Sequence record: PV029745.1
Length of the DNA stretch: 64,000 bases
Direction: 5' to 3' (one strand)
In this document: positions 1 through 64,000 of the stretch, one piece after another
How the letters are laid out: each line of letters opens with the position of its first letter
Position numbering within the stretch: position 1 is the stretch's first letter
Program-made: the position numbers and the translations under genes
The notes under the pieces: generated by a model
Database searches by the model: none
The model's input: only the letters and a program-made list of their open reading frames with translations
What the model was told of the DNA's origin: nothing

Positions 1-787
1 GGATAAGGAAGTTACCAACCCAATACCGAAGCTGCTGGATGAATCCCCACTTCTCGCCACCCATTCCGAGTTCGTAGTTCCGCGAACAAACGCCAGTACG
101 AATGCCTTTGTCATCGACACAGAATACGGTCATGGAGCTACCATCCAGCTTATAGGTAACTTCCATGTCATCACCGTCTTCTTTCAGGTTATAAAACGCA
201 ACGGTCTTATTCTGAATGCGGTCTTGATCGGACTTAGTTAGCATCTCAGGCCACGGTTTCAGAGCGCCACCCAGATTACCAATCAGCTTGGCACCAAGCT
301 TAACGATCCACGGAGCGTTACGTGCTGCATGAGCCTTCGATACCATCGGAGGAGCAGACTCGTACTTAAGGATACCCAGCTTCAGGGTCAGGTTAGTATC
401 AACGGGTTCATCTTTGAACTCATCGGGAATCGGAACCAGTAGTCCTTGAGAGAGCTCTTTACGAAGCTTGATAGTTTTCAAACGATGATAGTTTTTACCG
501 TCTACACGCCGATTGTCGGACCGACGGCTCTCAAGAAAACCGAAGAGCTTAACGTTATCCAGAGGAAGAAGAGAATCAATCTCGCAGTAAATAGCGCGAT
601 CACCTTTCTTATATTCGCCCATCTTTACACAAAGTTGCCAACCACCAACAATAGCCAATTCCAGAGCATCGGCATTAGGGTGTTTCACAACATCATCGAT
701 CTCAACAATGCGTGCAAGCTTACGAGTTTCTTCTACTACACCAAAACCTTCGCGGATCGGTTTCAATTCATCCATTTCAATCGTCAT
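1..787 (-). CDS. ATP-dependent RNA ligase, DRB0094/Rnl5 family (3' end runs off the window; absent from the ORF track)
   Basis: Manual translation from ATG at 787: MTIEMDELK...RKLARIVEIDDVVKHPNADALELAIVGGWQLCVKMGEYKKGDRAIYCEIDSLLP (N-terminal OB-like module typical of the family), KSDQDRIQN, motif I EVTYKLDGSS, VCSRNYEL; open to position 1. Confidence 0.82.
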   Translation of the reverse strand, partial: MTIEMDELKPIREGFGVVEETRKLARIVEIDDVVKHPNADALELAIVGGWQLCVKMGEYKKGDRAIYCEIDSLLPLDNVKLFGFLESRRSDNRRVDGKNYHRLKTIKLRKELSQGLLVPIPDEFKDEPVDTNLTLKLGILKYESAPPMVSKAHAARNAPWIVKLGAKLIGNLGGALKPWPEMLTKSDQDRIQNKTVAFYNLKEDGDDMEVTYKLDGSSMTVFCVDDKGIRTGVCSRNYELGMGGEKWGFIQQLRYWVGNFLI

Positions 788-788
788 T

Positions 789-995
789 TTATTTACCTTT
801 ATCAGTGATGGTTGTGCGAACGTCATTACGGAACCGCCGCACTATTTCGAGTATTTCTTTTTGATCTACATAACGAATGTCTGTCAGTTCAATTTCACGA
901 CAAGCCAATGAAATTTCAGCTTCAATCTGATCTGACAACGTTCGACGTAAACCATCTATCGTTACTTTACCCGGTGGCGGCGGCGCTGCGATCAT
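789..995 (-). CDS. hypothetical protein
   Basis: 68-aa ORF; ATGA overlap with the upstream gene and abuts the ligase start. Confidence 0.55.
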   Translation of the reverse strand: MIAAPPPPGKVTIDGLRRTLSDQIEAEISLACREIELTDIRYVDQKEILEIVRRFRNDVRTTITDKGK

Positions 996-1390
996 GTATT
1001 CACACCCCAGTTATAATCATAGAAGGTTTCAACGAAAGACTTACCAGGTAGTTCTTGTACGACCTGCTCTGTGCTATTTACCAAGGTTACAGCTTGCTCA
1101 AATGGGACAGGATGCCCACTTACCGGCGAGATGATCTTGTAACCATTCTCGCGTAGGTGATCAACGAAGTTCACCATACCAGTTTCAAGACCGACATTAT
1201 AAATATCGTTCTCCTGGTTGGTAGTGATTTCATAAGTCTTTCCAGCAGGGATATCGACAATGGGAGTACGGTCGTCACTGGTACGTGCTACGTCGCCCAT
1301 GGTACGACTTACAGTCCAGCAGAACTCATTGAGAACTGGGTTCGATTCTTGCCATTCTTTCTTTTCATCTAAACGGTCTTTATTCGACAT
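992..1390 (-). CDS. hypothetical protein (start revised to MSNKDRL)
   Basis: GAGG RBS before ATG at 1390; the longer track start overlaps a terminator and promoter motif. Confidence 0.6.
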   Translation of the reverse strand: MSNKDRLDEKKEWQESNPVLNEFCWTVSRTMGDVARTSDDRTPIVDIPAGKTYEITTNQENDIYNVGLETGMVNFVDHLRENGYKIISPVSGHPVPFEQAVTLVNSTEQVVQELPGKSFVETFYDYNWGVNT

Positions 1391-1419
1391 TGCAGTTACC
1401 TCGTTGTGGATACAAAAGA

Positions 1420-1445
1420 GTAATATAGATTTGAAATCTTTTTTA
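1420..1445 (-). promoter_or_regulatory. phiKZ-type early (virion RNAP) promoter motif
   Basis: Minus strand AAAAAAGATTTCAAATCTATATTAC; contains TATATTAC, the published phiKZ early promoter core. Confidence 0.6.
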
Positions 1446-1454
1446 TGACATAAA

Positions 1455-1472
1455 GGGGAGCCGAAGCTCCCC
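1455..1472 (-). terminator. intrinsic terminator with UUCG loop
   Basis: GGGGAGC-TTCG-GCTCCCC-TTTA on the minus strand, right after the Nampt-like stop. Confidence 0.75.
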
Positions 1473-1479
1473 ATGTCTA

Positions 1480-3246
1480 TTACAGAGAGGTCGCAATCCG
1501 TTCCCGGATTTTTGCCATCGTGTCATTCTTGTAGAATTCACCATTCTTAAAGAATAGCTTCAATTCACCGGATTCTGTTTCCAGAGTCGCCCAAGACATG
1601 TCGGCTTCTTGTTCAAGAACGAAGTTACCTTCTTCATCTTTAATTACACGAAGGAAACCTTTTGCAGACTTCTTACTAGATGCAGCTTTTGGATCTTTAT
1701 ACAGCTCTACGAATTCCTCTTCGATCTGAACAGCAGTGGCTTTAACGGCCATACCGAACGTATCGCGAGTGTTGTACTGATAGGTGTAGCTACCAATACC
1801 GAGAACGACGTTACTAGAGGCGTAGCCTTTACGTTCCAAGCGAGACATGATCTGCTCGGTACGATCTACAGTAATCGAATCACCATAGATCAGGCCAACA
1901 TATTCGTTCAGGCATTTGAAGCCTTTACCGTTAACAGTACCGCCAAAGGAATCCCACAGGACTTCAATCGCACCACGTACTTCAACTTCCGGGATAGTCT
2001 TTTCAGACAGGAAATCGGAGAGCGACGAAGCAATGTGATTGATCTCGTAGTATTCGCCTGCGATACGTACAACTTCGTAGCCACTGAACTCAATGGACCC
2101 CAGTTCACCGATGTGCTTCTCGAAATCAGCGCGATCTGCAAACTCAGTCGGGTAAGCCATGTAGCCAGTAATAACTTTAACCGGATCACCGGAGTCAGGA
2201 CGAACAACAACCCTGGCAAGGCCAAGTTCATTCTTCAGACGACTTTCGATTTCTGCACGGATGCTCGGGAGAACATCAGAGATAACACCCCAGAAGTCGA
2301 AGGAATCACAGACCAGCGAGATGATGCCTTCCGGAACTTTCTGAAGAATGATCTCCAGAATGTAGTCACGTTCAGCTTCCAGTCGCAGTTTGTCATGCAG
2401 TTCCGGAGTGATCACAGTACCTTCCTCTTTGAGGAAGTTGATCTTCATTTGCAAACGGTACAGGATGTTGGTAGTGGCTACAGCATGTTCGGTTGCAGTA
2501 ACCGAAGCACCCAACAGTTCAGTATCGCTATTAGCACCGTAATACATCTCAGCGTAATCAAGTGCCGGGATGGTATCAGTACCAGCGAAGCTAGTCAGGT
2601 GAGCCGAGCCAGAACGCATTGCATCTTCAGGGCCACTCATACCACGGAAGCTGAAATCATGTGCTTGGAACTTAACGTGCTCACGGTTATCGCAAGTACG
2701 GTCAGCATAATGGTTCAATACACGTTGGTATTCAGCAGCGATGGTTGCGTTGCAAATCATTTTCCAGTTGTACGAACTAACGATGGTTTCCAGATAGTTC
2801 ACCAGCCAGTAATGATCATCGTCATCCAGACTGTTGTAAACTACGAAAGTTGGAACACCAATGTTAACACGTTCACCTTCATCAATAGCCAGTACAGTCA
2901 GAGGCAGGTAACCCAGTTCATGTAGTTTGTACAGACACTCGTGTTTGATAACGCCTTTACCGCACATGTTGTCGAAACGACGTGCAGCGCGTTTAACAGC
3001 GATTTCACGAGGCAGATTGAAGAAGGTGCGATCCCACAGTTCTACCAGTTCGTGCCAAGTACCTTGCAACCCGAAGTTAACGACTTTGTTATCGTAGAAC
3101 GCAGAGCAAGACTTCGACCGCAGGAACTGCTTAGCAGAGCGCGGGGTGAAGTTAGCATATTTACGTTCAGTACCTTTCGGGTACAGAGCACCATGACCGG
3201 GTTTGTAGCAGTCAGTAGCAGTTGCAGCATAGAGAGCATTAGACAT
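1480..3246 (-). CDS. nicotinamide phosphoribosyltransferase-family protein (probable NARP1 Namat)
   Basis: TDCYKPGH, HDFSFRG, GTDTIPA, ATEHAV, SLVCDSFDFW, VVRPDSGDP, GLIYGDSIT, LGIGSY, RDTFGMAVKAT, KKSAKG; GAGGA RBS before ATG 3246. Confidence 0.9.
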   Translation of the reverse strand: MSNALYAATATDCYKPGHGALYPKGTERKYANFTPRSAKQFLRSKSCSAFYDNKVVNFGLQGTWHELVELWDRTFFNLPREIAVKRAARRFDNMCGKGVIKHECLYKLHELGYLPLTVLAIDEGERVNIGVPTFVVYNSLDDDDHYWLVNYLETIVSSYNWKMICNATIAAEYQRVLNHYADRTCDNREHVKFQAHDFSFRGMSGPEDAMRSGSAHLTSFAGTDTIPALDYAEMYYGANSDTELLGASVTATEHAVATTNILYRLQMKINFLKEEGTVITPELHDKLRLEAERDYILEIILQKVPEGIISLVCDSFDFWGVISDVLPSIRAEIESRLKNELGLARVVVRPDSGDPVKVITGYMAYPTEFADRADFEKHIGELGSIEFSGYEVVRIAGEYYEINHIASSLSDFLSEKTIPEVEVRGAIEVLWDSFGGTVNGKGFKCLNEYVGLIYGDSITVDRTEQIMSRLERKGYASSNVVLGIGSYTYQYNTRDTFGMAVKATAVQIEEEFVELYKDPKAASSKKSAKGFLRVIKDEEGNFVLEQEADMSWATLETESGELKLFFKNGEFYKNDTMAKIRERIATSL

Positions 3247-3262
3247 ATTTTTGATCCTCGGA

Positions 3263-4150
3263 TTAGAAAACAGAATGGGAGAAGAATTTCGGGTCACGTA
3301 CACCATCATGCCGATAATCATTTACGGCGTTAGGATGATAGGTGTTAGTGGTCTGGATATAGTCGTAGTATTCGTTCAGCTCGTCGAAACCCTTGGAGAA
3401 AATACCATGGGTTACAAACAGACCCAGTTGATCTACGATGCACTGTTCGTGGATAACCTTAGCAAGTTCAATGAACGTGCGGCCACCATCACAGATGTCA
3501 TCGATAACCAACAGCTTTGCTAACCGAGGAACATCATGGGCATTCAACAAAGACGTATGGGTGATCTTACCAGTCGACAGTTCACGGTTCTTGCAAGCGT
3601 AGAGTACGCCAGCAGCGCCAATCTCTTTTGCAATGGCTTCGATCTTTTTACGTGCACCTTCATCAGGTGCAACCAACCACCATTCTTGTGGAGTTTCCAG
3701 AAGTTGTCCTTCTACACATACCCAGCTCTTGATAATATCTGCTTGGGTAATCTCGCGGCAATTGTTGATGAGTGGCAGCGACACATTACTGTGCGGATCG
3801 TACAGGCATACAGACGTAGCGTCCAATGCATTGATCAAACCAGTCATCACACTAATCGACAGAGGTTCACCTTCATCGCAAACACGATCTTGTCGTGCGT
3901 ACGGCAGATAACCAATAACCAAGTGTATTTCAGGACGAATACGCTGGCGACGAATAGCGTCGAATACCAGGAACAGTTCCATGATATCGTCACTATTACG
4001 AAGCCAAGCATTGATTATGAATCGTTCGCCTTTCTTTCTGAGATCTTTCAGAGGGATCTTGATACCGATCTCACCGCCAGGGAATTTAAAGGGTTGACAA
4101 TCGTAGTGATCTGCCAAGCCGTTACCGTGAAGCTGAGTAATTCGAATCAT
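3263..4150 (-). CDS. ribose-phosphate pyrophosphokinase-family protein (probable NARP1 Adps)
   Basis: FPGGE, YLPYARQDRVCDEGEP, DPHS, VAPDEGA, K.R, IDDICDGGRTF, LFVTHGIFS; directly upstream of the Nampt-like gene. Confidence 0.88.
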   Translation of the reverse strand: MIRITQLHGNGLADHYDCQPFKFPGGEIGIKIPLKDLRKKGERFIINAWLRNSDDIMELFLVFDAIRRQRIRPEIHLVIGYLPYARQDRVCDEGEPLSISVMTGLINALDATSVCLYDPHSNVSLPLINNCREITQADIIKSWVCVEGQLLETPQEWWLVAPDEGARKKIEAIAKEIGAAGVLYACKNRELSTGKITHTSLLNAHDVPRLAKLLVIDDICDGGRTFIELAKVIHEQCIVDQLGLFVTHGIFSKGFDELNEYYDYIQTTNTYHPNAVNDYRHDGVRDPKFFSHSVF

Positions 4151-4198
4151 TTATTTTTCCTTTAGGGAAGAAGTTGGGGACCGAAGTCCCCGTTCGGG

Positions 4199-5452
4199 TT
4201 AGCCCTTGACGCAAACAATCTGACGCAGGGTGTGGACGATCTCAATGAGGTCATCCTGAGCAGCCATTACGTCTTCAATGTTCTTATAAGCCTTTGGAGT
4301 CTCGTCGATCACGTCAATGTCTTTCCGGCATTCTACACCGGCAGTATCACGAGCATGATCAGCAAGAGTAAAGGTCTTAGCGGCTTGGGTTCGGGACATG
4401 ACACGTCCTGCTCCGTGCGAACACGAACAGAAGGACTCGCGGTTCCCTTTACCTTTCACGATGAAGCTCTTCGCGCCCATCGATCCAGGAATAACGCCCA
4501 GCATACCCTCATCTGCACGCACTGCGCCTTTACGAGTTACGGATACTTTCGCACCGAAGTGGTTCTCGAAGGAGACGTAGTTATGGTGACATTGCACAGC
4601 TGATAAGCTGGTATTGATTGGTCGACCCATGTAATCTGCAACTGCCTCGATAGTGGCGCGCATCATGATCGTACGGTTGAGCGTGGCATAACGCTGAGCC
4701 CAATGTACAGCTTCGATGTAGTCGCTGTAGTACTTGGTACCTTCCGGTAGATAAGCGAGGTCCTGATCAGGCAGGTTGATGTGGTAGAGCCGCATCTCCT
4801 CTTTTGCTTTCTCAATGAAGTACCGACCGATTGCGTTACCGATCCCACGCGAACCCGAATGGAGCATGATCCAAACTCGATCTTGTTCATCCAGACAGAT
4901 CTCTACGAAGTGGTTACCAGTGCCGAGGGTACCAGCATGGTTGAATGCACGGTTAGCAGCCTTACCCAGTTTCGGGTGTTTAGCCACGATGAGCTTCAGT
5001 TCCTCTTCAAGCTTCTTAACCTGAGCTTGGAGCTCCGGTTCGAGTTTCTTGTAAACGAGGTTGAAGTCACTCCATGCACCACGGTCATTCGGGCCACCAT
5101 TGTCAGTACGACCATGGGGGATACGGGATTCGATTTTATAACGAAGATGTTGCAGACCATGAGTCATGTCGTTAGCTGTCAGATCAGTAAGCTGGCATGC
5201 AATCCCGCACCCAATATCGACCCCTACCGCAGACGGAATGATTGCACCCCGCGTAGCGATTACGGAACCGATGGTTGCACCGGTACCAAGGTGGACATCA
5301 GGCATTACAGCCAAATGCTTGTAAATGAACGGGAGTCCCGCGATGTTCTTCAGCTGACGTTTTGCATCAGCTTCAACAGGGACGCCTTTAACCCAAGCTT
5401 TAATTGGGAATTCATTCTGTTCGTTCAGCATAACGTATTTTTGAGTAGTCAT
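4199..5452 (-). CDS. rtcB: RtcB RNA ligase (2',3'-cyclic phosphate/5'-OH)
   Basis: MPDVHLG, VGVDIGCG, GTLGTGNHFVEI, HSGSRG, HHNY, RKGA, IPGSMG, SCSHGAGR, IDETPKAYKNI. Confidence 0.95.
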   Translation of the reverse strand: MTTQKYVMLNEQNEFPIKAWVKGVPVEADAKRQLKNIAGLPFIYKHLAVMPDVHLGTGATIGSVIATRGAIIPSAVGVDIGCGIACQLTDLTANDMTHGLQHLRYKIESRIPHGRTDNGGPNDRGAWSDFNLVYKKLEPELQAQVKKLEEELKLIVAKHPKLGKAANRAFNHAGTLGTGNHFVEICLDEQDRVWIMLHSGSRGIGNAIGRYFIEKAKEEMRLYHINLPDQDLAYLPEGTKYYSDYIEAVHWAQRYATLNRTIMMRATIEAVADYMGRPINTSLSAVQCHHNYVSFENHFGAKVSVTRKGAVRADEGMLGVIPGSMGAKSFIVKGKGNRESFCSCSHGAGRVMSRTQAAKTFTLADHARDTAGVECRKDIDVIDETPKAYKNIEDVMAAQDDLIEIVHTLRQIVCVKG

Positions 5453-5591
5453 TGTAGACGCTCCGAGAGTTTTAAGGTTTAGGAATTCAACGATTTAACG
5501 TTGTGCCAAGGTCGGGATCGCAGAATTCCAAGGATAGGTAGAGTAATGTCATGCCTATCCGTATTAGATAAGACTTTTGAGTAAATTGTCA

Positions 5592-6173
5592 TCAGTCCGA
5601 TTCAACGGCCATGGATAACTCTTTATGTTTCCTTCGTCTTTCAATATCAGCAAACCATGGTCTTACACTTAACCATATTGCAGGCCAACTGAGAATAGCC
5701 GCTACAGCCATCCACACTGCACTGAGTAGCACCCATGCGTCGTTACCATCGTCAACATCTCGTGGAGCTATGTCGAGTTGATAGTCAGTTCCAACGGGGA
5801 CATGGTGATAAGTGTAATCACCTAGCTTAGTTTCGTATACGAAGGGGACACCTTTCATCTTCCCTTCCCAACGACCCATTAGCTCTGTGTAGATCCCATG
5901 TTTGTATTTGTGGGTCTCTTCCCATTTCCAGGTCAATACAACCTGGGTCTTACGTTTGGTTACGTAGTCAGAGAAGAATGAGTTGTAGACTGCACCACCC
6001 ATAAATGCTAAGCAGATTAGGTAGAGCACCACACAACGCAGTTTAACCCACTTGGAGATTGGTACATACGGCTCTTGTTTCATAGTCATCGTACAGCCGA
6101 TTGCGTTTGCATAACCCAAGGGATTCCTTGATGCCATTGCATTTATTGCGGCTGCCTCCAGAGTTATACTCAT
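5592..6173 (-). CDS. hypothetical membrane protein
   Basis: 193-aa ORF with two hydrophobic segments; coupled to the upstream stop. Confidence 0.65.
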   Translation of the reverse strand: MSITLEAAAINAMASRNPLGYANAIGCTMTMKQEPYVPISKWVKLRCVVLYLICLAFMGGAVYNSFFSDYVTKRKTQVVLTWKWEETHKYKHGIYTELMGRWEGKMKGVPFVYETKLGDYTYHHVPVGTDYQLDIAPRDVDDGNDAWVLLSAVWMAVAAILSWPAIWLSVRPWFADIERRRKHKELSMAVESD

Positions 6174-6997
6174 TTAGGATTCTCATGGATAAGCTGGAAC
6201 GTGTCGAACTTGTATTGATCAACGAAGTGCCACGCGAGTTCACTCAGCTTAAAGATATCCGGACGTTCGTATTTACCGAAGTCGGGTTTCTCTTTAGCCA
6301 AATGGAAATCGATGAAACGGTCCAATACAGGGCAACGATCGATCAAGTCTTGTTCAGTGGAACCTATCTTACAGTTGACCAGTTCCTGAATACGTTTGTA
6401 CAAGGTGGGATCAGACAGAATCGGTAGGAGTTCATGGAATACCATCGGTGGATGTTCACGACTAGTCTCAACCCACAATGCTGCTAACAGTGGACGGAGA
6501 GCATAGAAGTATTTCTTCATGCGGACTTTCTCATCCGACAGCCAACGCATCTTGGTTTGCTTGGCCATGGAGATATAGTGCATGAAGCTCGATTCGGGAA
6601 TGAAGTGCTTGATAGCGTAATCACGAATCAGTTTGTAATCCCATTCGTTCTTACGGTAAACGATCGGGGAGTTCAACCACTCCAACAGAGTCGGGTTAGA
6701 CTTGTAAGCCAGTTGAAGTGTCTTGGTTATACTCCAACCAGCCAGATCGAGTTCCTTGGAAACCATCTCTTCGATGGTGTCACGACCTTCGTTATCAACC
6801 CGGACATAATGACTCGGATGGTTAACGTAGATGAAGCGAACATCGTAGTCACTATTAGTAGAAGCGAAACCCCAACCACGACTACCGGACTCACAGGCGT
6901 AAATGATCTTTACACCATACTTCTGTTCGATACGAGTTAACTCGGCGTCTATAACTGCATGCATCTCATCACTAACAGGGTGACGTGGATCCATCAT
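6170..6997 (-). CDS. Pol-beta-superfamily nucleotidyltransferase (RlaP/YcgL-like)
   Basis: YACESGSRGWGFASTNSDYDVRFIY (GS...DxD), LDLAGW, KSNPTLLEWLNSPIVY, KKYFYALRPLLA. Confidence 0.85.
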   Translation of the reverse strand: MMDPRHPVSDEMHAVIDAELTRIEQKYGVKIIYACESGSRGWGFASTNSDYDVRFIYVNHPSHYVRVDNEGRDTIEEMVSKELDLAGWSITKTLQLAYKSNPTLLEWLNSPIVYRKNEWDYKLIRDYAIKHFIPESSFMHYISMAKQTKMRWLSDEKVRMKKYFYALRPLLAALWVETSREHPPMVFHELLPILSDPTLYKRIQELVNCKIGSTEQDLIDRCPVLDRFIDFHLAKEKPDFGKYERPDIFKLSELAWHFVDQYKFDTFQLIHENPK

Positions 6998-7492
6998 TCA
7001 CCTACCTTTTCAAGTTTGAGTTTCTCTTCTTTACCCGTGTCCAAATACATGAACATCGAATTTCCCAGTAGGTTGTAATACATCCAACCTTCCTTAACCA
7101 CTTGATCGCCATACGTCAGAGGAATGTTCAATTCGTAAATGGCGTCATAAGGGATGATTACAGGATCTTTGTCAGGCTTGTTGAGGACGAGTGCATCGTC
7201 AGTAAGCTCAAGCCATTGCTTACGACTGATGACCCCAAGACCGATACTGAATTCGCTACCTGGGTCTTTCCCATTGAAGATACCACAGCGAACAGCAGGA
7301 TCAACTCGATCACCAGCAATACCGATTTTAACCGATACTGAATTCGCTACCTGGGTCTTTCCCATTGAAGATACCACAGCGAACAGCAGGATCAACTCGA
7401 TCACCAGCAATACCGATTTTAAGAGGGTCAGGGTCTACGCCCATCAATTCAACAACCAGTTCCAGTTGACGCTTGAGTTCAATCTTGTTCAC
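6994..7492 (-). pseudogene. 135-aa hypothetical gene frameshifted by a 91-bp tandem duplication
   Basis: GTG start 7492 with GAAGGA RBS overlaps the upstream TGA; removing one repeat copy gives 408 nt (136 codons) joining track ORFs 7328..7540 and 6994..7410. Confidence 0.75.
7240..7421. repeat. perfect 91-bp tandem direct duplication
   Basis: 7240-7330 is identical to 7331-7421 (accgatactgaattc...caataccgatttta). Confidence 0.95.
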
Positions 7493-8109
7493 AGTGTAAA
7501 TTCCTTCGTGTTGTATTGACGTGCAGAGTCGGTCCACCATGTAGGTGTCTGTGCGTAGTAGTATTCACCAAAGATACAAGTGGCTAAGGTTTTATCCAAA
7601 GCTTCCTGATAAGACATCTCGCCATCTTTAGTAGCGAAGTGAACCATGTTGTTGAAGCAGGTAATGATGTCAGCGTTTTCTTTTGTGGAGAAAACAACGG
7701 TACCTTTGGCTCCCACTTCGGAATGGATCATCGAGCTCCACGGACGAACACCACGATCAGTGACCAGATAGATATCTTGTACAGCCGATATGGAGAAGAA
7801 CGTACGAAGAAGGTTACCGTAATCGGGTAGGTCTTGCTCGAACAGAATATCGAGGATCTTACAGACCTTATCGATCTTCTTCATTTTCTCGGTGTAACGC
7901 GCACCACCATCATTCTCAGTGCAACCGATATTGAAGATGATACTGTAAATGGATTCCACAAGCTTACAGCATTTGTAGACGTACGGAGTTCCCTTTACTT
8001 TAGGAGTCCATACGAAAAGATTGCTCTTTCCTGGATTAGGTTGCTTGAACTGATGGATGCGGTACGGAATACCTTTTTCAAACAGCATGAAGTCCATTAT
8101 TTTCTCCAA
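7489..8109 (-). CDS. hypothetical protein (paralog of 20198..20758)
   Basis: 206-aa ORF; shares IY[LI][VL]TDRG and F..ENA.I motifs. Confidence 0.65.
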   Translation of the reverse strand: MEKIMDFMLFEKGIPYRIHQFKQPNPGKSNLFVWTPKVKGTPYVYKCCKLVESIYSIIFNIGCTENDGGARYTEKMKKIDKVCKILDILFEQDLPDYGNLLRTFFSISAVQDIYLVTDRGVRPWSSMIHSEVGAKGTVVFSTKENADIITCFNNMVHFATKDGEMSYQEALDKTLATCIFGEYYYAQTPTWWTDSARQYNTKEFTL

Positions 8110-8118
8110 AGGAAATAA

Positions 8119-8138
8119 AGCCTCCCCGAAGGGAGGCT
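8119..8138 (-). terminator. intrinsic terminator AGCCTCCCCGAAGGGAGGCT
   Basis: Identical 20-mer at 43691-43710 and 46799-46818, reverse-complemented at 37388-37407; variants near 13821, 27001, 63237. Confidence 0.8.
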
Positions 8139-8144
8139 TTTATG

Positions 8145-9575
8145 TCAGACAGCTACTTTCCCAGCGATGTGTGGATGGAACTGGTAATCCAGAATCTCGT
8201 AATCTTCCCGAGTGATATCAAGGAAAGGTTTACCTTTGGCCTCAGGCTTGAAGCGGATGGTAGGAGTAGGATAAGTATTGCGGGAACGTTGCAGAGTAAC
8301 CTGTTCCTCATGGTTACTGTAGATGTGACAGTCACCACCAGTCCAGATGAACTCTTCTGCTACCATGTTAAACTGGTTCGCCAACTGATGAGTCATCAGC
8401 GAATAGAACATGATGTTAAAGGGCACGCCCAAAAATTCGTCCGCCGATCTTTGATAGAGTTGACAACTGATAGCTCGTTTCGGAGCACCATGTTGATCCA
8501 ACCATTCTACCACTGCTTCATCGGTAGCCTTTTCATAACCACGACAGATACGCAGAAGTGCTTTAACCTGCTCAGCACCACCGAATGGAGGTTGACCACG
8601 AGTAGTCTCACCACTAATCTGATCATGGTAAGCATCAGCTTCGAAATGCGTTTGGTCTAGAGCTTGCACTCGTTCATCTACGGTAAGTTCACGGGTCCAG
8701 AACTGAATAAATGCATGGCATGGCGGGAGTGCCTGATCTTCGACCAAACGTGGATCCCAGGCACAGATAATCAGTCGACGACTATCTGGATTGTTTTCCA
8801 GTTGGTAAAGCAGTTCTTGAACCTGATCCACACGCCGGCGAATAACACACTCATCTTTCGTGTAATCAACACCAGGTACGTCAACTACGAACTTAAAGCC
8901 GCGTTTCTCGTAATTAGCCCAGTCTACTTTAGGAACGATACGAACATCGTCGATATCACGCCAGGTTTTACCATAGACCGGACCAAGATCACCACCAACC
9001 AAACGGAAGGCAGCCAACAGACCATCGTTGTCTTTAATCACGATCTTCGCATCGCCAATGACAATACGATATACGCGTAGAGCCATGCCATAGTAGTCGA
9101 ATGCATCGGGACCAGGACCGAAACGACTTACATCAGCCCAGGCTTTCAGGTTGATCAACAGTAGTGCCGATTTGTCCTGTTCAGGATCAATCCACTTCCA
9201 ATCGACATCACCGATCTCATTGCTGAAATGCATCTCAAACGGAATGTTCTTGAACTTCTTCTGAACAGCTGTAGTCAGCCAATCATCAGAAACCTTTTCG
9301 AATACTTCAGTACCCGGCTTAACCCACTCGTTCCAGATGGTGACGTTCTTGCTCAGGAGATACTCAAGGCGAGTGTCACCAGACTTCATCCAGTTGAGTT
9401 CTTCTTCAACCGACGGAAGATGAATCTTCTTGGTGGTCACTACAGGGAGGTTACCGTTACGAAGATCATAGCGGAACTGTCTACCGAACAAAGAGGTAGT
9501 ACCCGTACCAGTACGGTCACCTTTAAATACACCGTACTTCTGGGTATCTTCAAGTAGTTGTAGATACTGATGCAT
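8145..9575 (-). CDS. thyA: thymidylate synthase with large insertions
   Basis: DRTGTGTTSLFG, VTTKKIH, IWNEW, GDLGPVYG, SRRLIICAW, ALPPCH, CQLYQRSADEFLGVPFN, GDCHIYSNH. Confidence 0.95.
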   Translation of the reverse strand: MHQYLQLLEDTQKYGVFKGDRTGTGTTSLFGRQFRYDLRNGNLPVVTTKKIHLPSVEEELNWMKSGDTRLEYLLSKNVTIWNEWVKPGTEVFEKVSDDWLTTAVQKKFKNIPFEMHFSNEIGDVDWKWIDPEQDKSALLLINLKAWADVSRFGPGPDAFDYYGMALRVYRIVIGDAKIVIKDNDGLLAAFRLVGGDLGPVYGKTWRDIDDVRIVPKVDWANYEKRGFKFVVDVPGVDYTKDECVIRRRVDQVQELLYQLENNPDSRRLIICAWDPRLVEDQALPPCHAFIQFWTRELTVDERVQALDQTHFEADAYHDQISGETTRGQPPFGGAEQVKALLRICRGYEKATDEAVVEWLDQHGAPKRAISCQLYQRSADEFLGVPFNIMFYSLMTHQLANQFNMVAEEFIWTGGDCHIYSNHEEQVTLQRSRNTYPTPTIRFKPEAKGKPFLDITREDYEILDYQFHPHIAGKVAV

Positions 9576-9919
9576 TAAACACCTCCATCGTTAGAAGCTA
9601 CGGTCAACTTGCTAGGAAGACCTAGAGTTTTATGGGTAGTTTCTTCAATAGCTTTCAGAAGAGCTTCCATATTACCAGTAGGATGACCCAGATGTGGATC
9701 ATTTTGATAACTGATTTCGAAGGTCATGGGGACATCCACGACATGACTGAAATCGACATCACCAACATTCACCGGATAACCCAGACTGATACCTTTAATA
9801 ACCTTACGGTCATGACCGATAGCAATGAAGTCCATGGTAGCACGGTTATGGACGACTGCCCAAGCACCAGTGGATTGCAGTAGATTACGACTTACGATTT
9901 CAGAGATTGTCATCTTCAA
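9575..9919 (-). CDS. hypothetical protein
   Basis: 114-aa ORF coupled (TAATG) to thyA. Confidence 0.6.
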   Translation of the reverse strand: MKMTISEIVSRNLLQSTGAWAVVHNRATMDFIAIGHDRKVIKGISLGYPVNVGDVDFSHVVDVPMTFEISYQNDPHLGHPTGNMEALLKAIEETTHKTLGLPSKLTVASNDGGV

Positions 9920-10304
9920 CTACCTTTAGGAACTTTGCAGTTACTTGGAGAATGATACCAGATTCGGCACGGGCGTCATCACCATCAGATTCATAATGGA
10001 TACTACCGCCATCAACCCACACGCGAGCACCGTTCGGAACAAGTTCATCAGTTGCCATGTATTGAACTTCAGTGTAATCGCCTGAACTATTGCTAGTGCG
10101 AGAGATACCCATCAGGTGATCGCAACTGGGTACGATGATACCCATGTTACCTGGGTTAATGTAAGCAGTGACTTCAGTCAACCCGATGAAGTAGTGACCA
10201 CGAGACGGCGGTACAGTCAGTTTATAATTGTTGAACGGAGTCAACAAAAATTTGACTTCATTAGTAGTTGGAAGAGGTAAAGCGTTTACAGTTTGATTGT
10301 TCAT
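9900..10304 (-). CDS. hypothetical protein
   Basis: 134-aa ORF in an overlapping gene chain. Confidence 0.6.
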   Translation of the reverse strand: MNNQTVNALPLPTTNEVKFLLTPFNNYKLTVPPSRGHYFIGLTEVTAYINPGNMGIIVPSCDHLMGISRTSNSSGDYTEVQYMATDELVPNGARVWVDGGSIHYESDGDDARAESGIILQVTAKFLKVVEDDNL

Positions 10305-10609
10305 TTTTCACCTTTGAATTTCACCGAGTGAGAACCGAATATGAATTCATAATTCTCAGTGTGTTTACGTTCGGTAAGAAGACGAATACTGTTATTAAAT
10401 TCGTCATATTTGACAACAGCTACGACTAGGTTATTACGTTTATCGTAATACTGATAAGTGTTATCATCAGTGTTGATTTCACCCAGTTCGAAAACTTCAT
10501 CATTTTGCTTAATGGCAATCAGTTTACGGGGAGTTGGAATAGTACCGAAGTCGACTTTGTATTTAACCAGCGAATCTTCAGTGGTGCTTTCAGCAACGTA
10601 ACTAATCAT
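10301..10609 (-). CDS. hypothetical protein
   Basis: 102 aa; ATGA overlaps at both ends. Confidence 0.6.
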   Translation of the reverse strand: MISYVAESTTEDSLVKYKVDFGTIPTPRKLIAIKQNDEVFELGEINTDDNTYQYYDKRNNLVVAVVKYDEFNNSIRLLTERKHTENYEFIFGSHSVKFKGEK

Positions 10610-10872
10610 TTCTTTTCCTCAGGGTCGTAGGATTTCGGGATACCAGCTACTTCGTAGAAATGATCCCAATATGGACTTTCGTCACGGCGGTGCATATTGA
10701 AATTCTGATAATCCGTACAGATGACTTTAAACCCATCTGCAACTGATTCCACGACCGGCATATTACCAGTGTGACTGTTGTCGATAACGAAGTGGATGTT
10801 ATTATTGTGTTTGTACTTCAGATCGAATTCTCGTTTGCGTTCAACAGGGGTATAGCTAATTAAGGATGCCAT
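10606..10872 (-). CDS. hypothetical protein
   Basis: 88 aa; coupled to neighbours. Confidence 0.6.
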   Translation of the reverse strand: MASLISYTPVERKREFDLKYKHNNNIHFVIDNSHTGNMPVVESVADGFKVICTDYQNFNMHRRDESPYWDHFYEVAGIPKSYDPEEKK

Positions 10873-10874
10873 GT

Positions 10875-11630
10875 TTATTCCTCAAGACGAAGTTTCCAGA
10901 ACCCGCCCTCTTCTTTCCAGGTCTCACGAATAGCGTTGTCAGTACGTTGACCGTCCTTAAACAGCTTCTCTACATTGGACGGGTAAGTATAGTTGTACAA
11001 CGCAATTGCAAATTGGGTTACAGCTACTCGGGCTGGAATAACACCAGTGCCGGTTCCCATCAGGCAACCGAGGACACGGAAAGAATCTTTCTTTTGTTTA
11101 CCGTACCATTCACACCCAGCAATGCCATCTAGGGCTGCCTTAGAGGCTAGATACGGAACATCCGAACCTTTGGGTAGCCTGCGAGGAACACGCATCGTAG
11201 GGGTGTACAGGAGTGTTGCAGTGATACCATTAAGTTTGGTGAATTGAACGCAAGCACAGGAACCTACGTTTAACTCACCACTGTGGAAACGATTGATATC
11301 GTGAACCACATTTTTCTGCATGTTAACAAAACGGGCAGCTAGGGCACCATCATATCCACCGGTCATATGCCCGTATGAGTTACCCGCGGTCATGTAGTAG
11401 TCAAACTCGTCCGCGTGGTCTCCGAGTGCATCAAGCGTACCATGAAACACTTTAAGGTCATGTCCAAGTTGCTTGACAAAATCAGAGATAGCTACGAGTT
11501 CTTGAAACTCTTCATAACTGGGGGTGCAAAATACGAACTCCAGTGGTTTGCGTCCGATATCTACAGTACCAAGAGAAAGACCATCAGCGATCTCTTTATG
11601 GATACGGGACATTACGAATGGAGATGTCAT
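10875..11630 (-). CDS. macro-domain (ADP-ribose binding/hydrolase) protein
   Basis: TAGNSYGHMTGGYDGALA, GELNVGS, YTPTMRVP, LMGTGTGVIP match macro-domain signatures. Confidence 0.82.
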   Translation of the reverse strand: MTSPFVMSRIHKEIADGLSLGTVDIGRKPLEFVFCTPSYEEFQELVAISDFVKQLGHDLKVFHGTLDALGDHADEFDYYMTAGNSYGHMTGGYDGALAARFVNMQKNVVHDINRFHSGELNVGSCACVQFTKLNGITATLLYTPTMRVPRRLPKGSDVPYLASKAALDGIAGCEWYGKQKKDSFRVLGCLMGTGTGVIPARVAVTQFAIALYNYTYPSNVEKLFKDGQRTDNAIRETWKEEGGFWKLRLEE

Positions 11631-11714
11631 TTCTATACCTCACGACAAAAAGAAAATAGATGGAGCTCCCGAAGGAGCCCCGGTGCGCTGACCTTTACGA
11701 TCAACTACATAATA

Positions 11715-11963
11715 TTACATTGAAACGCATGACATTTCGCGACGAATGTTTTTATTATCGAATTCGTATTCCAGAACCACACCGGCCTGAGTACGAACGA
11801 CTTTAACTTTAGTTCCATTCGCTGCTGTTGTATCTTGAATAGCACCTACAGCTTTCCAACAGGAGTCAATGCTTTCCATCTTAGTGGTGGTTTCAGAAGA
11901 ACCACCAGCATAAATACCAGAGACAATAGTAGTGCTAATGAGAATAGCTCCTGCAAGAGACAT
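11715..11963 (-). CDS. small exported/membrane hypothetical protein
   Basis: Hydrophobic N-terminus, two Cys. Confidence 0.5.
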   Translation of the reverse strand: MSLAGAILISTTIVSGIYAGGSSETTTKMESIDSCWKAVGAIQDTTAANGTKVKVVRTQAGVVLEYEFDNKNIRREMSCVSM

Positions 11964-12760
11964 TACTTTTTACCTCCTTTAATTACGGTAAGCTTCGGCT
12001 TGCCTTTATAACGGGATGGAGCAACATTAACTGGTGCACCGGGAAGATCGCCAAAGTCGAGAAGAGGTTTATCAACAACCTTCAGTTCGGGGGATTTCTT
12101 GATCGGACTAACCTCCACACCAGGTTGATTAGCAATGAAATCTTCAGCTTCTTCCAGTTCTTTTAGTTTCCGAGTATTTGCACGTTCGGAAACATAGGAC
12201 AAGAACTGAGAGAACAAATCGTCATCGTTGCTAACCATGTGCTGTACATGTTCAAGCGCTTTCTCTACGGGAACATCGGTGATTCCCTTCTCTGCCAGCC
12301 ATGCCATTACATCTACGATATCAATGCTGACGGTACCAGGCGCACCATTAGCAATATCGCGGAAGGGATGAACATACGTCGGATTCTCGGCATCAAACAA
12401 AATCCGATCGACATTAGGGAACGGAGAGAACACACTTGCATTCTCAGAGATCTGCACATTCACACCAATGAAAGAATGCCATGGCAGATGCAAACGAGTA
12501 GGCATACCCGAGAAAGCAATTTCACCATAGAAGCAATCACCCGAATAATCAATGTGGCGGCACGCATTTACCGACAGATTGAGAACGATGGTACCATTAG
12601 TGGCATTGAAATCTTTCGAACGCATCATGATTTTACGAAGCGGTTCTGCCAGATAACCTACATCGATAACACAGTCGAAGCGATACATGTTGTTATCAGC
12701 ATTCCAGTTGTAGTATGCTTCAACCAGTTTTTGATTCAATGCGGAAGTGAGTTTGATCAT
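11963..12760 (-). CDS. SspB-like ClpXP adaptor protein
   Basis: AYYNWNADN..., GTIVLNLSVNAC, IAFSGMPTRLHLPWHSFIGV resemble the SspB core; terminal KPKLTVIK resembles the ClpX-binding RPALRVVK tail. Confidence 0.72.
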   Translation of the reverse strand: MIKLTSALNQKLVEAYYNWNADNNMYRFDCVIDVGYLAEPLRKIMMRSKDFNATNGTIVLNLSVNACRHIDYSGDCFYGEIAFSGMPTRLHLPWHSFIGVNVQISENASVFSPFPNVDRILFDAENPTYVHPFRDIANGAPGTVSIDIVDVMAWLAEKGITDVPVEKALEHVQHMVSNDDDLFSQFLSYVSERANTRKLKELEEAEDFIANQPGVEVSPIKKSPELKVVDKPLLDFGDLPGAPVNVAPSRYKGKPKLTVIKGGKK

Positions 12761-12774
12761 TTTGAGTCTCCAGA

Positions 12775-13206
12775 TTAAAGGAATCGTTCAGTGATAGAAG
12801 TGATCAGTTTCTTTTCTTTATTGAGAGAAGACATGTGATCACGGTATTTCTTGAAGTAACCTACATCTTCAGGACCATTTGCCATTTTGGGATTGGCCGT
12901 GAGTATGTGATGGATCTGGGTACCCGTATAGACACTAATGTTCCATGTCTTGGATTCCGAGATTATTTTCTTTACAGCTGCATTAGACTCATCGCTATCT
13001 TCAATGAGATAAGCATCGATGGATTGACTAACCGATCGGCTGAATTCATCGAGAGCACTAAGATCACCTTTGGGAAGGTTAGCATGTACTTCTTTGAGTT
13101 CTTTTAAAGTACGCGGTGCTACACCCGGAACCCAACGATTGGTAATAACATCACCATCAAGTTCATGACGTGGTTGCAGCTCATTGGGTTTCTGGAATGG
13201 ATACAT
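12775..13206 (-). CDS. hypothetical protein
   Basis: 143-aa ORF with GAGG RBS. Confidence 0.6.
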   Translation of the reverse strand: MYPFQKPNELQPRHELDGDVITNRWVPGVAPRTLKELKEVHANLPKGDLSALDEFSRSVSQSIDAYLIEDSDESNAAVKKIISESKTWNISVYTGTQIHHILTANPKMANGPEDVGYFKKYRDHMSSLNKEKKLITSITERFL

Positions 13207-13213
13207 GATTACC

Positions 13214-13729
13214 TCAACGGAACATGTTCTTTATGAAATTCCATGGCTTAAGATACCATGGAGTTGTCGACGCATAGACTACACCAGGTTCGTTCGAAAG
13301 TAAGTTTAGATTGCCATTGCCATCACAGATATAAATTTTCCCTTCACCAATAACAACATCGTCTTTTACTGGAGTTTCTCCATTAGAACGAATAGTAACA
13401 CCTCGTGAAGAACTTTTGTAGTAATCGTTGATAGCTTCCGCTTCAAGCTGTACGAAGACATTGTTCATGATCACACATATTTCTTTGTCCAGTTCTTCCA
13501 GTCGATGATCGAATGAATCCTCGTCACCACCACTTACAACGAAGACATCTGGAATGACAAATAGATCTTTGAATAAAATACCATCAATATGCAACCTGGG
13601 TCTACCTATTACATCACCAAAGAACAAAAATGCTCGGTGGCGACACAGTTGTAAATGTTCGCGATGCTGTTTTCTCAGTTCCTTATAGAACTTCCAATTA
13701 GTGAAAGATTCCGCAGATATAAAAGACAT
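13214..13729 (-). CDS. hypothetical protein (start revised to MSFISAE)
   Basis: GAGG RBS before 13729; the longer start overlaps a promoter motif. Confidence 0.6.
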   Translation of the reverse strand: MSFISAESFTNWKFYKELRKQHREHLQLCRHRAFLFFGDVIGRPRLHIDGILFKDLFVIPDVFVVSGGDEDSFDHRLEELDKEICVIMNNVFVQLEAEAINDYYKSSSRGVTIRSNGETPVKDDVVIGEGKIYICDGNGNLNLLSNEPGVVYASTTPWYLKPWNFIKNMFR

Positions 13730-13766
13730 TGATTTTCCTCGTTGGGTGTGTAGGGGGATCAAACAC

Positions 13767-13792
13767 ATGATGTAGATCTGAGATATTTTTTA
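13767..13792 (-). promoter_or_regulatory. early promoter motif variant
   Basis: Minus strand AAAAAATATCTCAGATCTACATCAT. Confidence 0.5.
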
Positions 13793-13851
13793 GCGTAAGT
13801 AAAATAAAAAACGACATATAGCCCTCCCCGAAGGGAGGGCCAAATGTACCA

Positions 13852-14217
13852 TTACCTAATCACGACCATTTTGCCGTAATCTTCAGACATGCATGAATCA
13901 AACGATGCCATGTATGCGTCTCGCGGACTATCCTTAGCGTCGTATATACCACGGACGTCTTGAATAGCTTTGGGCAGGATTTTGTAAAGAACGTTATCTT
14001 TGTCCTTCACACCGTATCCCTTTAGGGCAAGGAGGTTCTGTTTCCATTTTGCAATGGGTTCAGAACGGCCGCGGGCTTCTGCTGTAGCATGAGCAGCTAG
14101 TGCTAGTGCTTCACAATAAACCTCATCGACACGCACCTCTGTAGCTTCAGCTTGCAGTGGAACCATTAAGATTCCAGCTACAACCATTAGCCGCATTACG
14201 TGTGTAAAACATTGCAT
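13852..14217 (-). CDS. exported hypothetical protein
   Basis: Signal-peptide-like MRLMVVAGILMVPLQAEA; two Cys. Confidence 0.6.
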   Translation of the reverse strand: MQCFTHVMRLMVVAGILMVPLQAEATEVRVDEVYCEALALAAHATAEARGRSEPIAKWKQNLLALKGYGVKDKDNVLYKILPKAIQDVRGIYDAKDSPRDAYMASFDSCMSEDYGKMVVIR

Positions 14218-14269
14218 CACGTTGGTACCTTTGGTTGTTAGGTCAGAATATAATACACTACAGCGTATC

Positions 14270-14770
14270 TTATTCTTTCTTTGGGGTAGCCTCATTAACG
14301 TCGATGAAGACAATGGAATACATCTTAGTTCCATTGGGTGTCCCATCTGTAATAAGTTCAATGAATGTATTCTCGTCTCCAAATATGACATTAGAGTTGT
14401 TACTCTCGAAATATTCTTTAACGTTCTCAACCATTGAATTTATAGCATGTTCAGTCAGAAGACCCCTACCATTTATTCCATAGAGCTGACTTGTTGTTTC
14501 GTAAACAATGGATCTAGGGTCATCATAACCAGAAACATCGGCGGATACCATAAAACGAATTAGTTCTGGATCCGACTTTGCAGTTGATGGAATCCACTCG
14601 CAGTTATTATTGAACCACTCAATAAACTGCGTATATAGACTTGACCCTTTCTCGATGGAGAGTGAATTAGATTCTGTATGCTGTTGTATGAATGTCACGA
14701 GTTTGTGATACTGAATAACAGCAGTGCAGAACGACAGGCCGTGCGAGAATTGATGAATGTTTACGGACAT
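14270..14770 (-). CDS. hypothetical protein
   Basis: 166 aa; GGAGAG RBS. Confidence 0.6.
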   Translation of the reverse strand: MSVNIHQFSHGLSFCTAVIQYHKLVTFIQQHTESNSLSIEKGSSLYTQFIEWFNNNCEWIPSTAKSDPELIRFMVSADVSGYDDPRSIVYETTSQLYGINGRGLLTEHAINSMVENVKEYFESNNSNVIFGDENTFIELITDGTPNGTKMYSIVFIDVNEATPKKE

Positions 14771-14778
14771 ATGCTCTC

Positions 14779-14943
14779 CTAGGACTTGCGATTAACTTTA
14801 CGTTGCAAACTAGCCAATGCTGTCTGCTGGCGTTCGATGATCCGTCTTGATTCACTTAGCATTTTTACTATAGATTCAAACTGGATCGCCATATCGTCTA
14901 AACGCTGCTCTAGTAGAGCTATACGTTCACTCTTATCACCCAT
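14779..14943 (-). CDS. 54-aa coiled-coil hypothetical protein (below track cutoff)
   Basis: MGDKSERIALLEQRLDDMAIQFESIVKMLSESRRIIERQQTALASLQRKVNRKS; TAATG coupling. Confidence 0.55.
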   Translation of the reverse strand: MGDKSERIALLEQRLDDMAIQFESIVKMLSESRRIIERQQTALASLQRKVNRKS

Positions 14944-15368
14944 TAAAGTTTACCTTTATAGTGAATGTCGCCATGATGGGTATTGTTCCGATACAGCAGA
15001 GCTGGATCAGGTTCTCGATTTGCGATAATTAAATTGAATTCCATCGTGAAACGGTTTTTCATATATCGCTCAGAAACTTCAACAACATAAGTATCTGCAA
15101 TGGTGTCGATTTTTACAGTAGCTACAAGTTTAGGCGTACTATTACGAAGCTTATCCCAAACCTCGAACGTAAGATTGTTTTCGTATCGAGCAGTTGTAGG
15201 TATTGTCTTGAATTCGAAAACGTTTAATCCATCTGGAGTGAAGACAGCTACTGGTACTAGCCAAAACACCTCAGTTAATTTTAAGTTACCATCACGTGAA
15301 TAGAAGAACTGCTTCAAGTCCCCTTTTACCCCGTGGTACATTGGTATAATAACACGTTGTGCTGACAT
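14943..15368 (-). CDS. hypothetical protein
   Basis: Start MSAQ with GGAG RBS; coupled to neighbours. Confidence 0.6.
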   Translation of the reverse strand: MSAQRVIIPMYHGVKGDLKQFFYSRDGNLKLTEVFWLVPVAVFTPDGLNVFEFKTIPTTARYENNLTFEVWDKLRNSTPKLVATVKIDTIADTYVVEVSERYMKNRFTMEFNLIIANREPDPALLYRNNTHHGDIHYKGKL

Positions 15369-15763
15369 TATAATTGCTCCGATCCCGACCAATTACGTTT
15401 AGATGTATCCTGTACTATCTTAAGACGTAGCTTAAAATTAGGCATGTTCCAACGCGTAATAGGTTTCTTCCAATATATACGTTTCTTATCAAGTTCAACA
15501 TGCAGCTCGACTAAGACACGGTTTCTTTGTTTTTCGAAGATGGTGAAACAGACATGTCTTGGTTTTTCTAACCAAGTTTCTTTATAAAACTTTAGTGTGT
15601 CTGCATATTTTTGTGTATCACCGTTGATAATACTTTCAATATCTACGTCTGTGAATTCTAATGCTTCAATACCATTCTTACGAAGTGATTTAAAGCGCTC
15701 AGAATAGGTTCCACGGAAATAGTATTCAAGATCAACAAACACGGAGTTTAATCGAGTACTCAT
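15368..15763 (-). CDS. hypothetical protein
   Basis: 131 aa; GAGG RBS. Confidence 0.6.
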   Translation of the reverse strand: MSTRLNSVFVDLEYYFRGTYSERFKSLRKNGIEALEFTDVDIESIINGDTQKYADTLKFYKETWLEKPRHVCFTIFEKQRNRVLVELHVELDKKRIYWKKPITRWNMPNFKLRLKIVQDTSKRNWSGSEQL

Positions 15764-15829
15764 ATATCCTCAGATTGTAATAATCTACAGGATTGGTTAG
15801 GAAAATAAAAAAAGGCATAAAGCCTCCCC

Positions 15830-16168
15830 TTAGGGAAGCGATATGCCAGATGGTGTTTTGATATGAATAAAACGTTTTCTTAACCCGGCAATGAAGAATG
15901 GATCGCCAGCAAAACGACCTGTTGCTGAGTTGTATCTAAACCAATACCGTTTGAACTTTAGGAAGCGACGGCAGTTCGGTTTAGCCTGAATTGTAACTAA
16001 CCATTCATTATCGAACAAGTCATCTAACTCGACTGTAATGGAATAGGTATTGTCAACCCTACCTTTACGGTCTAGTATTGATATACAGTCTGTTAGATCG
16101 CCATATTTAAAAATAACATGCTCGAAGTTATTGTCTAAACTAAGCGGTATAGTTAGTTCCATTATCAA
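15830..16168 (-). CDS. hypothetical protein
   Basis: 112 aa; GGAGG RBS. Confidence 0.6.
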   Translation of the reverse strand: MIMELTIPLSLDNNFEHVIFKYGDLTDCISILDRKGRVDNTYSITVELDDLFDNEWLVTIQAKPNCRRFLKFKRYWFRYNSATGRFAGDPFFIAGLRKRFIHIKTPSGISLP

Positions 16169-16490
16169 CCTCCAAATCGAATGTTACGGAAATAAACCGT
16201 GTTCGATAACTTGGACTTACAAAGGTTTCAAAATGGTTTGAACCATACTGAAGTTCGATATAAGCAACGACAATACCTTGTTGATCACGCGGAACAATAA
16301 AGATAGTGTCAACCAAACCATCTATATTTTTTGACCGACTGATAGACCAATTAAACTCGTCTGTAACTTTATTATCGGAGAGGATCTCTACTCGTGTTAT
16401 TGCCTGTTGTAGAGTGAGATCCAATTCTTCTGTAAACAGGGAGTTCAACTTCCCTCTGTAAACCGTAAATAAATCGATGTGTGTTTGCAT
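16140..16490 (-). CDS. hypothetical protein
   Basis: 116 aa; GAGGA RBS. Confidence 0.6.
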   Translation of the reverse strand: MQTHIDLFTVYRGKLNSLFTEELDLTLQQAITRVEILSDNKVTDEFNWSISRSKNIDGLVDTIFIVPRDQQGIVVAYIELQYGSNHFETFVSPSYRTRFISVTFDLEVDNGTNYTA

Positions 16491-16634
16491 AGCTGAGTCC
16501 TCGATAGTTCATTATAGTACCCAGCTCAAGCTGGGATTATTTTTGTATGGTGGTGTCTTTAAAAACCATGGAGCCAATTAGAGTAAGTGCTGAGGCGCGC
16601 CCTGGATTACCTGATTCGACAATAAGAATGTCTC

Positions 16635-17027
16635 TCACAGTGTGTCACCCATCGCTACACCGACGTAATGATTCGTTAACGGCGCCTTAAAGTACATGTT
16701 GTTGGCACTCTTCATTTTGTTTTTGAATTGGTCAATGATTACACGTTCATCTTCGCCATTTGCTTCGACCAGATACATCCTGAGATCATAGATCCATTTA
16801 AGGATGTCATTTTGGTCTTGTTCCTTTTTATGACGTTTCTTCCCAATTCGTTTCTTTAGGAAGATACTGCTTCGACGTGGCTTTAGTTTACGAGAGAAAG
16901 GAATAGTTTTGATTACTCCGTTCTCATCAATGACCTTCATCCCTTCTACAATGACATCCATGTAATAGTCATTGTGCAGAGCTATCCGTTGATGCATATT
17001 GTCCATAGCTTCTTTATGATCGTACAT
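16635..17027 (-). CDS. hypothetical protein
   Basis: 130 aa; AGGA RBS. Confidence 0.6.
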   Translation of the reverse strand: MYDHKEAMDNMHQRIALHNDYYMDVIVEGMKVIDENGVIKTIPFSRKLKPRRSSIFLKKRIGKKRHKKEQDQNDILKWIYDLRMYLVEANGEDERVIIDQFKNKMKSANNMYFKAPLTNHYVGVAMGDTL

Positions 17028-17113
17028 TCCTATTTCCTTTAAATAGCATAGACAACATATTACCCCATCCTATCCGGAAGGAGTAATATGCCATTTCGGT
17101 TTGAGGGTGTTGC

Positions 17114-17602
17114 TTACAAATTTGCTTCCCAGGGTGACGGTTCTGGTCTACCCTTATCGAGTTCATGCAATTGTTTCCTAACTGCAAAACGTACTCGACT
17201 ATACCATAGGTACACATTTTCCGGCATAAAAGACGAGAGTTCTTTAGCTAAGAGTATTGCATATCTTTGAGCTGCGGCATTTTCTTGCGTATAGGCTAAC
17301 GAGAAAATCTTCGCCAATACATCGGTATTACGATGCCATTCGCGGAGCTCTCTTGCAATAATGTCGCAGTTACGATTATCTCCAATTGACTCGATTAGGA
17401 AACATGTGAATTCATCACCTAGTCCAATACTAACATTAGTCAAGAAGTCAATCAGAGCAATAGACTCTTTCATTTTATTAGGGTTGAACAACTTCCGCTT
17501 AGGATCAAGTCTTTGTAGTCTAAACCACATCGCTTGTGTACCTTCACGATGTAGTGAATGCACTTGACGGAAACCCCGCCACATCTTAAATAATCCAATC
17601 AT
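17114..17602 (-). CDS. hypothetical protein
   Basis: 162 aa; GAGG RBS. Confidence 0.6.
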   Translation of the reverse strand: MIGLFKMWRGFRQVHSLHREGTQAMWFRLQRLDPKRKLFNPNKMKESIALIDFLTNVSIGLGDEFTCFLIESIGDNRNCDIIARELREWHRNTDVLAKIFSLAYTQENAAAQRYAILLAKELSSFMPENVYLWYSRVRFAVRKQLHELDKGRPEPSPWEANL

Positions 17603-17646
17603 CAGGACCTCACGGAATATAGCCTGTCCCGATGGACAGGCTATTT

Positions 17647-17856
17647 TTATTTAACTGCACGTGCAAGGTTGTAGTCAGCATGGAAGTTCGCATCTGCAAG
17701 TTTCCATTCCAACGAACGATCTACAGGGTTACTATAGAATCCAGCACGCCGGGCTTTTGCTTTCACGATGGGATCAACTATCTGGACTCGGGCAATAAAA
17801 GTCAATACCCAGAGAACCCGTTTAGCTATTACTTTAACCAATCGCAGCTTTTTCAT
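17647..17856 (-). CDS. small hypothetical protein
   Basis: 69 aa, followed by a hairpin terminator. Confidence 0.5.
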   Translation of the reverse strand: MKKLRLVKVIAKRVLWVLTFIARVQIVDPIVKAKARRAGFYSNPVDRSLEWKLADANFHADYNLARAVK

Positions 17857-17892
17857 TATTGAGACCTCGACCGACCCTAATGGAAGGGGAAC

Positions 17893-18144
17893 TTACAGCG
17901 CTTTCAACGCTTGCTGATGTTCCCATACGATGGTCTTATATTCAACCTCAAGTTCTACACGGGCATCATTAGAAATGCTGATATCTTTAGCATTCCCAAC
18001 TACACGACCTTTACGTACAGTCAGACCCCATTTATCGATCTTGTCAAGGAAAGCCTTAACATCTTTACGGTGTTTTTCTTCCAGCTTGGCAATCCGGATA
18101 GAACGAACATGGTTACGGAACCATTCTTTGATAGACGCGAACAT
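17893..18144 (-). CDS. small hypothetical protein
   Basis: 83 aa; AGGAG RBS. Confidence 0.55.
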   Translation of the reverse strand: MFASIKEWFRNHVRSIRIAKLEEKHRKDVKAFLDKIDKWGLTVRKGRVVGNAKDISISNDARVELEVEYKTIVWEHQQALKAL

Positions 18145-18162
18145 TGTAATCTCCTAGGATAA

Positions 18163-20758
<2,596 letters not shown>

Positions 20759-20782
20759 ATCTCCGATAGTTATACATTTTGA

Positions 20783-20804
20783 TAATGTAGATCTGAGAAA
20801 AAAT
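20783..20804 (-). promoter_or_regulatory. early promoter motif variant
   Basis: Minus strand ATTTTTTCTCAGATCTACATTA. Confidence 0.5.
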
Positions 20805-20849
20805 AAAAAGAAAGCAAATGCTCCTACCCGAAGGTAGGAGCACTATGTT

Positions 20850-21317
20850 TTAAACCTTTACACGGAACTTAGAATCATAGAGATCTTGGAACTCTTTGAT
20901 CATTGCCCGTTGAGTCGGTGTCTCAGTTGCATCATTAAAGAACTCATCAGCGAATTCTTTCTTCTTGCGAACTTCACAACCAAACAGTTCAAGACCGAGA
21001 CAATCAAGTTTATTTTTAAAGTGACCCAGTTCAGACAAACCAGATTGGTCCGGCTTGGAGACCTCTTTCTGCCCCTCGGGTTTAACGCGGAAATCCGTTA
21101 CTTGGGCGTAGCGAATTTCCTTTTCAGGTGCAGGACGATGTACCGGATCCTTCTTCTTGTTCTTCACTCGCTTAGGTACTGTAGGCATCGGAAGAGCAGT
21201 TTTAGGTACAGCTACAGGCTCTGCCTTCTTCTTTTCTTTCTTGGGTGCCGGTACAGTTGCAATAGGACCTTGAGCAGCAATAAGGTCTTTAAGCGAGTTG
21301 AATTTAACGCGTGCCAT
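20850..21317 (-). CDS. basic, Pro/Lys-rich hypothetical protein
   Basis: 155 aa; CTATATTAC motif at 21356-21364 upstream. Confidence 0.6.
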   Translation of the reverse strand: MARVKFNSLKDLIAAQGPIATVPAPKKEKKKAEPVAVPKTALPMPTVPKRVKNKKKDPVHRPAPEKEIRYAQVTDFRVKPEGQKEVSKPDQSGLSELGHFKNKLDCLGLELFGCEVRKKKEFADEFFNDATETPTQRAMIKEFQDLYDSKFRVKV

Positions 21318-21406
21318 GCTTGTATTCTCCTATTGGTGGTTTGTAGTTCACATTTGTAATATAGCCTTTAAAAAGGCTTAAATGTAAACCAAACCACCTT
21401 AATAAA

Positions 21407-22051
21407 TTATACCCGAGGCAGAATAACCTTATCTGCCTGTTTCATGTATTTACCACCACGATCTGCATAGGAAGTTTCACAATCTTGATCGAGATCATGG
21501 AACACCAGTTGCAAAACACCTTCATGTGCATAGAACACGTTAGGGCGATTAGTAGTGTTCTGGAACTCGAACGTGATATGTCCTTCCCAACCTGGCTCGA
21601 TCGGAGTACACAGACAGTTCCAACCAGCTCGCGCGATGGTAGATTTACCAATACACATTGCGATTACATTCCGAGGCATTCGAACATACTCTTTCGAATG
21701 AGTCAGAAGGAAACCACCTGGGGGAACTACAACTTTATCACCGTAGACTGTATCAAACAGATCAGCGCTGATGTTCTTGTAATCCAGTACAGGGTGTTCA
21801 AGTTCTTTACCTGTTACCCAGGCTTTGAAACGTTGCCAAAGAGTGAACTTAGGTAGATGCTTGAATACTTTAAACTCAGTACCAGCTCGAAGATCATAAC
21901 CCCCAGAGGACAGACCATAGGAAGCGATACGCTTTCCATGACTATCTTCTTTCACTGACGAACCGTGAAATGGTTCTATCATTGGACCATGTGCACCGAC
22001 CATTGTGCCTTCGCAGTATTCACGAATTGTTTTATCAGAGAGAACTGTCAT
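21407..22051 (-). CDS. dcd: dCTP deaminase
   Basis: LSDKTI, SYGLSSGGYDLR, GKSTIARAG, PIEPGWEGHITFEFQN, EGVLQLVF, Y.GKYM.Q. Confidence 0.93.
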   Translation of the reverse strand: MTVLSDKTIREYCEGTMVGAHGPMIEPFHGSSVKEDSHGKRIASYGLSSGGYDLRAGTEFKVFKHLPKFTLWQRFKAWVTGKELEHPVLDYKNISADLFDTVYGDKVVVPPGGFLLTHSKEYVRMPRNVIAMCIGKSTIARAGWNCLCTPIEPGWEGHITFEFQNTTNRPNVFYAHEGVLQLVFHDLDQDCETSYADRGGKYMKQADKVILPRV

Positions 22052-22099
22052 TTTTTAATTTACCTGTTGGAGACGTACACTATTAACATGGTCAGTAAA

Positions 22100-22678
22100 T
22101 CAACGCTCTACCAGAGTCTCTTCGTCTGATTTATCGGTCAGAGTTGCGACATATTGCTTCAGAGCAGCTGCACGATCTTGCTCTTGTTTACGCAGGTCAT
22201 ACGGACCATTCTCTTTTACCATGTATTCACGGAACTGCATGACGCCTTGAATATAACCTTCCGGGAGAACAGTAGTCAGACTATTGGCAGTTACTTTACG
22301 GGTGCGAATAGCCTTACCAGTTTCAAGAACATGGTGGATACGGATGAGCTGACGGTTGGTGTCAATACGTTCCGATACGCACGGGAAGTAAACGGGATCA
22401 TCACCTTGCTTAAGACTACCCAAGTCCACTTCAGCGTAAAGAAGTTTGCCATGATTAGCTTCAAAGAAAGCCCGTGCTTCCCTAATACGTTTCGTGCGGA
22501 TAATCTCCGCTTCTCTAACCGCTTTCTGATGTGCTGGTTGCAGGAAAGGATTCATCTTTCGAACATGTCGTCGAATCAGTTTGGTGCTATAACGCGGCGA
22601 GGTATCGGCCATAGCAACAAGATTGTTGTATGCTTCGATGGACATGATAATTTGTTGCGGATCATTATTGCGCTGCAT
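22100..22678 (-). CDS. hypothetical protein (paralog of 23865..24341)
   Basis: Start MQRNN after a GGAG RBS. Confidence 0.65.
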   Translation of the reverse strand: MQRNNDPQQIIMSIEAYNNLVAMADTSPRYSTKLIRRHVRKMNPFLQPAHQKAVREAEIIRTKRIREARAFFEANHGKLLYAEVDLGSLKQGDDPVYFPCVSERIDTNRQLIRIHHVLETGKAIRTRKVTANSLTTVLPEGYIQGVMQFREYMVKENGPYDLRKQEQDRAAALKQYVATLTDKSDEETLVER

Positions 22679-22844
22679 GGGAATCTCCGTTAGTGGTAAA
22701 GTAATGTTTCTTAAGGTGGTCCGGATTAAACTCTGCTTTACGGAATTCATATTTCTCAGCGAGTTCAATGATTGGATTTTCATCTCCTTTCATTGACAGT
22801 TTGAGTTTCCGACGAACCCAATCCTCAGATGCTTTAATTGTCAC
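22665..22844 (-). CDS. small hypothetical protein
   Basis: GTG start after a GGAG RBS (MTIKASEDW...). Confidence 0.45.
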   Translation of the reverse strand: MTIKASEDWVRRKLKLSMKGDENPIIELAEKYEFRKAEFNPDHLKKHYFTTNGDSHAAQ

Positions 22845-23295
22845 GGCTTTTCTCCAATTGATAGGTGGGAGCTCTTTTTCCGAAGATAACGTTTCTACAA
22901 GAGAAGCATCCACAAACAGTGCTCTTCGGTTCCGACCCATCGAGCGAAATAGCTTGTTGCAACAAACGTTCATACATACCCTCTACATCGTTACCTAGTA
23001 AGATTTCTTCAATTATAGTCAATTCGATATTAGCCAAAATCATCTGTTCATCCAATGGACGTTGATGAACATGATGCCATTGAACTGACGCATTAGCTGA
23101 ATTCAGAGTACCTTTGATTTTTTCCAGTTTGTATGTTTCCCCTGTGTTACGTTTGAGTTGTTTACCAAACTCAATCGGATCAATAGGGGAATTCTTGAAT
23201 ATGACGCCTTTTATTTGTTTATTCAAAATCAAGTATCCTCGGGTCTTGTGGATGATGGATAGCTGTCCAGTCAATCGGCTCGTATGGATAATCAA
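22834..23295 (-). CDS. hypothetical protein (start uncertain)
   Basis: Fills the gap between coupled genes. Confidence 0.5.
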   Translation of the reverse strand: MIIHTSRLTGQLSIIHKTRGYLILNKQIKGVIFKNSPIDPIEFGKQLKRNTGETYKLEKIKGTLNSANASVQWHHVHQRPLDEQMILANIELTIIEEILLGNDVEGMYERLLQQAISLDGSEPKSTVCGCFSCRNVIFGKRAPTYQLEKSRDN

Positions 23296-23872
23296 GCTCG
23301 TATTGATCTAGGAACTTGATGACCCATTTTAAGTCATCATCGTAGTACAGGTTCTTACGGATAGGAACTCCAGCATTAACACTTAAGCGAACAGCTGTAT
23401 TAGTACCACCGTTCACCACTTCATTCTCACGCTTCCCCTTAGGGACGGCATAATAGAAGATACCAGTGACCAACTCGTCGAGAGTATGACCATGGATCTG
23501 GAAGACGTTTCGAGTATGGAGAGCTTTACCGTAATCGTTCAACCCACCAAAACTACCACGAGCACAAGCAGCCATACTTTCAGCTGTAGCCCATGTATCA
23601 GTGAACTGGGACGCATCCATAAAGAAAGCATTATCGCGAATGCGATAGAAGCTTCTACCTGTACCACTTGCGAGATAGATCCTAGCACCTACCTCACCAT
23701 ACTTACGCGACTGCTTTGCACCATACCAGCCAGCCCGATCAGAATCATAGGCGTCGCCAGAGCTAATAGCCCAACCGTAGTCTGTGAGCGTACGACCAAG
23801 GCGGATCATTACTTCAAGGATCCATTCAGGTACGTTACGAGAACCTACGATTGCCATGTATCCCCTAGCCAC
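23219..23872 (-). CDS. SLOG/DprA-like Rossmann-fold protein
   Basis: AIVGSRNVP...LGRTL...ISSGDAYDSDRAG, LHTRNVFQIHG, GGTNTAVRLS; no C-terminal wHTH apparent. Confidence 0.75.
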   Translation of the reverse strand: MARGYMAIVGSRNVPEWILEVMIRLGRTLTDYGWAISSGDAYDSDRAGWYGAKQSRKYGEVGARIYLASGTGRSFYRIRDNAFFMDASQFTDTWATAESMAACARGSFGGLNDYGKALHTRNVFQIHGHTLDELVTGIFYYAVPKGKRENEVVNGGTNTAVRLSVNAGVPIRKNLYYDDDLKWVIKFLDQYELDYPYEPIDWTAIHHPQDPRILDFE

Positions 23873-24341
23873 GATAACGACTCTTCGATGAATCCCATTG
23901 AAGCCGGGCAAGTTTCATCGGTGTCCATGTGTCTGCCGGTTTGGTGATAGTCAATTGGTTCAGATCAACCAATTGCTCACGACCATTGAAACCATGTTCT
24001 TTGACACGGATCTTAATTCGGTTAGGAAGATAGACAGAAAGTACCTTAACCGGGATAACGACGAACTCGTCATAACGCATGTAAACAGTAGTGCCGCCAT
24101 GAGCACCAACGAACTGCTTGACCTGTTGTTTCAGGTTAGCATAGTTACGACGAGCCTCTTGAGTCTCGTGCATGTGTTTATCACGCAACCAAGTGTTGCG
24201 CTTACGTGCATGTTTGTGCAGAGAGTTTGCTTTCTCAGGGCAACCAGCTTCTTCACAGCCGATCCTCGCATACGCCATCAGTTCTTCGAATGCATTCGTA
24301 CTAAGTACAATAATGGATTCGTCTTTGTTCTTGTCTGTCAT
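23865..24341 (-). CDS. hypothetical protein (paralog of 22100..22678)
   Basis: 158 aa; GAGG RBS. Confidence 0.65.
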   Translation of the reverse strand: MTDKNKDESIIVLSTNAFEELMAYARIGCEEAGCPEKANSLHKHARKRNTWLRDKHMHETQEARRNYANLKQQVKQFVGAHGGTTVYMRYDEFVVIPVKVLSVYLPNRIKIRVKEHGFNGREQLVDLNQLTITKPADTWTPMKLARLQWDSSKSRYRG

Positions 24342-24426
24342 TTTAATGCCTCGGGATTAAGATCGATGGGTTCATTGCTATTTCCAAAAAGAAATAAAAA
24401 AGGGGAGCCGAAGCTCCCCATTTCAG

Positions 24427-24588
24427 TTACAGCTTGTCCACTTCTTTCCTAACCAGAGCACGGGCTTGTGCTCGTTCGATCCGATGGCATTTCACTTTAG
24501 TCCATTTGCAGGAAGTGAAATAGCGCATTGGACGACGGCTCCAGAACTCTTTGGACCACTGGTGTTTGGAATGATTGCTACGCGACAT
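24427..24588 (-). CDS. 53-aa basic hypothetical protein (below track cutoff)
   Basis: GGAGG RBS; MSRSNHSKHQWSKEFWSRRPMRYFTSCKWTKVKCHRIERAQARALVRKEVDKL; terminator follows. Confidence 0.6.
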   Translation of the reverse strand: MSRSNHSKHQWSKEFWSRRPMRYFTSCKWTKVKCHRIERAQARALVRKEVDKL

Positions 24589-24659
24589 GAGAGTGCCTCC
24601 TTTGGCTCTACGTTAATAAAGCCAGGAAACACTTGGTTGTAGATAGGCATGTTAAGACC

Positions 24660-25082
24660 TCACTGCTTTTTAATTACGATCGATTGAATACAGTGGGATT
24701 CATCAAAGAAGTTCCCACTCCAGTTCATACGGTATTCGAATCCGTCAGGCAGCTGATCAATGCGCAAGAACTTAGGTGCGCTAGTTGCCACGATCTTAGC
24801 CGCCATGGTTACAGCGAACCCATAACCCTGACCAGCAGGATTGATAGCCTCAAGGAACAAGAAGTCTCCAGCTCGTTTGAATTCGATAGTGAGTTTATCA
24901 CCCATCTCATTCAGAACAGGGCTATCGCTATGCATGATGGTCCAGCGATCGTTACGTTCTTCCAGATGGACGAACATGTCACCTTTACCACGACCAATGT
25001 TTTTGAGCTCTACATCTTTAAGCTCAATACCCAAGCCATTGAGGGTGACAGTAACGAGTTGACGTTGTTTCTTTTTCGACAT
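24660..25082 (-). CDS. hypothetical protein
   Basis: 140 aa; TAATG coupling. Confidence 0.6.
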   Translation of the reverse strand: MSKKKQRQLVTVTLNGLGIELKDVELKNIGRGKGDMFVHLEERNDRWTIMHSDSPVLNEMGDKLTIEFKRAGDFLFLEAINPAGQGYGFAVTMAAKIVATSAPKFLRIDQLPDGFEYRMNWSGNFFDESHCIQSIVIKKQ

Positions 25083-25396
25083 TAGTAGCCCCTTCTAGTG
25101 CGGAACGGAAGTGTTCCTTCAATGTAGCGACGTTGGTACGAACTGCCTCTAACTGTAATTCCGTTTTTCCTCTGTACAGACAAATGGAAAGGTCGATGTC
25201 TGTATGCAGTACGCTTAGCAATGTATTTACGAACCCAAGGAGCCTCTCTCTTTGACTGGCATCTAAGTCGAGTTCTAAGGCTAGAGGTTTCATAGAGTAG
25301 ATCACACAGTACTCCTACGATTGCATCACGCAATTCAACGGTTTTCTTATTAGAAGACTTTACGATTTCTATAAGGTCGATAGTTTCAACGAGCAT
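25082..25396 (-). CDS. Arg-rich hypothetical protein
   Basis: TAATG coupling at both ends. Confidence 0.5.
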   Translation of the reverse strand: MLVETIDLIEIVKSSNKKTVELRDAIVGVLCDLLYETSSLRTRLRCQSKREAPWVRKYIAKRTAYRHRPFHLSVQRKNGITVRGSSYQRRYIEGTLPFRTRRGY

Positions 25397-25860
25397 TAGT
25401 ACAAACCTTCCGAGAAAAGCTCATCTCGTGTGCAATGTTCAGGGTAACGCAACTGGCCAGTTTTCTTCACGTGTTCCAGTGCATCACTTCTAGACCAGAA
25501 GACACCGTATTGATCAATGAAGCCTTGTTCATAGTCGGCGTCTGCATAAGCCCTGAGCGCATCCATACCGATAAGATCGATTTGCGCATTCATGGAAACA
25601 CAGTAATGACGAGAACCCGTTACAATGTAATCTTTGTAACGGTTAGCTGCACAGACGATGTAGCGGGTCTTATTATACTTATCCCAACGCCATCCGGTGA
25701 AACCATCTTCATCATCTTCGATCCAGCAGCGCTCACGGAGAGTTTCTTTATGTTTGCGTACAGCTGCTTCAATGATCTTTATTCGATGTTCGATAGGGAC
25801 AGCACCTACCGCTGCTTTCACTTGATCCCAAGCGTCTTCAAACGATTCTGAATGTGCCAT
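25396..25860 (-). CDS. conserved phage hypothetical protein
   Basis: IVCAANR..GSRH..EQGFIDQYG.F.SR..A...GQL..LFSEGLY pattern recalled from other phage hypotheticals. Confidence 0.7.
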   Translation of the reverse strand: MAHSESFEDAWDQVKAAVGAVPIEHRIKIIEAAVRKHKETLRERCWIEDDEDGFTGWRWDKYNKTRYIVCAANRYKDYIVTGSRHYCVSMNAQIDLIGMDALRAYADADYEQGFIDQYGVFWSRSDALEHVKKTGQLRYPEHCTRDELFSEGLY

Positions 25861-25869
25861 TCTTTTTCC

Positions 25870-26970
25870 TTAGAAACCAATACGGTTTGCTTTACGGGGA
25901 GAACTAGCTGCATCAGTGTTCAATGCTTCAGCCAGAGTGAAGTTATTACCAACGAAATCCACAGGCTCAAGACCGTTAGCAATACGAGCATCGTTCGCTT
26001 GTTCAGCCGTAAGGGTCTTAAAGGTGAGGATATCGAAAGCACGTCCAGGACGAACCAGAGCCTCGTCAACATCACGAAGAGTTGGGAGGTTAGTAGAGAT
26101 GATGATCTTGGTTTTGGTAGACACAAGACCAGCAGTCGCATTCAGCAGACCTGCCATATTACTGTTACCATCCTCACGCTTGGCAACCATCTTATCAGAG
26201 TCTTCAGTAATGATCAGCGAGTTATCCTCGACACCACGAATAAAGCTGGTGAGATCACCATGACTCAGTACGGAGTCTTGGTCAGCCAGATAGACGTTGC
26301 GATCTTCATAACCACGAGCACGGACCATCTCGTTGATGAAGTTCGACTTACCAGTACCAGGCGGACCAATCAACAGAAGTACGTTGGCCTCAGATGCTGC
26401 AAACTCAGCCCAGGTTTCAGCCGGAGAACGATCCAGGAACGGATACATATCCATCAACTTCTCGTTGTAATCACGAGTAGCGATTACTTCACTCCATGCA
26501 TAGAGTTCGTCTTTCTGGCGATTCAACCGGATACGCTTGATGCTTGGCGGTTTGGTCTGATCGAATACCGATTCGAACATCTCTTTAAACTTGGTAGAGA
26601 AGTCTTCAGTAGAGTAGATAGAGAAACCATGGCAGGTCGCTTCCTCCATACCCTCGATAAGGAAACCGAGAATACCTTCGTCGTCCAACAACGCCCAACC
26701 ACCACTGATACCAAATGCATGGAGATTGAACTTGGCGATGACTTTGTCCTTAATCTCCCGTATGCGTTCTTTGATGTACACTTCACGATCTACACCGAAC
26801 GTGTAATAGATGCGAAGTTTCTCACTGGCTGATTCCAGACCTTGTTCGTTAAGAGTGAAATGGTAAGCGCTGTAACGGTTACCTGCCTGGATTGCCTTCA
26901 TGCACAGATGAGTATAACGCTCAATCCAATATTGCTGGTTAGGATTAAGTTTAGGGCCACGATAAGACAT
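25870..26970 (-). CDS. AAA+ ATPase
   Basis: Walker A GPPGTGKS, Walker B IITED, LLNATAG, STN, DEALVRPGR. Confidence 0.9.
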   Translation of the reverse strand: MSYRGPKLNPNQQYWIERYTHLCMKAIQAGNRYSAYHFTLNEQGLESASEKLRIYYTFGVDREVYIKERIREIKDKVIAKFNLHAFGISGGWALLDDEGILGFLIEGMEEATCHGFSIYSTEDFSTKFKEMFESVFDQTKPPSIKRIRLNRQKDELYAWSEVIATRDYNEKLMDMYPFLDRSPAETWAEFAASEANVLLLIGPPGTGKSNFINEMVRARGYEDRNVYLADQDSVLSHGDLTSFIRGVEDNSLIITEDSDKMVAKREDGNSNMAGLLNATAGLVSTKTKIIISTNLPTLRDVDEALVRPGRAFDILTFKTLTAEQANDARIANGLEPVDFVGNNFTLAEALNTDAASSPRKANRIGF

Positions 26971-27024
26971 TTGATTTTCCTTTTAATGAGAGATGGCATA
27001 AAGCTCCCCGAAGGGAGCAGTATG

Positions 27025-27384
27025 TTAGTCAGGTTTCTTAGCGACTACTAGACGAGACCACTTTGTAGAGGAATTACCTTCACCTTCAACATTGAAGATT
27101 CGGTCCTGGCTATTAGGTGGCATGCGACCAGTAATACTACTGAGGTCTTTAATAATGAAACCAGCTTCACCCAGATCTTTAATAAGTTTGGTGATTACGT
27201 CGGAATCAGTAATGTGACCAAGGACGTGGAACTGAAAAGTACTAGTTCCATTGACCAGGCGATGACCAGCTTTAACTTTATCAGCATCTGCCATGTCGGC
27301 TTCTAATGCAGCTACGACTGCTGCGGAGTCAACATCATCAGCTTTGATAATATCGACAAGTTCATCAAATGTTGGGAATGCCAT
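27025..27384 (-). CDS. hypothetical protein (resembles the C-terminus of 27827..28609)
   Basis: 119 aa; GAAGG RBS. Confidence 0.6.
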   Translation of the reverse strand: MAFPTFDELVDIIKADDVDSAAVVAALEADMADADKVKAGHRLVNGTSTFQFHVLGHITDSDVITKLIKDLGEAGFIIKDLSSITGRMPPNSQDRIFNVEGEGNSSTKWSRLVVAKKPD

Positions 27385-27413
27385 GTTACACCTTCTTTTG
27401 AATAGACATATCG

Positions 27414-27830
27414 TTAAGCTTCATTTTTGGAACGGCTATAATGTACAGTACGAAGCATACCGTAGACTCGACCATTTGCCAGATCCATTTTACCATTACA
27501 GAAACGATCGGTCTTGACTTCCCAACCGATACCTTCAAGGAACTTAGCAACAGCTGCACTACGAGAGATACCTGCTTCACAGTGAACAATCAATGTCTCA
27601 CCATCGGGAACCTTATCGATGAATGTAAGGATCTTGTCAGCATGTACATAGTCGAACATCTGATAACGACTATCTACGTAATCCTCAATATCGTCGAAAA
27701 CAAGAACCAATACAGCTTTATGCTCACGTACAAACTTTACGTCTTGTTCAGGACAGCGAATAGAGATGATGTAACTTTCGTCAGTCAAGGCTTGAGCCGC
27801 TAACCGAGAATAGAATTTTACTCTTTTCAT
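27414..27830 (-). CDS. Cys-based (PTP/dual-specificity) phosphatase
   Basis: IISIR..., L.FDDI, IVHCEAGISRSAAVA (HCxxGxxR); ATGA-coupled start. Confidence 0.85.
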   Translation of the reverse strand: MKRVKFYSRLAAQALTDESYIISIRCPEQDVKFVREHKAVLVLVFDDIEDYVDSRYQMFDYVHADKILTFIDKVPDGETLIVHCEAGISRSAAVAKFLEGIGWEVKTDRFCNGKMDLANGRVYGMLRTVHYSRSKNEA

Positions 27831-28609
27831 ACAGCTACCTTTCGGTGTAGCATTAGGCGAGTCCAAGAACCAGAAGCCATACCAGATACAGCCGTGGATG
27901 CTCCAGTCCAACCCTGTTCTTTCAGAACGCCGTATAGTTCATTCAAGATATCAATATGGATAACCCCGTTGATACCGAATTCGTAAATCAACATATCTTT
28001 CTTTTGTCGAACTGCATGTTGACCAGCACATTTAACCTTATCGGCATTCTGCCATTTGAAAGTACGCAACAAGGTTAAGATATCTTGGACGGACAGAATA
28101 TCAAATCCATCAAAGAAATCTGGAGTCACCCGAGCATTAAGCTGTTCTTCAACGACGGAATCCATGGATTCCTTATCGTGGACGATTATAGGTTTCTCTT
28201 CCATCACATGAACGGGTGGGAAAACATAACCGGCTTGAACATCCCCCTCTTTACTAACGGTGAAACCTAAACGGAGCGAATTATCATATTCGACCATACA
28301 GGGAGCTAGCTCTACGTCCCAATCACCAACCCAGGCCGGGTGATCCATATTAGCTGACTTAATAAGACTCTGATGTGTACGAGTCGTTACTAAACAGTAT
28401 CCAAGGTTAATGAAGAGACTAATATCATCTTTTACCGGGTTAAATAGAGTTGCTTTCCGATGGTCTCGGTCGAGCCTCGCTCCTGCCAGATCATCACAAA
28501 GATAGAAATGTTGGCACTCTCCATCAACTCGTTGGTTGAACTGGATGAGATAAAATTTGTTATTGTCTAGTTCCTTAATAAGTTCATTTACTTTTTCAGC
28601 AATATTCAT
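27827..28609 (-). CDS. hypothetical protein, first gene of a leftward unit
   Basis: 260 aa; GGAG RBS and promoter motif upstream. Confidence 0.65.
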   Translation of the reverse strand: MNIAEKVNELIKELDNNKFYLIQFNQRVDGECQHFYLCDDLAGARLDRDHRKATLFNPVKDDISLFINLGYCLVTTRTHQSLIKSANMDHPAWVGDWDVELAPCMVEYDNSLRLGFTVSKEGDVQAGYVFPPVHVMEEKPIIVHDKESMDSVVEEQLNARVTPDFFDGFDILSVQDILTLLRTFKWQNADKVKCAGQHAVRQKKDMLIYEFGINGVIHIDILNELYGVLKEQGWTGASTAVSGMASGSWTRLMLHRKVAV

Positions 28610-28645
28610 CGGTATTCTCCTTTCTTTGAAAAGATGTTCTCTTAG

Positions 28646-28670
28646 GTAATATAGATGTAAGATAATTTTT
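28646..28670 (-). promoter_or_regulatory. early promoter motif
   Basis: Minus strand AAAAATTATCTTACATCTATATTAC. Confidence 0.6.
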
Positions 28671-28714
28671 ATTAGGCAATCCTATAGTTCTTCCTTAACA
28701 GCAAAGGTGCTAAT

Positions 28715-29617
28715 ATGTTTGAAGTGCTGTTATCATTGAGTCAAAAGAAGCAAGCTATAGAGTATCCATTTTCTGGACCAGGAAGTAAATTCCTAATAAA
28801 GGGTAATGAGACACTTGGGTATTTCGGTCTAGTCGATTCGAAAGATATTTATTTTCGTTAACGGTTTATCGAACAGGCAGATATCGCTGACTATACTAAC
28901 TCCATCGTAGGTTCATTCGCTAACCAACAATGGGTTAAATATTTCTGGTTAGGTAAGGTTTGTTTCGCTCCCTTATCTATCTTCATGACTAACGTCTCAT
29001 GGAAGGTTCTTTATGATAAGGGCCTTGTGTTTGGAGACAATACAGTTGGTCAGAATATTCCAAGTGGATACAATACTGTTCAAGATAAGTTCTATCATTT
29101 CACTGATAATGAAGGAAGCTGGCAATTTAGAATTCGGATGGGTCATCTAACCGAGAACCCGTTCACGCCAACCAATAATGAAGACCCGACGAGTGAACTT
29201 GGTCAGGTATTTACACGAGTAACAAATGGGTCTTGGGACAATAGACCCACAAGTGTTATCGGTCTTGGTAACAGTACTTGGACAAAGGCTCTAAATACAA
29301 CTCAGCGTCCTATGTATCAGTTTTACAATACAAGTATCACATCTGTAAATAACAACGCTCCAACGAATAATGGTATTTGGCGTCCGGTATTAGAGTTGAT
29401 TCCTAAAGATGAATATCACTTGGTACCAATTGAAACGACAATTAATGCTTATAGTAATTTAGCCGAAGCTAGTATTATAACCAATACAGAAATCAGCTCT
29501 GGTGGAATTCAACCTATTATTCAACTTACTTCACTGCCAACTCCTGTAAGTATTGCTTATATTAGCAATGCACCGCAAGATGAAACGCTTATCGTTCTAC
29601 AGAACCTTTTGACGTGA
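28715..29617 (+). pseudogene. phiKZ-like virion structural protein gene with in-frame TAA at 28859-28861
   Basis: One frame from ATG 28715 (AAAGGTG RBS): SGPG..KGNETLGYFG...YFR*RFIEQ...WVKYFWLGKVCFAP..VSWKVLYDKGLVFG...WRPVLEL. Confidence 0.7.
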
Positions 29618-30492
29618 ATAATCTTCCAGCTGTTTTTAAGCAGCTGGAGGTTACTGATAGAGAATTTGTAGACGATACCGCTTTGAAAGATACACCATAT
29701 TTCTATCTTGTTATTGGTACTGACAATACAGGTTCTTTTGTATTAAATGACGTAAAATCTATTTGCATTATTGATTACACTAATAAAGGACCTGGTCCTG
29801 AAACACCAGTATTTGGCGATTGGTGGATTGGTTATTTTGGAACATGTCCAATAGAAGATGTTTTTGATGTAGCTGATTTTAAAACAAGTTTGGCTTTACC
29901 AACTAACTTCACGAATACGGTTGATCAACCAACTGAAGCATGGAAGATACAGTTCAAGGGTGTAACGTATTACATTCCTAACCGAGTTCCATATTCGGGA
30001 ATGTCATTCATGGACGTTTACAGAGCTGGTGTTTTCCTTGATACAGAAGAGGATGGCGTTGGTACATTACCATTGTCTCTTACTAATCCAGCCGTAATGC
30101 AGGGTAAGATCTATTCCAGAAACGGTAATAGTTTTGCAGTTGGATGTATTCCACATGGTGACAAAGTAGTCTATACCAATGCTACTGATGCAATGGTAAG
30201 TCTCCATGTGATGAATGACCTAGCTTTAGATACATTCGAGCGTCTGTTTAATACAGTTGTAAACCCTCCTGGATAATTGTTTTCAGGTTATCAACGCAGC
30301 CGTTATGGTAATCAGTTACCTTCGACGATAGCTCCTTCCAACGGACTGAATATTTTCTATAAAGCTGTAACTGAGGATAACCGTTGTATCCAACGTGGAT
30401 TTAGCACATCTATTGTATACCAGCTTGATAATGTTTTTACGGCTTACGGTAGTAATCGTGGATTTCTTCCAGCATTGCGATTGATTAGGTGA
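29584..30492 (+). pseudogene. paralogous virion structural protein gene with in-frame TAA at 30274-30276 and an uncertain or lost start
   Basis: GPGP..GDWWIGYFG motif; the frame continues after TAA (PPG*LFSGY) to GFLPALRLIR; in-frame YRSTEPFDVNNLP lies upstream of the GTG at 29614. Confidence 0.65.
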
Positions 30493-30553
30493 GACAACAT
30501 AAAGTCCGGCATTGAGCCGGGCGATATGTCTGTTTAGATTAGAGAGTCCAAAC

Positions 30554-30680
30554 ATAGTCGTCAAGGCACCGTAGTTAGATACTCGTCTTTGCTCCCGCAA
30601 ATACTTTAACGTATCATGTTAAAGAATCGGCTGGATCACCCCCTTAAAGTGCAGCGCTATGCGCGACTGCCTTGACTATA
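30554..30680 (-). ncRNA. candidate structured non-coding RNA
   Basis: 9-bp closing stem (30560-30568/30668-30676), 7-bp hairpin, GGGA-tetraloop hairpin on the minus strand; intergenic; bidirectional terminator-like hairpin at ~30505-30522. Confidence 0.3.
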
Positions 30681-30760
30681 TCATTACTGTTTTAGTAATC
30701 TTTTTCTAAATCTTACACGTAGGCCAATTCTATGAATTTACCCCCTAAGGATAAACCCAC

Positions 30761-33700
30761 ATGTTAGACTCATTCCGTTCGATATTTGGCGGCTTGACAG
30801 TCAAAGAAACTGAAACGGAGATTATCATCTCTGGTATTCGTGGATTCGACATAGTCCGAGATATCAGTAAGCATTGGAAGACCTCCAAGATTACAACCAA
30901 CCTGTTTAACAACATTGGCCGGAACTCATTAAGCTTTTATAAGTTCTTTGCTCCTGAAGTAATGTACATGTTGGAAAACATTGTCTATTACCGTTCTCGA
31001 TATACCTCTGTAAAAATGATCGCTGCTATTAAAGATGCGCTTTTACAGAATACTTGGCTTGCCTCTACTAAAGCCATTGATGAGAAATCAGTACAAGGGC
31101 GACTTAATCTAGCTAATCTGGCACGATTAAAATTTGATCCAAAACCGTATCAATTGGAATATTTCAAGAACTATACCTATCGGCTAGATCAATACAATCT
31201 AAATGGTGACTTAATTGCCGCAGCCGCCGGTACGGGTAAGGCACAACCACTAAACACCATGGTTAAAATTCCTGGTGGCTGGAAACGTATGGGTGATATT
31301 CAAGTTGGTGACATGGTCACTGCTTGGGACGGTACCCCGACTAAGGTCACCGGCGTTTACCCACAAGGGAAGAAACAAACTTTTACGGTTACCTTCAAAG
31401 ACGGTCGCACGACCGAAGCATGTGATGAGCACCTATGGCGAGTCTATTGCTATAATTGGACGAGGGATGGTAGCGATGGTTGGCGAGTAATCAACACCGC
31501 CACCCTGTTCGGTTACATGTCTATGAAGTCATACCGGAATCGACTTTACGTGCAACTCTGTAAGTCCGAAGAAGGTATGGATGTCGATCTACCGATCGAT
31601 CCGTATAACCTCGGGGTTATTCTCGGCGATGGTGGGATCAGTTCGAGTTGTGTGACCATTACCAGTGGTGACCCTCAACTATTCGACACGTTCAGTAAAG
31701 CTCTCCCGGATAACCTCAACCTTGTCGCCCGTGACGCCATTACCATGGGGGTCATCAACAAGAAAGGTGAACGTAACCCATATACCAGTGCTCTTCGAGA
31801 TATGAATTTGCTAGGAACGAATTCCCTTTCTAAATTCATTCCGCAAGAATACCTGTTCAGTTCTACTGCCCAGCGATTGGCTCTTGTACAAGGTCTTATG
31901 GACACAGATGGTACAGTTGACGAGAATAGCAACCTCAGTTTCACCAGTTGCAGCTACATGTTAGCCAAGCAGTTCCAGTACCTAGTTCGTTCCCTGGGTG
32001 GCATTGCCAAACTGGCGTTCAAAGAGCCTACATTCACGTATAACGGCGTCAAGAAGTACGGTAACATGTCTTATCGGGTAGCTGTCCGGTTTGATACCCC
32101 CAGTGCACTTTTCCGCCTTGATCGCAAAATAGCTCGATGCAACGACAATAACCAATACGCGGATAATCTTCGTTTACAGGTGAAACATGTTAACCTGTCG
32201 GATCGAGTGGAGTGTCAATGTATTCAGGTTGAACATCCCGATCACCTTTACGTGACCGATGATTTCGTCGTGACACATAACACATATCTTACTTCAGCTA
32301 TTGCCGAGATGCTTGATGCTGAACTCATTGTTGTAATGTGTCCTAAGAATGCTCTGGATCTAGTCTGGTTAGATTCCCTGAAAGAGATGTTCCATAAGCC
32401 GCAAACAGTTTGGCATACGTTCGAACCTAATATGCCCTACAAAGGACAGCGTTGGATCGTCTGTCATTACGATGCAATGGATAAGGTAGTAGAACTTCTT
32501 AGAAACCGTAATATAGTTGGTAGCAAACGTACTGTGACGATCCTTGATGAATCGCACAACATGAATGACCCTAACTCTACACGGACTAAACTTTATCAAC
32601 TCATTGTAAAGATGGTCGGTTCTCGTAATAATCTTTTAGCTTCGGGCACGCCTGTAAAAGCATTGGGTGTTGAACTGATTAACTTACTGCGAATAGTAGA
32701 TCCTCTATTCACTCCTCAGGTAGAAGAACGCTTCAAGAAGATGTATGGTAAAGAAGCATCTAAAGGACTCGATATAATCAGACATCGATTAGGTCTTGTA
32801 TCCTACAAGGTAGAGAAACAAGAACTCGACCTAGAGCCCCCGATCATGCGTCCTTATCCAATTAAAATTCCGAATGGTGATGACTTCACCCTTCCGGCTA
32901 TTAGAAAGGTTATGGAAGCATTTATTCAAGAACGCTGGGCTTACTACAAAAAGCGGAGACCTGAAGATGATAAACGCTGGGCAGAGTTCTGTGGACTCCA
33001 TCGAAAAACCCTCAAAACAGCCGCACAGGAAAGAGCCTTCAAAGAGTACTTGGATCTGGTCAAGTATGTTCAACAGATCCCTGATCCACGCTTTGCAGGA
33101 GAGGAAATTAAAGCAACGAACCAATACGAGAAATTAGTATTTGGACCTTCCCTTCCAAAGCAATTCATCCATGAGTTCAGAGACATCAAATCGGTTATTA
33201 AATATACTAACCTTAAGATTCAAGGTGAATGTCTTGGACGTGTGTTAGGTGGTAAACGTATTGAGTGCCACGTGGCAATGGTCCCGTATGTCGACTGGGT
33301 TGGTATTACAGAATCTACTCACAAGAAGACGATTATGTTTACTAGCTTTGTTGAAGCAGTGGAAGCAGCAGATGCACATTGTGTTAAGCTAGGTATGAAA
33401 CCACTAGCCGTTTATGGGAAGACTACTAATGAACTGGCTGAAATCGTTAAACGCTTTGATTCGGGTAAGGATCTAAATCCACTCAATGCTACATATGCTT
33501 CTCTATCGACGGCTGTTCGCCTGACAATGGCAGATACCTTGATTCTATTGAATAGTCCATTCAGAGCTTATATTCTGGAACAGGCTATATCTCGTGCTTA
33601 TCGTTTAGGTCAAGATTCTCAAGTTGTCGTTTACCAGTGTTCTCTCGATACTGGAGATATCCCAAATATCTCTACCCGATCGGCTGATATTCTTAAATGG

Positions 33701-33916
33701 AGTCAAGATCAGGTAGAAGCGATTATGGGTATCAAATCTCCATTTGAAATTGGAGAAGCAATGGAAGATCATGGTGATGAAACAGAGTTCGATGAGAACA
33801 AAGTAATACACAACGTTCTTCAGAAAGCATTCGAAAAATTCGACATCGAGATTCCGGCAGTTGATTTCGAGATACCCCTTAAACCCAAATCTAATGTTCC
33901 CGCATATTTGCGGTGA
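30761..33916 (+). CDS. SF2 (SNF2-like) helicase interrupted by an intein
   Basis: AAAGTGK|T Walker A, ILDESH, ASGTP, QAISRAYRLGQ. Confidence 0.88.
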   Translation: MLDSFRSIFGGLTVKETETEIIISGIRGFDIVRDISKHWKTSKITTNLFNNIGRNSLSFYKFFAPEVMYMLENIVYYRSRYTSVKMIAAIKDALLQNTWLASTKAIDEKSVQGRLNLANLARLKFDPKPYQLEYFKNYTYRLDQYNLNGDLIAAAAGTGKAQPLNTMVKIPGGWKRMGDIQVGDMVTAWDGTPTKVTGVYPQGKKQTFTVTFKDGRTTEACDEHLWRVYCYNWTRDGSDGWRVINTATLFGYMSMKSYRNRLYVQLCKSEEGMDVDLPIDPYNLGVILGDGGISSSCVTITSGDPQLFDTFSKALPDNLNLVARDAITMGVINKKGERNPYTSALRDMNLLGTNSLSKFIPQEYLFSSTAQRLALVQGLMDTDGTVDENSNLSFTSCSYMLAKQFQYLVRSLGGIAKLAFKEPTFTYNGVKKYGNMSYRVAVRFDTPSALFRLDRKIARCNDNNQYADNLRLQVKHVNLSDRVECQCIQVEHPDHLYVTDDFVVTHNTYLTSAIAEMLDAELIVVMCPKNALDLVWLDSLKEMFHKPQTVWHTFEPNMPYKGQRWIVCHYDAMDKVVELLRNRNIVGSKRTVTILDESHNMNDPNSTRTKLYQLIVKMVGSRNNLLASGTPVKALGVELINLLRIVDPLFTPQVEERFKKMYGKEASKGLDIIRHRLGLVSYKVEKQELDLEPPIMRPYPIKIPNGDDFTLPAIRKVMEAFIQERWAYYKKRRPEDDKRWAEFCGLHRKTLKTAAQERAFKEYLDLVKYVQQIPDPRFAGEEIKATNQYEKLVFGPSLPKQFIHEFRDIKSVIKYTNLKIQGECLGRVLGGKRIECHVAMVPYVDWVGITESTHKKTIMFTSFVEAVEAADAHCVKLGMKPLAVYGKTTNELAEIVKRFDSGKDLNPLNATYASLSTAVRLTMADTLILLNSPFRAYILEQAISRAYRLGQDSQVVVYQCSLDTGDIPNISTRSADILKWSQDQVEAIMGIKSPFEIGEAMEDHGDETEFDENKVIHNVLQKAFEKFDIEIPAVDFEIPLKPKSNVPAYLR
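31241..32281 (+). mobile_element. class 3 intein (347 aa) with LAGLIDADG homing endonuclease
   Basis: Starts AQPLNTMV (Ala1), ends VVTHN followed by Thr; Trp in block B (HLW), Cys in block F (ECQCIQV), Thr in block G; LGVILGDG and LVQGLMDTDG motifs. Confidence 0.9.
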
Positions 33917-33928
33917 TTGGAGTCTACA

Positions 33929-34315
33929 ATGAGTGATACAAATAAAGGTATGATTGCGGCCATCAACCGTTATCTACTTAAGATCGAAGAACTAATCGCT
34001 GGCGGCGGTTCTGGTGGAGGTGGTGCAGCAGCCATCATCTACGAGAGTACAACGGTACCGGCAGGCGGAACTAAGACGTATGATCTTGTTCCTTTGATTC
34101 CAGCTGGTTCAGAGGTACCCCGTGCAGCTTCTGTAGAAGTAAAGATTAGAGATACTGTAAGTGGTTCTCTCACCGAAGGTTGTTACATTGACGCTTCTGC
34201 TGTATTAACCTGGGGTATTAAAGACGATGGTACGTTAGTTATTGCTAACCCGTCGTCTGCCACTGTTGCATACATTGTCATTGTCAGAGCACCCCATAAA
34301 AAAATCGTACCTTAA
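33929..34315 (+). CDS. small virion/tail-associated protein
   Basis: GGAG RBS; Gly linker plus beta-rich domain, upstream of the tail-fibre-like gene. Confidence 0.6.
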   Translation: MSDTNKGMIAAINRYLLKIEELIAGGGSGGGGAAAIIYESTTVPAGGTKTYDLVPLIPAGSEVPRAASVEVKIRDTVSGSLTEGCYIDASAVLTWGIKDDGTLVIANPSSATVAYIVIVRAPHKKIVP

Positions 34316-34327
34316 TAGGAGCCTGAA

Positions 34328-37300
34328 ATGGCATATGCTAACCCTGACAAACAACCTGGGGCCTATCCTAGTACCCAGGTTGTAAAATGGACATTTGATT
34401 CTAATGTCGCTACTAATGGTGTCGCGTATTCTGTTAATGGTTTACCGCCAGTCGTTTCTGAGTATATCGCTTACGATTCTTTAAGCCCGCCTACTCCATT
34501 CATTGCCGTTACCCAAGATGGTAACGGTAACGTTGTTTACGATGGTGGTTTTCCGAAGTTCATGAATCCACAGGCAGCAAACATTTCCATGACTCAGGGT
34601 GTTCTAGATTTCTCAGCTAGACTACAACCTGATGCAAACGGTCTAGACCTTTGCTACTATGAAGTAATTAACAATAAGACTTACATTGTTAAAAGTGGAG
34701 ATGTTCTTGTTTATGACCACTATGTGTTCGATGATGCATATTTTGGTTTAGACTGTACCGTTTATGATGAAACTGGTAATAACCCTGTTAGATTTAGGGA
34801 CTACAGTCCTGTAATCAAAGACAATGGTAACCCCGCTACTGCAACACATCCAGTTATGTGCAGAGACAGGCCAGAATGGAAAAACAAATGGGTAACACGT
34901 ACAGTCCCATTAGAAGCCATTGTTGGTAAGAGATTATCGACTTGGACTGTAGCATTCGAGAACGATGCAGATCCTATCCTTGCAAGAGAGTATCGTGGTC
35001 AGCTGAGAAATGCACGGGTCCTTAATGGAACAACTGTTGCTTTTGATGTCATGACAGATAATCTTGTAGTTAATCCAACAACACCGCAAGATTGGATAGG
35101 TAGTTGGACTGTTACCCGTAAACGTTATCTTGGTCCAGGTAAAAACCTAAACTCTAGTCAGACCTATTTTAAGAACTGTCTTGACTTTATTGCTAACCCT
35201 GCAAAAGTTGCTAGTGGTAATAAAAACATTCTTGTCATAGGTGATGCAACTACTGGTAGCTATGCACTGAAGACCGCGTTCAATGAATACATTACTAAGG
35301 TTGCAGGGGCCGGCGGTTTTACATGTACATTGAAGGATCAGACCGATTATGATGGAACCCATTTAAATCCAACCTTAACGGAATTAAACAATTACGCAGG
35401 GTTGGTATTTGTTGGTTCTTTAAGTGATCCGGATCAATCGGTTAACGGTAAGTTCACGAAAACTGCGGTTCAGGATATTCTTACATATCGGAAAGCCGGT
35501 AATGGTATTTTCATATTCACTGATCATGGTCCAGCTATTAACAGTATTGAAGAAGCATATCCGGTTCCAACTGCAACTAACTGCTTCTTTGTTACTGCTA
35601 ACCAACTTGCTGTAAACTTCAACGCATACTTCAGTGGCTCCGTTGACAGATCAAATGTGAATGTTGGATTTATACGATCGACTTATGGGGATCATGTCCT
35701 TTATAATGATCTAACCGATGGCGATTTTATCGTAGCCGGCGGCAGTGAATCGAGTGTAGTCGTTAAAGAAGTTGTTTTCCAAAAGAAGGATCCAGTAACA
35801 CTGACCCTCAACCCTGGAAAACATACTGTTAACTTCTTGCTGAAGCTTACTAACGGCGACGTCGTTCCAATGACGTTTGTCTACTTGATCGGCGCAGGTA
35901 AGTACGTTATATTCCGAGATAACAAGGGAGTTGAAATTACACAACTACTCAATGACATTTCTGATATCGCTGATATCGTAGTTGAATTGGATGGCACAAG
36001 TGTTGGCTCCATGATAGCGGATATATTCCGTGTAGACATAACTAAAGTAGATCCATTTAGAGATATTAAAGTGGGTACTGCTGTTTACGATCCGGCAACC
36101 GGAAGTCATCAAACTATCTATCCTGTTGATGGTATCTACGTTAACAACGCGGATCTCATTAAGGTACGTATCACTCAACCATTCACTTATGAAGCAACTC
36201 TTCCTGTGACTCGGTATCAACCTCCGATCGCTGGTAAATATGGTCGTGCCGAGAATACACTTCCGTTAATGCCGCGATATAAGACGGGTGGTACTACCAC
36301 TGAGCCAATCTACTCGATCTCTCATATCCAAGTTCCACGGAGAATTATTGAAGAGATCCAAGTTGTTCGACCTGTGTACAACCTTACTGTGATAACGCAG
36401 AGTGTAGCTGATCACTTCAAAAATATCATTAGTTACTTTGCTGGTGAGCTTCCTCGTAACGAAGGGCAAGCATTTGCCTATAAAACCGCTGCTGACACAA
36501 GTGCAGCTCTAGCTCGACTATCTCCACCGACACCTAAGCAAATCTTCGATACATGGGATCGTTTCTATGCTGATGAATATTTTGCTAAAGGTCAAGGTAT
36601 CCCACCGTTCCTTCCCGATGGGACTACCCCTCATCCAGCGGGTCGTTGGTATTGGGACGATACGATCAAAGCTGCTGTAATGCCTGACAATACGAGTTCC
36701 ATTACTGGTTTCCTTTCAGATGAAGAACCAGAACAATACACACTTGAAGTTACATGTCAATCTAACAATGGTGACGACGACTTCTTGGGTGTGGTTCTGG
36801 CGTTTGTTAAAGAGGGCGATCAAAGCCATCATTTGACACTCGCATTGTCTCGTAGTAACTCGAATGGAAATGGACGAGGTAATGAAGCACAGAACATCAT
36901 CTACGATTTGAGTATGGGTACCAGACAGAATATCATTTCTGTTAATACTGGCGATTACTCTAATCAAGGTTGGAACGGTGCTTTCAAACGAGTTAAGGTT
37001 ATTAGGACTGGTGATATATTTAACATCAGTATCTCCAAATGGGGAACGACCGAATATGATCCAACTCTGTCCATGACGGTTGACCTGAACAGTGATCCAC
37101 TATTGGCTAAGTTTAAAGGTCCTAAGAAATACGGTTACATGGCCTTCTCGCAACCGCAATCGTATTTCAAAGACATCGTTTATACTGGACTTCCACGCAA
37201 CATTGTTTGCGATATGGGCTCCAATAAAGTTTATTCTTGGAATGGTACCGGTTGGGTACTAATGCAGAATACAACACCTAAAACGATTTACGGTGCACCA

Positions 37301-37378
37301 CGGGTAATCAGAAGTTTTGAGGACCCAACGCAAGCTTGGAGAATTCCAGTTAATGGAACTCCGGTACCTGTGCAATAA
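34328..37378 (+). CDS. large virion structural/tail-fibre-like protein
   Basis: 1016 aa, beta-rich; DGGFPKF and C-terminal DDDFLGVVLAF lectin-like motif. Confidence 0.65.
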   Translation: MAYANPDKQPGAYPSTQVVKWTFDSNVATNGVAYSVNGLPPVVSEYIAYDSLSPPTPFIAVTQDGNGNVVYDGGFPKFMNPQAANISMTQGVLDFSARLQPDANGLDLCYYEVINNKTYIVKSGDVLVYDHYVFDDAYFGLDCTVYDETGNNPVRFRDYSPVIKDNGNPATATHPVMCRDRPEWKNKWVTRTVPLEAIVGKRLSTWTVAFENDADPILAREYRGQLRNARVLNGTTVAFDVMTDNLVVNPTTPQDWIGSWTVTRKRYLGPGKNLNSSQTYFKNCLDFIANPAKVASGNKNILVIGDATTGSYALKTAFNEYITKVAGAGGFTCTLKDQTDYDGTHLNPTLTELNNYAGLVFVGSLSDPDQSVNGKFTKTAVQDILTYRKAGNGIFIFTDHGPAINSIEEAYPVPTATNCFFVTANQLAVNFNAYFSGSVDRSNVNVGFIRSTYGDHVLYNDLTDGDFIVAGGSESSVVVKEVVFQKKDPVTLTLNPGKHTVNFLLKLTNGDVVPMTFVYLIGAGKYVIFRDNKGVEITQLLNDISDIADIVVELDGTSVGSMIADIFRVDITKVDPFRDIKVGTAVYDPATGSHQTIYPVDGIYVNNADLIKVRITQPFTYEATLPVTRYQPPIAGKYGRAENTLPLMPRYKTGGTTTEPIYSISHIQVPRRIIEEIQVVRPVYNLTVITQSVADHFKNIISYFAGELPRNEGQAFAYKTAADTSAALARLSPPTPKQIFDTWDRFYADEYFAKGQGIPPFLPDGTTPHPAGRWYWDDTIKAAVMPDNTSSITGFLSDEEPEQYTLEVTCQSNNGDDDFLGVVLAFVKEGDQSHHLTLALSRSNSNGNGRGNEAQNIIYDLSMGTRQNIISVNTGDYSNQGWNGAFKRVKVIRTGDIFNISISKWGTTEYDPTLSMTVDLNSDPLLAKFKGPKKYGYMAFSQPQSYFKDIVYTGLPRNIVCDMGSNKVYSWNGTGWVLMQNTTPKTIYGAPRVIRSFEDPTQAWRIPVNGTPVPVQ

Positions 37379-37387
37379 CGGCATAAT

Positions 37388-37407
37388 AGCCTCCCTTCGG
37401 GGAGGCT
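37388..37407 (+). terminator. bidirectional intrinsic terminator between convergent genes
   Basis: AGCCTCCC-TTCG-GGGAGGCT-TTA. Confidence 0.8.
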
Positions 37408-37415
37408 TTATGTTG

Positions 37416-38087
37416 TCAGCCCTTGCTAACGCCCCAGACGCGCTTACGTTGATCCAGAAGCAGAAAGGCATTCTGTGTAAGGACTAGGTGGAAACGGCGC
37501 TTACAGAGTGAAGCAGCGATTGTTTCTACTACACCTTCAAAGTCAAGGTTAGTATCGATAGCAGTTTGCTCAGCTTTCGATTTACGACGGTCAGATTCAC
37601 GATAACGACATTTCCATGTAGTTGTTGCAATCTCAGTACCGCGTTTAACCTTAACTTGAGAACGGTAGAAAACTTCTAGGAGTTTAACTGCTAGTTGTTC
37701 AACATCTTCGATGCGATCATCTGCATTAGATAGAGTCACACAAGAGCTTGCCATGTGTTCATGCGTATCAACACTGTCATTCAGTGCCCGCATTGTTGGA
37801 TCGAAATCAAGACGTTTAACAATGATGTTAATAACATCGCCATCTCGTCTAATTTCAATACAGCGGATGAAGTCGAACATATCAAATTCTTTTTCGATAT
37901 TTCGCATTAGTACTGCAAGTTTTTCAAGCGACTCTTCGTCATCTGTTCCAGAGTGCTTAGTAAAAGCAAATGTTAGATCCGACAGAATTGTCTGTGGATA
38001 ACTCGTGGAGATCAGAAGACGTAAAAGAGATTCGCCTCGGCATTTACGACCGGGTTTACCCGTCATCTGTTCAAGTACAGTTGTCAT
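37416..38087 (-). CDS. hypothetical protein
   Basis: 223-aa ORF. Confidence 0.6.
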   Translation of the reverse strand: MTTVLEQMTGKPGRKCRGESLLRLLISTSYPQTILSDLTFAFTKHSGTDDEESLEKLAVLMRNIEKEFDMFDFIRCIEIRRDGDVINIIVKRLDFDPTMRALNDSVDTHEHMASSCVTLSNADDRIEDVEQLAVKLLEVFYRSQVKVKRGTEIATTTWKCRYRESDRRKSKAEQTAIDTNLDFEGVVETIAASLCKRRFHLVLTQNAFLLLDQRKRVWGVSKG

Positions 38088-38108
38088 TTCTATTTATCCA
38101 AAATGGTT

Positions 38109-38540
38109 TCATGTATAGCCATTCTTTTTAAACCAGTCCTCACGTGTCGCCCTGGCATCGAATAGCGCATTGTGCAAAAGTTTAGATCCTTTACCACTGA
38201 GACGATCATTAATATCAAAAGTCAATGGTTGAATCATAATCCATTTCCCCTTCTCCCCTAATAGAGCTTTGTTAAAATAAATAACGTCATTGGGGTGGTT
38301 AACGATTATATTCATACCGGCAAATTGCGATACAAATTTCTCAAGGCGGATCTGGAATTCTTCAAACGAAATAGGATCTTTCTGAAGAATAGGAATGACG
38401 TTTGCCTTTACCCAGTCGTCTTGAATATGCTTATGTTCGAGTACTTCATAGAACTCTCGGTTGCCATCTTCAGATACAATAGCAAGAGAAATCAAACTAT
38501 CAGTTGGTACGTCAAATTCAGCGTCACAAAAGAATCTCAT
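38109..38540 (-). CDS. DEDDh 3'-5' exonuclease (Rv2179c/RNase AS-like)
   Basis: RFFCDAEF..LISLAIVSEDG.EFY, HNALFDARA. Confidence 0.8.
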   Translation of the reverse strand: MRFFCDAEFDVPTDSLISLAIVSEDGNREFYEVLEHKHIQDDWVKANVIPILQKDPISFEEFQIRLEKFVSQFAGMNIIVNHPNDVIYFNKALLGEKGKWIMIQPLTFDINDRLSGKGSKLLHNALFDARATREDWFKKNGYT

Positions 38541-38616
38541 AGGGAGTGAACCTTTACGATAAGGAAGTCATAAGAATAAGGGACTACGCAAAATAAAAGG
38601 AGCCCGAAGGCTCCAG

Positions 38617-39105
38617 TTATTTTGATAGACCACGGATATTGCGAAGAATCTGACAACTAGCAATAATCTTACCACGAGATACCCTAGAATAATATCCTTG
38701 TGATTCTAGATATTTCTTTGGGTTATCACTGGATAAGGCTTGCTCTAGAATAAATGTATCAATTCCGTAGTTAGTTAGTACAAACTGTGCCACCTCATGA
38801 TCCCAACGTTTCGCAACAGTGGAACTTGCTTTAAGATAAACCTGAGCGGTTTGTTCGGAGTATCCTAAAGCTACCAACCACGCAATTCGACCAGTAGCGT
38901 AAATAAGTCGAGTACGTGTATTCGATGGAACCGCCACGATGTACCCTGTTCCAGGTGACCTCTGTTCTTCTATTGTTCTGATATTCCAGTCACCGATCAT
39001 ACGGGGAATAAGAGATAAGTCATCTCCCTTACCGAAATACCCAATAGATAAACCCTTGGCAACTTGAGAATCAATCTCAGTAGCAGTATTCTGACTAATA
39101 ACCAT
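38617..39105 (-). CDS. hypothetical protein
   Basis: 162 aa; GGAGG RBS. Confidence 0.6.
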   Translation of the reverse strand: MVISQNTATEIDSQVAKGLSIGYFGKGDDLSLIPRMIGDWNIRTIEEQRSPGTGYIVAVPSNTRTRLIYATGRIAWLVALGYSEQTAQVYLKASSTVAKRWDHEVAQFVLTNYGIDTFILEQALSSDNPKKYLESQGYYSRVSRGKIIASCQILRNIRGLSK

Positions 39106-39210
39106 CTTCCCCTCCTGTAGGGGCTACGGTCTCTTCCACAACACGAAAATATATATCCTTATACTTTCATCAGATAAGGCATAAAGCCCGCCCTAAGGCG
39201 AGCTATGCGT

Positions 39211-39573
39211 TTATACAGAGAGTTGTTGCAGGAAGTCGAACTGATAGGCCAGCAGGATTACCCAAAGTACTTTACAGCCAATATGAATCCATTGGTCAGT
39301 ATGGAATCCAATCTTACCATCGCATTTCAGATAATCCGTAATGCAGTGGATAATTGTTTCAGCCGCCCCTAGAACAAAACTACCAGTTACTACGTATACC
39401 CAACCACCATGGATAAGACCATGTGCTGGTAGAACGTAGGGCCAATAGGTCTTACCTAGTTCAGTAGTATGGTTCTTTGCAGCGGCCATAAAATCATTTT
39501 GCATAGCGTAATCGCAGACAGCATGACCGACGAGTAATACGAAGAGAAGTTCGATAAGGGAAAATATTTCCAT
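39211..39573 (-). CDS. DUF3307-like membrane protein
   Basis: LVGHAVCDYAMQ, HGLIH, H..TDY.K, DQWIH with hydrophobic helices. Confidence 0.7.
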   Translation of the reverse strand: MEIFSLIELLFVLLVGHAVCDYAMQNDFMAAAKNHTTELGKTYWPYVLPAHGLIHGGWVYVVTGSFVLGAAETIIHCITDYLKCDGKIGFHTDQWIHIGCKVLWVILLAYQFDFLQQLSV

Positions 39574-39640
39574 GGTGTTGTTCCGGGCGGTGGATATGAG
39601 GCATTGTAGTCTTTACTACATATGGTTACAACTTAAGTAT

Positions 39641-40123
39641 TTAACTGCGACGAACATTAAAACCTGAAATATTTTGGCGGCGCCCTTGTCTACGTATCTC
39701 CAGATCACGTAGTGTTTGAATACCAGAAATAGTTGGCGCTGGTGACATTAGTGTATGCACCAAACGACCTAGTGTTTCTTTCTGTTCTGGGATAAATTCA
39801 AAGTGTTCATCTGGAGGAAGACCTTGCCGGGAACCTTCATGCCAGGCTTTATCAATCGGATGTATAATTCCATTTAAACTACCGAACTCAAGGAAAGGTA
39901 CATCGGATGCTGTAGCACTATGTTCAGCTGCTAGTCTACATGCTCTACCATGCGCCACGTATAGTTTAGCATCGGCTATCCATGTATCCATCTCACTAAT
40001 ATCTCGGACAATAACTTCACAACCGAGATCCTTCAGGAAAGAAGTAACCTCGGCGTAATACTTTTCAGATAGTTCAATTTTCCCAAATTTGGGACTACCT
40101 TTGATGACTACTACTTTAACCAT
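39641..40123 (-). CDS. hypothetical protein (Rossmann-like N-terminus)
   Basis: 160 aa; VVVIKGSPK. Confidence 0.6.
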   Translation of the reverse strand: MVKVVVIKGSPKFGKIELSEKYYAEVTSFLKDLGCEVIVRDISEMDTWIADAKLYVAHGRACRLAAEHSATASDVPFLEFGSLNGIIHPIDKAWHEGSRQGLPPDEHFEFIPEQKETLGRLVHTLMSPAPTISGIQTLRDLEIRRQGRRQNISGFNVRRS

Positions 40124-40209
40124 GATTGTATCTCGAATGCTGGATTATAGGATTGAGAGCAAAAAAGAAAGAAGGTATTGGAGTCCCTTAAGGGACTCCA
40201 TTTATATTG

Positions 40210-40929
40210 TTATTTGATACCATCGTAAATATCACGACGTGAAGGATTAATACCAGCAGCTTGAGATTTACGGTTATCGATGTAACAAAGATACTCATCA
40301 CATGTCGCAGTCTTAACAAAGGGAATTAATTGGGCTAGTTCCAGTAAAGTCCATTCTTTCCCAAGATAGCTACAACGTTCCATCTCTATGTTACAATACA
40401 CATTGTAAAGGGCTTCAGTAAAACGTAGATCTAGTGTTTCACCATCGGCTTTCTTATCGTTGTATTTGGAGGGTAAGAGATCACGAATAGGGAACTCATG
40501 TTTCAATGACCCATTTCCAAACTTAATAGCAGTAAATGAGTTATTAACCATGGTCAAATAATAACCACGTGGAAGTTCCCAATAGGTGGTACCGATATGA
40601 CCGCGTACAACACCTACGAGTTGTCCATATGCATCGTGGCAATATTCATTAATACATACTACTTCTACATTGCCGTTAGTTACATAGCTGTAAATCTCAG
40701 TAGGTTTAGAACGGCGTGTAACAGCTACTGTAATTTCATCTGGCCATGTTTTCCATCCGCATACACCATGTCGTGATTCGTTATTAAAGAAACAGGGAGC
40801 AACCTTTGGAGTAAAGGTAGAAAAGAACAAAGGTGTTTGTGCATATATCAGTGGATCTTTTATTTCTTGGCCAAACACAGTGCCGACAAAAGACATTAGA
40901 AAAAAGATGATAACCTTGGTAAAGCGCAT
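40210..40929 (-). CDS. exported Cys-rich hypothetical protein
   Basis: Signal peptide MRFTKVIIFFLMSFVGTVFG; 8 Cys. Confidence 0.65.
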   Translation of the reverse strand: MRFTKVIIFFLMSFVGTVFGQEIKDPLIYAQTPLFFSTFTPKVAPCFFNNESRHGVCGWKTWPDEITVAVTRRSKPTEIYSYVTNGNVEVVCINEYCHDAYGQLVGVVRGHIGTTYWELPRGYYLTMVNNSFTAIKFGNGSLKHEFPIRDLLPSKYNDKKADGETLDLRFTEALYNVYCNIEMERCSYLGKEWTLLELAQLIPFVKTATCDEYLCYIDNRKSQAAGINPSRRDIYDGIK

Positions 40930-40988
40930 TTGAAGTTTCCTCTTGGTAACATAAAGAGGCCCCCGAAGGAGCCTCCCGTGTTTACAAC

Positions 40989-41222
40989 TTAAGGAGCGAG
41001 TTGGTAGTATTTACCGAACTCAGCACGAGGTAGGGAGAAACCATCTTGACGGTCACCCATGCGTTTCAGATAGATCTTGTTGGTTTTAACTTTATCCAAC
41101 GTGACAGCGGTAGTAATACCGTTGCGTTTAACGATGAATGTACGACCGATATAGTCGGACAGAGTATCGTCGATTTCCGATGCTTGGATGTAACGTTTCA
41201 CAGAGAGAGTCTCAGACATCAT
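40989..41222 (-). CDS. small hypothetical protein
   Basis: 77 aa; AAGGA RBS. Confidence 0.55.
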   Translation of the reverse strand: MMSETLSVKRYIQASEIDDTLSDYIGRTFIVKRNGITTAVTLDKVKTNKIYLKRMGDRQDGFSLPRAEFGKYYQLAP

Positions 41223-41229
41223 GTTTCCT

Positions 41230-42297
41230 TTATTCTGCTACAGCGGTTTCAGGTTCAACCGGCTCGTCTTTGTTGATCAGATCTTTCCAGTCTTGCAGAC
41301 GTTCATGGAAGTGGAACAGCGAGTGGATTTCACGGTTCAACTCACCAACACGTGCCGGATGGAAGATAGTCTCGTCATTGGTCTTTTCAAAGATTTTACG
41401 TACGATCTTCTTGGCCAGATCTTTGTAATACGGCAGGAGTTCTTCACGACCCAAGATCACCTCTTTGATAATTTGGGTTTCAGCGTATTGCTCCAGTGCC
41501 ACTTCCAGATCAAAGGCAACTGGTTCAACAGGTGCTTCTTCAACAGGAGACTGCGATACATCGCCATCGTTCTCTTCGTATTCTTCACCAGGTACAGTTT
41601 CCGGAGGAAGATGACCGCTGTTCTCGGTTTTCTCTTCAAGCTCATCTTTAGCTCGCAGAGCTTCGTGGGCTTGAATAGTTTCAATGATGAATTGAACTTG
41701 TTCATCAATGGGAGCAGTACCGTCAATTACTTTAGTCGAAGGACTAAACTTAATCTGGGCATATGCGTTGTTAACCCGAGTTTGGTAAACTTCGTCAACT
41801 TCGTAACGATCCAGATCACGACCGCTATTTACCATCCGTTCTTTCCGAACTTCTTCAGGAGTTTCCAGATAGAAGCACAGCGGCTCAGGAACACCATCAC
41901 CAATAACGTGCGGCATTACACCCATGAACAGATCTGCCAGATTGGGATTGGTATCGAGGTAAGGAGCTACGTTCAGGCACCAAGTAGAGAAAACAAAGCG
42001 ATCAGATACAACCCACTTACCGTCACTCAGTGCCGGTTTGACGATATTCTGAATGTTCTGCCGGCGATATGCCATGTGCAGGAAAATATCTGAAACTGGA
42101 TCAACTTTTTCTTCACGATGTTTCAGTAGAACCGATCGAATCTCTTCAGCCATTTCAGTACCACCAGGCTCACGGAGAGCTACGTGCGCGATACCGTCGG
42201 CTTCAAGTCGTGCGATCAGTGCACGGTGCAGAGTGGATTTACCGGAGAACTCGGGGCCTTCCAATACGATGAAATTGCGGCTAGCAGATTTGGTCAT
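41230..42297 (-). CDS. tmk: thymidylate kinase with acidic C-terminal extension
   Basis: FIVLEGPEFSGKST, LREPGGT, WVVSDRFVFST, RDLDRYE. Confidence 0.9.
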   Translation of the reverse strand: MTKSASRNFIVLEGPEFSGKSTLHRALIARLEADGIAHVALREPGGTEMAEEIRSVLLKHREEKVDPVSDIFLHMAYRRQNIQNIVKPALSDGKWVVSDRFVFSTWCLNVAPYLDTNPNLADLFMGVMPHVIGDGVPEPLCFYLETPEEVRKERMVNSGRDLDRYEVDEVYQTRVNNAYAQIKFSPSTKVIDGTAPIDEQVQFIIETIQAHEALRAKDELEEKTENSGHLPPETVPGEEYEENDGDVSQSPVEEAPVEPVAFDLEVALEQYAETQIIKEVILGREELLPYYKDLAKKIVRKIFEKTNDETIFHPARVGELNREIHSLFHFHERLQDWKDLINKDEPVEPETAVAE

Positions 42298-42361
42298 TTT
42301 GTTTCCTGTATTTACATAAAAATTAATCAGATGGAAAGGGGCTCCGTAGAGCCCCATTCGA

Positions 42362-42781
42362 TCAGGTATTTACTTCTTCGAACAGCTGATTGATGTGTGC
42401 ACAGACACGCTTCATTTCAGCGGAGTTGGTCTTGGTCGATACAGTAACAACACTGTGGTCCTTACCATCGCGACTGAAGATACCAGCAACCTGAGAGTTA
42501 GTGGTACCCATGTTGTAGTTAAAGCCGATCTCAGAAAGATCCGGATTTTCTTTCATGCGAGTTGCAGCTTGTTCACCAGCAACAAGAGTAACGCCTGCCA
42601 GGAGTTCACCTTCCAGTCGTTCTTTCTTCTTCAGTTGCTCAAGGCTGATACCAGCTCCACCCAGAACTACCGATTCATAGAGGTCGTTCGGGATGTCGAA
42701 AGTATTGGCTTCACCAAGAATAACCTTCTCGCGAAGTTTGTGTTCTTCGATGAATGCAAAGCTCTTCAGATCTTTAGACAT
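42362..42781 (-). CDS. hypothetical protein
   Basis: 139 aa; AAGGA RBS. Confidence 0.65.
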   Translation of the reverse strand: MSKDLKSFAFIEEHKLREKVILGEANTFDIPNDLYESVVLGGAGISLEQLKKKERLEGELLAGVTLVAGEQAATRMKENPDLSEIGFNYNMGTTNSQVAGIFSRDGKDHSVVTVSTKTNSAEMKRVCAHINQLFEEVNT

Positions 42782-42840
42782 GTGAGTATTTCCTTGTGAA
42801 AGTTTGATGTGTTTATTTTGAGGGATGGTTCAAATACAAC

Positions 42841-43041
42841 CTACTCTACCGTAAGTTCCTTACGATCATGAGAGGCTGTAAGAGAAGCCATTGTATTACG
42901 CTCATCGAAGATACGCCTGGACATTGCAACCAGCTCTCCAAGTCGCGGTAGTGACATCATGCGCATGTCCGACTCATCGAACTTCGCTCCACCAGCATGA
43001 CATGGAGTTTCCCAACAACAGGAGCAATCAGAGAGAGTCAT
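42841..43041 (-). CDS. small Cys-cluster hypothetical protein
   Basis: CSCCWETPCH N-terminus; AAGGA RBS. Confidence 0.55.
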   Translation of the reverse strand: MTLSDCSCCWETPCHAGGAKFDESDMRMMSLPRLGELVAMSRRIFDERNTMASLTASHDRKELTVE

Positions 43042-43050
43042 AACGATTCC

Positions 43051-43545
43051 TTAGACCATACGCGCCGGAATACCGAAACGAGTAATCAACTTGACCGGTT
43101 GATTTTCTTTTTCCATTATCTCCACATCTACACCAACGTAACCATCGTATTGCAGACGCTCGTAAACACTCTGGGTAATCAGCGGCCAGAATTTCTTATC
43201 GGCTCCAAATAGAGTCTCGATATGGAAAACCAGACGACCATTGTTACCGGTTTCCCAGTTCTCGGGTTCGGCCATTGCACGACCGATCTTACCCATGATG
43301 CCTTCAAGCATCTTGTAGAAACCTGGAACAGTTGCACGGAGCAGACGAGTGGAGGTAGACGAATGGCACAGGCCACGAATACCTTCTTCAATATGTTCCA
43401 CTTTGGCTTTGCCTCCCGTACCCACGGCATAGTCGATCTGCACTTGTAGCTCGTCACCGAGAGTAGTCAGTACACGCATGTTGCCTTCGGAATCACTGAC
43501 CACGTAAGTATAAGGTTTATTGTGGTCGATGTTTTGTTCTTTCAT
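43051..43545 (-). CDS. hypothetical protein
   Basis: 164 aa. Confidence 0.6.
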   Translation of the reverse strand: MKEQNIDHNKPYTYVVSDSEGNMRVLTTLGDELQVQIDYAVGTGGKAKVEHIEEGIRGLCHSSTSTRLLRATVPGFYKMLEGIMGKIGRAMAEPENWETGNNGRLVFHIETLFGADKKFWPLITQSVYERLQYDGYVGVDVEIMEKENQPVKLITRFGIPARMV

Positions 43546-43653
43546 TTTTTACTACCTTCAATTAAAGGAATTAACTTGTCATTCTCGCGAATGGATATTG
43601 TGTTAGCTGTTACATGGTAATGTCCTCAAGATGTTAATCTCTAGTGCATACCT

Positions 43654-43678
43654 GTGATATAGATTTGAAATATTTTTT
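43654..43678 (-). promoter_or_regulatory. early promoter motif
   Basis: Minus strand AAAAAATATTTCAAATCTATATCAC. Confidence 0.55.
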
Positions 43679-43715
43679 AATGGAACATAAAGCCTCCCCG
43701 AAGGGAGGCTTTATA

Positions 43716-44297
43716 TTAGTTACCTTCGTAGGTACCTTCAGTGCCTTGTGCTTGACGACGCTCCAGTCGAGCGCGAATCAGTTCACGTGCAGCGTTCATG
43801 TGGAACAGTGCTTTGGCATTTTCTTCACAGGCAAACTTACCCGATTGGAAACCTTCGAATACAATGATCGAAGCAGTCAGCAGATCTTCAACAGTTACCC
43901 CGTTAATACCAACTTCAGGGATTACTCCGTTTTGAAGCAGGATAACCAGTTCGAGTTTATTATCACTCGGTTCAGCAGCTTTGTTTGTAGATGCATCGAA
44001 ACCAGAGATCACAATACGTTTTGGTGCGCCAGACATTTCATCGACACCATAGGCATCAATAGTCTTACCACCGGAACTACCGGATACCTGACCATCTTCT
44101 AGTTGTTCAACGGAGATATCTACCGTAGTACTAGCCTTAACATCGTCCGGTTGGGATTCAGCATTAGCATTATCCACATCCAGATTACCTTGGTCGAGAT
44201 CTTTAACCTCAGTTTCAGATTCGACATTACTAGCATCTACCGGTTGGGCGACACCATCTTGGCTCTCTACACTAAGAGCCCAGTCCAGACCTTTCAT
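43716..44297 (-). CDS. Tad1-like nucleotide-signal sponge domain with acidic N-terminal propeptide
   Basis: C-terminal LQNG..INGVTVEDLL..FQSGKFACEENAKALFHMNAA...R...R...GT parallels Tad1 FQKG..[31 protein letters not shown]...R...R...LGT. Confidence 0.72.
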   Translation of the reverse strand: MKGLDWALSVESQDGVAQPVDASNVESETEVKDLDQGNLDVDNANAESQPDDVKASTTVDISVEQLEDGQVSGSSGGKTIDAYGVDEMSGAPKRIVISGFDASTNKAAEPSDNKLELVILLQNGVIPEVGINGVTVEDLLTASIIVFEGFQSGKFACEENAKALFHMNAARELIRARLERRQAQGTEGTYEGN

Positions 44298-44306
44298 CAG
44301 TTCACC

Positions 44307-44777
44307 TTAAGAGTAGCGGACTTTAACAATTTGCAGAAGCAGTTCTACAGCGTAGTTACCGTCAGCTTTAGCGATACCCGGCATCTGTGCACGAATAGTC
44401 GCCATGGCAGCGGCCTTACGCTTCAGAATATTGCGTTCCTTACTGTTTTCAACTTCAGCCACACCACCAATCAGGGCATTGACTGCGATATTTTCAATGG
44501 ACGCATTGATGCGTGCACCAGCGGTGTATTTACGAACTAGTTTACGCAGTTCAGCTTCCAGGTTCTGTCCACGATACTGTTCAGCTTCCAGATAACCGGT
44601 AGCCAGTTCGGCGAAGTTACGAACGCCGGACTTACCAACCAACAGATTGGTCAGAGTATCAACCGGAAGAGTCGATGCGAGCTGAGCCAGGTCATTACCT
44701 TTAATTTCAGAACGGGCCAGTTCCAGTACGGATTCAACACCAAGGAGTTTCAGAGCGATTTTGCGAATGATAGACAT
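44307..44777 (-). CDS. hypothetical (probably virion) protein
   Basis: AGGA RBS before MSIIRK; in the late tail block. Confidence 0.6.
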   Translation of the reverse strand: MSIIRKIALKLLGVESVLELARSEIKGNDLAQLASTLPVDTLTNLLVGKSGVRNFAELATGYLEAEQYRGQNLEAELRKLVRKYTAGARINASIENIAVNALIGGVAEVENSKERNILKRKAAAMATIRAQMPGIAKADGNYAVELLLQIVKVRYS

Positions 44778-44793
44778 TATTGCGTTTCCTGTA

Positions 44794-46770
44794 TTAAAAG
44801 CGATCAGAAGTTTGAGCGAAGGCAGAGACCGTACGGGCGACCTCACCATCGAGAACCCAAGACATTAGGTTCGAAGGACTACGCCAGGACTTGAAACTTT
44901 GAACTGCACGAGTCAGGTTAAGATTCAAACGTTTACCAGCGTAATAGAAATCTGCCCACGATTGCGATGTTAGAGTCGACACGTAATCTTGGAACAGACT
45001 TTGTTCATCCCACACCGCTCCGTCAGTAAGAGCAAGCGCAGTAGCAATACCACCATCGCCAGCAACGGCTTCACCAGCTGTAGCAGAAATAGCACGACCA
45101 GCAGTACCCAACCAACTTGGACTAGCGAAGCCAGCCTTCAGTGGGATATGCATTAACTTAGATAGGTCTTTAACACTAAAGGTTACTTCGCAACCAAGCA
45201 TTTCGTGTTCTGCGTTCCAACCAACGTTACCGACACCACGACGGATTTGAATGCTATCCACGATCCCCAATTGTCTCTGTACTCGACCTTTATGGAAAAT
45301 CTGACAGATGAACGGAGAGGTGTAAGCACTTCGACCAGCTGACCTTGGTAATCCCATTGGGAGAATCATGGCTAGTGGTACGTATATGTTCATGAACCTG
45401 GATATTTTATTTCCATAAGGGGAGATCAATTGAACAGTATACGAGGCAGATGGCAAGGACGCCATTGCCGATTCCCAGTACTCAGGTGCATCAACGAAAG
45501 CTGCGCCAGCCAAAGTCTCAAGACCGGATAAGTTAACAGAGTCTAGTGCTCCTGAAATAAATCCTTTAAGCATATCCGTAACAGCACCAACACCTTCAGT
45601 GATATTACCACCCATGAAGTCAAACGATGCTGCGCGGCCCTCACCTACTTTCGTATTCAAGGTTTGTACAACACCCACATCACGTGTAGTGTTAGTAAAG
45701 GATTCGGATACTTCGCCATTATAGTCGACACGGAATGTAACGAACTGAGAACCATCCCGCTGTGCACCTACAACGAAGTCGTACACGTTCTTCAACTCGC
45801 CCCAGCTGCTAAAACTTTCAGTATCGATAACACCATTCTTCTCGGATGGTTTCTTATCTGCTTCTAAATACTTCAAGAAATAATCACGCGCATCTGCTCC
45901 AGGTTTAGGGTCTGTTACAGCTTTAGCCATTTCAGATTCGATACCTGCCCGGAGTTCTGCTAAGGTACGTGCTTTCTCAGCCATTGCTCGCATTGATTTT
46001 TGAGCTTGGTCTGACATGCGCTGCGTACGGCCAGCCAAAGACATTACATCGACACCGCCATCTGGACGGAAGAAACCTGGGAAGATTTCATGCATTCGCT
46101 TAACGTCATCTAACCCTACCCGGTGGCCTGGGTCTTCTAATGGCCGCTGAGAATCATCTAGAATACGAGGAACCATACCCAGGGCGATGGCGAACTCGTT
46201 AGCCAATGTATTCACAGACGACCAGTATGCGTGCATAGTTGGTTTAAAATAGAACCACTTAGAAGGCTGCGATTTAGTCAAGAAGCTAATAACACGAGAT
46301 ACGCCAGTTACTCCAAGAATAAATGGTTGAAGGGGCAGGGTGATGAAATAACCTGTTACGTTACCAAGGTTGTACCAAAGATCGGATGTAACGCCGGTAT
46401 TAGCTAAACCAGCAGCTGAACGATCATAGAAGTTCGTGAAGAACGAGGTCCAACTCGAATAACGTGGAACACCAAACGACATGTGTACTTCTTGTTTAGT
46501 ATCGTCATGTGCTTCCGAATAGTAACGACCCATACCTAAGAAACGATCTTCATAGGTACGACCACGACCAGGCTGACGGATATCAGCATAGCGTGTGTAT
46601 TGTGGGAGAGGGTTAATAGCGAAACTACCACCCAACGACGTATTTGTAAATTTGAAAGCAGCCGAGTTAGCGTAACGCCGTTTGGTCTGAGAACCATACG
46701 AGTTCTTATTGTCATTAATAGGTAATAAGAAAGCTTGGCGCAACCAAATGGGCTTAACATCTGTTGCCAT
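44794..46770 (-). CDS. tail-tip/baseplate protein (phiKZ gp182-like position)
   Basis: 658 aa immediately downstream of the tape-measure gene; synteny. Confidence 0.6.
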
Positions 46771-46825
46771 TTTGATTTCCCTTCTTAGCGGAAAATAAAG
46801 CCTCCCCGAAGGGAGGCTCCATTGA

Positions 46826-49800
46826 TTAAGTTAACGAGAGGGGTGACGGGCGATTTTGAGCCGCGGTCGTTCTCATTAACGTGGAGGTCATACTATTATT
46901 TCCTCCGGCTTGGGTTTTCGAAGCTTCTTTGATACTACTGTCCTTTTGTTCGTTCAGTTGTACCAAACGCTTGAGATGATCACGCATCTCAATTAGCGTC
47001 TTAAGCTGCTCAGCTTGGATATCATCGATCTGTTTAGCCTTCTCGTTATTACGACGTACTTCAGCTTGACGAGTCGAGTTCTGTTGCTGTGCTGCTTGAA
47101 GAGCTGCTTCTTGTTGGGCTTGGATAACATTACCGCCACTATCAGCAGATGGATTAGTTCCGCTAGTAGTTGTTCCACCCACGGGGTTCATTGGAGTAAT
47201 ACCAGGAAGTACCGGTGTTTGGGCAGCAGTACCAGTGGCACTGTATGCTTCTTCACGAGCAACCGCTGCATTACCAGCATTGTTACTATCATCAGTATTC
47301 CAAAGTTCGACAGCAGACGCCTTAGCATTAGCCTTGGCTTGTTCTTCTGTCGCCTCTTCCGGAGTCATGGTTTTACCCGCTTCCTGTGTAGCTACAGAAC
47401 TACCTTCAGCTCCACCACGATGCTTTGCAATCTTCTCTTCGAACATTTGATAGATTTCCCCGAGAGTACGAGGTTGTCCACCTTTCTTGTAGAAGATCGG
47501 TCGGTTAGCAGATGCTGCTTCAGGGAAGACCGATGCGCCGATGGTATCCTGATTACGAGTCAAGAACTTACGTGCACCACCTGGTCCCATGAAGTGAGCG
47601 ATGTAAAGATCTACGTCTGTTGGATCGCGTCCTAATGCATCTTTAAGGTAGGTGTAGTTATCTTTAAGGAAGCATGCACCCATTAAGGCGTTGATCCGAG
47701 GATCAACACGTAAACTACGTTGGGCGTCGTCTGGAGGAATACCGAACTTGGAGCCATGTTTCGCCAACATTGCGTCCCAGGTACTATTAATAAACTGGAA
47801 CCATCCGGTTGCAGACGATGTCTTAGCTTTGACGGTGTAATCAAAACCAGACTCAAGCGATGCGAAGATGAACAGAAGTTCTACTGGAATACCGACCATC
47901 GCTGCAACTGTTTGGAATGTTTCAGCAGCTGCTTGACGAGACTTATTGGCTTTCGGATATGGAATCTGTTCCCAAGCTCCACCGTTACCCTTTGTCAGGG
48001 TTCCGTATGTACGACCTGTTGCAGATACCTCGCCAGCCATACCAAGTTTGTACTGTGTGTTCGCCGCAGCGTCGGATACATAATCCATTGCTTTAGCGCC
48101 AGCTGCCTTGGTATTACTCCATGCGTTACTTACTGTTTCTTTAGCAGACTCCCAAGTATTCGAGATAGAAGCCATTGCCCTCTCGGCAAAGCTACCACCA
48201 GCGGCTGCGTTTTGTGTTCCAGCTGCTTGGTCACCCGCAGATTGAGTCGGCGTAGACATGATGTCTTTGCTTGCATCTTTCTTCAATTGTTCCAAATCAG
48301 CTTCAGCCATTTTCTTGAGATCGTCTTTGCTACCCTTAATCGGGAAGATAGAATCAACCTGCCATACACTAGAGCCGTCCCAATTAGTGACGCCCAATAC
48401 GGCATTACCCACAATAACAGCATCACTGGGTTTGAGTTTAGATTCCATGTTCGCAATGGTTGTTCCTTGAGTCGAATTACGCATTGCACCGTAGTAAGCA
48501 CGAGCAACAGGCATGAAACGACCAACGAACCAATCGTAATAGGTAGAACGATCCTCATCGTTACCAACGATATCTTTACCAAATAACGGTGCTGTTTCCT
48601 GCATGATAGATTCTAGGTCACCACGGAATTCAGGAACACCGCCCTGAATAGATAGACCATCGAATACCATTGCTTCAGCATTGAGAAGAGGATAGACGTT
48701 GTAGAAACTCAGTACTTCCAAACCGTAGGCACGCATCCGGATGGATTGGAGTGCAGTTAGCTTAGTAGTAGCTGCCGAAGTCGCAACGATTGGAGCACCT
48801 GTTGAACCACCCAGACCAGGGAAAGCCTTCTTAGCAGCAGCCAAGGGCATTGCTGACTTAGTAGGATCCATTGGACTCGGTGCGGTTTTACCAGTTGCTG
48901 TATCTGCCGCTTTCTTGGCGATATCCTGAGCTTTGGTAGCTACTTCGGTATTAGCCGCTGTAGCAGGTACCGTATCATCTTTCTTCTCGCCCGCTTTATA
49001 ACGAACGTATAGAGCTTTCCAAAGTTGATCAGCTGCTGGGATAGTGTCTTCCAATTCGCCTTCTTCGGAGAATGGGTCAACACGATACTGCATTGGTGTA
49101 TCACCCGATACAGAAATCTTAACAGCTTTAACTAATGGTCCTTTCAATTCTTGAGGGAACTTACTATCAATGTCAACGAGTTTGACTTCATTCTTTTTGA
49201 GTTTAGCTAGTGCTTTAACCCAAGTCAAGAAGACCGGACGGAAACGCATTTCCAACCAGCGGGACATACGCATTACTTGAACTTCATTCTTAACATCGAT
49301 GCCAAGAATATCAAGAATAGCCTTACCACCAACTCCACTGATATTAAAGTCGGGTTCTTCTGTCCGTTCGGTTACGCGATCAAAAGCATCTTCAAGTGCA
49401 GAAACTTTCTGTTGTTGATCGTGATCGGTAATACCGTACTGTAGCATTCTGAGTCGGCGGAACTCTGCTCTTTGATCGTTCATCTGACCAAAGATAGGTT
49501 TCAGGATATAGCGAGCAGTTAATTGTCCAAGTGGATTAAGACTCATTGCAGTCAGAATACCTGTCTGCTTTGCATCCATTCCATCTTTGCTATAACCATA
49601 AGCCATAGCACCTGTACCCACTGCGGCAGCTGTACCACCAAGTATCCAAGGAACTGCGCGTTTAGCAAGGCCCATTAAACGACCTTTAGTGCCACCTTTC
49701 ATACCACCGCCCATCAGCACGTCGAACGCACCAGAGCCTTCTTCACCTTCTGTACCGGTAAGTTTACTGAAGATACCTTTAAGTCCATCTGACAATCCCT

Positions 49801-52800
49801 TCAGGACTTTATTTTCAGCTTTACCGGTATCGCCATCTCCCTTACCCTTCAATTTATCCATCAAGCCAGCAGCGCCTTCTTTGGCCTTTTCTGCTTTATC
49901 CTGCCAACTACCAGCCCGGAGCTTTTCTGGAACTTGTGCTTGAAGAGTTTCAAGAATGCGACCCAATAGTACTTGATCAGTTGTTTCGAAGTCTTCGTAT
50001 GGTACGCGTTCAAAGATACGTCCAAGAACGTTACCACCCGCTTTAGCGAAACCACCTAACACTTTCTTAGCTGCACCTCCATAGAACTTACCCGTCTTCT
50101 TCAATGCCCAACCCATGTACTTCATGGAAGCATCGATATACTTCGAACGAGCAGCGCGAATACCACGCCATACAGTCTTACGGATGATACCTTTATTCTT
50201 AGCTAAGATATGTTTGGTACCGTCGTAGTTCTTAAGGTCTTTATACAGAGATGGTTCTATTACAGGTTCGCCTCTCTCGTTAAAGATCGTGCCATACACA
50301 TCACCAAAGTTTTCAATGACGCGACCTTTATCATCGAAGTACTTACCAGCATTAACTAGTCTTCGTTCGAGTACAGGTACATCATCACCAGGTAAATAAG
50401 CGTTCTGAGTTTCAATCGCGAAGTTGAATAGGGCCGAACCCATACCGATCGCTGTCTTAGCACCAAACTTCAGTGCGTTCCACGCTAAGGTAGATGTATT
50501 CGTTGCCATGAACTTGGCACCCCAACCCGCTACATTTGCTAGACGCCGACCTGTCTTGGTAAGACGCCAACGTTTACGAGTAGCACGCGACCATAGACCG
50601 GAAGCTAGTTCCTTAGCAGTTGCGATAATAGATCCATTCTTATCAAGTACATCACCTTTGATGTCTTGCATCGAATTAATCTGGTCACCATCTGCGTTGA
50701 AGTATTCACCGTTCTTTAGACCACGAGCAGAGATAGTGGGTTCTTGCTCACCATCCAAATACCAGTCGTGCTTATCATCTTCAGCTGCTTGTTTTTGCTG
50801 TGCGTTTTCACCTTCAGCAAACTGTTGAGCAGGAGGCGTTTGTCCACCCATTAAAGCACCGCGGATTTTATCCGCTGCGTTGCTCATGAAGGCAGGTAAT
50901 TCAAGACGCATTCCTTTCTTATCAAACAGACCTTGTGCAACTTCAGATGCTGTTAGAACCGTCATGCCAGTTGTAGAAACAACCTTACCGGTAATGTCGT
51001 GTACAGATTCGATAATCTTTTTGGTATTAAAGTCAACAAGGTTACCTTGAACAAAATCAATACCTTTAATGATGGGTTCATTTGGATTAAACTTTGTGAA
51101 CACATCAATGATCTTATCTTTCTGACCGATTGCATATTGGGTTGGATCATTCTGGAACTGATCCATGTGTTCTCCAAACTTAGCACGTGTCTTAGAATAG
51201 AGATCTTGACCCATTACATTCGCATCATTCCAAGCTCCTTGCAGACCAGCAACGTAAGGACCAAATTGGCCATTACGCATGTTGTTAGCAAAGTCATGGA
51301 TACCGGCGCCGTGCTTATTGTTCAGGTACTGGAATTTCCCCTGTGCAATACGGCTGTAGCGAGATAGTTCTTTCTTGATTCGATCTTCTTGTGGTGCATG
51401 TTTATTTCGGAAACGACGCATTGCATTAAGCGCATTGGCTTTAGCTGCACCTGGGTAAGCAGGACCAAAGAAGTTCTTATCATTCATATCACCAGAAGCT
51501 TCAGGTTGATAGTCACCATTAACCCATGGGTTGGTATCAGTAACGCCAGAGCGCATGATCTCCCAAATACGGTTATAGTTTATCCTATCTTGTCCTTGTT
51601 CAGTAATGATGATACCGAGCATCCGTAAAGGTTCAGTTTGACCAGCATTAATAAGACGATGTACTTCTTTAACTGGGTCACGACTTACAGAACGAATGTC
51701 AAGGAAGGCACGAGAGTATTCATCCCGTAGACGATGGTTTTCAGCATTATCTGCCATTTTACCTTTATCGTCATACTGGAACTTACTCTTAAAGAACCTT
51801 TGAATTTCATCCGTGGTTGTGGCATCCAAGCCATCCATATAACCGCCGGATTTAAGGTAAGCTTCTGGATCAAATCTACGGTTTGTAGACGCATCGCGAA
51901 GCATACGTTCACCAAGTGCCTTACGTGCAGCTGGAGAAAGTTTACCCTCTTCATCCATCAAGTTCAATGTGTCATTAATGGCACCACTCGCACTTCGAAT
52001 TGCTGCTGCTGGAATAATCTTCTTCTGAAGACGATCATCCGACAGCGATTGAACTTCGAATCGACCAGTTGTAATATCGAATACTTCACGCTCGATATCA
52101 TCGCGACCAGTGCGAATCATTCGCAATTCTTGAAGCTGGCGAGACAGGTAACCTGGGATGACTTCAACGATACTACGCTGCGTCAATTGGTTAAAGGCCG
52201 CGCCTTGATCAATTGTTTGATAGTTTCCGTTTTCCAAACGATCGTTCATGTGGTACTGAGGAACGAATGGCATAATAGCATCACGAATAACGCCACGGAA
52301 ACCATAAGTGTTTTGGTAGTTATTAACGAACTCTTGTAGATATGCTGGAACGTTGTCTAGGGCATACCCTACCTGATGATGGCGTCCACCAAAACGGTTG
52401 GATAGTTTTTCCATAGTCGGACGAACTTTACGACCTGCCCATGGAACAATAGACGATTTAAGGATATCGGCACCGTATTCACCGGCGATTTGACCAGCGA
52501 ACTTATAGCGATTATCCCAAACGGATGAACCAGCCATATCGCCCATGCGTAGACCGGCTACGATCTCCGATAGACGTCCGCCCAGGCCGCTGGCAACACG
52601 TTCGTTTACTTTGTTACCATAACTACCCAAGAAGCCATGAAGGCCCTGTGCAGCTCCGCCAGCTAGGCGTCCGAGCATGTTGCCCCGGCCGCGACCTGAA
52701 CCAAAACTGGTTAGATCGCCAACATTGCCTTTCTTGTAGTCTGGTAAGCCGGTATTACGAACTAATGCTTCATAAGCCTTATTCTGCAATTCAAGATTAG

Positions 52801-53596
52801 CTTCTTGTACTTTAACAAGATCCCTAATACCCATGTAGGTACGGAACTGAAGTTCAAGGCCTTTACGTTGAATTCCATAATTAACTTGTTCGTTATATCC
52901 TACAAGACGAGTTAGACTATCTACAGCCATCCCCATCGAACGGGACATAAAGTCAAAGCGTCCAGCACTTACTTTATCACGAATTCCACGTTCTGCTCTT
53001 TCAACGGCAGCGCGGGCAACTGCACCCTGTTCACTACGTTGGAAGTTTTCTCTGCTTACCAGCGTATTCTGATCGAGAGCAGCTTTAATTACATTTGCAT
53101 CATCATTTTCTTGCCGACGACGACGAATAGCGATTTGGTCCCTTTGGGAATCCACTTCGTACTGATATTGTTCAACCTTTCTGGTGAGCGTATCAGAGAT
53201 ATTTTCGTATAAGGCATTTGGAATGCGATCTTTTAACTGGGGTAGATAATCCTGTGCTTTACGACCAAGGTAATCTAGGTCGGATGCATTGACTCTTTCG
53301 ACCGTATCTTTGATATCGGTTACCGAAGCCATTACATCATCATAGGCACCAAAAAGACGCGCGAAACCATCAGGCGCTGCGCTTCGTAAGAAATTCCTTA
53401 CGATGTCTTTGGTTTTCAATCCACCGAGGAAGCCCTCTTTCAGACCAGATTTGAAATCGGTTACTGGATCACCAGGTTTGGTGGTTTCACCGACATCATC
53501 AAACAGGTCGTCCAGCTCATTAAGGTCAAGTACACCAATTCTGTTCTGGGCATTCATCCCAGCAGGTTTTGGCAGCTTGGTCTTTTTTGTAGCCAT
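46826..53596 (-). CDS. tape-measure-like virion protein with C-terminal lytic transglycosylase domain (phiKZ gp181-like)
   Basis: ~2250 aa, helical; [47 protein letters not shown] motifs; divergent from RNAP genes. Confidence 0.85.
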
Positions 53597-53663
53597 GGTC
53601 AACTCCATCGATATAAACAATCATATCGTTTAGCTTTTTGTAACCCCTAAGAGGAAATTTGAA

Positions 53664-55316
53664 ATGAAGAAGGCACTAGTCCCATTCAATATTGATCTTT
53701 TGATTCCGACCCAAGCACAGCTTTCGATGTTGGGACAAGTAACTAGCCACGAGATCTTCGAAGGTACCGGTGGTAACTTTCATGAGAAAGGTTTATTCTC
53801 CGTAGAGATTTTCGGACGAGTAGGCTCTACTGAACGTGAAGGTCGATTCGGTTATATCAACATGGGTCTTGAGATTATCCACCCTGTGATCTATCGTAAC
53901 CTTATTAAACTAAAGGCTTTCTACGAAGAGATCATTCTTGGTAAATCATTCGCTGTATTTGATCCAGTTGCTAAAGACTTCGTACGTTCCAATGAGCTTG
54001 AAGGTAAAACCGGTTACGCCTTTTTCTTTGATAACTGGAAGAAGATCGATTTCGGTGAAACTAAATCATCTATTCGTCGAGTACGGGTAGAGTTGATGAA
54101 GAAGTACATGAAAAACTGTACATTCAAAAACATGCTCGTTATTCCAGCTGCATATCGTGAGGCCGAGATTGATGTTGATGGCCGTGTATCGATGGACGAA
54201 GTTAACGAACACTATCGATATCTGCTTAACCAGTCTTATGGTGTTCCTGAATATTTCGGACCTAATGACGATCTGAGTATTTATGATCGTAAGCGTACTT
54301 CGATGCAGTTGACTGCTCTTGCGATTTATAACCATTACGAAAACCTATTATCTGGCAAGGGTGGTTATATTCAACAGAAATGGGCATCTCGTCGAGTATT
54401 TAATGGTACTCGTAACGTTATTAGTTCGCTTGATACCAATGCTGCTGATCTTGATCAGCCAAACCGTCCTAAGTTCAAAGATGCTGTAATTGGTATTTAT
54501 CAAGCAGCTGTATCCGTTAAACCAAAGACTATTTACCATTTACGCAATGGTGTTGTCGGTCAAGTCTTCGATAGTCTCTCTACTCGTGTTGAGCTTATAA
54601 ATAAGAAGACATTGAAACTGGAATGGGTTAATATTAGTAACGAAGAGATGGACCTATGGGGAACTCCCGAAGGTCTTGAACGTGTTATTGGTGAACTAAA
54701 GGTCATCGAAAAGCGTTCTCGTGCAATTGAGATCGCTGGACATTATTTGGCATTGGTCTATCTTGATGACAAGCAAAACTTCAAGATCTTTAGGGATATT
54801 GAAGAAATGCCGAAGAAGCTCGACAAGAAGTTCGTGCGTCCTATTTCCTATGCTGAATTGATTTACCTAAGCGGATTACCTATGTGGAAAAGAAACTCCG
54901 CATTCGTTACTCGTTACCCTGTTGAGAACTATAACAGTTCTATTCCTGTAAAGATGTACGTGAAGACAACTGTTAAAGGTGAGATGCGCTACCCACTTGG
55001 TTGGGACTGGGAACGAGATACTAATGCTGAGATCGCATTAGAATATCCAATCATCACTATTAACGAACCGGCGCAATGGCATGACTCCACGTCTATTTCC
55101 CCGTCTATACTTGCTCCTCTTGGTGCGGACTTCGACGGTGATACCGTGTCATTCAACGCCGTGTATTCTAAAGAAGCTATTGAAGAATCCGATCGATTCT
55201 TTAAATCTCGTTTAGCTTATATCAAGGCTGGTGGTGGTCTTGCATTCAGTGTCAACATCCACACGCTTAATCTAACTCTCCGGTATATGACTGGGGAACC
55301 GAAAAGTAGGATTTAA
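53664..55316 (+). CDS. virion RNA polymerase beta' subunit fragment (phiKZ gp180-like)
   Basis: GLFSVEIFG, RFGYI, RNVIS, catalytic LGADFDGD. Confidence 0.9.
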   Translation: MKKALVPFNIDLLIPTQAQLSMLGQVTSHEIFEGTGGNFHEKGLFSVEIFGRVGSTEREGRFGYINMGLEIIHPVIYRNLIKLKAFYEEIILGKSFAVFDPVAKDFVRSNELEGKTGYAFFFDNWKKIDFGETKSSIRRVRVELMKKYMKNCTFKNMLVIPAAYREAEIDVDGRVSMDEVNEHYRYLLNQSYGVPEYFGPNDDLSIYDRKRTSMQLTALAIYNHYENLLSGKGGYIQQKWASRRVFNGTRNVISSLDTNAADLDQPNRPKFKDAVIGIYQAAVSVKPKTIYHLRNGVVGQVFDSLSTRVELINKKTLKLEWVNISNEEMDLWGTPEGLERVIGELKVIEKRSRAIEIAGHYLALVYLDDKQNFKIFRDIEEMPKKLDKKFVRPISYAELIYLSGLPMWKRNSAFVTRYPVENYNSSIPVKMYVKTTVKGEMRYPLGWDWERDTNAEIALEYPIITINEPAQWHDSTSISPSILAPLGADFDGDTVSFNAVYSKEAIEESDRFFKSRLAYIKAGGGLAFSVNIHTLNLTLRYMTGEPKSRI

Positions 55317-55318
55317 CC

Positions 55319-58300
55319 ATGCGTTTGAAAATTCATCAGTTTCTGAAGAATTACAGTCTTCGAAACTCAGGCGAACTACTGCGTCCTCGTCTGTTCCCGT
55401 TGACGAAGCTAGAGCTACCCCAAGAGGTAGTGTATCAGTTCCTTGATGACAACGCTGCTGTAAAGGGTCCGAGTCAATCGGACCCCCTCTTTGCTAAGTT
55501 GCAGGGAAAGGTGTTCATTGAACACATTACACAGCTAGAAACACTCGATGGTAACGCTCGGCGTACTTCTCTTATTCCGACTACCCTTGAAGCTGATTTC
55601 CGTCGCCAACACCGTTTCTTCAAACCACTGCGTAAAGATGCGGCTGTAAAACTCAATATTCAAAACGTTGCTGTGTTTAACTACAGCATGCTAAACCCAC
55701 TCTGGAAGTACCAAGCTAATTTCAAATCTAACTGGTATCGCTGGAGTAACAACACCGCTACCTTCTGGAAAGGTGTTGTTGATGTACATAAACGCTTTGG
55801 TTGGAATCAGTTCATCGAACTCCATATTCCAGAATCCATGCCAACGTTTAATGAATTTAAGATGTTGGAGCGCGGTACCACTCAGGCACTACTTGAGAAA
55901 TTCCGTACTAACGCTGTATTAAACGTTTTCGATCTTTATCGTTTCCTTGGTGATAATCGATCTTCGTCTTATATGTCGATCGTACCTAAAGAAGCTTACG
56001 AAAAGATTAACTTCCTGATTCGTGTCCAGAATAACTTCTTTGTTATTAACCTTGGACAACTTGAAGCATGGCGTGATGCACCAGAAGTAATAGCAGAACA
56101 AGAGACCGTAGCTACTGAAAGTTTTGTGGATGAACTCGGTCTTGAAGTTTTCTATAAACCGGATGTAATGCAACGTCGAGTTATCAGCCTGTTGACTACT
56201 TTGGTTGAGTTCAATAATGGTAACGACACTCTAATGGAAGTCGAACCTGAAACTCCAAAGATCACTGACCTGATCGAACCCGAAGATAAGGTTGACACAG
56301 ACGACGAAGAAGTCGAAGAAGTTACAGAACGTGCTGAAGAAACTGAAGAAGCTAACGACATTGATGCGATCGATGATTCCAATGCAACTGGATCTAATGT
56401 TAGCACATTACTCGATCTCGGGATGCTCGAAGTTGTTTATGATCCACCGCCTGAATCCGAGCTTGAGAAAACTACTCTCGTCATCGAGAAAGATCCGCTC
56501 GAAACGGCGCCGATCAATAAAACACCAACTCTCAAAGTAGAGACAGCCCCGGTAACTAAATCGGTCGTACCTGCTTTTAGTAGCGGTGACGCTTTAGTAG
56601 ACCCTGTTGGACAAAAAGCATTTGAACTGTATCAGGTTGGCATGATCTCTGGTCGTTCGTTTGAACAAGCCGTTGATGATGCTTCTATGTACAAGTCTAT
56701 TCCTGATCCATTTGGATCTGGTAAAACTATCGCTGAGGCGATGGTTTATGAAGAAGAAGACTTTAAAGTACCAGTCGAACAGTTTGCTGATAAATCCACG
56801 ATTACTGATAAATCGATGTTGGGTTCTATTCACAAATCGATGATGCGTAAGTACACGAAGACTCTTCTACCTAAAGACATCATGCAATCTATCTTGTCTG
56901 TTCAAGCGCAAGGTGTTGCAGTAACTGATGTTCGTATGGAAGAAGTACGTGACGCGATGAACCATTATCAGTCGTTCACTGTAACAGTCAAGCCTATTCG
57001 TGGCCGACCTTCTCAACTGCGCTTCCGTATTCCAGTTATCGATCGCGATGGACGTTTCCGTTCTAATGGTGTAACTTATCGTCAGCGTCTGCAACGTGCG
57101 GATATTCCAATCCGTAAAGTAAACCCACTTAAAGTTGCTCTGACAAGTTATTACAATAAGACATTCGTTACACGTTCTGAACGAGCAGAAAACAACTACG
57201 ATACTTGGTTGATTCGACAGATTGGTGTTAGGGCAAGAGATAATAACGATGTCTCTGTAACTGAGGTGCGTTATGCAGAACTAGACCAGTCTATGTTCGT
57301 TCTACCGCGAGTGTACTCTGCATTGGGTAGAGCTTATCGTTCTTTCAAGAACGGAGCAAATGAGTTCTATTTTAAGTTCGATGACCATGCCGAATATTTC
57401 CAAAAGACTTACGGTATTTCGGTAGAAGCATTAGAGAAAGATGGGATGGTTGTAGTAGGTGCCCATAATCGGTTACCTATTCTAGTTGACAGCTCGTCTC
57501 AGTTCTATGTTAAAGAAGGTAATGAACTTGAACCCATGGGCACCATGGTAGATATCCTAGGTCTTAATCAGGTTAAAGCTCCTCTTGAAGCTATTCTAGT
57601 TTCAGTTGCTAACAAAGAGCTTCCACTTGGTTTCATTCTTGGTTATCGCCAAGGCCTGTCCACTCTACTTGATACACTTGGAGTTCAATACCAGAGCCAT
57701 CCGCGTGGCACTCGCATTAGTGTTAGTCCTGATGATTATACACTGGCATTCTCTGACGAGATCCTTGTATTCAGTCGTCAAGATTATCGTGCGACATTGG
57801 TGTTGTCCGGGCTGAAACGTTACCATCAATCTTTGAAGAAGTTCTCTCGATGGGATTTTGACCGGCGTGATGTTTACTTCCGTCTATTAGAAGAAGCTGG
57901 TATGTCTGCCCGATACACTCGTGAAATCGATGGCTTGTTTACTTCTTTCGTTGACCCGATCACAAAAGGTCTTCTGGAAGAAATGAAAGAACCTACTGAT
58001 TTCCAAGGGCTACTGTATCGTTCCGTAGAGCTGCTAACTAATGACTGGTCACCAGCAGAAGTAGATGGTGCATATATGCGCTATCGTGGTTATGAACGCA
58101 TGGCAGGAACTATCTACGGTAGTCTGAACCGCGCTGTTCGTATCTACAACAACCGTGAAGGTTCTGCGGATCAACAGATCGTGATGGACCAACACGAAGT
58201 TTGGCGTAAGATTGCATCTGACCCAACTGTAGCTACTATTGAAGATTCTAACCCAATCGCTAACTTGCGTGAGCAAGAAGCCATGACTTATCGTGGTGAT

Positions 58301-59680
58301 GGTGGTCGTGGGTCGACTTCAATGGTTGCCCGTACACGTATCTACCATGAATCTGACGTGGGTGTAGTTTCTGAATCCACTGTAGACTCTGGTGATGTGG
58401 GTGTAATCGCTTATCTATCTCCTGATGCTAACTTCAACAGCATGCGTGGTACAACTCGGTTGTTTGAGAAAGGTAAGGATGGCGCCGCTAAGATGCTATC
58501 TACCGGTGCTCTCACCGGGGTTGCTACAACAAACGATGACCCGAAACGGATTAACTTCGTTAGTATTCAGCAACAGCAAGGTATCTATGCAGATGGCTAT
58601 GAGGTAACTCCTCTTCGCACTGGTTATGAGCAGATTATCGCTCAACGTACCAGTTCGATCTTTGCGTCTGCCGCCGAACAAGATGGAGAGGTGATTGCAG
58701 TAGACGGTCATGGCATTACAGTTAAATATGCTGACGGTGAGATCTTTAGTTCTCAGCTTGGAACCGTCCATGGTACTGCTGCGGGTGTAAACTATCCGCA
58801 TACTCTCGTTACCACACTTAAGAAGGGTGATAAGTTCAAACGCGGTGATACGCTTACTTTCAATAGTAAGTATTTTACCGAAGATCGTTATACCCCTGGA
58901 CAAGTTCTTTGGAAAGCTGGTGTCATGGTTCGTGTTGCATTCTGCGATAACCTTGATACACTTGAAGACGGATCTGTTATTAGTAAAGACGTGGCTATTA
59001 AGCTTAATACTCAGACAACTGACATCAAGAACATTACTGTTCGATTTGATCAGTCGATTGAGAATTTGGTCAAAGTTGGAGAACACGTAGACTTGGATTC
59101 AATTCTATGTACTATTCAAGACCCCGAAATGGCCGAGAACTCTCTGTTTGGTGCCGCTGCTATTGAAACACTGAAGAAACTTTCGGCTAATGCACCCCGT
59201 GCTAAAGTCGTAGGGACCATCTCTAAAATCGAATGTTACTATCATGGTGACATTGAAGACATGTCCAGTAATCTTCAGAAGATAGCCAGAGCATCTGATA
59301 AAGAGAGAGCCGATAGGGCCAAGTCGTTGAACGAACCAGAATTCACAGGTGAAGTCGACGCATCCTTCCGTGTTAAAGGTCAAATGCTTGAACCTGACAA
59401 CATGGTTATCCGAATCTACATCGACCATGATATCCCTTGTGGTACTGGTGACAAAGGTGTAGTAGCGAACCAGATGAAAACTGTATTCTCTCGGGTAATG
59501 GATGGCCGTAACGAATGTGAAGACGGTACTCCGATTGGTCTGATCTTCGGCAACACTTCGGTTGAAGAACGGATGGTCATGTCCCCTAAACTGATTGCGA
59601 CCACTACAATCTTGCAGCAAGCTCTTTCCAAGCACGTAGCTGCTCTCTATCGAGGAACCACAAATGCAAAATCAAAGTAA
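55319..59680 (+). CDS. virion RNA polymerase beta subunit fragment (phiKZ gp178-like)
   Basis: 1453 aa; SESTVDSGDVG, DDPKRINFVSIQQ, EDGSVIS, GDKGVVANQMKTV. Confidence 0.88.
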   Translation: MRLKIHQFLKNYSLRNSGELLRPRLFPLTKLELPQEVVYQFLDDNAAVKGPSQSDPLFAKLQGKVFIEHITQLETLDGNARRTSLIPTTLEADFRRQHRFFKPLRKDAAVKLNIQNVAVFNYSMLNPLWKYQANFKSNWYRWSNNTATFWKGVVDVHKRFGWNQFIELHIPESMPTFNEFKMLERGTTQALLEKFRTNAVLNVFDLYRFLGDNRSSSYMSIVPKEAYEKINFLIRVQNNFFVINLGQLEAWRDAPEVIAEQETVATESFVDELGLEVFYKPDVMQRRVISLLTTLVEFNNGNDTLMEVEPETPKITDLIEPEDKVDTDDEEVEEVTERAEETEEANDIDAIDDSNATGSNVSTLLDLGMLEVVYDPPPESELEKTTLVIEKDPLETAPINKTPTLKVETAPVTKSVVPAFSSGDALVDPVGQKAFELYQVGMISGRSFEQAVDDASMYKSIPDPFGSGKTIAEAMVYEEEDFKVPVEQFADKSTITDKSMLGSIHKSMMRKYTKTLLPKDIMQSILSVQAQGVAVTDVRMEEVRDAMNHYQSFTVTVKPIRGRPSQLRFRIPVIDRDGRFRSNGVTYRQRLQRADIPIRKVNPLKVALTSYYNKTFVTRSERAENNYDTWLIRQIGVRARDNNDVSVTEVRYAELDQSMFVLPRVYSALGRAYRSFKNGANEFYFKFDDHAEYFQKTYGISVEALEKDGMVVVGAHNRLPILVDSSSQFYVKEGNELEPMGTMVDILGLNQVKAPLEAILVSVANKELPLGFILGYRQGLSTLLDTLGVQYQSHPRGTRISVSPDDYTLAFSDEILVFSRQDYRATLVLSGLKRYHQSLKKFSRWDFDRRDVYFRLLEEAGMSARYTREIDGLFTSFVDPITKGLLEEMKEPTDFQGLLYRSVELLTNDWSPAEVDGAYMRYRGYERMAGTIYGSLNRAVRIYNNREGSADQQIVMDQHEVWRKIASDPTVATIEDSNPIANLREQEAMTYRGDGGRGSTSMVARTRIYHESDVGVVSESTVDSGDVGVIAYLSPDANFNSMRGTTRLFEKGKDGAAKMLSTGALTGVATTNDDPKRINFVSIQQQQGIYADGYEVTPLRTGYEQIIAQRTSSIFASAAEQDGEVIAVDGHGITVKYADGEIFSSQLGTVHGTAAGVNYPHTLVTTLKKGDKFKRGDTLTFNSKYFTEDRYTPGQVLWKAGVMVRVAFCDNLDTLEDGSVISKDVAIKLNTQTTDIKNITVRFDQSIENLVKVGEHVDLDSILCTIQDPEMAENSLFGAAAIETLKKLSANAPRAKVVGTISKIECYYHGDIEDMSSNLQKIARASDKERADRAKSLNEPEFTGEVDASFRVKGQMLEPDNMVIRIYIDHDIPCGTGDKGVVANQMKTVFSRVMDGRNECEDGTPIGLIFGNTSVEERMVMSPKLIATTTILQQALSKHVAALYRGTTNAKSK

Positions 59681-59858
59681 CAACGTAGTACTCAGTCAGA
59701 ACATCGCTGTTCTGACTGCTGCTGCCGAACTTGGAGCCGAAGCTTTGCTTCGCTCCATCGGCGGTGACACCTCGGCAGCTACTCTAGAAGGTGAGTATCT
59801 GACCAAAGAAGATATTCAGGCAGCTATCGTTGCCCGTATGTGCAAATTCCTCGGTTAA
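59664..59858 (+). CDS. small hypothetical protein
   Basis: 64 aa; GAGGA RBS; overlaps the RNAP stop. Confidence 0.55.
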   Translation: MQNQSNNVVLSQNIAVLTAAAELGAEALLRSIGGDTSAATLEGEYLTKEDIQAAIVARMCKFLG

Positions 59859-59870
59859 TTAGGAGTCAAC

Positions 59871-61577
59871 ATGTTTAATCCCGAAACTCTGGACGCTGTT
59901 CGCGATGCAGCTCAAGCATTCACTGAACAGGAACGTGTTCTGACAATTCCGAACCCCGAGTTCCCTCTAGCTGTATATGCTGACGGTTTCAACTGTGAAA
60001 CCGAAGGTAATAAAGTTGCAATGTCCGATGAACTGGCTGCTTCCGTTGAAGCTCATTTCGTCGAAAGTAACGTTGAAGCACCCGAGAACGTTAATGAAGA
60101 ACGTGAAGCGATCATCAGCAATATGCATACTGCTATTGCCAAGATTCAATTCAATACTCAAAACGTTATCATTCCGGCTATTAAAGCAATGGCCACTGAC
60201 TATGCCTCCCGTCAGAACGTAAGTTCTCAAGCGGATTGCGATGTCAGCACTTTCAACTACGACCCGATTCATAACGATCCTCGTCTAGTTAACCACATCC
60301 AAACTCGCTATGCTAAAGTGCGTCCTCTACCGGAATATCGTACCTTTATGCTTCGCCCGGTTGATGCTGCTACCATCATCGAGATGGTATCCATCAATAA
60401 CCCACACCTGGATCAAGAGCAAGTTACTGAATGGGCTCTTAAGATTCCGGCACAACGGGTAGAAAACGTTTGGAGTGAACTATTTGGTACTGCACGTGGT
60501 TTGACTGTTTCTAACCTGAGCTTTATCAATCCTAATGCTTTCCCGTTTAATCTTGATGAACTGACTCTAGCTTATTTCATCTGTGGTCATTACATCGAGA
60601 ACCCACAAGAAGTACCTGGTGAATCCGTAACATCGGAAGAATGGGAACAAACGGTTCGTCTACTCCACGAGATGCTTGGTTTCTACATCATCCGTGCGTA
60701 TGAGAATCGTCTTGAAATGCGAGAGTCTAATACTCTTGTACTTCGTTATGAAGCTCATCGCCCAGTTGAAAACCGTCGTGTACTTGTTACTCTTAACGGT
60801 GACGTTGCTGAGAGCTGGCTCGTTAAAGGTGGTTCTGTTGAAGCTCTGCTTGGTGCAGCTATTGATGGCGGTAATGTCGTACATGCACAGGGCATTGACG
60901 CACGTGCTGATCATTACATCAAACGCTGGACCGCTACATATCCGCTAATCAAACAAGCAGCACTCGACTACGCTGAGAGCCGTCGTCGGCAGGACGTTAT
61001 TGATACCTTCCTCGCCCACTGTGGTGAAGGTCCTTTACGTGAAATGAATATCGGTAACGTACGTGAACTACTGGCTACCGCCATGCGTTTCGTTCGGCGC
61101 GAAGATCTGGATAATCCATACTGCGTATTCAGTAATCTTATCTGCCGTACTTACTACACCGAACCGATGTATAAGCTGTATCTCGATACTATCGATGAAT
61201 ATGGCCAAAACTTCCCCGGTGCAGAACTACGTGAATTGAATACTCAAGCTCTGATTTCGCTGATTGCTATTTTCCAAGCACAGCAGATCAAAGTAGAAAC
61301 ATTCAATCCTGATGTTGATCCGAATGCAACTCTTCCTGAACCAGAAGAAGTGCCAGAGGAAATAACTGAACCAACTAGTGAAGAAGTTGCCGATGCTGTC
61401 GGTGATGCAGTAGAAGGTGAAGGTCCCCTGGCTGAAACTCCGGAAGTAGAAGACGAAGAAGATCCTTACGCTGATGAAACTCCTACTGAATCTGAGACTG
61501 AAGAAGTCGAAGAAGAGCAGGAAGAAGCCAGTGAAGAAGAAACTGAGTCCGAAACTGAAGAAGAAGAACAAGCATAA
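59871..61577 (+). CDS. head protein with long acidic C-terminal tail
   Basis: 568 aa; AGGAG RBS; Glu-rich tail; synteny with the phiKZ head block. Confidence 0.6.
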   Translation: MFNPETLDAVRDAAQAFTEQERVLTIPNPEFPLAVYADGFNCETEGNKVAMSDELAASVEAHFVESNVEAPENVNEEREAIISNMHTAIAKIQFNTQNVIIPAIKAMATDYASRQNVSSQADCDVSTFNYDPIHNDPRLVNHIQTRYAKVRPLPEYRTFMLRPVDAATIIEMVSINNPHLDQEQVTEWALKIPAQRVENVWSELFGTARGLTVSNLSFINPNAFPFNLDELTLAYFICGHYIENPQEVPGESVTSEEWEQTVRLLHEMLGFYIIRAYENRLEMRESNTLVLRYEAHRPVENRRVLVTLNGDVAESWLVKGGSVEALLGAAIDGGNVVHAQGIDARADHYIKRWTATYPLIKQAALDYAESRRRQDVIDTFLAHCGEGPLREMNIGNVRELLATAMRFVRREDLDNPYCVFSNLICRTYYTEPMYKLYLDTIDEYGQNFPGAELRELNTQALISLIAIFQAQQIKVETFNPDVDPNATLPEPEEVPEEITEPTSEEVADAVGDAVEGEGPLAETPEVEDEEDPYADETPTESETEEVEEEQEEASEEETESETEEEEQA

Positions 61578-61646
61578 TTGATAACCTCCGGTATCCTTCG
61601 GGGTACCGGAGTGTGTCAACTTTCCTTTTTCTAAGAAGAGACTTAT

Positions 61647-62369
61647 ATGAACGTTAGGCAATTAACACGTGATGCTGCACGCGTAAATGCAAATCTGATT
61701 GAATTGGAAGATGGTGGTATTGCTACAAACCTTCCCTGTAAGATTCAAATTCCAGAACGTTTTGCTGCTAAGAACTTGGCTGTATTAGGTAGTGAAGTAT
61801 TCATATTTGGATTCTTTCCTATCATCATGAATGAAGAGTTTTACGCGGTTAATAATACAATCGCGATGATGCGCATTCTTCCAAACTCTACTGAGCGTGT
61901 TGTTGTAGAGAGTGAACCTTATTACGAATTTAGTTTCGAGAAAGGTGATAAAGTTTTCTATTCGACACATCTTGTGGTCAACGACACACTAACATATTAC
62001 ATGTACGACGAGTTCGTATCCAAAGGGAACATCCCTTGGTATATGAACTATTATGACATGGCGAAAATGTTCGAAACTGCAAAAGAACATGCAGATACAT
62101 TTATTGGTGGTCGTTCGATTATCGAGCTTATCATTTCAACCATCGCTCGTGATCCGGATGATATGACAAGACTATACCGCCACATTCTGTCGCGGCATGA
62201 TGATGTTAAAAATAAACCTCCAGTAACCGTACCTTTCCGATCGGTTATTTGGAACACCTCAGATACCACCTCAAAACTTAATGGTGCTTACTTCAGCGAC
62301 GCTATCAACTCTGCACTAGTGAACCCTAGTGAGAAAGTAGAAGTGATTGAAGAGCTATTGAGGACATAA
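61647..62369 (+). CDS. conserved phiKZ-like virion protein
   Basis: 240 aa between the head protein and protease; synteny. Confidence 0.6.
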   Translation: MNVRQLTRDAARVNANLIELEDGGIATNLPCKIQIPERFAAKNLAVLGSEVFIFGFFPIIMNEEFYAVNNTIAMMRILPNSTERVVVESEPYYEFSFEKGDKVFYSTHLVVNDTLTYYMYDEFVSKGNIPWYMNYYDMAKMFETAKEHADTFIGGRSIIELIISTIARDPDDMTRLYRHILSRHDDVKNKPPVTVPFRSVIWNTSDTTSKLNGAYFSDAINSALVNPSEKVEVIEELLRT

Positions 62370-62384
62370 CACGGAGTTGCAGAA

Positions 62385-63218
62385 ATGCATCCTTTGGCAC
62401 AATCTTCTTTTGGTGTCCAAAATTCTCCGCAGAATCAGGTACGTATTGGCTGCACTATGTTAGCTGGTACGGACAAAAAAGGAATTCTTGCGCCGAATGC
62501 GGACGGTTATTATACTGTAGTTCTGGGTGCCTATGGTACACATAACTCTGCTGGTATGTTCTATGACGAAGCCAGTGGCGTTGCGATGTTTGATCCGAAC
62601 TCTTCCCTGATGCGTCGCCTTAAGAAAGGTGTTCTCTTCATGGAGTTCAAACACCCTGAACCGTTTACAGACCTGATGATTGATGGTCGTGTTGTTCGTC
62701 AACCGATGGATGATCGTCAATACCTGCAACGTATTCGTATGATCGACGATAACCGGGTTTGTGCACATATCCGTGCATTGACTATTGTTCCCGGTAAGAA
62801 TGAAAATGGTAAGACTGTTAAAATGGTCGTCGGTGAGGTTAAACCTTACGGTCCGTTTGGTCACATTTTTAAAGAGTCTTTGGATAACCCAAGTATCAAT
62901 ACCTATTGTTCCGTTCGTTCTATCACACAGGACGACGTAATGCGTGGTATTAAGTATACACGGGAAATCTCCACCTGGGACTTCGTCGGTGAGGGTGGTA
63001 TCTATATTGCTAACAAATATACCTCCCCTGCTTTGGAAAGTTTCTCTGATACCGAAGTTATCATCACACCTGCTACCCTTTGGAAGATGCAGGATGAAGC
63101 ACAGAAGCGTGCTAATATCGGTATGGAATCTGATCCTAATCTAGACGTTACTGATCTAATTCAACAACTAGGTTGGTCGCGTAAGAAGCCGATTCGTGTA
63201 CCTGCTTACATGCGATAA
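62385..63218 (+). CDS. prohead protease (phiKZ gp175-like)
   Basis: YYTVVLGAYG..N, EFKHP, RVCAHIR, VKPYGP, CSVRSIT, TWDFV.E.GI; C-terminal ALE/GME putative autocleavage sites. Confidence 0.8.
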   Translation: MHPLAQSSFGVQNSPQNQVRIGCTMLAGTDKKGILAPNADGYYTVVLGAYGTHNSAGMFYDEASGVAMFDPNSSLMRRLKKGVLFMEFKHPEPFTDLMIDGRVVRQPMDDRQYLQRIRMIDDNRVCAHIRALTIVPGKNENGKTVKMVVGEVKPYGPFGHIFKESLDNPSINTYCSVRSITQDDVMRGIKYTREISTWDFVGEGGIYIANKYTSPALESFSDTEVIITPATLWKMQDEAQKRANIGMESDPNLDVTDLIQQLGWSRKKPIRVPAYMR

Positions 63219-63236
63219 AAAAAAATGGAACATAAA

Positions 63237-63258
63237 GCCCTCTCCCGAAGGAGAGGGC
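63237..63258. terminator. bidirectional intrinsic terminator
   Basis: GCCCTCTCC-CGAA-GGAGAGGGC between convergent genes. Confidence 0.75.
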
Positions 63259-63267
63259 GATATGCCT

Positions 63268-63579
63268 TTATGCTACGAAGCCATAAGCTTCTTCATTAAC
63301 AGGTGGCCAACGGACTAACTGTGGTTTACCATTGATCTGTTCTTCTGTTACATCTTGACCGTCCAGGTAGACTGATCTCCCGAACACACCTTGGGTTATA
63401 AGTTCACGAGCTTTATTTAAAGCAAGTTTATACTTATCTACCGAATTATATGCGAGAGTATTACTCACATCATCCAGTGCTAAACCTTCAGGTGTAAGGT
63501 AATATTCCCGCCCTTCATCTACCGAGAAGATTCTTACTAATCTTCGGAAGTTCTCGTTAATGAAAGGCCATTTTTTCAT
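63268..63579 (-). CDS. hypothetical protein
   Basis: 103 aa; CTATATTAC promoter core at 63676-63684 upstream. Confidence 0.55.
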   Translation of the reverse strand: MKKWPFINENFRRLVRIFSVDEGREYYLTPEGLALDDVSNTLAYNSVDKYKLALNKARELITQGVFGRSVYLDGQDVTEEQINGKPQLVRWPPVNEEAYGFVA

Positions 63580-63746
63580 AGGTTTCTATCCCATGTGAAG
63601 AAAGTCTGAGTTTAACCGAATCAGACGTATCGCAAACTGGGTGAGATGTTCGAGCATCTCCCCCAATTCACGTTTGTAATATAGTTCTCAATTAAGTTAG
63701 ATTAAGACGGCATATTGCCCTCCCTTTTGGGGAGGGCTTTATGTCG

Positions 63747-64000
63747 CTATTGAATAGCAGCATCAGGATAGAACGACTTGATCAGCTCTATTGGGTTTTC
63801 CATCTTGTAGAACGGAGCTGTCAACATTGCTTCACGATGAGTTTCACTACTAAGAATCAATGTGGTCGCATCTTCAGAAGCGTGACTTAGGAAGTAAAGA
63901 TTCCACACGGGTTGACCCTGGCGCCGAGTAGTGAACCAATCTGGTTTGAGTTGATTAAGGATGCGTACTAAAGTAGCCATTTGGTCGGCGTAGTTAGGAC
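63747..64000 (-). CDS. C-terminal fragment of a gene entering from beyond the window
   Basis: Frame is open to the window edge (PNYADQMATLVRIL...); terminator follows. Confidence 0.55.
   Translation of the reverse strand, partial: PNYADQMATLVRILNQLKPDWFTTRRQGQPVWNLYFLSHASEDATTLILSSETHREAMLTAPFYKMENPIELIKSFYPDAAIQ

Follow-up and report, generated by a model that had tools for sequence, protein, structure and literature searches.

Repair modules of described families lie side by side in the nucleus-forming Pseudomonas phage phiHQ

In Pseudomonas phage phiHQ, three described repair modules, two acting on RNA breaks and one on NAD loss, adjoin one another on one strand. The arrangement is probably a lineage-specific juxtaposition, the modules being most likely independent, within a nucleotide-metabolism block that is old and rearranges among Pseudomonas nucleus-forming phages. 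The window analysed comprises 64,000 nucleotides of record PV029745.1. phiHQ is a Pawinskivirus (PA1C-like) of the nucleus-forming family Chimalliviridae, and the nucleus-shell proteins ChmA and ChmB are present in its close relative PA1C. Judged by sequence, each enzyme is a clear member of an already described family; the individual genes are ordinary, the modules are known, and the co-location pattern is only modestly new. The new part is that NAD-rebuilding genes adjoin RNA ligase genes in many unrelated phages, more commonly than in control regions. [quoted passage not shown] By contrast, the idea of RNA repair in jumbo phages is not new and had already been reviewed with respect to RtcB, ATP-dependent RNA ligases and RlaP (Iyer et al. 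2021).

Enzymes and small proteins of the cluster

In order, positions 1–6997 encode RlaP, a membrane protein with two helices, RtcB, Adps and Namat, followed by two small ORFs and the beginning of Rnl5. All eight are located within 7 kb on the minus strand, as the first-pass annotation had it, and every one of its gene calls and family assignments holds. The minus strand also carries the further phiHQ genes and hairpins described below, and the promoter-like motif at 1423..1437.

RtcB (417 aa; 4199..5452) matches PF01139 at model positions 1–426 of 426 (E 1e-128). Its matches to solved RtcB structures range from E 3e-35 to 1e-28 and align the metal-binding and HGAGR motifs, and it is 65–71% identical to RtcB of other chimalliviruses. 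The chemistry proposed for it, joining of 2',3'-cyclic-phosphate or 3'-phosphate to 5'-OH ends, is established for RtcB. The phiHQ enzyme would thus directly re-seal breaks with such ends, the kind left by metal-independent anticodon nucleases and HEPN-type RNases.

Adps (295 aa; 3263..4150), the predicted ADP-ribose pyrophosphokinase of NARP1, is PRPS-like (PF13793, E 8e-11; PHROG 619, E 6e-80). Its DDICD loop is invariant among relatives and matches the published Adps residues Asp212-Asp213-Ile214-Cys215-Asp216. Namat (588 aa; 1480..3246), the predicted nicotinamide ADP-ribose transferase, belongs to the NAPRTase family (PF04095, E 1e-33; PHROG 448, E 5e-175). Among solved structures it matches SPbetaL1 Namat best (9W5X/9W5W, E 2e-102), against ~1e-44 for true NAMPT. 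The selectivity-clamp helix keeps both aromatics, the F392 and Y396 positions each being occupied by Tyr. The NARP1 identity of the two genes, initially called Adps-like and Namat-like, is borne out by 98%-identity orthologues in the tables of Osterman et al., where the PA1C Adps orthologue (98% identical) is listed as Adps and the PS119XW and PA1C Namat orthologues are listed as 'Adps-associated'. Since no Macro-domain phosphatase (Adpp) is attached, the pair corresponds to basic NARP1 and not to NARP1-AP. Adps would convert ADP-ribose and ATP to ADPR-pyrophosphate, from which Namat, with nicotinamide, would rebuild NAD+ after its cleavage by host NADase defences. A NAD+-dependent, LigA-type DNA ligase is encoded outside the cluster (18163..20295; PF01653, E 2e-67; PF03120, E 3e-31; HhH and BRCT domains). 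A phage with its own NAD+-dependent ligase would be hit directly by NAD+ loss.

The Rnl5-type ATP-dependent RNA ligase is represented at positions 1..787 by its N-terminal 262 codons (PF21189 OB domain, E 4e-25; PHROG 968, E 1e-67). The gene runs off the window, and the full protein has 451 aa (PV029745.1 61432-62787; L001:7432-8787). Among solved structures the full protein matches Naegleria NgrRnl best (5COT, E 3e-46); the KLDGSS lysine motif aligns, and there is an insert of ~77 residues. Identity is 75% to phiPA3 gp289 and 62% to the Psa21 ligase. Two small ORFs precede it. The one directly upstream (68 aa; 789..995) has no family match and a weak phiPA3 homologue, gp287, in the same position (25% identity, E 3e-4). 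The other (132 aa; 992..1390) is a conserved upstream partner of Rnl5, with phiPA3 gp288 in the same position (35% identity); a large protein search returned its PA1C orthologue only. Rnl5, preceded by these ORFs, would close 3'-OH/5'-phosphate nicks, a chemistry that, as first proposed, is established for NgrRnl and DraRnl. No polynucleotide kinase/phosphatase was detected with weak probes in ~126 of 300 kb, and on that basis Rnl5 could act only on breaks already 5'-phosphorylated, a point against the reading we prefer.

RlaP (275 aa; 6170..6997) is a Pol-beta nucleotidyltransferase matching PF10127 over its full length (E 1e-88; PHROG 14344, E 3e-115). It is 85% identical to phiKZ gp237, and its motif ESGSR...SDYDVRF is invariant across phiKZ gp237, Psa21 and BcepSauron. 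Published biochemistry has RlaP adding 1–2 nucleotides to a 3'-OH, preferably at the break in cleaved tRNA. The early suggestion was that RlaP might re-extend trimmed tRNA ends; restoration of CCA is not the published activity. Because RlaP leaves a 3'-OH product, it suits a 5'-phosphate ligase such as Rnl5 and not RtcB; Rnl5, sealing 3'-OH/5'-phosphate nicks, would be its chemically compatible partner. The start of the membrane-protein gene (193 aa; 5592..6173) overlaps the RlaP stop codon. Hydropathy analysis predicts two passes, with hydrophobic 19-residue stretches at residues ~43–66 and ~146–170, and profile searches found no family match. The gene is present in PS119XW as gp277; no homologue was found at the phiKZ, phiPA3 or Psa21 loci.

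Upstream of RlaP lies its conserved partner, a homologue of phiKZ gp236 (6994..7492; PHROG 30953) from a family confined to phiKZ-like and Pawinskivirus phages; its AlphaFold model (pLDDT 40) is unusable. In phiHQ a single break disrupts this gene: a tandem duplication, with a unit length not divisible by three, shifts the frame, as deduced partly from comparison with PA1C. The corresponding stretch is ~91–92 nt shorter in PA1C and HHBS36_1. That the partner gene of RlaP is frame-shifted in phiHQ itself counts against the reading we prefer. The next gene encodes a protein of a jumbo-phage-specific family with 12 distant homologues (202 aa; 7489..8097), modelled by AlphaFold at pLDDT 88 with only weak HslV/proteasome-like fold matches (E 0.04, TM 0.36). 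Elsewhere in jumbo phages this gene lies between those for dCTP deaminase and NAD-dependent DNA ligase; PS119XW has none between thymidylate synthase and its gp236 homologue, and the gene is thus variable.

Transcription signals and the locus in related phages

Hairpins and a promoter-like motif probably split the cluster into at least two transcription units. A strong terminator-like hairpin with a U-rich tail (8117..8140) occupies the interval between the thymidylate synthase and 202-aa genes. The 48-nt gap between RtcB and Adps holds a GC hairpin with a UUCG loop and no U-tract (4176..4191), which may act as an attenuator or RNA-stability element. Just past the Namat stop codon, a terminator-like GC hairpin followed by TTTATG (1455..1472) repeats a stereotyped element found at the ends of many other genes in the window. 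Between it and the 132-aa ORF lies an AT-rich, putative promoter (1423..1437), whose exact 15-mer occurs again at 43657-43671, where it likewise follows closely on a terminator-like hairpin; 13770-13784 and 28649-28663 hold related copies. The first unit would probably begin at the 202-aa gene and end with Namat, perhaps with subdivisions, and the second would comprise the 132-aa ORF, the 68-aa ORF and Rnl5.

With random gene order in a genome of ~398 genes, the probability of finding four such units inside ten slots is ~3e-5, under a null that is unrealistic for a modular phage genome. Conservation in relatives is the better test, and its outcome is mixed. The cluster is a variable, shuffled slot between two conserved anchors, Rnl5 and, upstream, thymidylate synthase (476 aa with a large insert; 8145..9575; PF00303, E 4e-81). 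This thymidylate synthase-to-Rnl5 frame is common to phiPA3, Psa21, RVTF4 and Viktualia. In phiPA3, thymidylate synthase is followed by gp287, gp288 and Rnl5, the latter being the only cluster enzyme at the locus. In Psa21 and RVTF4 the series is Adps-Namat, thymidylate synthase, Rnl5, and Viktualia has RtcB in front of the same series. RlaP is at this locus by descent; in phiKZ, the gp236-gp237 (RlaP) pair likewise follows thymidylate synthase, with no RtcB or Rnl5 at the locus. The discrete conserved island of the first-pass annotation thus gives way to a Pawinskivirus-specific arrangement inside an old, rearranging region. In the Tepukeviruses Psa21, D6 and RVTF4, RtcB lies 37–44 kb from NARP1/Rnl5, and RlaP ~55 kb from RtcB. 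Linkage therefore failed for RlaP and in part for RtcB, whereas the proposed adjacency of NAD repair and RNA repair was recovered in several lineages, with RtcB, NARP1 and Rnl5 linked in Viktualia-like phages and others.

Independent modules or a coupled system

The substrates of the three modules, tRNA, mRNA and NAD+, are all cytoplasmic, outside the phage nucleus, and the RNA enzymes would serve in counter-defence. The lower frequency of RNA repair in nucleus-forming jumbo phages, noted by Iyer et al., counts against our preferred reading of independent repair modules. It is conceivable, though unlikely, that a single selected and jointly regulated counter-defence cassette comprises RtcB, Adps and Namat, with Rnl5 nearby, its modules being functionally coupled, for example through joint expression against RNA-cutting and NAD+-burning defences or through ADP-ribose chemistry shared with tRNA splicing. 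The one-strand order RtcB, Adps, Namat is shared by Pawinskivirus, the 320-kb contigs L011 and L014/L098, and L118, and Viktualia keeps it with five small genes between RtcB and Adps. RtcB also lies within 3 kb of NARP1 in L103, L129/L132, L134 and L142, with RtcB identities among these loci of only 28–68% and a different RtcB subfamily in L103; in L129 an Rnl2-type ligase directly follows RtcB beside NARP1. An RNA ligase occurs within 10 kb of NARP1 in 21/65 viral lineages versus 5/68 control loci without NARP1 (odds ratio 6, P 3.5e-4), the lineages not being phylogenetically independent and the control anchor being drawn from NARP1 loci; within the control set the comparison is 8/12 versus 5/58 (P 5e-5). 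The NARP1-associated Macro phosphatase Adpp is moreover homologous to Poa1p, a yeast tRNA-splicing enzyme. However, no substrate or intermediate shared by RtcB (GTP, Mn) and NARP1 is known, 44 of the 65 NARP1 lineages have no RNA ligase nearby, and RtcB is 22–44 kb from Adps in Tepukevirus and in Klebsiella/Serratia jumbo phages. A median test on distances inside the 10-kb windows showed no clear shortening relative to random (P 0.2), and in phiHQ a hairpin separates RtcB from Adps.

Somewhat less probable still is a housekeeping function without counter-defence, in which the cluster would be part of a nucleotide/RNA metabolism block, co-located through shared timing and descent only; NARP1 would supply NAD+ for the phage DNA ligase, and the RNA ligases would mend tRNA and mRNA that takeover nucleases of the phage itself had damaged. 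The neighbours thymidylate synthase, dCTP deaminase and NAD-dependent DNA ligase are compatible with this, as are the commonest NARP1 flanks elsewhere (DNA ligase, ribonucleotide reductase, exonuclease, dCMP deaminase and primase-helicase). The region is also syntenic across Pseudomonas chimalliviruses and not recently acquired, its GC content (45–48%) not being clearly apart from the window range (39–48%). Yet LigA yields AMP and NMN from NAD+, neither of which NARP1 can recycle; NARP1 requires ADP-ribose and nicotinamide, the products of NADases, and other phages that lose it are specifically unable to escape NAD-depleting defences. The patchy distribution of the genes among close relatives is accessory-like rather than core. 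The least probable alternative, which we consider improbable, concerns RlaP alone: it would work with the gp236 homologue on another nucleic-acid end or a small molecule, its proximity to RtcB being an accident of insertion beside an older gp236-RlaP pair. RlaP may indeed have another role because phiKZ-like phages keep the pair without RtcB or Rnl5 at the locus and because RlaP directly follows a DNA polymerase gene in Psa21. In addition, RlaP was not found in any of the 160 other viral neighbourhoods of RtcB or NARP1, and its 3'-OH product cannot be used by RtcB. On the other hand, the family is defined by its association with RNA ligases and acts in vitro on RNA, not on genomic DNA or protein; its distribution mirrors that of RNA ligases among jumbo phages (Iyer et al.), an Rnl1 ligase lies three genes before RlaP in BcepSauron, and the compatible Rnl5 is 5 kb downstream in phiHQ.

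Comparison with known repair systems

The NAD module closely resembles NARP1 (Osterman et al. 2024; Adps structures 2026) in its adjoining Adps-Namat pair of the same order, the DDICD loop, a Namat that keeps the clamp-helix aromatics and matches the solved Namat far better than NAMPT, and PA1C and PS119XW orthologues in the discoverers' own tables. It differs in that the phiHQ Namat is ~90 residues longer than the SPbetaL1 enzyme, with a longer clamp loop, and in having RtcB directly upstream. Like Naegleria NgrRnl and Deinococcus DraRnl (DRB0094), the Rnl5 ligase has an N-terminal OB domain followed by a nucleotidyltransferase domain with KxDG, whereas its predicted length is 451 versus 340 residues, the ~77-residue insert falls in the catalytic domain, and two small conserved ORFs lie upstream.

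As in T4, where Pnkp and Rnl1 counter the PrrC anticodon nuclease, the phage would re-join host-cut tRNA so that translation continues; in phiHQ, however, RtcB would replace the heal-and-seal route, the kinase-phosphatase not being found in ~126 of 300 kb. Other NARP1 phages (e.g. L104, L113) carry an Rnl1-like ligase, an AAA_33 kinase and a metallophosphoesterase directly upstream of Adps. Restoration of lost nucleotides before ligation, predicted here, is also predicted for the RNA-repair systems described by Burroughs and Aravind and by Iyer et al. (2021). The RtcB-RlaP-RtcA operon of Pseudomonas (Carruthers, Fatma and Huang 2025), the host genus of phiHQ, is similar in that RlaP and RtcB lie ~0.7 kb apart on one strand in the phage. 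By contrast, phiHQ lacks the RtcA cyclase and the RtcR regulator, has a membrane-protein gene and a 139-nt gap between RlaP and RtcB, pairs RlaP with a phage-only small protein, and adds an Rnl5 ligase that may be able to use the 3'-OH product of RlaP.

Enzymes encoded in the phiHQ cluster

The first 8 kb of the window are 100% identical to nucleotides 62001–70000 of phiHQ (PV029745.1) and 92–99% identical to six Pseudomonas aeruginosa phages of about 300 kb (HHBS36_1, PA1C, BRkr, phiLBG22, PS119XW and HPP-Temi). According to the PS119XW record, phiHQ and these phages belong to the genus Pawinskivirus; the family given in the phiHQ record is Chimalliviridae, and the nucleus-shell proteins ChmA and ChmB are present in PA1C. 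On the minus strand, the region comprises genes for thymidylate synthase (8145–9575), a 202-aa protein (7489–8097), a homologue of phiKZ gp236 (6994–7492), RlaP (6170–6997), a 193-aa two-pass membrane protein (5592–6173), RtcB (4199–5452), Adps (3263–4150), Namat (1480–3246), ORFs of 132 aa (992–1390) and 68 aa (789–995), and an Rnl5-type ligase that starts at 787 and continues past the window edge; the full-length ligase (451 aa) was taken from the public phiHQ record (L001). For 1–6997, the gene content and order of the first-pass annotation were right in every detail, and all genes are on the minus strand. No tRNA genes were found within the window.

The RtcB protein matches PF01139 (E 1e-128) over model positions 1–426 of 426, corresponding to a full-length RtcB fold, and solved RtcB structures match it at E 3e-35 or better. 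The D-I-G-C-G, GNHF, HSGSRG, HHN and SHGAGR blocks are invariant in three phage RtcBs aligned to the solved Thermus protein; the roles of the metal-binding Cys/His/Asp residues and of the guanylylated HGAGR histidine are those established for the RtcB family. RtcB enzymes join 3'-phosphate or 2',3'-cyclic phosphate ends to 5'-OH ends in a GTP- and Mn-dependent reaction. In PS119XW, RtcB is encoded by a single 734-aa ORF (L171:5060–7264, corresponding to NC_070882.1 239559–241763), compared with 417 aa in phiHQ, owing to an in-frame insert of about 317 residues near the N-terminus. An intein was considered for this insert and rejected, as no Hint or endonuclease domain was detected.

The second ligase carries an OB domain (PF21189, residues 24–120) N-terminal to its nucleotidyltransferase domain (PF09414, from residue 208), an order that is the hallmark of Rnl5 and the reverse of that in DNA ligases. 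Both domains align in order with Naegleria NgrRnl (E 3e-46), with an insert of about 77 residues in the phiHQ ligase, and KLDGSS, which contains the motif I lysine (KxDG), aligns with the same NgrRnl motif. Ligases of the Rnl5 type seal 3'-OH/5'-P nicks.

RlaP matches PF10127 (E 1e-88) over model positions 1–244 of 249, and its Pol-beta G-S...D-x-D motif (ESGSR...SDYDVRF) is invariant in four phage members, the other three being phiKZ gp237 and the proteins of Psa21 and BcepSauron; no solved RlaP structure was matched by sequence. Two RNA ligase genes lie near rlaP on the same strand, those of RtcB at 0.7 kb and of Rnl5 at 5.4 kb downstream. Because the product of RlaP fits 5'-phosphate ligases and not RtcB, according to published RlaP biochemistry, its compatible partner in phiHQ is Rnl5 rather than the nearer RtcB. 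Proximity of RlaP to an RNA ligase is confined to Pawinskivirus and is not seen at the phiKZ and Psa21 loci. At L172:2836–5783 in Psa21, the start of the RlaP gene coincides with the stop codon of a DNA polymerase gene, and RNA ligases are all distant.

Adps and Namat are separated by 16 nt. Osterman et al. had tabulated the PA1C and PS119XW orthologues of both, as Adps (98% identical) and as 'Adps-associated' Namat. Namat matches the solved SPbetaL1 Namat (E 2e-102) far better than any NAMPT (about 1e-44). When its clamp helix is aligned to 9W5X, two tyrosines occupy the F392 and Y396 positions (GIGSYTYQYN vs GIGSFTYQYN); this helix confers selectivity for ADPR-PP on Namat, and both of its aromatic residues are thus kept. 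Adps carries a DDICD loop as in solved Adps. On these sequence features the module is assigned to the catalogued NARP1, for which ADPR-PP formation and NAD+ rebuilding are known from homologues only. Neither the cluster nor the scanned ORFs of the window encode an NMN adenylyltransferase, the sign of NARP2. A Macro domain was not matched in any ORF of 1–13.7 kb, even at E 5, and tblastn of 126 kb with Macro proteins from further NARP1 loci gave no match. As no Macro-domain phosphatase (Adpp) is attached, the module represents the basic NARP1 form and not NARP1-AP. A 251-aa protein (10875–11630, minus strand) is 45% identical to phiPA3 gp271, which the phiPA3 record likens to a macro-H2A domain; Pfam and PDB sequence searches detected no Macro domain in this protein.

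Layout of the region in related phages and its transcription signals

The first-pass annotation had regarded the cluster as a composite counter-defence island; a discrete unit is not borne out by the relatives' loci, in which gene sets and distances differ. The phiKZ locus consists of thymidylate synthase, gp236 and gp237 (RlaP), and contains no other member of the set. In phiPA3, thymidylate synthase is followed by fourteen small genes, homologues of the 68-aa and 132-aa ORFs, and Rnl5, and no RtcB, RlaP or NARP1 gene is annotated in this locus. The order in Psa21 and RVTF4 is Adps-Namat, a single gene, thymidylate synthase, a further four or five small genes and Rnl5; in Psa21, RtcB is 37–44 kb distant and RlaP lies about 55 kb from RtcB, right after a DNA polymerase gene. 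A 21-kb region of the P. syringae jumbo phage Viktualia starts with dCTP deaminase, a homologue of the 202-aa protein, NAD-dependent DNA ligase and RtcB, and continues with five small genes, Adps-Namat, thymidylate synthase and Rnl5. The dCTP deaminase and NAD-dependent ligase genes of Viktualia are also present in phiHQ, 11–13 kb upstream.

This layered gene content argues against a recently acquired discrete island. Recent foreign origin was likewise rejected, given that GC content is not clearly distinct and that the block is syntenic with distant chimalliviruses. To judge from the comparison of loci, the cluster is the Pawinskivirus version of an old, rearranging and gene-losing region anchored by thymidylate synthase and Rnl5, with descent of the RlaP pair from the phiKZ-like and of the Rnl5 trio from the phiPA3-like side. 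The initial interpretation of a composite repair island is upheld in part: its components belong to the families proposed, which were already catalogued, but their exact arrangement is genus-specific and RlaP is there by descent.

The upstream genes encode a full-length LigA-type NAD+-dependent DNA ligase (18163–20295, minus strand) and dCTP deaminase (21407–22051, minus strand). This pair also flanks the family of the 202-aa protein in Viktualia and two other jumbo-phage loci (L170 and L011), where a second, shorter adenylation-domain gene precedes the NAD-dependent DNA ligase. Thymidylate synthase (476 aa) contains a large insert that splits its Pfam match into two stretches; phiKZ gp235 and phiPA3 gp274 are of like length and 57% identical.

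In the sequence, many minus-strand gene ends across the window are marked by a GC hairpin of stereotyped form, with UUCG as the loop in most cases and TTTATG after it. Terminator-like hairpins of the minus strand follow thymidylate synthase (8117–8140) and Namat (1455–1472), and a weaker one without a U-tract lies between RtcB and Adps (4176–4191). More hairpins of the stereotyped form occur within the minus-strand gaps 13769–13851, 15764–15829, 26971–27024, 38541–38616, 39106–39210, 40930–40988, 43546–43715, 46771–46825 and 63580–63746, and several gene-end hairpins have a near-identical core, GCCTCCCTTCGGGGAGGC, in common. The elements are probably composite signals of the phage's own transcription machinery, serving as terminators and as promoters or processing sites. 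A 15-nt AT-rich motif at 1423–1437 (minus strand) has an exact copy at 43657–43671 (minus strand), each just downstream of a terminator-like hairpin; it sits inside a longer similarity of about 25 nt, with degenerate copies at 13770–13784 and 28649–28663, and is a candidate promoter element. Because of the hairpin after Namat and the motif at 1423–1437, the 132-aa ORF, the 68-aa ORF and Rnl5 probably form a unit apart from the stretch from the 202-aa gene to Namat. A scan for sigma-70 promoters gave 11 matches vs 18.5 in shuffled sequence and is uninformative since the phage has its own RNA polymerases.

Beyond close phages, no relatives were detectable for the membrane protein, the gp236 homologue or the ORFs of 132 and 68 aa, and large protein searches with the gp236 homologue, the 202-aa and the 132-aa proteins returned close phage orthologues only. 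The AlphaFold model of the gp236 homologue was unusable (pLDDT 40). This gene (6994–7492, minus strand), which is conserved as the upstream partner of rlaP, has a single break in phiHQ, where a perfect tandem duplication with a unit length not divisible by three shifts the frame; the duplication is absent from PA1C and HHBS36_1, and may reflect either a genuine recent mutation or an error of assembly. The 202-aa protein is a member of a small family of jumbo phages with conserved residues including His15, Glu48, Tyr51 and Thr113, and within Pawinskivirus its gene is absent from PS119XW. Its predicted model, a confident one (pLDDT 88), gave no significant fold match; weak but consistent sub-threshold matches were to HslV/proteasome-like (Ntn-hydrolase) folds and to uncharacterised Psa21 and phiPA3 proteins.

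RNA ligases in the neighbourhood of NARP1

The survey covered 80 viral contigs around RtcB and 80 around Adps, each with 10-kb flanks, and the Adps loci were grouped at below 80% Adps identity into 65 NARP1 lineages. Adps occurred together with Namat in 78 of its 80 loci. Even with a cut-off of E 1, RlaP was detected in no locus of the 160. RtcB neighbourhoods were highly variable, with Namat-like, Macro and Rnl5 genes among the commonest neighbours. An RNA ligase was present within 10 kb of NARP1 in 21 of 65 lineages (RtcB in 8, Rnl5 in 6 and an Rnl1-like ligase in 7); in most cases the Rnl1-like ligase formed a group with an AAA_33 kinase and a metallophosphoesterase immediately upstream of Adps. 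The order RtcB-Adps-Namat was also found in 320-kb contigs and in viral contig L118, and the RtcB of viral contig L103 is only 30% identical. The frequency of Macro genes (9 of 65 NARP1 lineages) agrees with the published 15%, which supports the method.

Four viral contigs of about 93 kb (L104, L113, L115 and L117) carry, at about 6000–13500, a compact array of HD domain, metallophosphoesterase, Rnl1-like ligase, AAA_33, Adps, Namat and Macro genes; from its predicted products, the array is a full heal-and-seal RNA repair set joined to NARP1 and its phosphatase. In another viral contig (L129:4717–12070), Adps and Namat are followed by eight small ORFs, RtcB and, directly, an Rnl2-type ligase. 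Two ligases of differing end chemistry here accompany NARP1 in a second, unrelated case.

As a control, 80 loci were anchored on an ATP-dependent DNA ligase, an anchor itself derived from NARP1 loci. Among these, an RNA ligase was found in 8 of 12 loci with NARP1 vs 5 of 68 without (Fisher P 1.7e-5), and after dereplication in 8/12 vs 5/58 (P 5e-5). The NARP1-centred lineages, which are phylogenetically non-independent, differed from control loci without NARP1 by an odds ratio of 6 (21/65 vs 5/68, P 3.5e-4). A test of ligase-NARP1 distances within the 10-kb flanks was weak, showing no clear shortening relative to random placement (median, P 0.2; all ligases at 6 kb or less, P 0.007; excess of gaps below 500 bp, P 0.03). 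We read the co-location of RNA ligases with NARP1 as real but moderate.

Such co-location is compatible with a shared placement among early accessory and nucleotide-metabolism genes and is no proof of functional coupling. It is tempting to speculate that NAD+ reconstitution and RNA re-ligation form a recurrent, selected phage partnership, to which RtcB, Rnl5, Rnl1 with kinase and phosphoesterase, and Rnl2 were repeatedly recruited beside Adps-Namat; on this view, the phiHQ cluster would exemplify a general cytoplasmic damage-repair cassette against defences that destroy RNA and NAD+, or of one sharing ADP-ribose chemistry with tRNA splicing. We regard this as rather unlikely.

Possible roles and relation to known systems

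In nucleus-forming jumbo phages the DNA is protected from host defences, but RNA, the tRNA supply and NAD+ stay exposed in the cytoplasm. The best-supported reading, in which the activities in Pawinskivirus are predicted ones, is that of three parallel repair routes for cytoplasmic resources. Breaks with cyclic phosphate and 5'-OH ends would be sealed directly by RtcB; trimmed 3'-OH ends may be handled by RlaP and then by Rnl5, provided that a 5'-phosphate is present; and NAD+ cut into ADP-ribose and nicotinamide would be rebuilt by NARP1. No healing enzymes were found in 126 kb of the phiHQ phage lineage by tblastn with kinase, phosphoesterase, Macro and Rnl1 proteins of other NARP1 loci. Possession of its own NAD-dependent DNA ligase gives the phage a greater stake in NAD+; since NMN, the product of this enzyme, is not recyclable by NARP1, a purely housekeeping function of NARP1 is argued against.

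The combination of RtcB, Rnl5, RlaP and NARP1 in one phage indicates which exposed resources that phage invests in guarding. About a third of the sampled viral lineages have an RNA ligase gene close to NARP1, vs about 7% of control loci. If this pattern holds, it would help to annotate anti-defence regions and flag neighbours of unknown function worth study and, for Pseudomonas therapy phages, to predict which host defences a phage has the equipment to tolerate.

Iyer et al. (2021) described jumbo-phage RNA repair as comprising RtcB, ATP-dependent ligases and RlaP, and argued that end chemistries are divided among the ligases. A 2026 preprint surveying genes beside NARP1 reported the Macro phosphatase and no RNA ligase, and our literature search found no paper naming both RtcB and NARP1. 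Compared with these known and catalogued components, what is modestly new here is the recurrent proximity of RNA ligases to NARP1 across phage lineages.

Follow-up and report, generated by a model that had tools for sequence, protein, structure and literature searches.

The NARP1 module pairs an ADP-ribose pyrophosphokinase (Adps) with a nicotinamide ADP-ribose transferase (Namat), and in the study that discovered it the Namat gene adjoined 97% of Adps-clade genes (Osterman et al. 2024). Its enzymes have been characterised from the Bacillus phage SPbetaL1, from the Felixounavirus phage Bas63, which is sensitive to SIR2-HerA without its NARP1 operon, and from the Vibrio phage ICP1, whose Adps has been solved with ADPR/ATP and with ADPR-PP/AMP and is impaired by mutation of H121, D161, K185, D212 and D213. 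NARP2 systems (Nampt plus NMNAT-Nudix, the KVP40 type, compared here in X1, fHe-Yen9-04, phiKp_21 and Miller) also restore NAD+ and use a homologous Nampt-fold enzyme, but they need an NMN adenylyltransferase (NMNAT), which is encoded next to the Nampt in three of these four phages and was not seen in the stretch of Miller that we examined. The supplement of Osterman et al. 2024 lists orthologues from phages PA1C, PS119XW, Psa21 and Phabio as Adps and 'Adps-associated' Namat. These tables hold near-identical sister-phage copies of the pair described below, and the system of phage phiHQ was therefore already known.

phiHQ is a Pseudomonas phage, a 300-kb jumbo phage of the Chimalliviridae, and the window analysed here is a stretch of 64,000 nucleotides of its genome (PV029745.1, 62001-126000; coordinates below count from the first letter of this stretch). 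Two adjacent, co-oriented genes on its minus strand, at 3263-4150 and 1480-3246, probably constitute the NARP1 module (Adps plus Namat) of this nucleus-forming phage; we put the probability of this reading at about 0.88. It is based on the clades of both proteins, a clamp motif, a donor loop, the catalytic residues, the adjacency of the genes and the lack of a detectable NMNAT. The record still annotates the pair as Prs and Nampt, the former in GenBank as 'ribose-phosphate pyrophosphokinase, possible alternative form'. A sequence-only reading had recognised a PRPP-synthetase-like and a Nampt-like gene at this place and in this orientation, which is correct, and had proposed that they are NARP1, a proposal that every discriminating sequence feature open to testing supports.

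The first gene, adps (3263-4150, minus strand), encodes a 295-aa ADP-ribose pyrophosphokinase-like protein with a PRPP-synthetase fold, recognised by both Pfam (Pribosyltran_N, E 8e-11) and PHROG (619, 'ribose-phosphate pyrophosphokinase', E 6e-80). The second lies in an open reading frame that at its longest spans 1480-3321 (minus strand) and matches NAPRTase in Pfam (E 1e-33) and PHROG 448 ('nicotinamide phosphoribosyl transferase', E 5e-175). Translation most likely begins with the ATG at 3246, because this is the start given in GenBank and used by the homologues, and because a GAGGA lies 9 nt upstream. From this start, namat (1480-3246, minus strand) encodes a nicotinamide ADP-ribose transferase-like protein of 588 aa; it is of the long form, with one insertion at about residues 261-300 and a second at about 362-420. 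As read from the sequence, a spacer of only 16 nt (3247-3262, minus strand) separates the genes and contains the GAGGA (3255-3259). The pairing is kept in three distant jumbo-phage contigs, where the spacing is likewise tight (13-30 nt). The pair sits within a conserved RNA-repair neighbourhood (RlaP, RtcB and a PHA02142-type RNA ligase), and the ORFs beside it at 992-1390 and 5592-6173 gave no Pfam or PHROG match and nothing usable from the Atlas.

Co-transcription of adps and namat is probable. The spacer upstream of adps (4151-4198, minus strand) reads as a hairpin (GGGGAC-UUCG-GUCCCC, 4176-4191), directly past the RtcB stop codon, and an AGGAAA ribosome-binding site (4156-4161); the role of this hairpin is uncertain because its fold (-12.5 kcal/mol, z -1.4) is no better than that of shuffled sequences. 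At the other end, a terminator scan identified a terminator-like hairpin followed by UUUAUG (GGGGAGC-UUCG-GCUCCCC, 1455-1472, minus strand), which lies 8 nt past the namat stop. None of 200 shuffles was as stable as this hairpin (-19.7 kcal/mol, z -5.1), and an identical copy is found at 24402-24419 on the minus strand; the transcription unit likely ends here. Sigma-70 promoter sites were rarer than in shuffles, a result to be expected of a phage that has its own RNA polymerases. TATATTAC, a possible phiKZ-type early promoter word, was rejected in this role, as its five copies, all on the minus strand, were also reached by 6 of 100 shuffles. An Rfam scan of positions 1-9000 returned nothing credible for an NAD+ riboswitch or other Rfam element, and a search for RNA-seq runs of phiHQ found none, the runs returned being DNA apart from a single metagenomic RNA run (5% of words).

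In a tree of 11 canonical Prs and five reference Adps, a branch with 100/100 support and a length of 3.99 set phiHQ Adps and all five reference Adps against the Prs. Like the characterised Adps enzymes, phiHQ Adps falls below the cut-off of the NCBIfam Prs family TIGR01251 (104 bits, cut-off 113; 98 for ICP1 Adps, 106 for SPbetaL1 Adps and 423 for E. coli Prs), and phmmer scored it at 129.7 bits against ICP1 Adps versus 46.9 against E. coli Prs, with which it shares 26% identity. By this score, this identity and the opposite side of the tree, we rejected a canonical Prs as the product of 3263-4150; the sequence comparisons place it within the Adps clade. Its PDB matches were Prs structures only, from a set without Adps structures.

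The catalytic centre of phiHQ Adps is preserved: R86, H120, D163, K187, D217 and D218 correspond to R87, H121, D161, K185, D212 and D213 of ICP1 Adps, which include all five residues known from mutation. These catalytic and acceptor residues are also present in Prs and therefore indicate an intact enzyme, not its specificity. The remodelled PP loop for the ATP donor is DDICDGGRTF in phiHQ, the same as in Felixounavirus and Psa21 Adps, compared with DDICDGAASF in ICP1 Adps, DDLSSFGGTF in SPbetaL1 Adps and DDMIDTGGTL in E. coli Prs. ICP1 Adps belongs to the same fold family at only 31% identity; its I214, C215, D216 and F221 are conserved as well, whereas five other positions differ in phiHQ (D for F18, C for F92, G for A218, R for A219 and E for F223). 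Among the five are two contacts to adenine (F18 and F92; D14 and C91 in phiHQ) and a residue of the lid (F223; E228 in phiHQ). Their absence counts against the NARP1 reading, although they are also missing in SPbetaL1 and Felix-type Adps and so are not family-wide features.

In the second protein, the clamp signature published for Namat is present as the clamp-helix motif GSYTYQYNTRD at residues 485-495 with aromatics at positions 3 and 7 (Y487 and Y491). These adenine-stacking aromatics are missing in NMNAT-adjacent phage Nampts, in the Xanthomonas (Xcc) Nampt and in H. ducreyi NadV. Core residues F198, D224, H254, R349 and D351 match F189, D215, H245, R306 and D308 of SPbetaL1 Namat, which was the top solved-structure match (9W5W/9W5X) both by sequence (E 1e-102) and by fold (Foldseek to 9W5X, TM 0.94 by target, E 2e-52); the AlphaFold2 model of phiHQ Namat has a pLDDT of 95.2. 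The two enzymes are alike in core and clamp helix (GSFTYQYNTRD in SPbetaL1), but SPbetaL1 Namat is a short form of 491 aa without both insertions, and its SCL loop, nine residues shorter than that of phiHQ, has Arg40 in place of Lys39. In phiHQ this loop reads S-A-K-Q-F, with the lysine at the third position within the allowed Arg/Lys/Tyr, then a Gln where Bas63-type enzymes have Trp, then Phe; the third stacking residue needs a ligand-bound structure to be named.

A branch with 100% SH-aLRT support parts phiHQ Namat from four NMNAT-adjacent Nampts, and its sister is the long Namat of Felixounavirus (Bas63-type). NMNAT-adjacent phage Nampts served as the outgroup in place of cellular Nampts; a search of genome contigs for the latter returned, as its best 80 loci, only Namat-like ones, 65 of which had an Adps-like neighbour. 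ICP1 Namat, N-terminally truncated in the isolate used, was entered as a partial sequence only. Taken with the Adps tree, the phylogenetic check against Prs and Nampt proposed earlier puts the phiHQ proteins on the Adps and Namat sides, and phiHQ Namat groups with Adps-linked Namats, apart from NMNAT-linked Nampts.

The resemblance to the Felixounavirus module (Bas63, compared via VpaE1) extends over both genes, which occur in the same order. VpaE1 Namat is a long form with both insertions (593 versus 588 aa, 37% identity), and VpaE1 Adps, 40% identical over the core, has the same donor loop as phiHQ. VpaE1 differs in that an HNH endonuclease gene separates adps from namat, the fourth SCL position is Trp rather than Gln and insertion 2 is longer, and Felixounavirus belongs to another phage family with another host.

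The annotation in the record corresponds to a different pathway, in which NMN is produced by a genuine Prs together with a genuine Nampt and is converted to NAD+ by an adenylyltransferase of the host, as in NARP2 minus the last enzyme. Such conventional salvage draws on real similarities. H. ducreyi NadV, a bacterial Nampt crystallised with NMN (9KE8/9KEO), is a close relative of phiHQ Namat (321 bits, Foldseek E 7e-47) and nearly equals SPbetaL1 Namat (348 bits), and we discarded overall similarity as a discriminator; the NadV equivalent of the clamp helix, GAQTYQRNTRD, has Gln and Arg in place of the two Namat aromatics. The NCBIfam family NF006629 accepts phiHQ Namat at 443 bits (cut-off 405) but is non-discriminating, because SPbetaL1 Namat scores higher still (594 bits). 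In vitro, Namat enzymes also retain PRPP-to-NMN activity at roughly half the level of human Nampt, so that some flux via NMN and a host NMNAT is possible. As the main route, salvage is nevertheless very unlikely: the first protein lies under the Prs cut-off and across a long, fully supported branch, the second has both clamp aromatics and stands apart from NMNAT-linked Nampts, and anti-defence by Bas63 is independent of host pncC or nadR.

A phage-encoded NMNAT, as in NARP2, was rejected after searches of the whole 300,578-bp phiHQ genome. Neither tblastn, phmmer nor small HMMs gave a credible match with E. coli NadD and NadR, three phage NadR-like proteins and three phage NadM-Nudix proteins as queries; the best match (E 0.009, 12.5 bits) was an unannotated 82-aa antisense ORF, the rest had E > 0.2, and the last phiHQ CDS, which lay outside these scans, encodes a virion structural protein. 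The sequence-only reading had seen no NMN adenylyltransferase in the window; this is true there and across the genome, where no NadM or NadR that would contradict NARP1 came to light. NARP2 Nampts, moreover, lack the clamp aromatics and fall into a clade of their own, separate from phiHQ Namat. NARP3 (a PnuC-like transporter plus a NadR-like enzyme) was likewise without a match in the whole genome with E. coli, T5-like, ICP1 and KVP40-like queries; ICP1, unlike phiHQ, has a NadR-like gene. For the Macro phosphatase Adpp of NARP1-AP, a phmmer search with Adpp of Vibrio phage Athena gave nothing better than E 3.8 genome-wide, and no ORF neighbouring the pair contains a Macro or RyR domain.

Selection on both genes is strongly purifying: between phiHQ and PA1C, dN/dS is 0.070 in namat and 0.077 in adps. 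That the pair might be decaying or inactive remnants in a large genome has nothing specific in its favour beyond the 12% of bases at which phiHQ and PA1C namat differ, and the selection analysis already contradicts it. With both reading frames intact, every tested catalytic residue conserved, a high-confidence model and the pair kept in distant jumbo phages, we give this idea almost no weight.

The activities of the phiHQ pair, its anti-defence role and the time and place of its expression are inferred, and the mechanism proposed here follows from homology to the characterised SPbetaL1, Bas63 and ICP1 enzymes. SIR2, TIR or similar NADase defences of the host would split NAD+ into ADP-ribose and nicotinamide. 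[quoted passage not shown] The restored pool could serve the needs of the phage, its NAD+-dependent ligase among them. That ligase is encoded at 18163-20205 (minus strand) and has adenylation, OB, HhH and BRCT domains, confirming the earlier identification of a LigA that draws on NAD+. The by-products of an NAD+-dependent ligase are NMN and AMP rather than ADP-ribose, so NARP1 cannot recycle what LigA leaves behind. This qualifies the earlier link between the two: LigA only makes the phage lean more heavily on the pool of NAD+ that is guarded by NARP1.

The same chemistry could be mainly metabolic, topping up NAD+ for LigA and other phage consumers regardless of host defence, in line with the 'NAD-jumbo phage' idea. 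The ligase gene lies 14 kb off, many jumbo phages combine genes for NAD+ synthesis with enzymes that consume NAD+ (PMC11662467), and the neighbours of the pair are nucleotide-metabolism and RNA-repair genes, not known anti-defence genes. The input of NARP1, however, is free ADP-ribose, whereas LigA gives NMN, for which no NMNAT is seen in the genome, and free ADP-ribose with nicotinamide is what NADase defences produce. We consider a mainly metabolic role improbable, and favour NARP1 as a counter to such defences.

One candidate target is Avs5, a P. aeruginosa SIR2 NADase that targets jumbo phages early in infection and that NARP1 would plausibly counter. A more specific proposal is that NARP1 of PA1C-like nucleus-forming phages is an answer to Avs5 in particular, set in a conserved counter-defence island with the RlaP, RtcB and RNA ligase genes, and that the hypervariable insertion 2 of the long Namat might also be shaped by a Namat-targeting host factor; we hold this to be rather unlikely. 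The phiHQ pair, an already catalogued NARP1 whose genome is a new deposit, brings a small conceptual gain. Its practical value comes from the exploration of PA1C-like jumbo phages against P. aeruginosa: a phage with this module is predicted to withstand defences that deplete NAD+, namely Thoeris, SIR2-HerA, DSR, short Argonautes and possibly Avs5. NAD+ has been measured to rebound in Avs5-carrying cells infected with another phage, Pa36, and NARP1 is a candidate for the unexplained recycling of ADP-ribose to NAD+ when jumbo phages infect such cells.

The DNA analysed is identical to positions 62001-126000 of PV029745.1, the 300,578-bp genome of phage phiHQ, which infects P. aeruginosa and is placed by the record in the family Chimalliviridae. 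The first gene of the candidate NARP1 pair, adps (3263-4150 (-)), encodes a 295-aa protein matching the ribose-phosphate pyrophosphokinase N-terminal domain and PHROG 619, and the Nampt-like open reading frame that follows (1480-3321 (-)) matches NAPRTase/NAMPT_N and PHROG 448. These ORF, domain and PHROG matches agree exactly with the coordinates and description of the pair in the sequence-only reading. The most likely namat start is the ATG at 3246, yielding 588 aa, as this is the GenBank start, homologue starts agree and GAGGA lies upstream; the adps-namat spacer would then be 16 nt.

The pair represents the correct recognition of an already known system, as orthologues in sister phages appear in the tables of the NARP1 discovery paper (Osterman et al. 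2024) and a predicted NARP1 was reported earlier in a freshwater nucleus-forming Pseudomonas phage. In the discovery-paper supplement, PA1C (MK599315_00291/292), PS119XW (MN103543_00276/277), Psa21 and Phabio are listed with Adps and an 'Adps-associated' Namat, and the N-terminal parts of the PS119XW proteins displayed there closely match ours. In this region, PS119XW and the window share 97.2% identity.

Several comparisons separate the first gene product from canonical Prs. It scored 104 bits against the NCBIfam Prs model TIGR01251, below the cut-off of 113; the biochemically characterised Adps proteins of ICP1 and SPbetaL1 scored 98 and 106, and E. coli Prs scored 423. By phmmer it matched ICP1 Adps with 129.7 bits versus 46.9 for E. 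coli Prs, and in BLASTP it shared 40% identity with Felixounavirus Adps, against 26% with E. coli Prs. In a maximum-likelihood tree of 11 canonical Prs, five reference Adps, 18 database homologues and 10 bacterial Adps-like proteins, a branch with 100/100 support and a length of 3.99 placed all Prs on one side and the phiHQ protein with every reference Adps on the other, upholding the proposed assignment to Adps. All six acceptor and catalytic residues described in the ICP1 Adps structure paper (R87, H121, D161, K185, D212 and D213) were found in the phiHQ protein. The same paper describes an ATP donor site formed by a remodelled PP loop (C215-S220) conserved across Adps; the phiHQ loop, DDICDGGRTF, is the same as in Felixounavirus and Psa21 Adps, compared with DDMIDTGGTL in E. 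coli Prs. The ICP1 adenine contacts F18 and F92 and lid residue F223 are unconserved in phiHQ Adps, but this feature is uninformative because other Adps also lack them.

For the second gene product, overall similarity has no power to discriminate (321 bits to H. ducreyi NadV versus 348 to SPbetaL1 Namat), so the selectivity clamp defined in the Namat structure paper matters. The phiHQ motif is GSYTYQYNTRD, with aromatics Y487 and Y491; the clamp motif was absent from the phage Nampts compared (for example, GGGLLQEVTRD in Miller and GGGLLQKVNRD in X1), from Xanthomonas Nampt and from H. ducreyi NadV (GAQTYQRNTRD). The third clamp-loop position is Lys, a permitted residue, and the Namat catalytic core (F198, D224, H254, R349 and D351) is kept. 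Phylogeny likewise bore out the distinction from Nampt: in a quick-search tree, which had four outgroups and included one reference that was partial, the phage Nampts (four, of which three are encoded beside an NMNAT gene) split off with 100% SH-aLRT support. The long-form clade of the phiHQ protein was sister (94%) to Felixounavirus, Bas63-type Namat, which shares its two insertions, an extra 100 residues. In a high-confidence structural model (pLDDT 95.2), insertion 1 (about 261-300) is a helical hairpin and insertion 2 (about 362-420) a small alpha/beta subdomain. Namat enzymes keep PRPP activity in vitro.

The sequence-only reading had noted that the window lacks an NMN adenylyltransferase, and this extends to the genome. 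Using tblastn, phmmer and small HMMs (each from only three to four sequences for NMNAT), we searched all of phiHQ. The queries were NadD and NadR from E. coli; NadR-like proteins from ICP1, a T5-like phage and a KVP40-like phage; three NadM-Nudix proteins encoded by NARP2 phages; fragments of PnuC; and Adpp, the Macro phosphatase of Vibrio phage Athena. There was no credible match to NMNAT (including NadM), NadR, PnuC or Adpp, the best (E = 0.009) falling in an unannotated 82-aa antisense ORF. NARP2, NARP3 and NARP1-AP are thus excluded from phiHQ at this search sensitivity. The genome has one Prs-like and one Nampt-like gene, and its last CDS encodes a virion protein.

RNA-repair genes surround the pair: a PHA02142-type RNA ligase (1-787 (-), record 61432-62787, cut at the window start), RtcB (4199-5452 (-)) and an RlaP (pol-beta family) nucleotidyltransferase (6170-6997 (-)). 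In three distant jumbo-phage contigs (L183-L185), a Prs-like gene lies 13-30 nt upstream of a long Namat (52-65% identical), with RtcB upstream of the pair and thymidylate synthase and the same RNA ligase downstream. Such a neighbourhood could represent a conserved island for counter-defence or repair. The phiHQ thymidylate synthase (8145-9575 (-)) is 476 aa long and has some 140 additional residues inside the Pfam match, in its N-terminal half; its relatives have 457-481 aa, and the intein-containing L185 copy has 782.

Relative to PA1C, namat had a dN/dS of 0.070 and adps one of 0.077. A mosaic boundary lies within adps: identity between the two phages is about 100% from RtcB to mid-adps and 71-97% over the remaining adps and namat (about 3850 down to 1480), and dS is 0.018 for RtcB, 0.128 for adps and 0.585 for namat. 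Residues 367-417, in insertion 2, hold 16 of the 38 Namat amino-acid differences.

Past the namat stop lies a strong GC hairpin (1455-1472 (-); -19.7 kcal/mol, z -5.1), its loop reading UUCG and its tail rich in U. This 18-nt hairpin has an identical copy 23 kb away (24402-24419 (-)), and a further GC-rich UUCG hairpin ends a gene at 4176-4191 (-); these are probably terminators or RNA-stability elements of phiHQ. Directly beyond the namat hairpin and before the next gene is TATATTAC (1420-1427), which resembles the phiKZ early-promoter word. It recurs at 21356-21363, 28646-28653, 32508-32515 and 63676-63683, always on the coding (-) strand, a count without significance by itself (five were reached in 6 of 100 shuffles).

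NARP1-like pairs are common in bacterial chromosomes: the 80 bacterial proteins ranking highest in similarity to SPbetaL1 Namat, which come from Paenibacillaceae and many Bacteroidota, all had the aromatic clamp motif, and for 65 of them an Adps-like gene lay no more than 5 kb away. Some Namat homologues (P0131, P0182 and P0213) reach about 890-900 or 640-690 aa, align in one piece over ~60% of the query and may contain inteins or fused domains. Vibrio phage ICP1 (L017 and L002) carries a NadR-like gene besides NARP1, with an unannotated gene next in the isolate examined; the NadR-like gene may be a NARP3-like second route. The discovery paper found zero phages with NARP1 and NARP2 together.

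NADase defences convert NAD+ to ADP-ribose and nicotinamide; by homology, Adps would use ATP to turn ADP-ribose into ADPR-PP, and Namat would join ADPR-PP to nicotinamide, restoring NAD+; every function proposed for the phiHQ pair is of this inferred kind. The ligase at 18163-20205 (-) is NAD+-dependent, as the sequence-only reading had stated; its N-terminal NAD+-binding domain Ia match is weak (24.9 bits versus a cut-off of 27). NAD+-dependent ligases release NMN and AMP. Because NARP1 cannot reuse these by-products, the ligase increases the NAD+ dependence of the phage but does not supply NARP1 substrate. Avs5, a P. aeruginosa SIR2 NADase directed at nucleus-forming jumbo phages, is one relevant host defence, which NARP1 might counter in PA1C-like phages. 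The authors of the Avs5 study observed that NAD+ rebounded and ADPR dropped after 15 minutes, and left the role of phage enzymes open.

Follow-up and report, generated by a model that had tools for sequence, protein, structure and literature searches.

A probable virion-delivered Tad1 sponge in the jumbo phage phiHQ: an orthologue of phiKZ gp184 that lacks the putative capsid-fixed module

The present analysis indicates that the gene at positions 43716 to 44297 (minus strand) of the 64,000-nucleotide stretch of DNA considered here (the window) is an orthologue of phiKZ gene 184 and, as we judge probable from sequence comparison, encodes a Tad1-type sponge that is delivered by the virion. In the mechanism that we propose, a 193-aa precursor would be made late, alongside the virion genes that lie upstream of it, and an acidic disordered extension with a conserved L-x-W-A-x-x-L/V-E-S start would carry this precursor into the prohead. 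There, the head maturation protease (62385-63218) would cut it after E11 and E64, and the Tad1 domain of about 129 aa would remain in the filled head and leave with the DNA at ejection. The ejected domain would then bind the Thoeris signal gcADPR, and probably cyclic dinucleotides, in a pocket made of F150, N160, R177 and R181, and the sponge would work ahead of the expression of any phage gene. The initial annotation of this DNA had proposed a packaged Tad1 sponge and is supported by our results; for phiHQ itself, we infer that the protein is packaged, where exactly it is cut and that it binds its ligands. As the same idea has been published for the orthologue gp184, that reading would thus be right but not new.

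The window originates from Pseudomonas phage phiHQ (PV029745.1), a phiKZ-like jumbo phage of 300.6 kb with which it shares 100% identity; its identity to PS119XW, of the genus Pawinskivirus, is 97.7%, and that to PA1C 97.6%. The whole gene (43716-44297, minus strand) encodes the 193-aa precursor and was recognized as the orthologue of phiKZ gp184 and of 201phi2-1 gp280 from the ORF list, phmmer, gene order and a match to phrog_23843 (E 2e-77). Its ATG start codon stands 9 nt past the stop of the preceding gene, and reading of the sequence places an AAGGTG ribosome-binding site (44303-44308, minus strand) 5 nt ahead of the start and partly within the stop codon of the gene upstream. This upstream small gene (44307-44849, minus strand) is, by the ORF list and gene order, the positional counterpart of phiKZ gp183 and is without family, PHROG or NCBIfam match; its longest ORF overlaps the end of the next upstream gene by 56 nt, and the annotation of PS119XW uses a later start (156 aa). 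It is preceded by a gp182-like virion structural protein of 658 aa (44794-46770, minus strand; phrog_3181, E 2e-244, and phrog_20401 'virion structural protein') and by a gp181-like giant tail protein of 2264 aa with a tail fibre/transglycosylase region (46826-53620, minus strand; phrog_3201 and phrog_4067), both also assigned through notes in the 201phi2-1 and PhiPA3 records. The gene under study is the last of this co-oriented run of virion genes, in agreement with its first description as part of a late tail/head block. The window also carries, on the plus strand at 62385-63218, a head maturation protease of the phiKZ gp175 type (phrog_3014 'head maturation protease', E 1e-91), which we predict to be the enzyme that cuts the precursor. 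In every phage record searched that carries the gene, its product is annotated as 'hypothetical protein'. A second ORF of 193 aa in the window (5592-6173) was considered as a possible paralogue and set aside, having no similarity to the Tad1-type ORF.

Directly after the gene, folding predicts a 15-bp stem-loop that starts within the stop codon (43684-43717, minus strand), with a dG of -23.7 kcal/mol and a z of -5.76; none of 200 shuffles was equally stable. A terminator had been proposed at the 3' end of the gene: the part of this proposal that stands is a stable hairpin, while the consensus terminator scan did not include it among its results, because the stem contains part of the U run. We consider this hairpin as a likely transcript end or stabiliser. 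It is symmetric, with a GC core and A/T-rich extensions on either side, and could therefore serve transcripts from either strand. Elsewhere in the window, the plus strand encodes a 1051-aa helicase-like protein (30761-33916), whose PS119XW counterpart is annotated 'DarB-like antirestriction', followed by a virion structural protein of 1016 aa (34328-37378, plus strand). A processed helicase, gp203, is reported to be packaged by phiKZ (bioRxiv 10.1101/2025.11.23.690004), and the helicase-like protein of phiHQ may be a second candidate for head-delivered anti-defence in the window.

The C-terminal part of the protein, from about residue 76 to 190 (43728-44072, minus strand), was assigned to Tad1 by AlphaFold2, Foldseek and a profile match, with three strands and a two-helix hairpin as predicted elements. 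A single-sequence phmmer search of the PDB matched CmTad1 at E 8e-8, and the family profile matched the solved Tad1 chains (CmTad1 and CbTad1) at E 2.7e-17 to 5e-14, spanning residues 5-124 of the 125-aa CbTad1 chain. The likeness to Tad1, first noticed by eye, thus holds in the HMM comparison over nearly the whole Tad1 chain, and membership of the Tad1 family is confirmed at the level of sequence. In the AlphaFold2 model, computed from a 45-sequence alignment, strands are predicted at residues 79-85, 92-98 and 116-121 and helices at 136-152 and 158-183, with pLDDT values of 85-95. When this model was compared with the PDB by Foldseek, all 20 matches at E <= 0.001 were Tad1 structures (TM 0.61-0.75, normalised on target length), and its matches in BFVD include proteins named 'Acb2/Tad1 hairpin domain-containing protein'. 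The predicted fold is therefore that of Tad1, with an antiparallel sheet in the N-terminal part and, after it, two long helices at the C-terminal end. The local copy of Pfam returned no Tad1 family for the whole protein, for residues 65-193 or for the relatives. This result is uninformative, because that copy appears to be without PF24729, the family that the precomputed annotation of the protein database gives to almost all of these proteins and homologues. A match of the acidic region to the NCBIfam nitrosocyanin model (23 bits against a cutoff of 143) was rejected as compositional.

The residues of the ligand pocket were mapped onto CbTad1 and CmTad1 through gap-free HMMER alignments. In CbTad1, F82, N92, R109 and R113 form the pocket shared by gcADPR and dinucleotides, and R90 and T97 (in CmTad1, R88 and T95) serve both in cyclic-trinucleotide binding and in hexamer assembly (Li et al., 2023 preprint). 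All four pocket residues are kept in the phiHQ protein, as F150, N160, R177 and R181; N160, R177 and R181 are invariant in the 45 aligned sequences, and the column of F150 holds F or Y in 43 of the 45. The trinucleotide and hexamer residues R90 and T97, on the other hand, correspond to E158 and F165. Among the 40 long relatives, the first of these columns contains E, Q, D, A, P or S and the second Q, F, N, M, T, E or D. None of the eight residues of the CmTad1 hexamer interface (R88, T95, K96, Q98, E99, M102, W103 and K106) is identical in the phiHQ protein. From these residues, we would expect gcADPR binding, and probably dinucleotide binding, to be kept, and regard cA3 binding and a D3 hexamer as doubtful. 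As the trinucleotide and hexamer residues are not kept, the protein is likely a gcADPR/dinucleotide-only sponge, possibly dimeric, and the cyclic-trinucleotide and hexamer site appears to have disappeared from its clade. The state of the trinucleotide (CTN) site limits the predicted range of ligands and not membership of the family, since this site was described after the family had been defined on gcADPR. A cA3-dependent NucC CBASS system is reported to reduce phiKZ DNA and to block an nlp1 mutant unless Acb2 is supplied, and the predicted loss of the trinucleotide site in this clade fits, by an indirect link, with that report.

Ahead of the Tad1 domain, residues 1-64 (44106-44297, minus strand) form an extension that charge and pLDDT describe as acidic and disordered, and that we predict to be a propeptide. 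It holds 16 D/E against 3 K/R, for a net charge of -13, and residues 1-75 of the AlphaFold2 model are mostly below a pLDDT of 50 and predicted to be disordered. All 40 full-length relatives (45-98% identity) carry such extensions, of 72-96 aa and with a net charge of -10 to -20. Two candidate prohead-protease sites of the form S/A/G-x-E, both predicted from column conservation, lie within it: S9-V10-E11 (44265-44273, minus strand) and, just ahead of the Tad1 domain, S62-V63-E64 (44106-44114, minus strand). The acidic character of the first 70 or so residues and both S-V-E motifs had been pointed out in the initial annotation, and they are indeed present. Two S/A/G-x-E motifs within residues 1-74 of a single sequence are at chance level (1.9 expected), and therefore the signal is the conservation of their position across relatives and not their number. 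At the alignment column of E11, the motif is present in 39 of the 40 full-length relatives; in all 40, the last residue of a motif falls on reference position 63 or 64, and this motif, which precedes the first Tad1 strand by 12-14 residues, is the sole S/A/G-x-E found in every relative. These conserved positions fall within the least conserved part of the protein. No S/A/G-x-E precedes the Tad1 domain in P0042 and P0043, two short homologues of the free-standing type. In phiKZ gp184, SLE-13 occupies the column of S9-V10-E11, and GHE-108 pairs with S62-V63-E64 in our alignment (A3). Cleavage at SLE-13 has been described for another phiKZ protein, gp93 (PMC5694885); S-x-E has been named as the cleavage motif of the phiKZ protease, and A-x-E is the motif reported for the related protease of SPN3US. 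A cut at the second site would leave residues 65-193 (43719-44105, minus strand) as the predicted mature product; its computed length of 129 aa agrees with the one first proposed and is close to that of free-standing Tad1 proteins (123-138 aa).

The closest relative of the phiHQ protein among solved structures is phiKZ gp184 itself (8Y6V chain I), the best PDB sequence match at E 8e-36 with the single sequence and 9e-53 with the profile. The gene order gp181-gp182-gp183-gp184 followed, a few genes past the gp184-type gene, by a thymidylate kinase is common to PA7 (Phikzvirus), 201phi2-1, PhiPA3 and PS119XW, so that the comparison covers four phage genera. The PhiPA3 and 201phi2-1 records also note the similarity to phiKZ gp184. 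On sequence and position together, the phiHQ protein is therefore an orthologue of gp184 and of 201phi2-1 gp280; the record of the latter, which has no insert, states that it was 'identified using mass spectrometry'. (The phiKZ protein called gp280 in a preprint on EPI vesicles matches in name only and is unrelated to 201phi2-1 gp280.) Much has been published on gp184. It is found in the phiKZ capsid with most of its chain unresolved, and the same article lists it as a substrate of the head protease gp175 (PMC11297242). Its injection into translation-blocked cells was validated by proteomics (PMC10449902). A recent preprint calls orf184 'tad1' and reports that it is non-essential and tolerates transposon insertions, and describes an N-terminus wedged in the capsid and a C-terminus that the protease frees and that enters the cell by injection when the phage next infects (bioRxiv 10.1101/2025.11.23.690004). 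According to a 2026 review (PMC13282480), which cites Li et al., Nature 2024, phiKZ injects Tad1, which blocks CBASS and Thoeris; phiKZ does not appear in the 2023 preprint of Li et al. The 90% cluster to which gp184 belongs (that of P0047) holds several members labelled Pseudomonas aeruginosa, as well as partial proteins from contigs of 220-572 bp that bear the label Klebsiella pneumoniae; both are most likely phage reads or carry-over in bacterial assemblies and not bacterial genes.

There are clear similarities and one clear difference between gp184 and the phiHQ protein. The two occupy the same genomic position, are 54% identical over the Tad1 domain and share an L-x-W-x-x-x-L-E-S start, the acidic extension and the S/A/G-x-E sites, but the phiHQ protein is 37 aa shorter. 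The phiKZ-type proteins (P0047-P0050 and P0041) have about 45 extra residues between AIE-59 and GHE-108 (gp184 numbering), a module that is absent from the phiHQ protein and from most of its relatives. In the AlphaFold2 model of the phiKZ-type protein P0047, this module is made of four short strands with a pLDDT of about 80. The model of gp184 in 8Y6V chain I comprises only 34 residues, and Foldseek aligned the phiKZ-type model to this chain (8y6v_I) over 34 of 34 columns, at 97% identity and an rmsd of 1.5 A; 8y6v_I was absent from the top 50 Foldseek matches of the phiHQ model. Foldseek prints no coordinates, and we infer the placement of the 34 residues from the nine positions at which P0047 differs from phiKZ gp184 (P0053). 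Stretches of 34 residues with exactly one difference start only at positions 1-5, 55-75, 144-177 and 182-197. The modelled part of gp184 is described as mainly beta strands (PMC11297242), and we placed it within residues 55-108 because this is the sole candidate stretch that fits the description. The first two Tad1 strands (gp184 residues 112-145) were rejected as the capsid piece, as P0047 and gp184 do not differ there. The capsid-fixed piece of gp184 thus appears, from these models, to be a lineage-specific module flanked by protease sites. A parallel is offered by gp162, of which the fragment 18-137 is retained in the capsid between two mapped cuts. Since the module is absent from the phiHQ protein, its entry into the head must depend solely on the acidic extension, and its route into the head falls outside what the phiKZ capsid structure covers. 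The vertex complex of Goslar shows no gp184 homologue.

The absence of this module is also an argument for a different reading, in which the protein would act as a sponge in the cytoplasm late in infection, without being packaged, and its extension would serve another end such as solubility, regulation of the sponge or nucleic-acid mimicry. The Tad1 proteins characterised to date are mostly free-standing and cytoplasmic, with lengths of 123-138 aa, and the number of motifs in the single sequence is at chance level, both of which would agree with it. We nevertheless find this reading improbable: the record of the insert-less gp280 of 201phi2-1 gives mass spectrometry as the means of its identification, phiKZ gp184 is injected (PMC10449902), the gene closes a run of virion genes, and the two S/A/G-x-E positions are kept in 39 and 40 of the 40 relatives amid the least conserved sequence of the protein. 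It is similarly unlikely that the protein is packaged and processed in another way, either uncut or cut after E11 only, so that the ejected species would bear an acidic tail. Many relatives do have further S/A/G-x-E motifs, for example near reference positions 19, 52 and 75, and partial processing is known for other head proteins of giant phages (PMC5694885), but the only motif found in 40 of 40 relatives is the one 12-14 residues before Tad1, and the site aligned with it in the phiKZ-type proteins, GHE-108, is the boundary of the capsid-retained module. Very improbable, lastly, is a mainly structural role as a minor capsid protein of the vertex-binding complex, in which a Tad1-like fold would be reused with no sponge activity: some distant homologues are annotated 'structural protein', but the 34 modelled residues of gp184 are placed in the phiKZ-type module, outside the Tad1 domain, phiKZ orf184 tolerates transposon insertions (bioRxiv 10.1101/2025.11.23.690004), and the conservation of the ligand pocket, where three of the four residues are invariant and the fourth is F or Y in 43 of 45 sequences, speaks for selection on binding.

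The packaged Tad1 sponge that we favour can also be placed in its wider family. When 1.84 billion representatives were searched with the profile, 5,029 members were recovered at E <= 0.001. Among the best 150 of these 5,029, the Tad1 domain is preceded by 30 residues or fewer in 78 proteins and followed by a C-terminal extension in 17, and 56 have an extension of more than 60 aa ahead of a Tad1 domain at the extreme C-terminus; 36 of the latter 56 extended proteins have a net charge of -5 or lower. In the jumbo-phage sample gathered with the phiHQ protein, the insert-less form, with an acidic extension and Tad1, is the commoner one, accounting for 36 of the 41 long protein clusters. The make-up of the family suggests, short of showing it, that Tad1 domains are widely delivered in association with the head, and in a modular way. 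We advance only tentatively, and leaning somewhat against it, the stronger claim that virion delivery is a common modular habit of the Tad1 family and not a phiKZ curiosity; if it were common, the module wedged in the phiKZ capsid would be a lineage-specific addition.

Two further groups of relatives deserve mention. Six of the 56 long proteins (346-591 aa; P0144, P0130, P0117, P0126, P0115 and P0093) start with a stretch that resembles the phiKZ major capsid protein, corresponding to positions ~142-280 of 635 in PF25620 (E 1e-9 to 1e-24) and ~223-355 of 746 in phrog_3231. An S/A/G-x-E lies 25 residues or fewer before the Tad1 domain in five of these six. A relative is a stand-alone gene of 376 aa (L006:10001-11131, plus strand) on a viral contig of 254 kb, with neighbours without known function. 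Separately, some short Tad1-like proteins encoded by phages of Bacillus and Klebsiella carry the label 'putative structural protein' or 'structure and packaging protein', including orf166 of Bacillus phage Bc431v3 (L005:1366-1746), BFVD A0A7R8MJE9, H38, H61 and H65-H68; these 'structural' labels on short proteins are apparently transferred from older records.

A sponge that arrives with the DNA can take up Thoeris and CBASS signals ahead of phage gene expression. The principle of a packaged sponge is already known from phiKZ gp184/Tad1, and the phiHQ gene extends it to the group of PA1C, PS119XW and phiHQ; the gp184-type assignment is also useful for annotating genes that are now labelled 'hypothetical protein'. 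What our analysis adds is the conservation of the protease-site positions, the observation that the module-less form is the commoner one, which separates head targeting from capsid fixation, and the prediction that this clade would not bind cyclic trinucleotides in the manner of CbTad1 and CmTad1.

Compared with other known systems, the phiHQ protein has in common with the anti-CBASS sponge Acb2 the name of the hairpin domain (BFVD, PF24729) and the sponge principle; its sequence and fold matches go to Tad1 instead, and no Acb2 chain is found among the PDB sequence matches or the listed Foldseek matches to solved structures. With the free-standing Tad1 proteins (CbTad1, 7UAV/8KBE, and CmTad1, 8KBB; Leavitt et al. 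2022, Li et al. 2024), it shares the length of the domain, the predicted fold of a beta sheet and a two-helix hairpin, and the residues of the gcADPR/dinucleotide pocket. Unlike them, it carries an acidic extension of 64-75 aa with protease motifs, and its residues at the CTN-binding and hexamer positions of CbTad1 and CmTad1 differ. IPI* of T4 and DarA and DarB of P1 are examples of anti-defence proteins that the head carries and that leave it together with the DNA, and the internal proteins of T4 have an N-terminal targeting peptide that is removed after a glutamate by the prohead protease. IPI* and DarA/DarB block restriction enzymes by binding or modification, and not by sequestering a nucleotide signal. 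The phiHQ protein has no sequence relation to any of these, and its extension is 5-6 times the length of the T4 targeting peptide (the capsid targeting sequences of T4 are described in PMC5694885).
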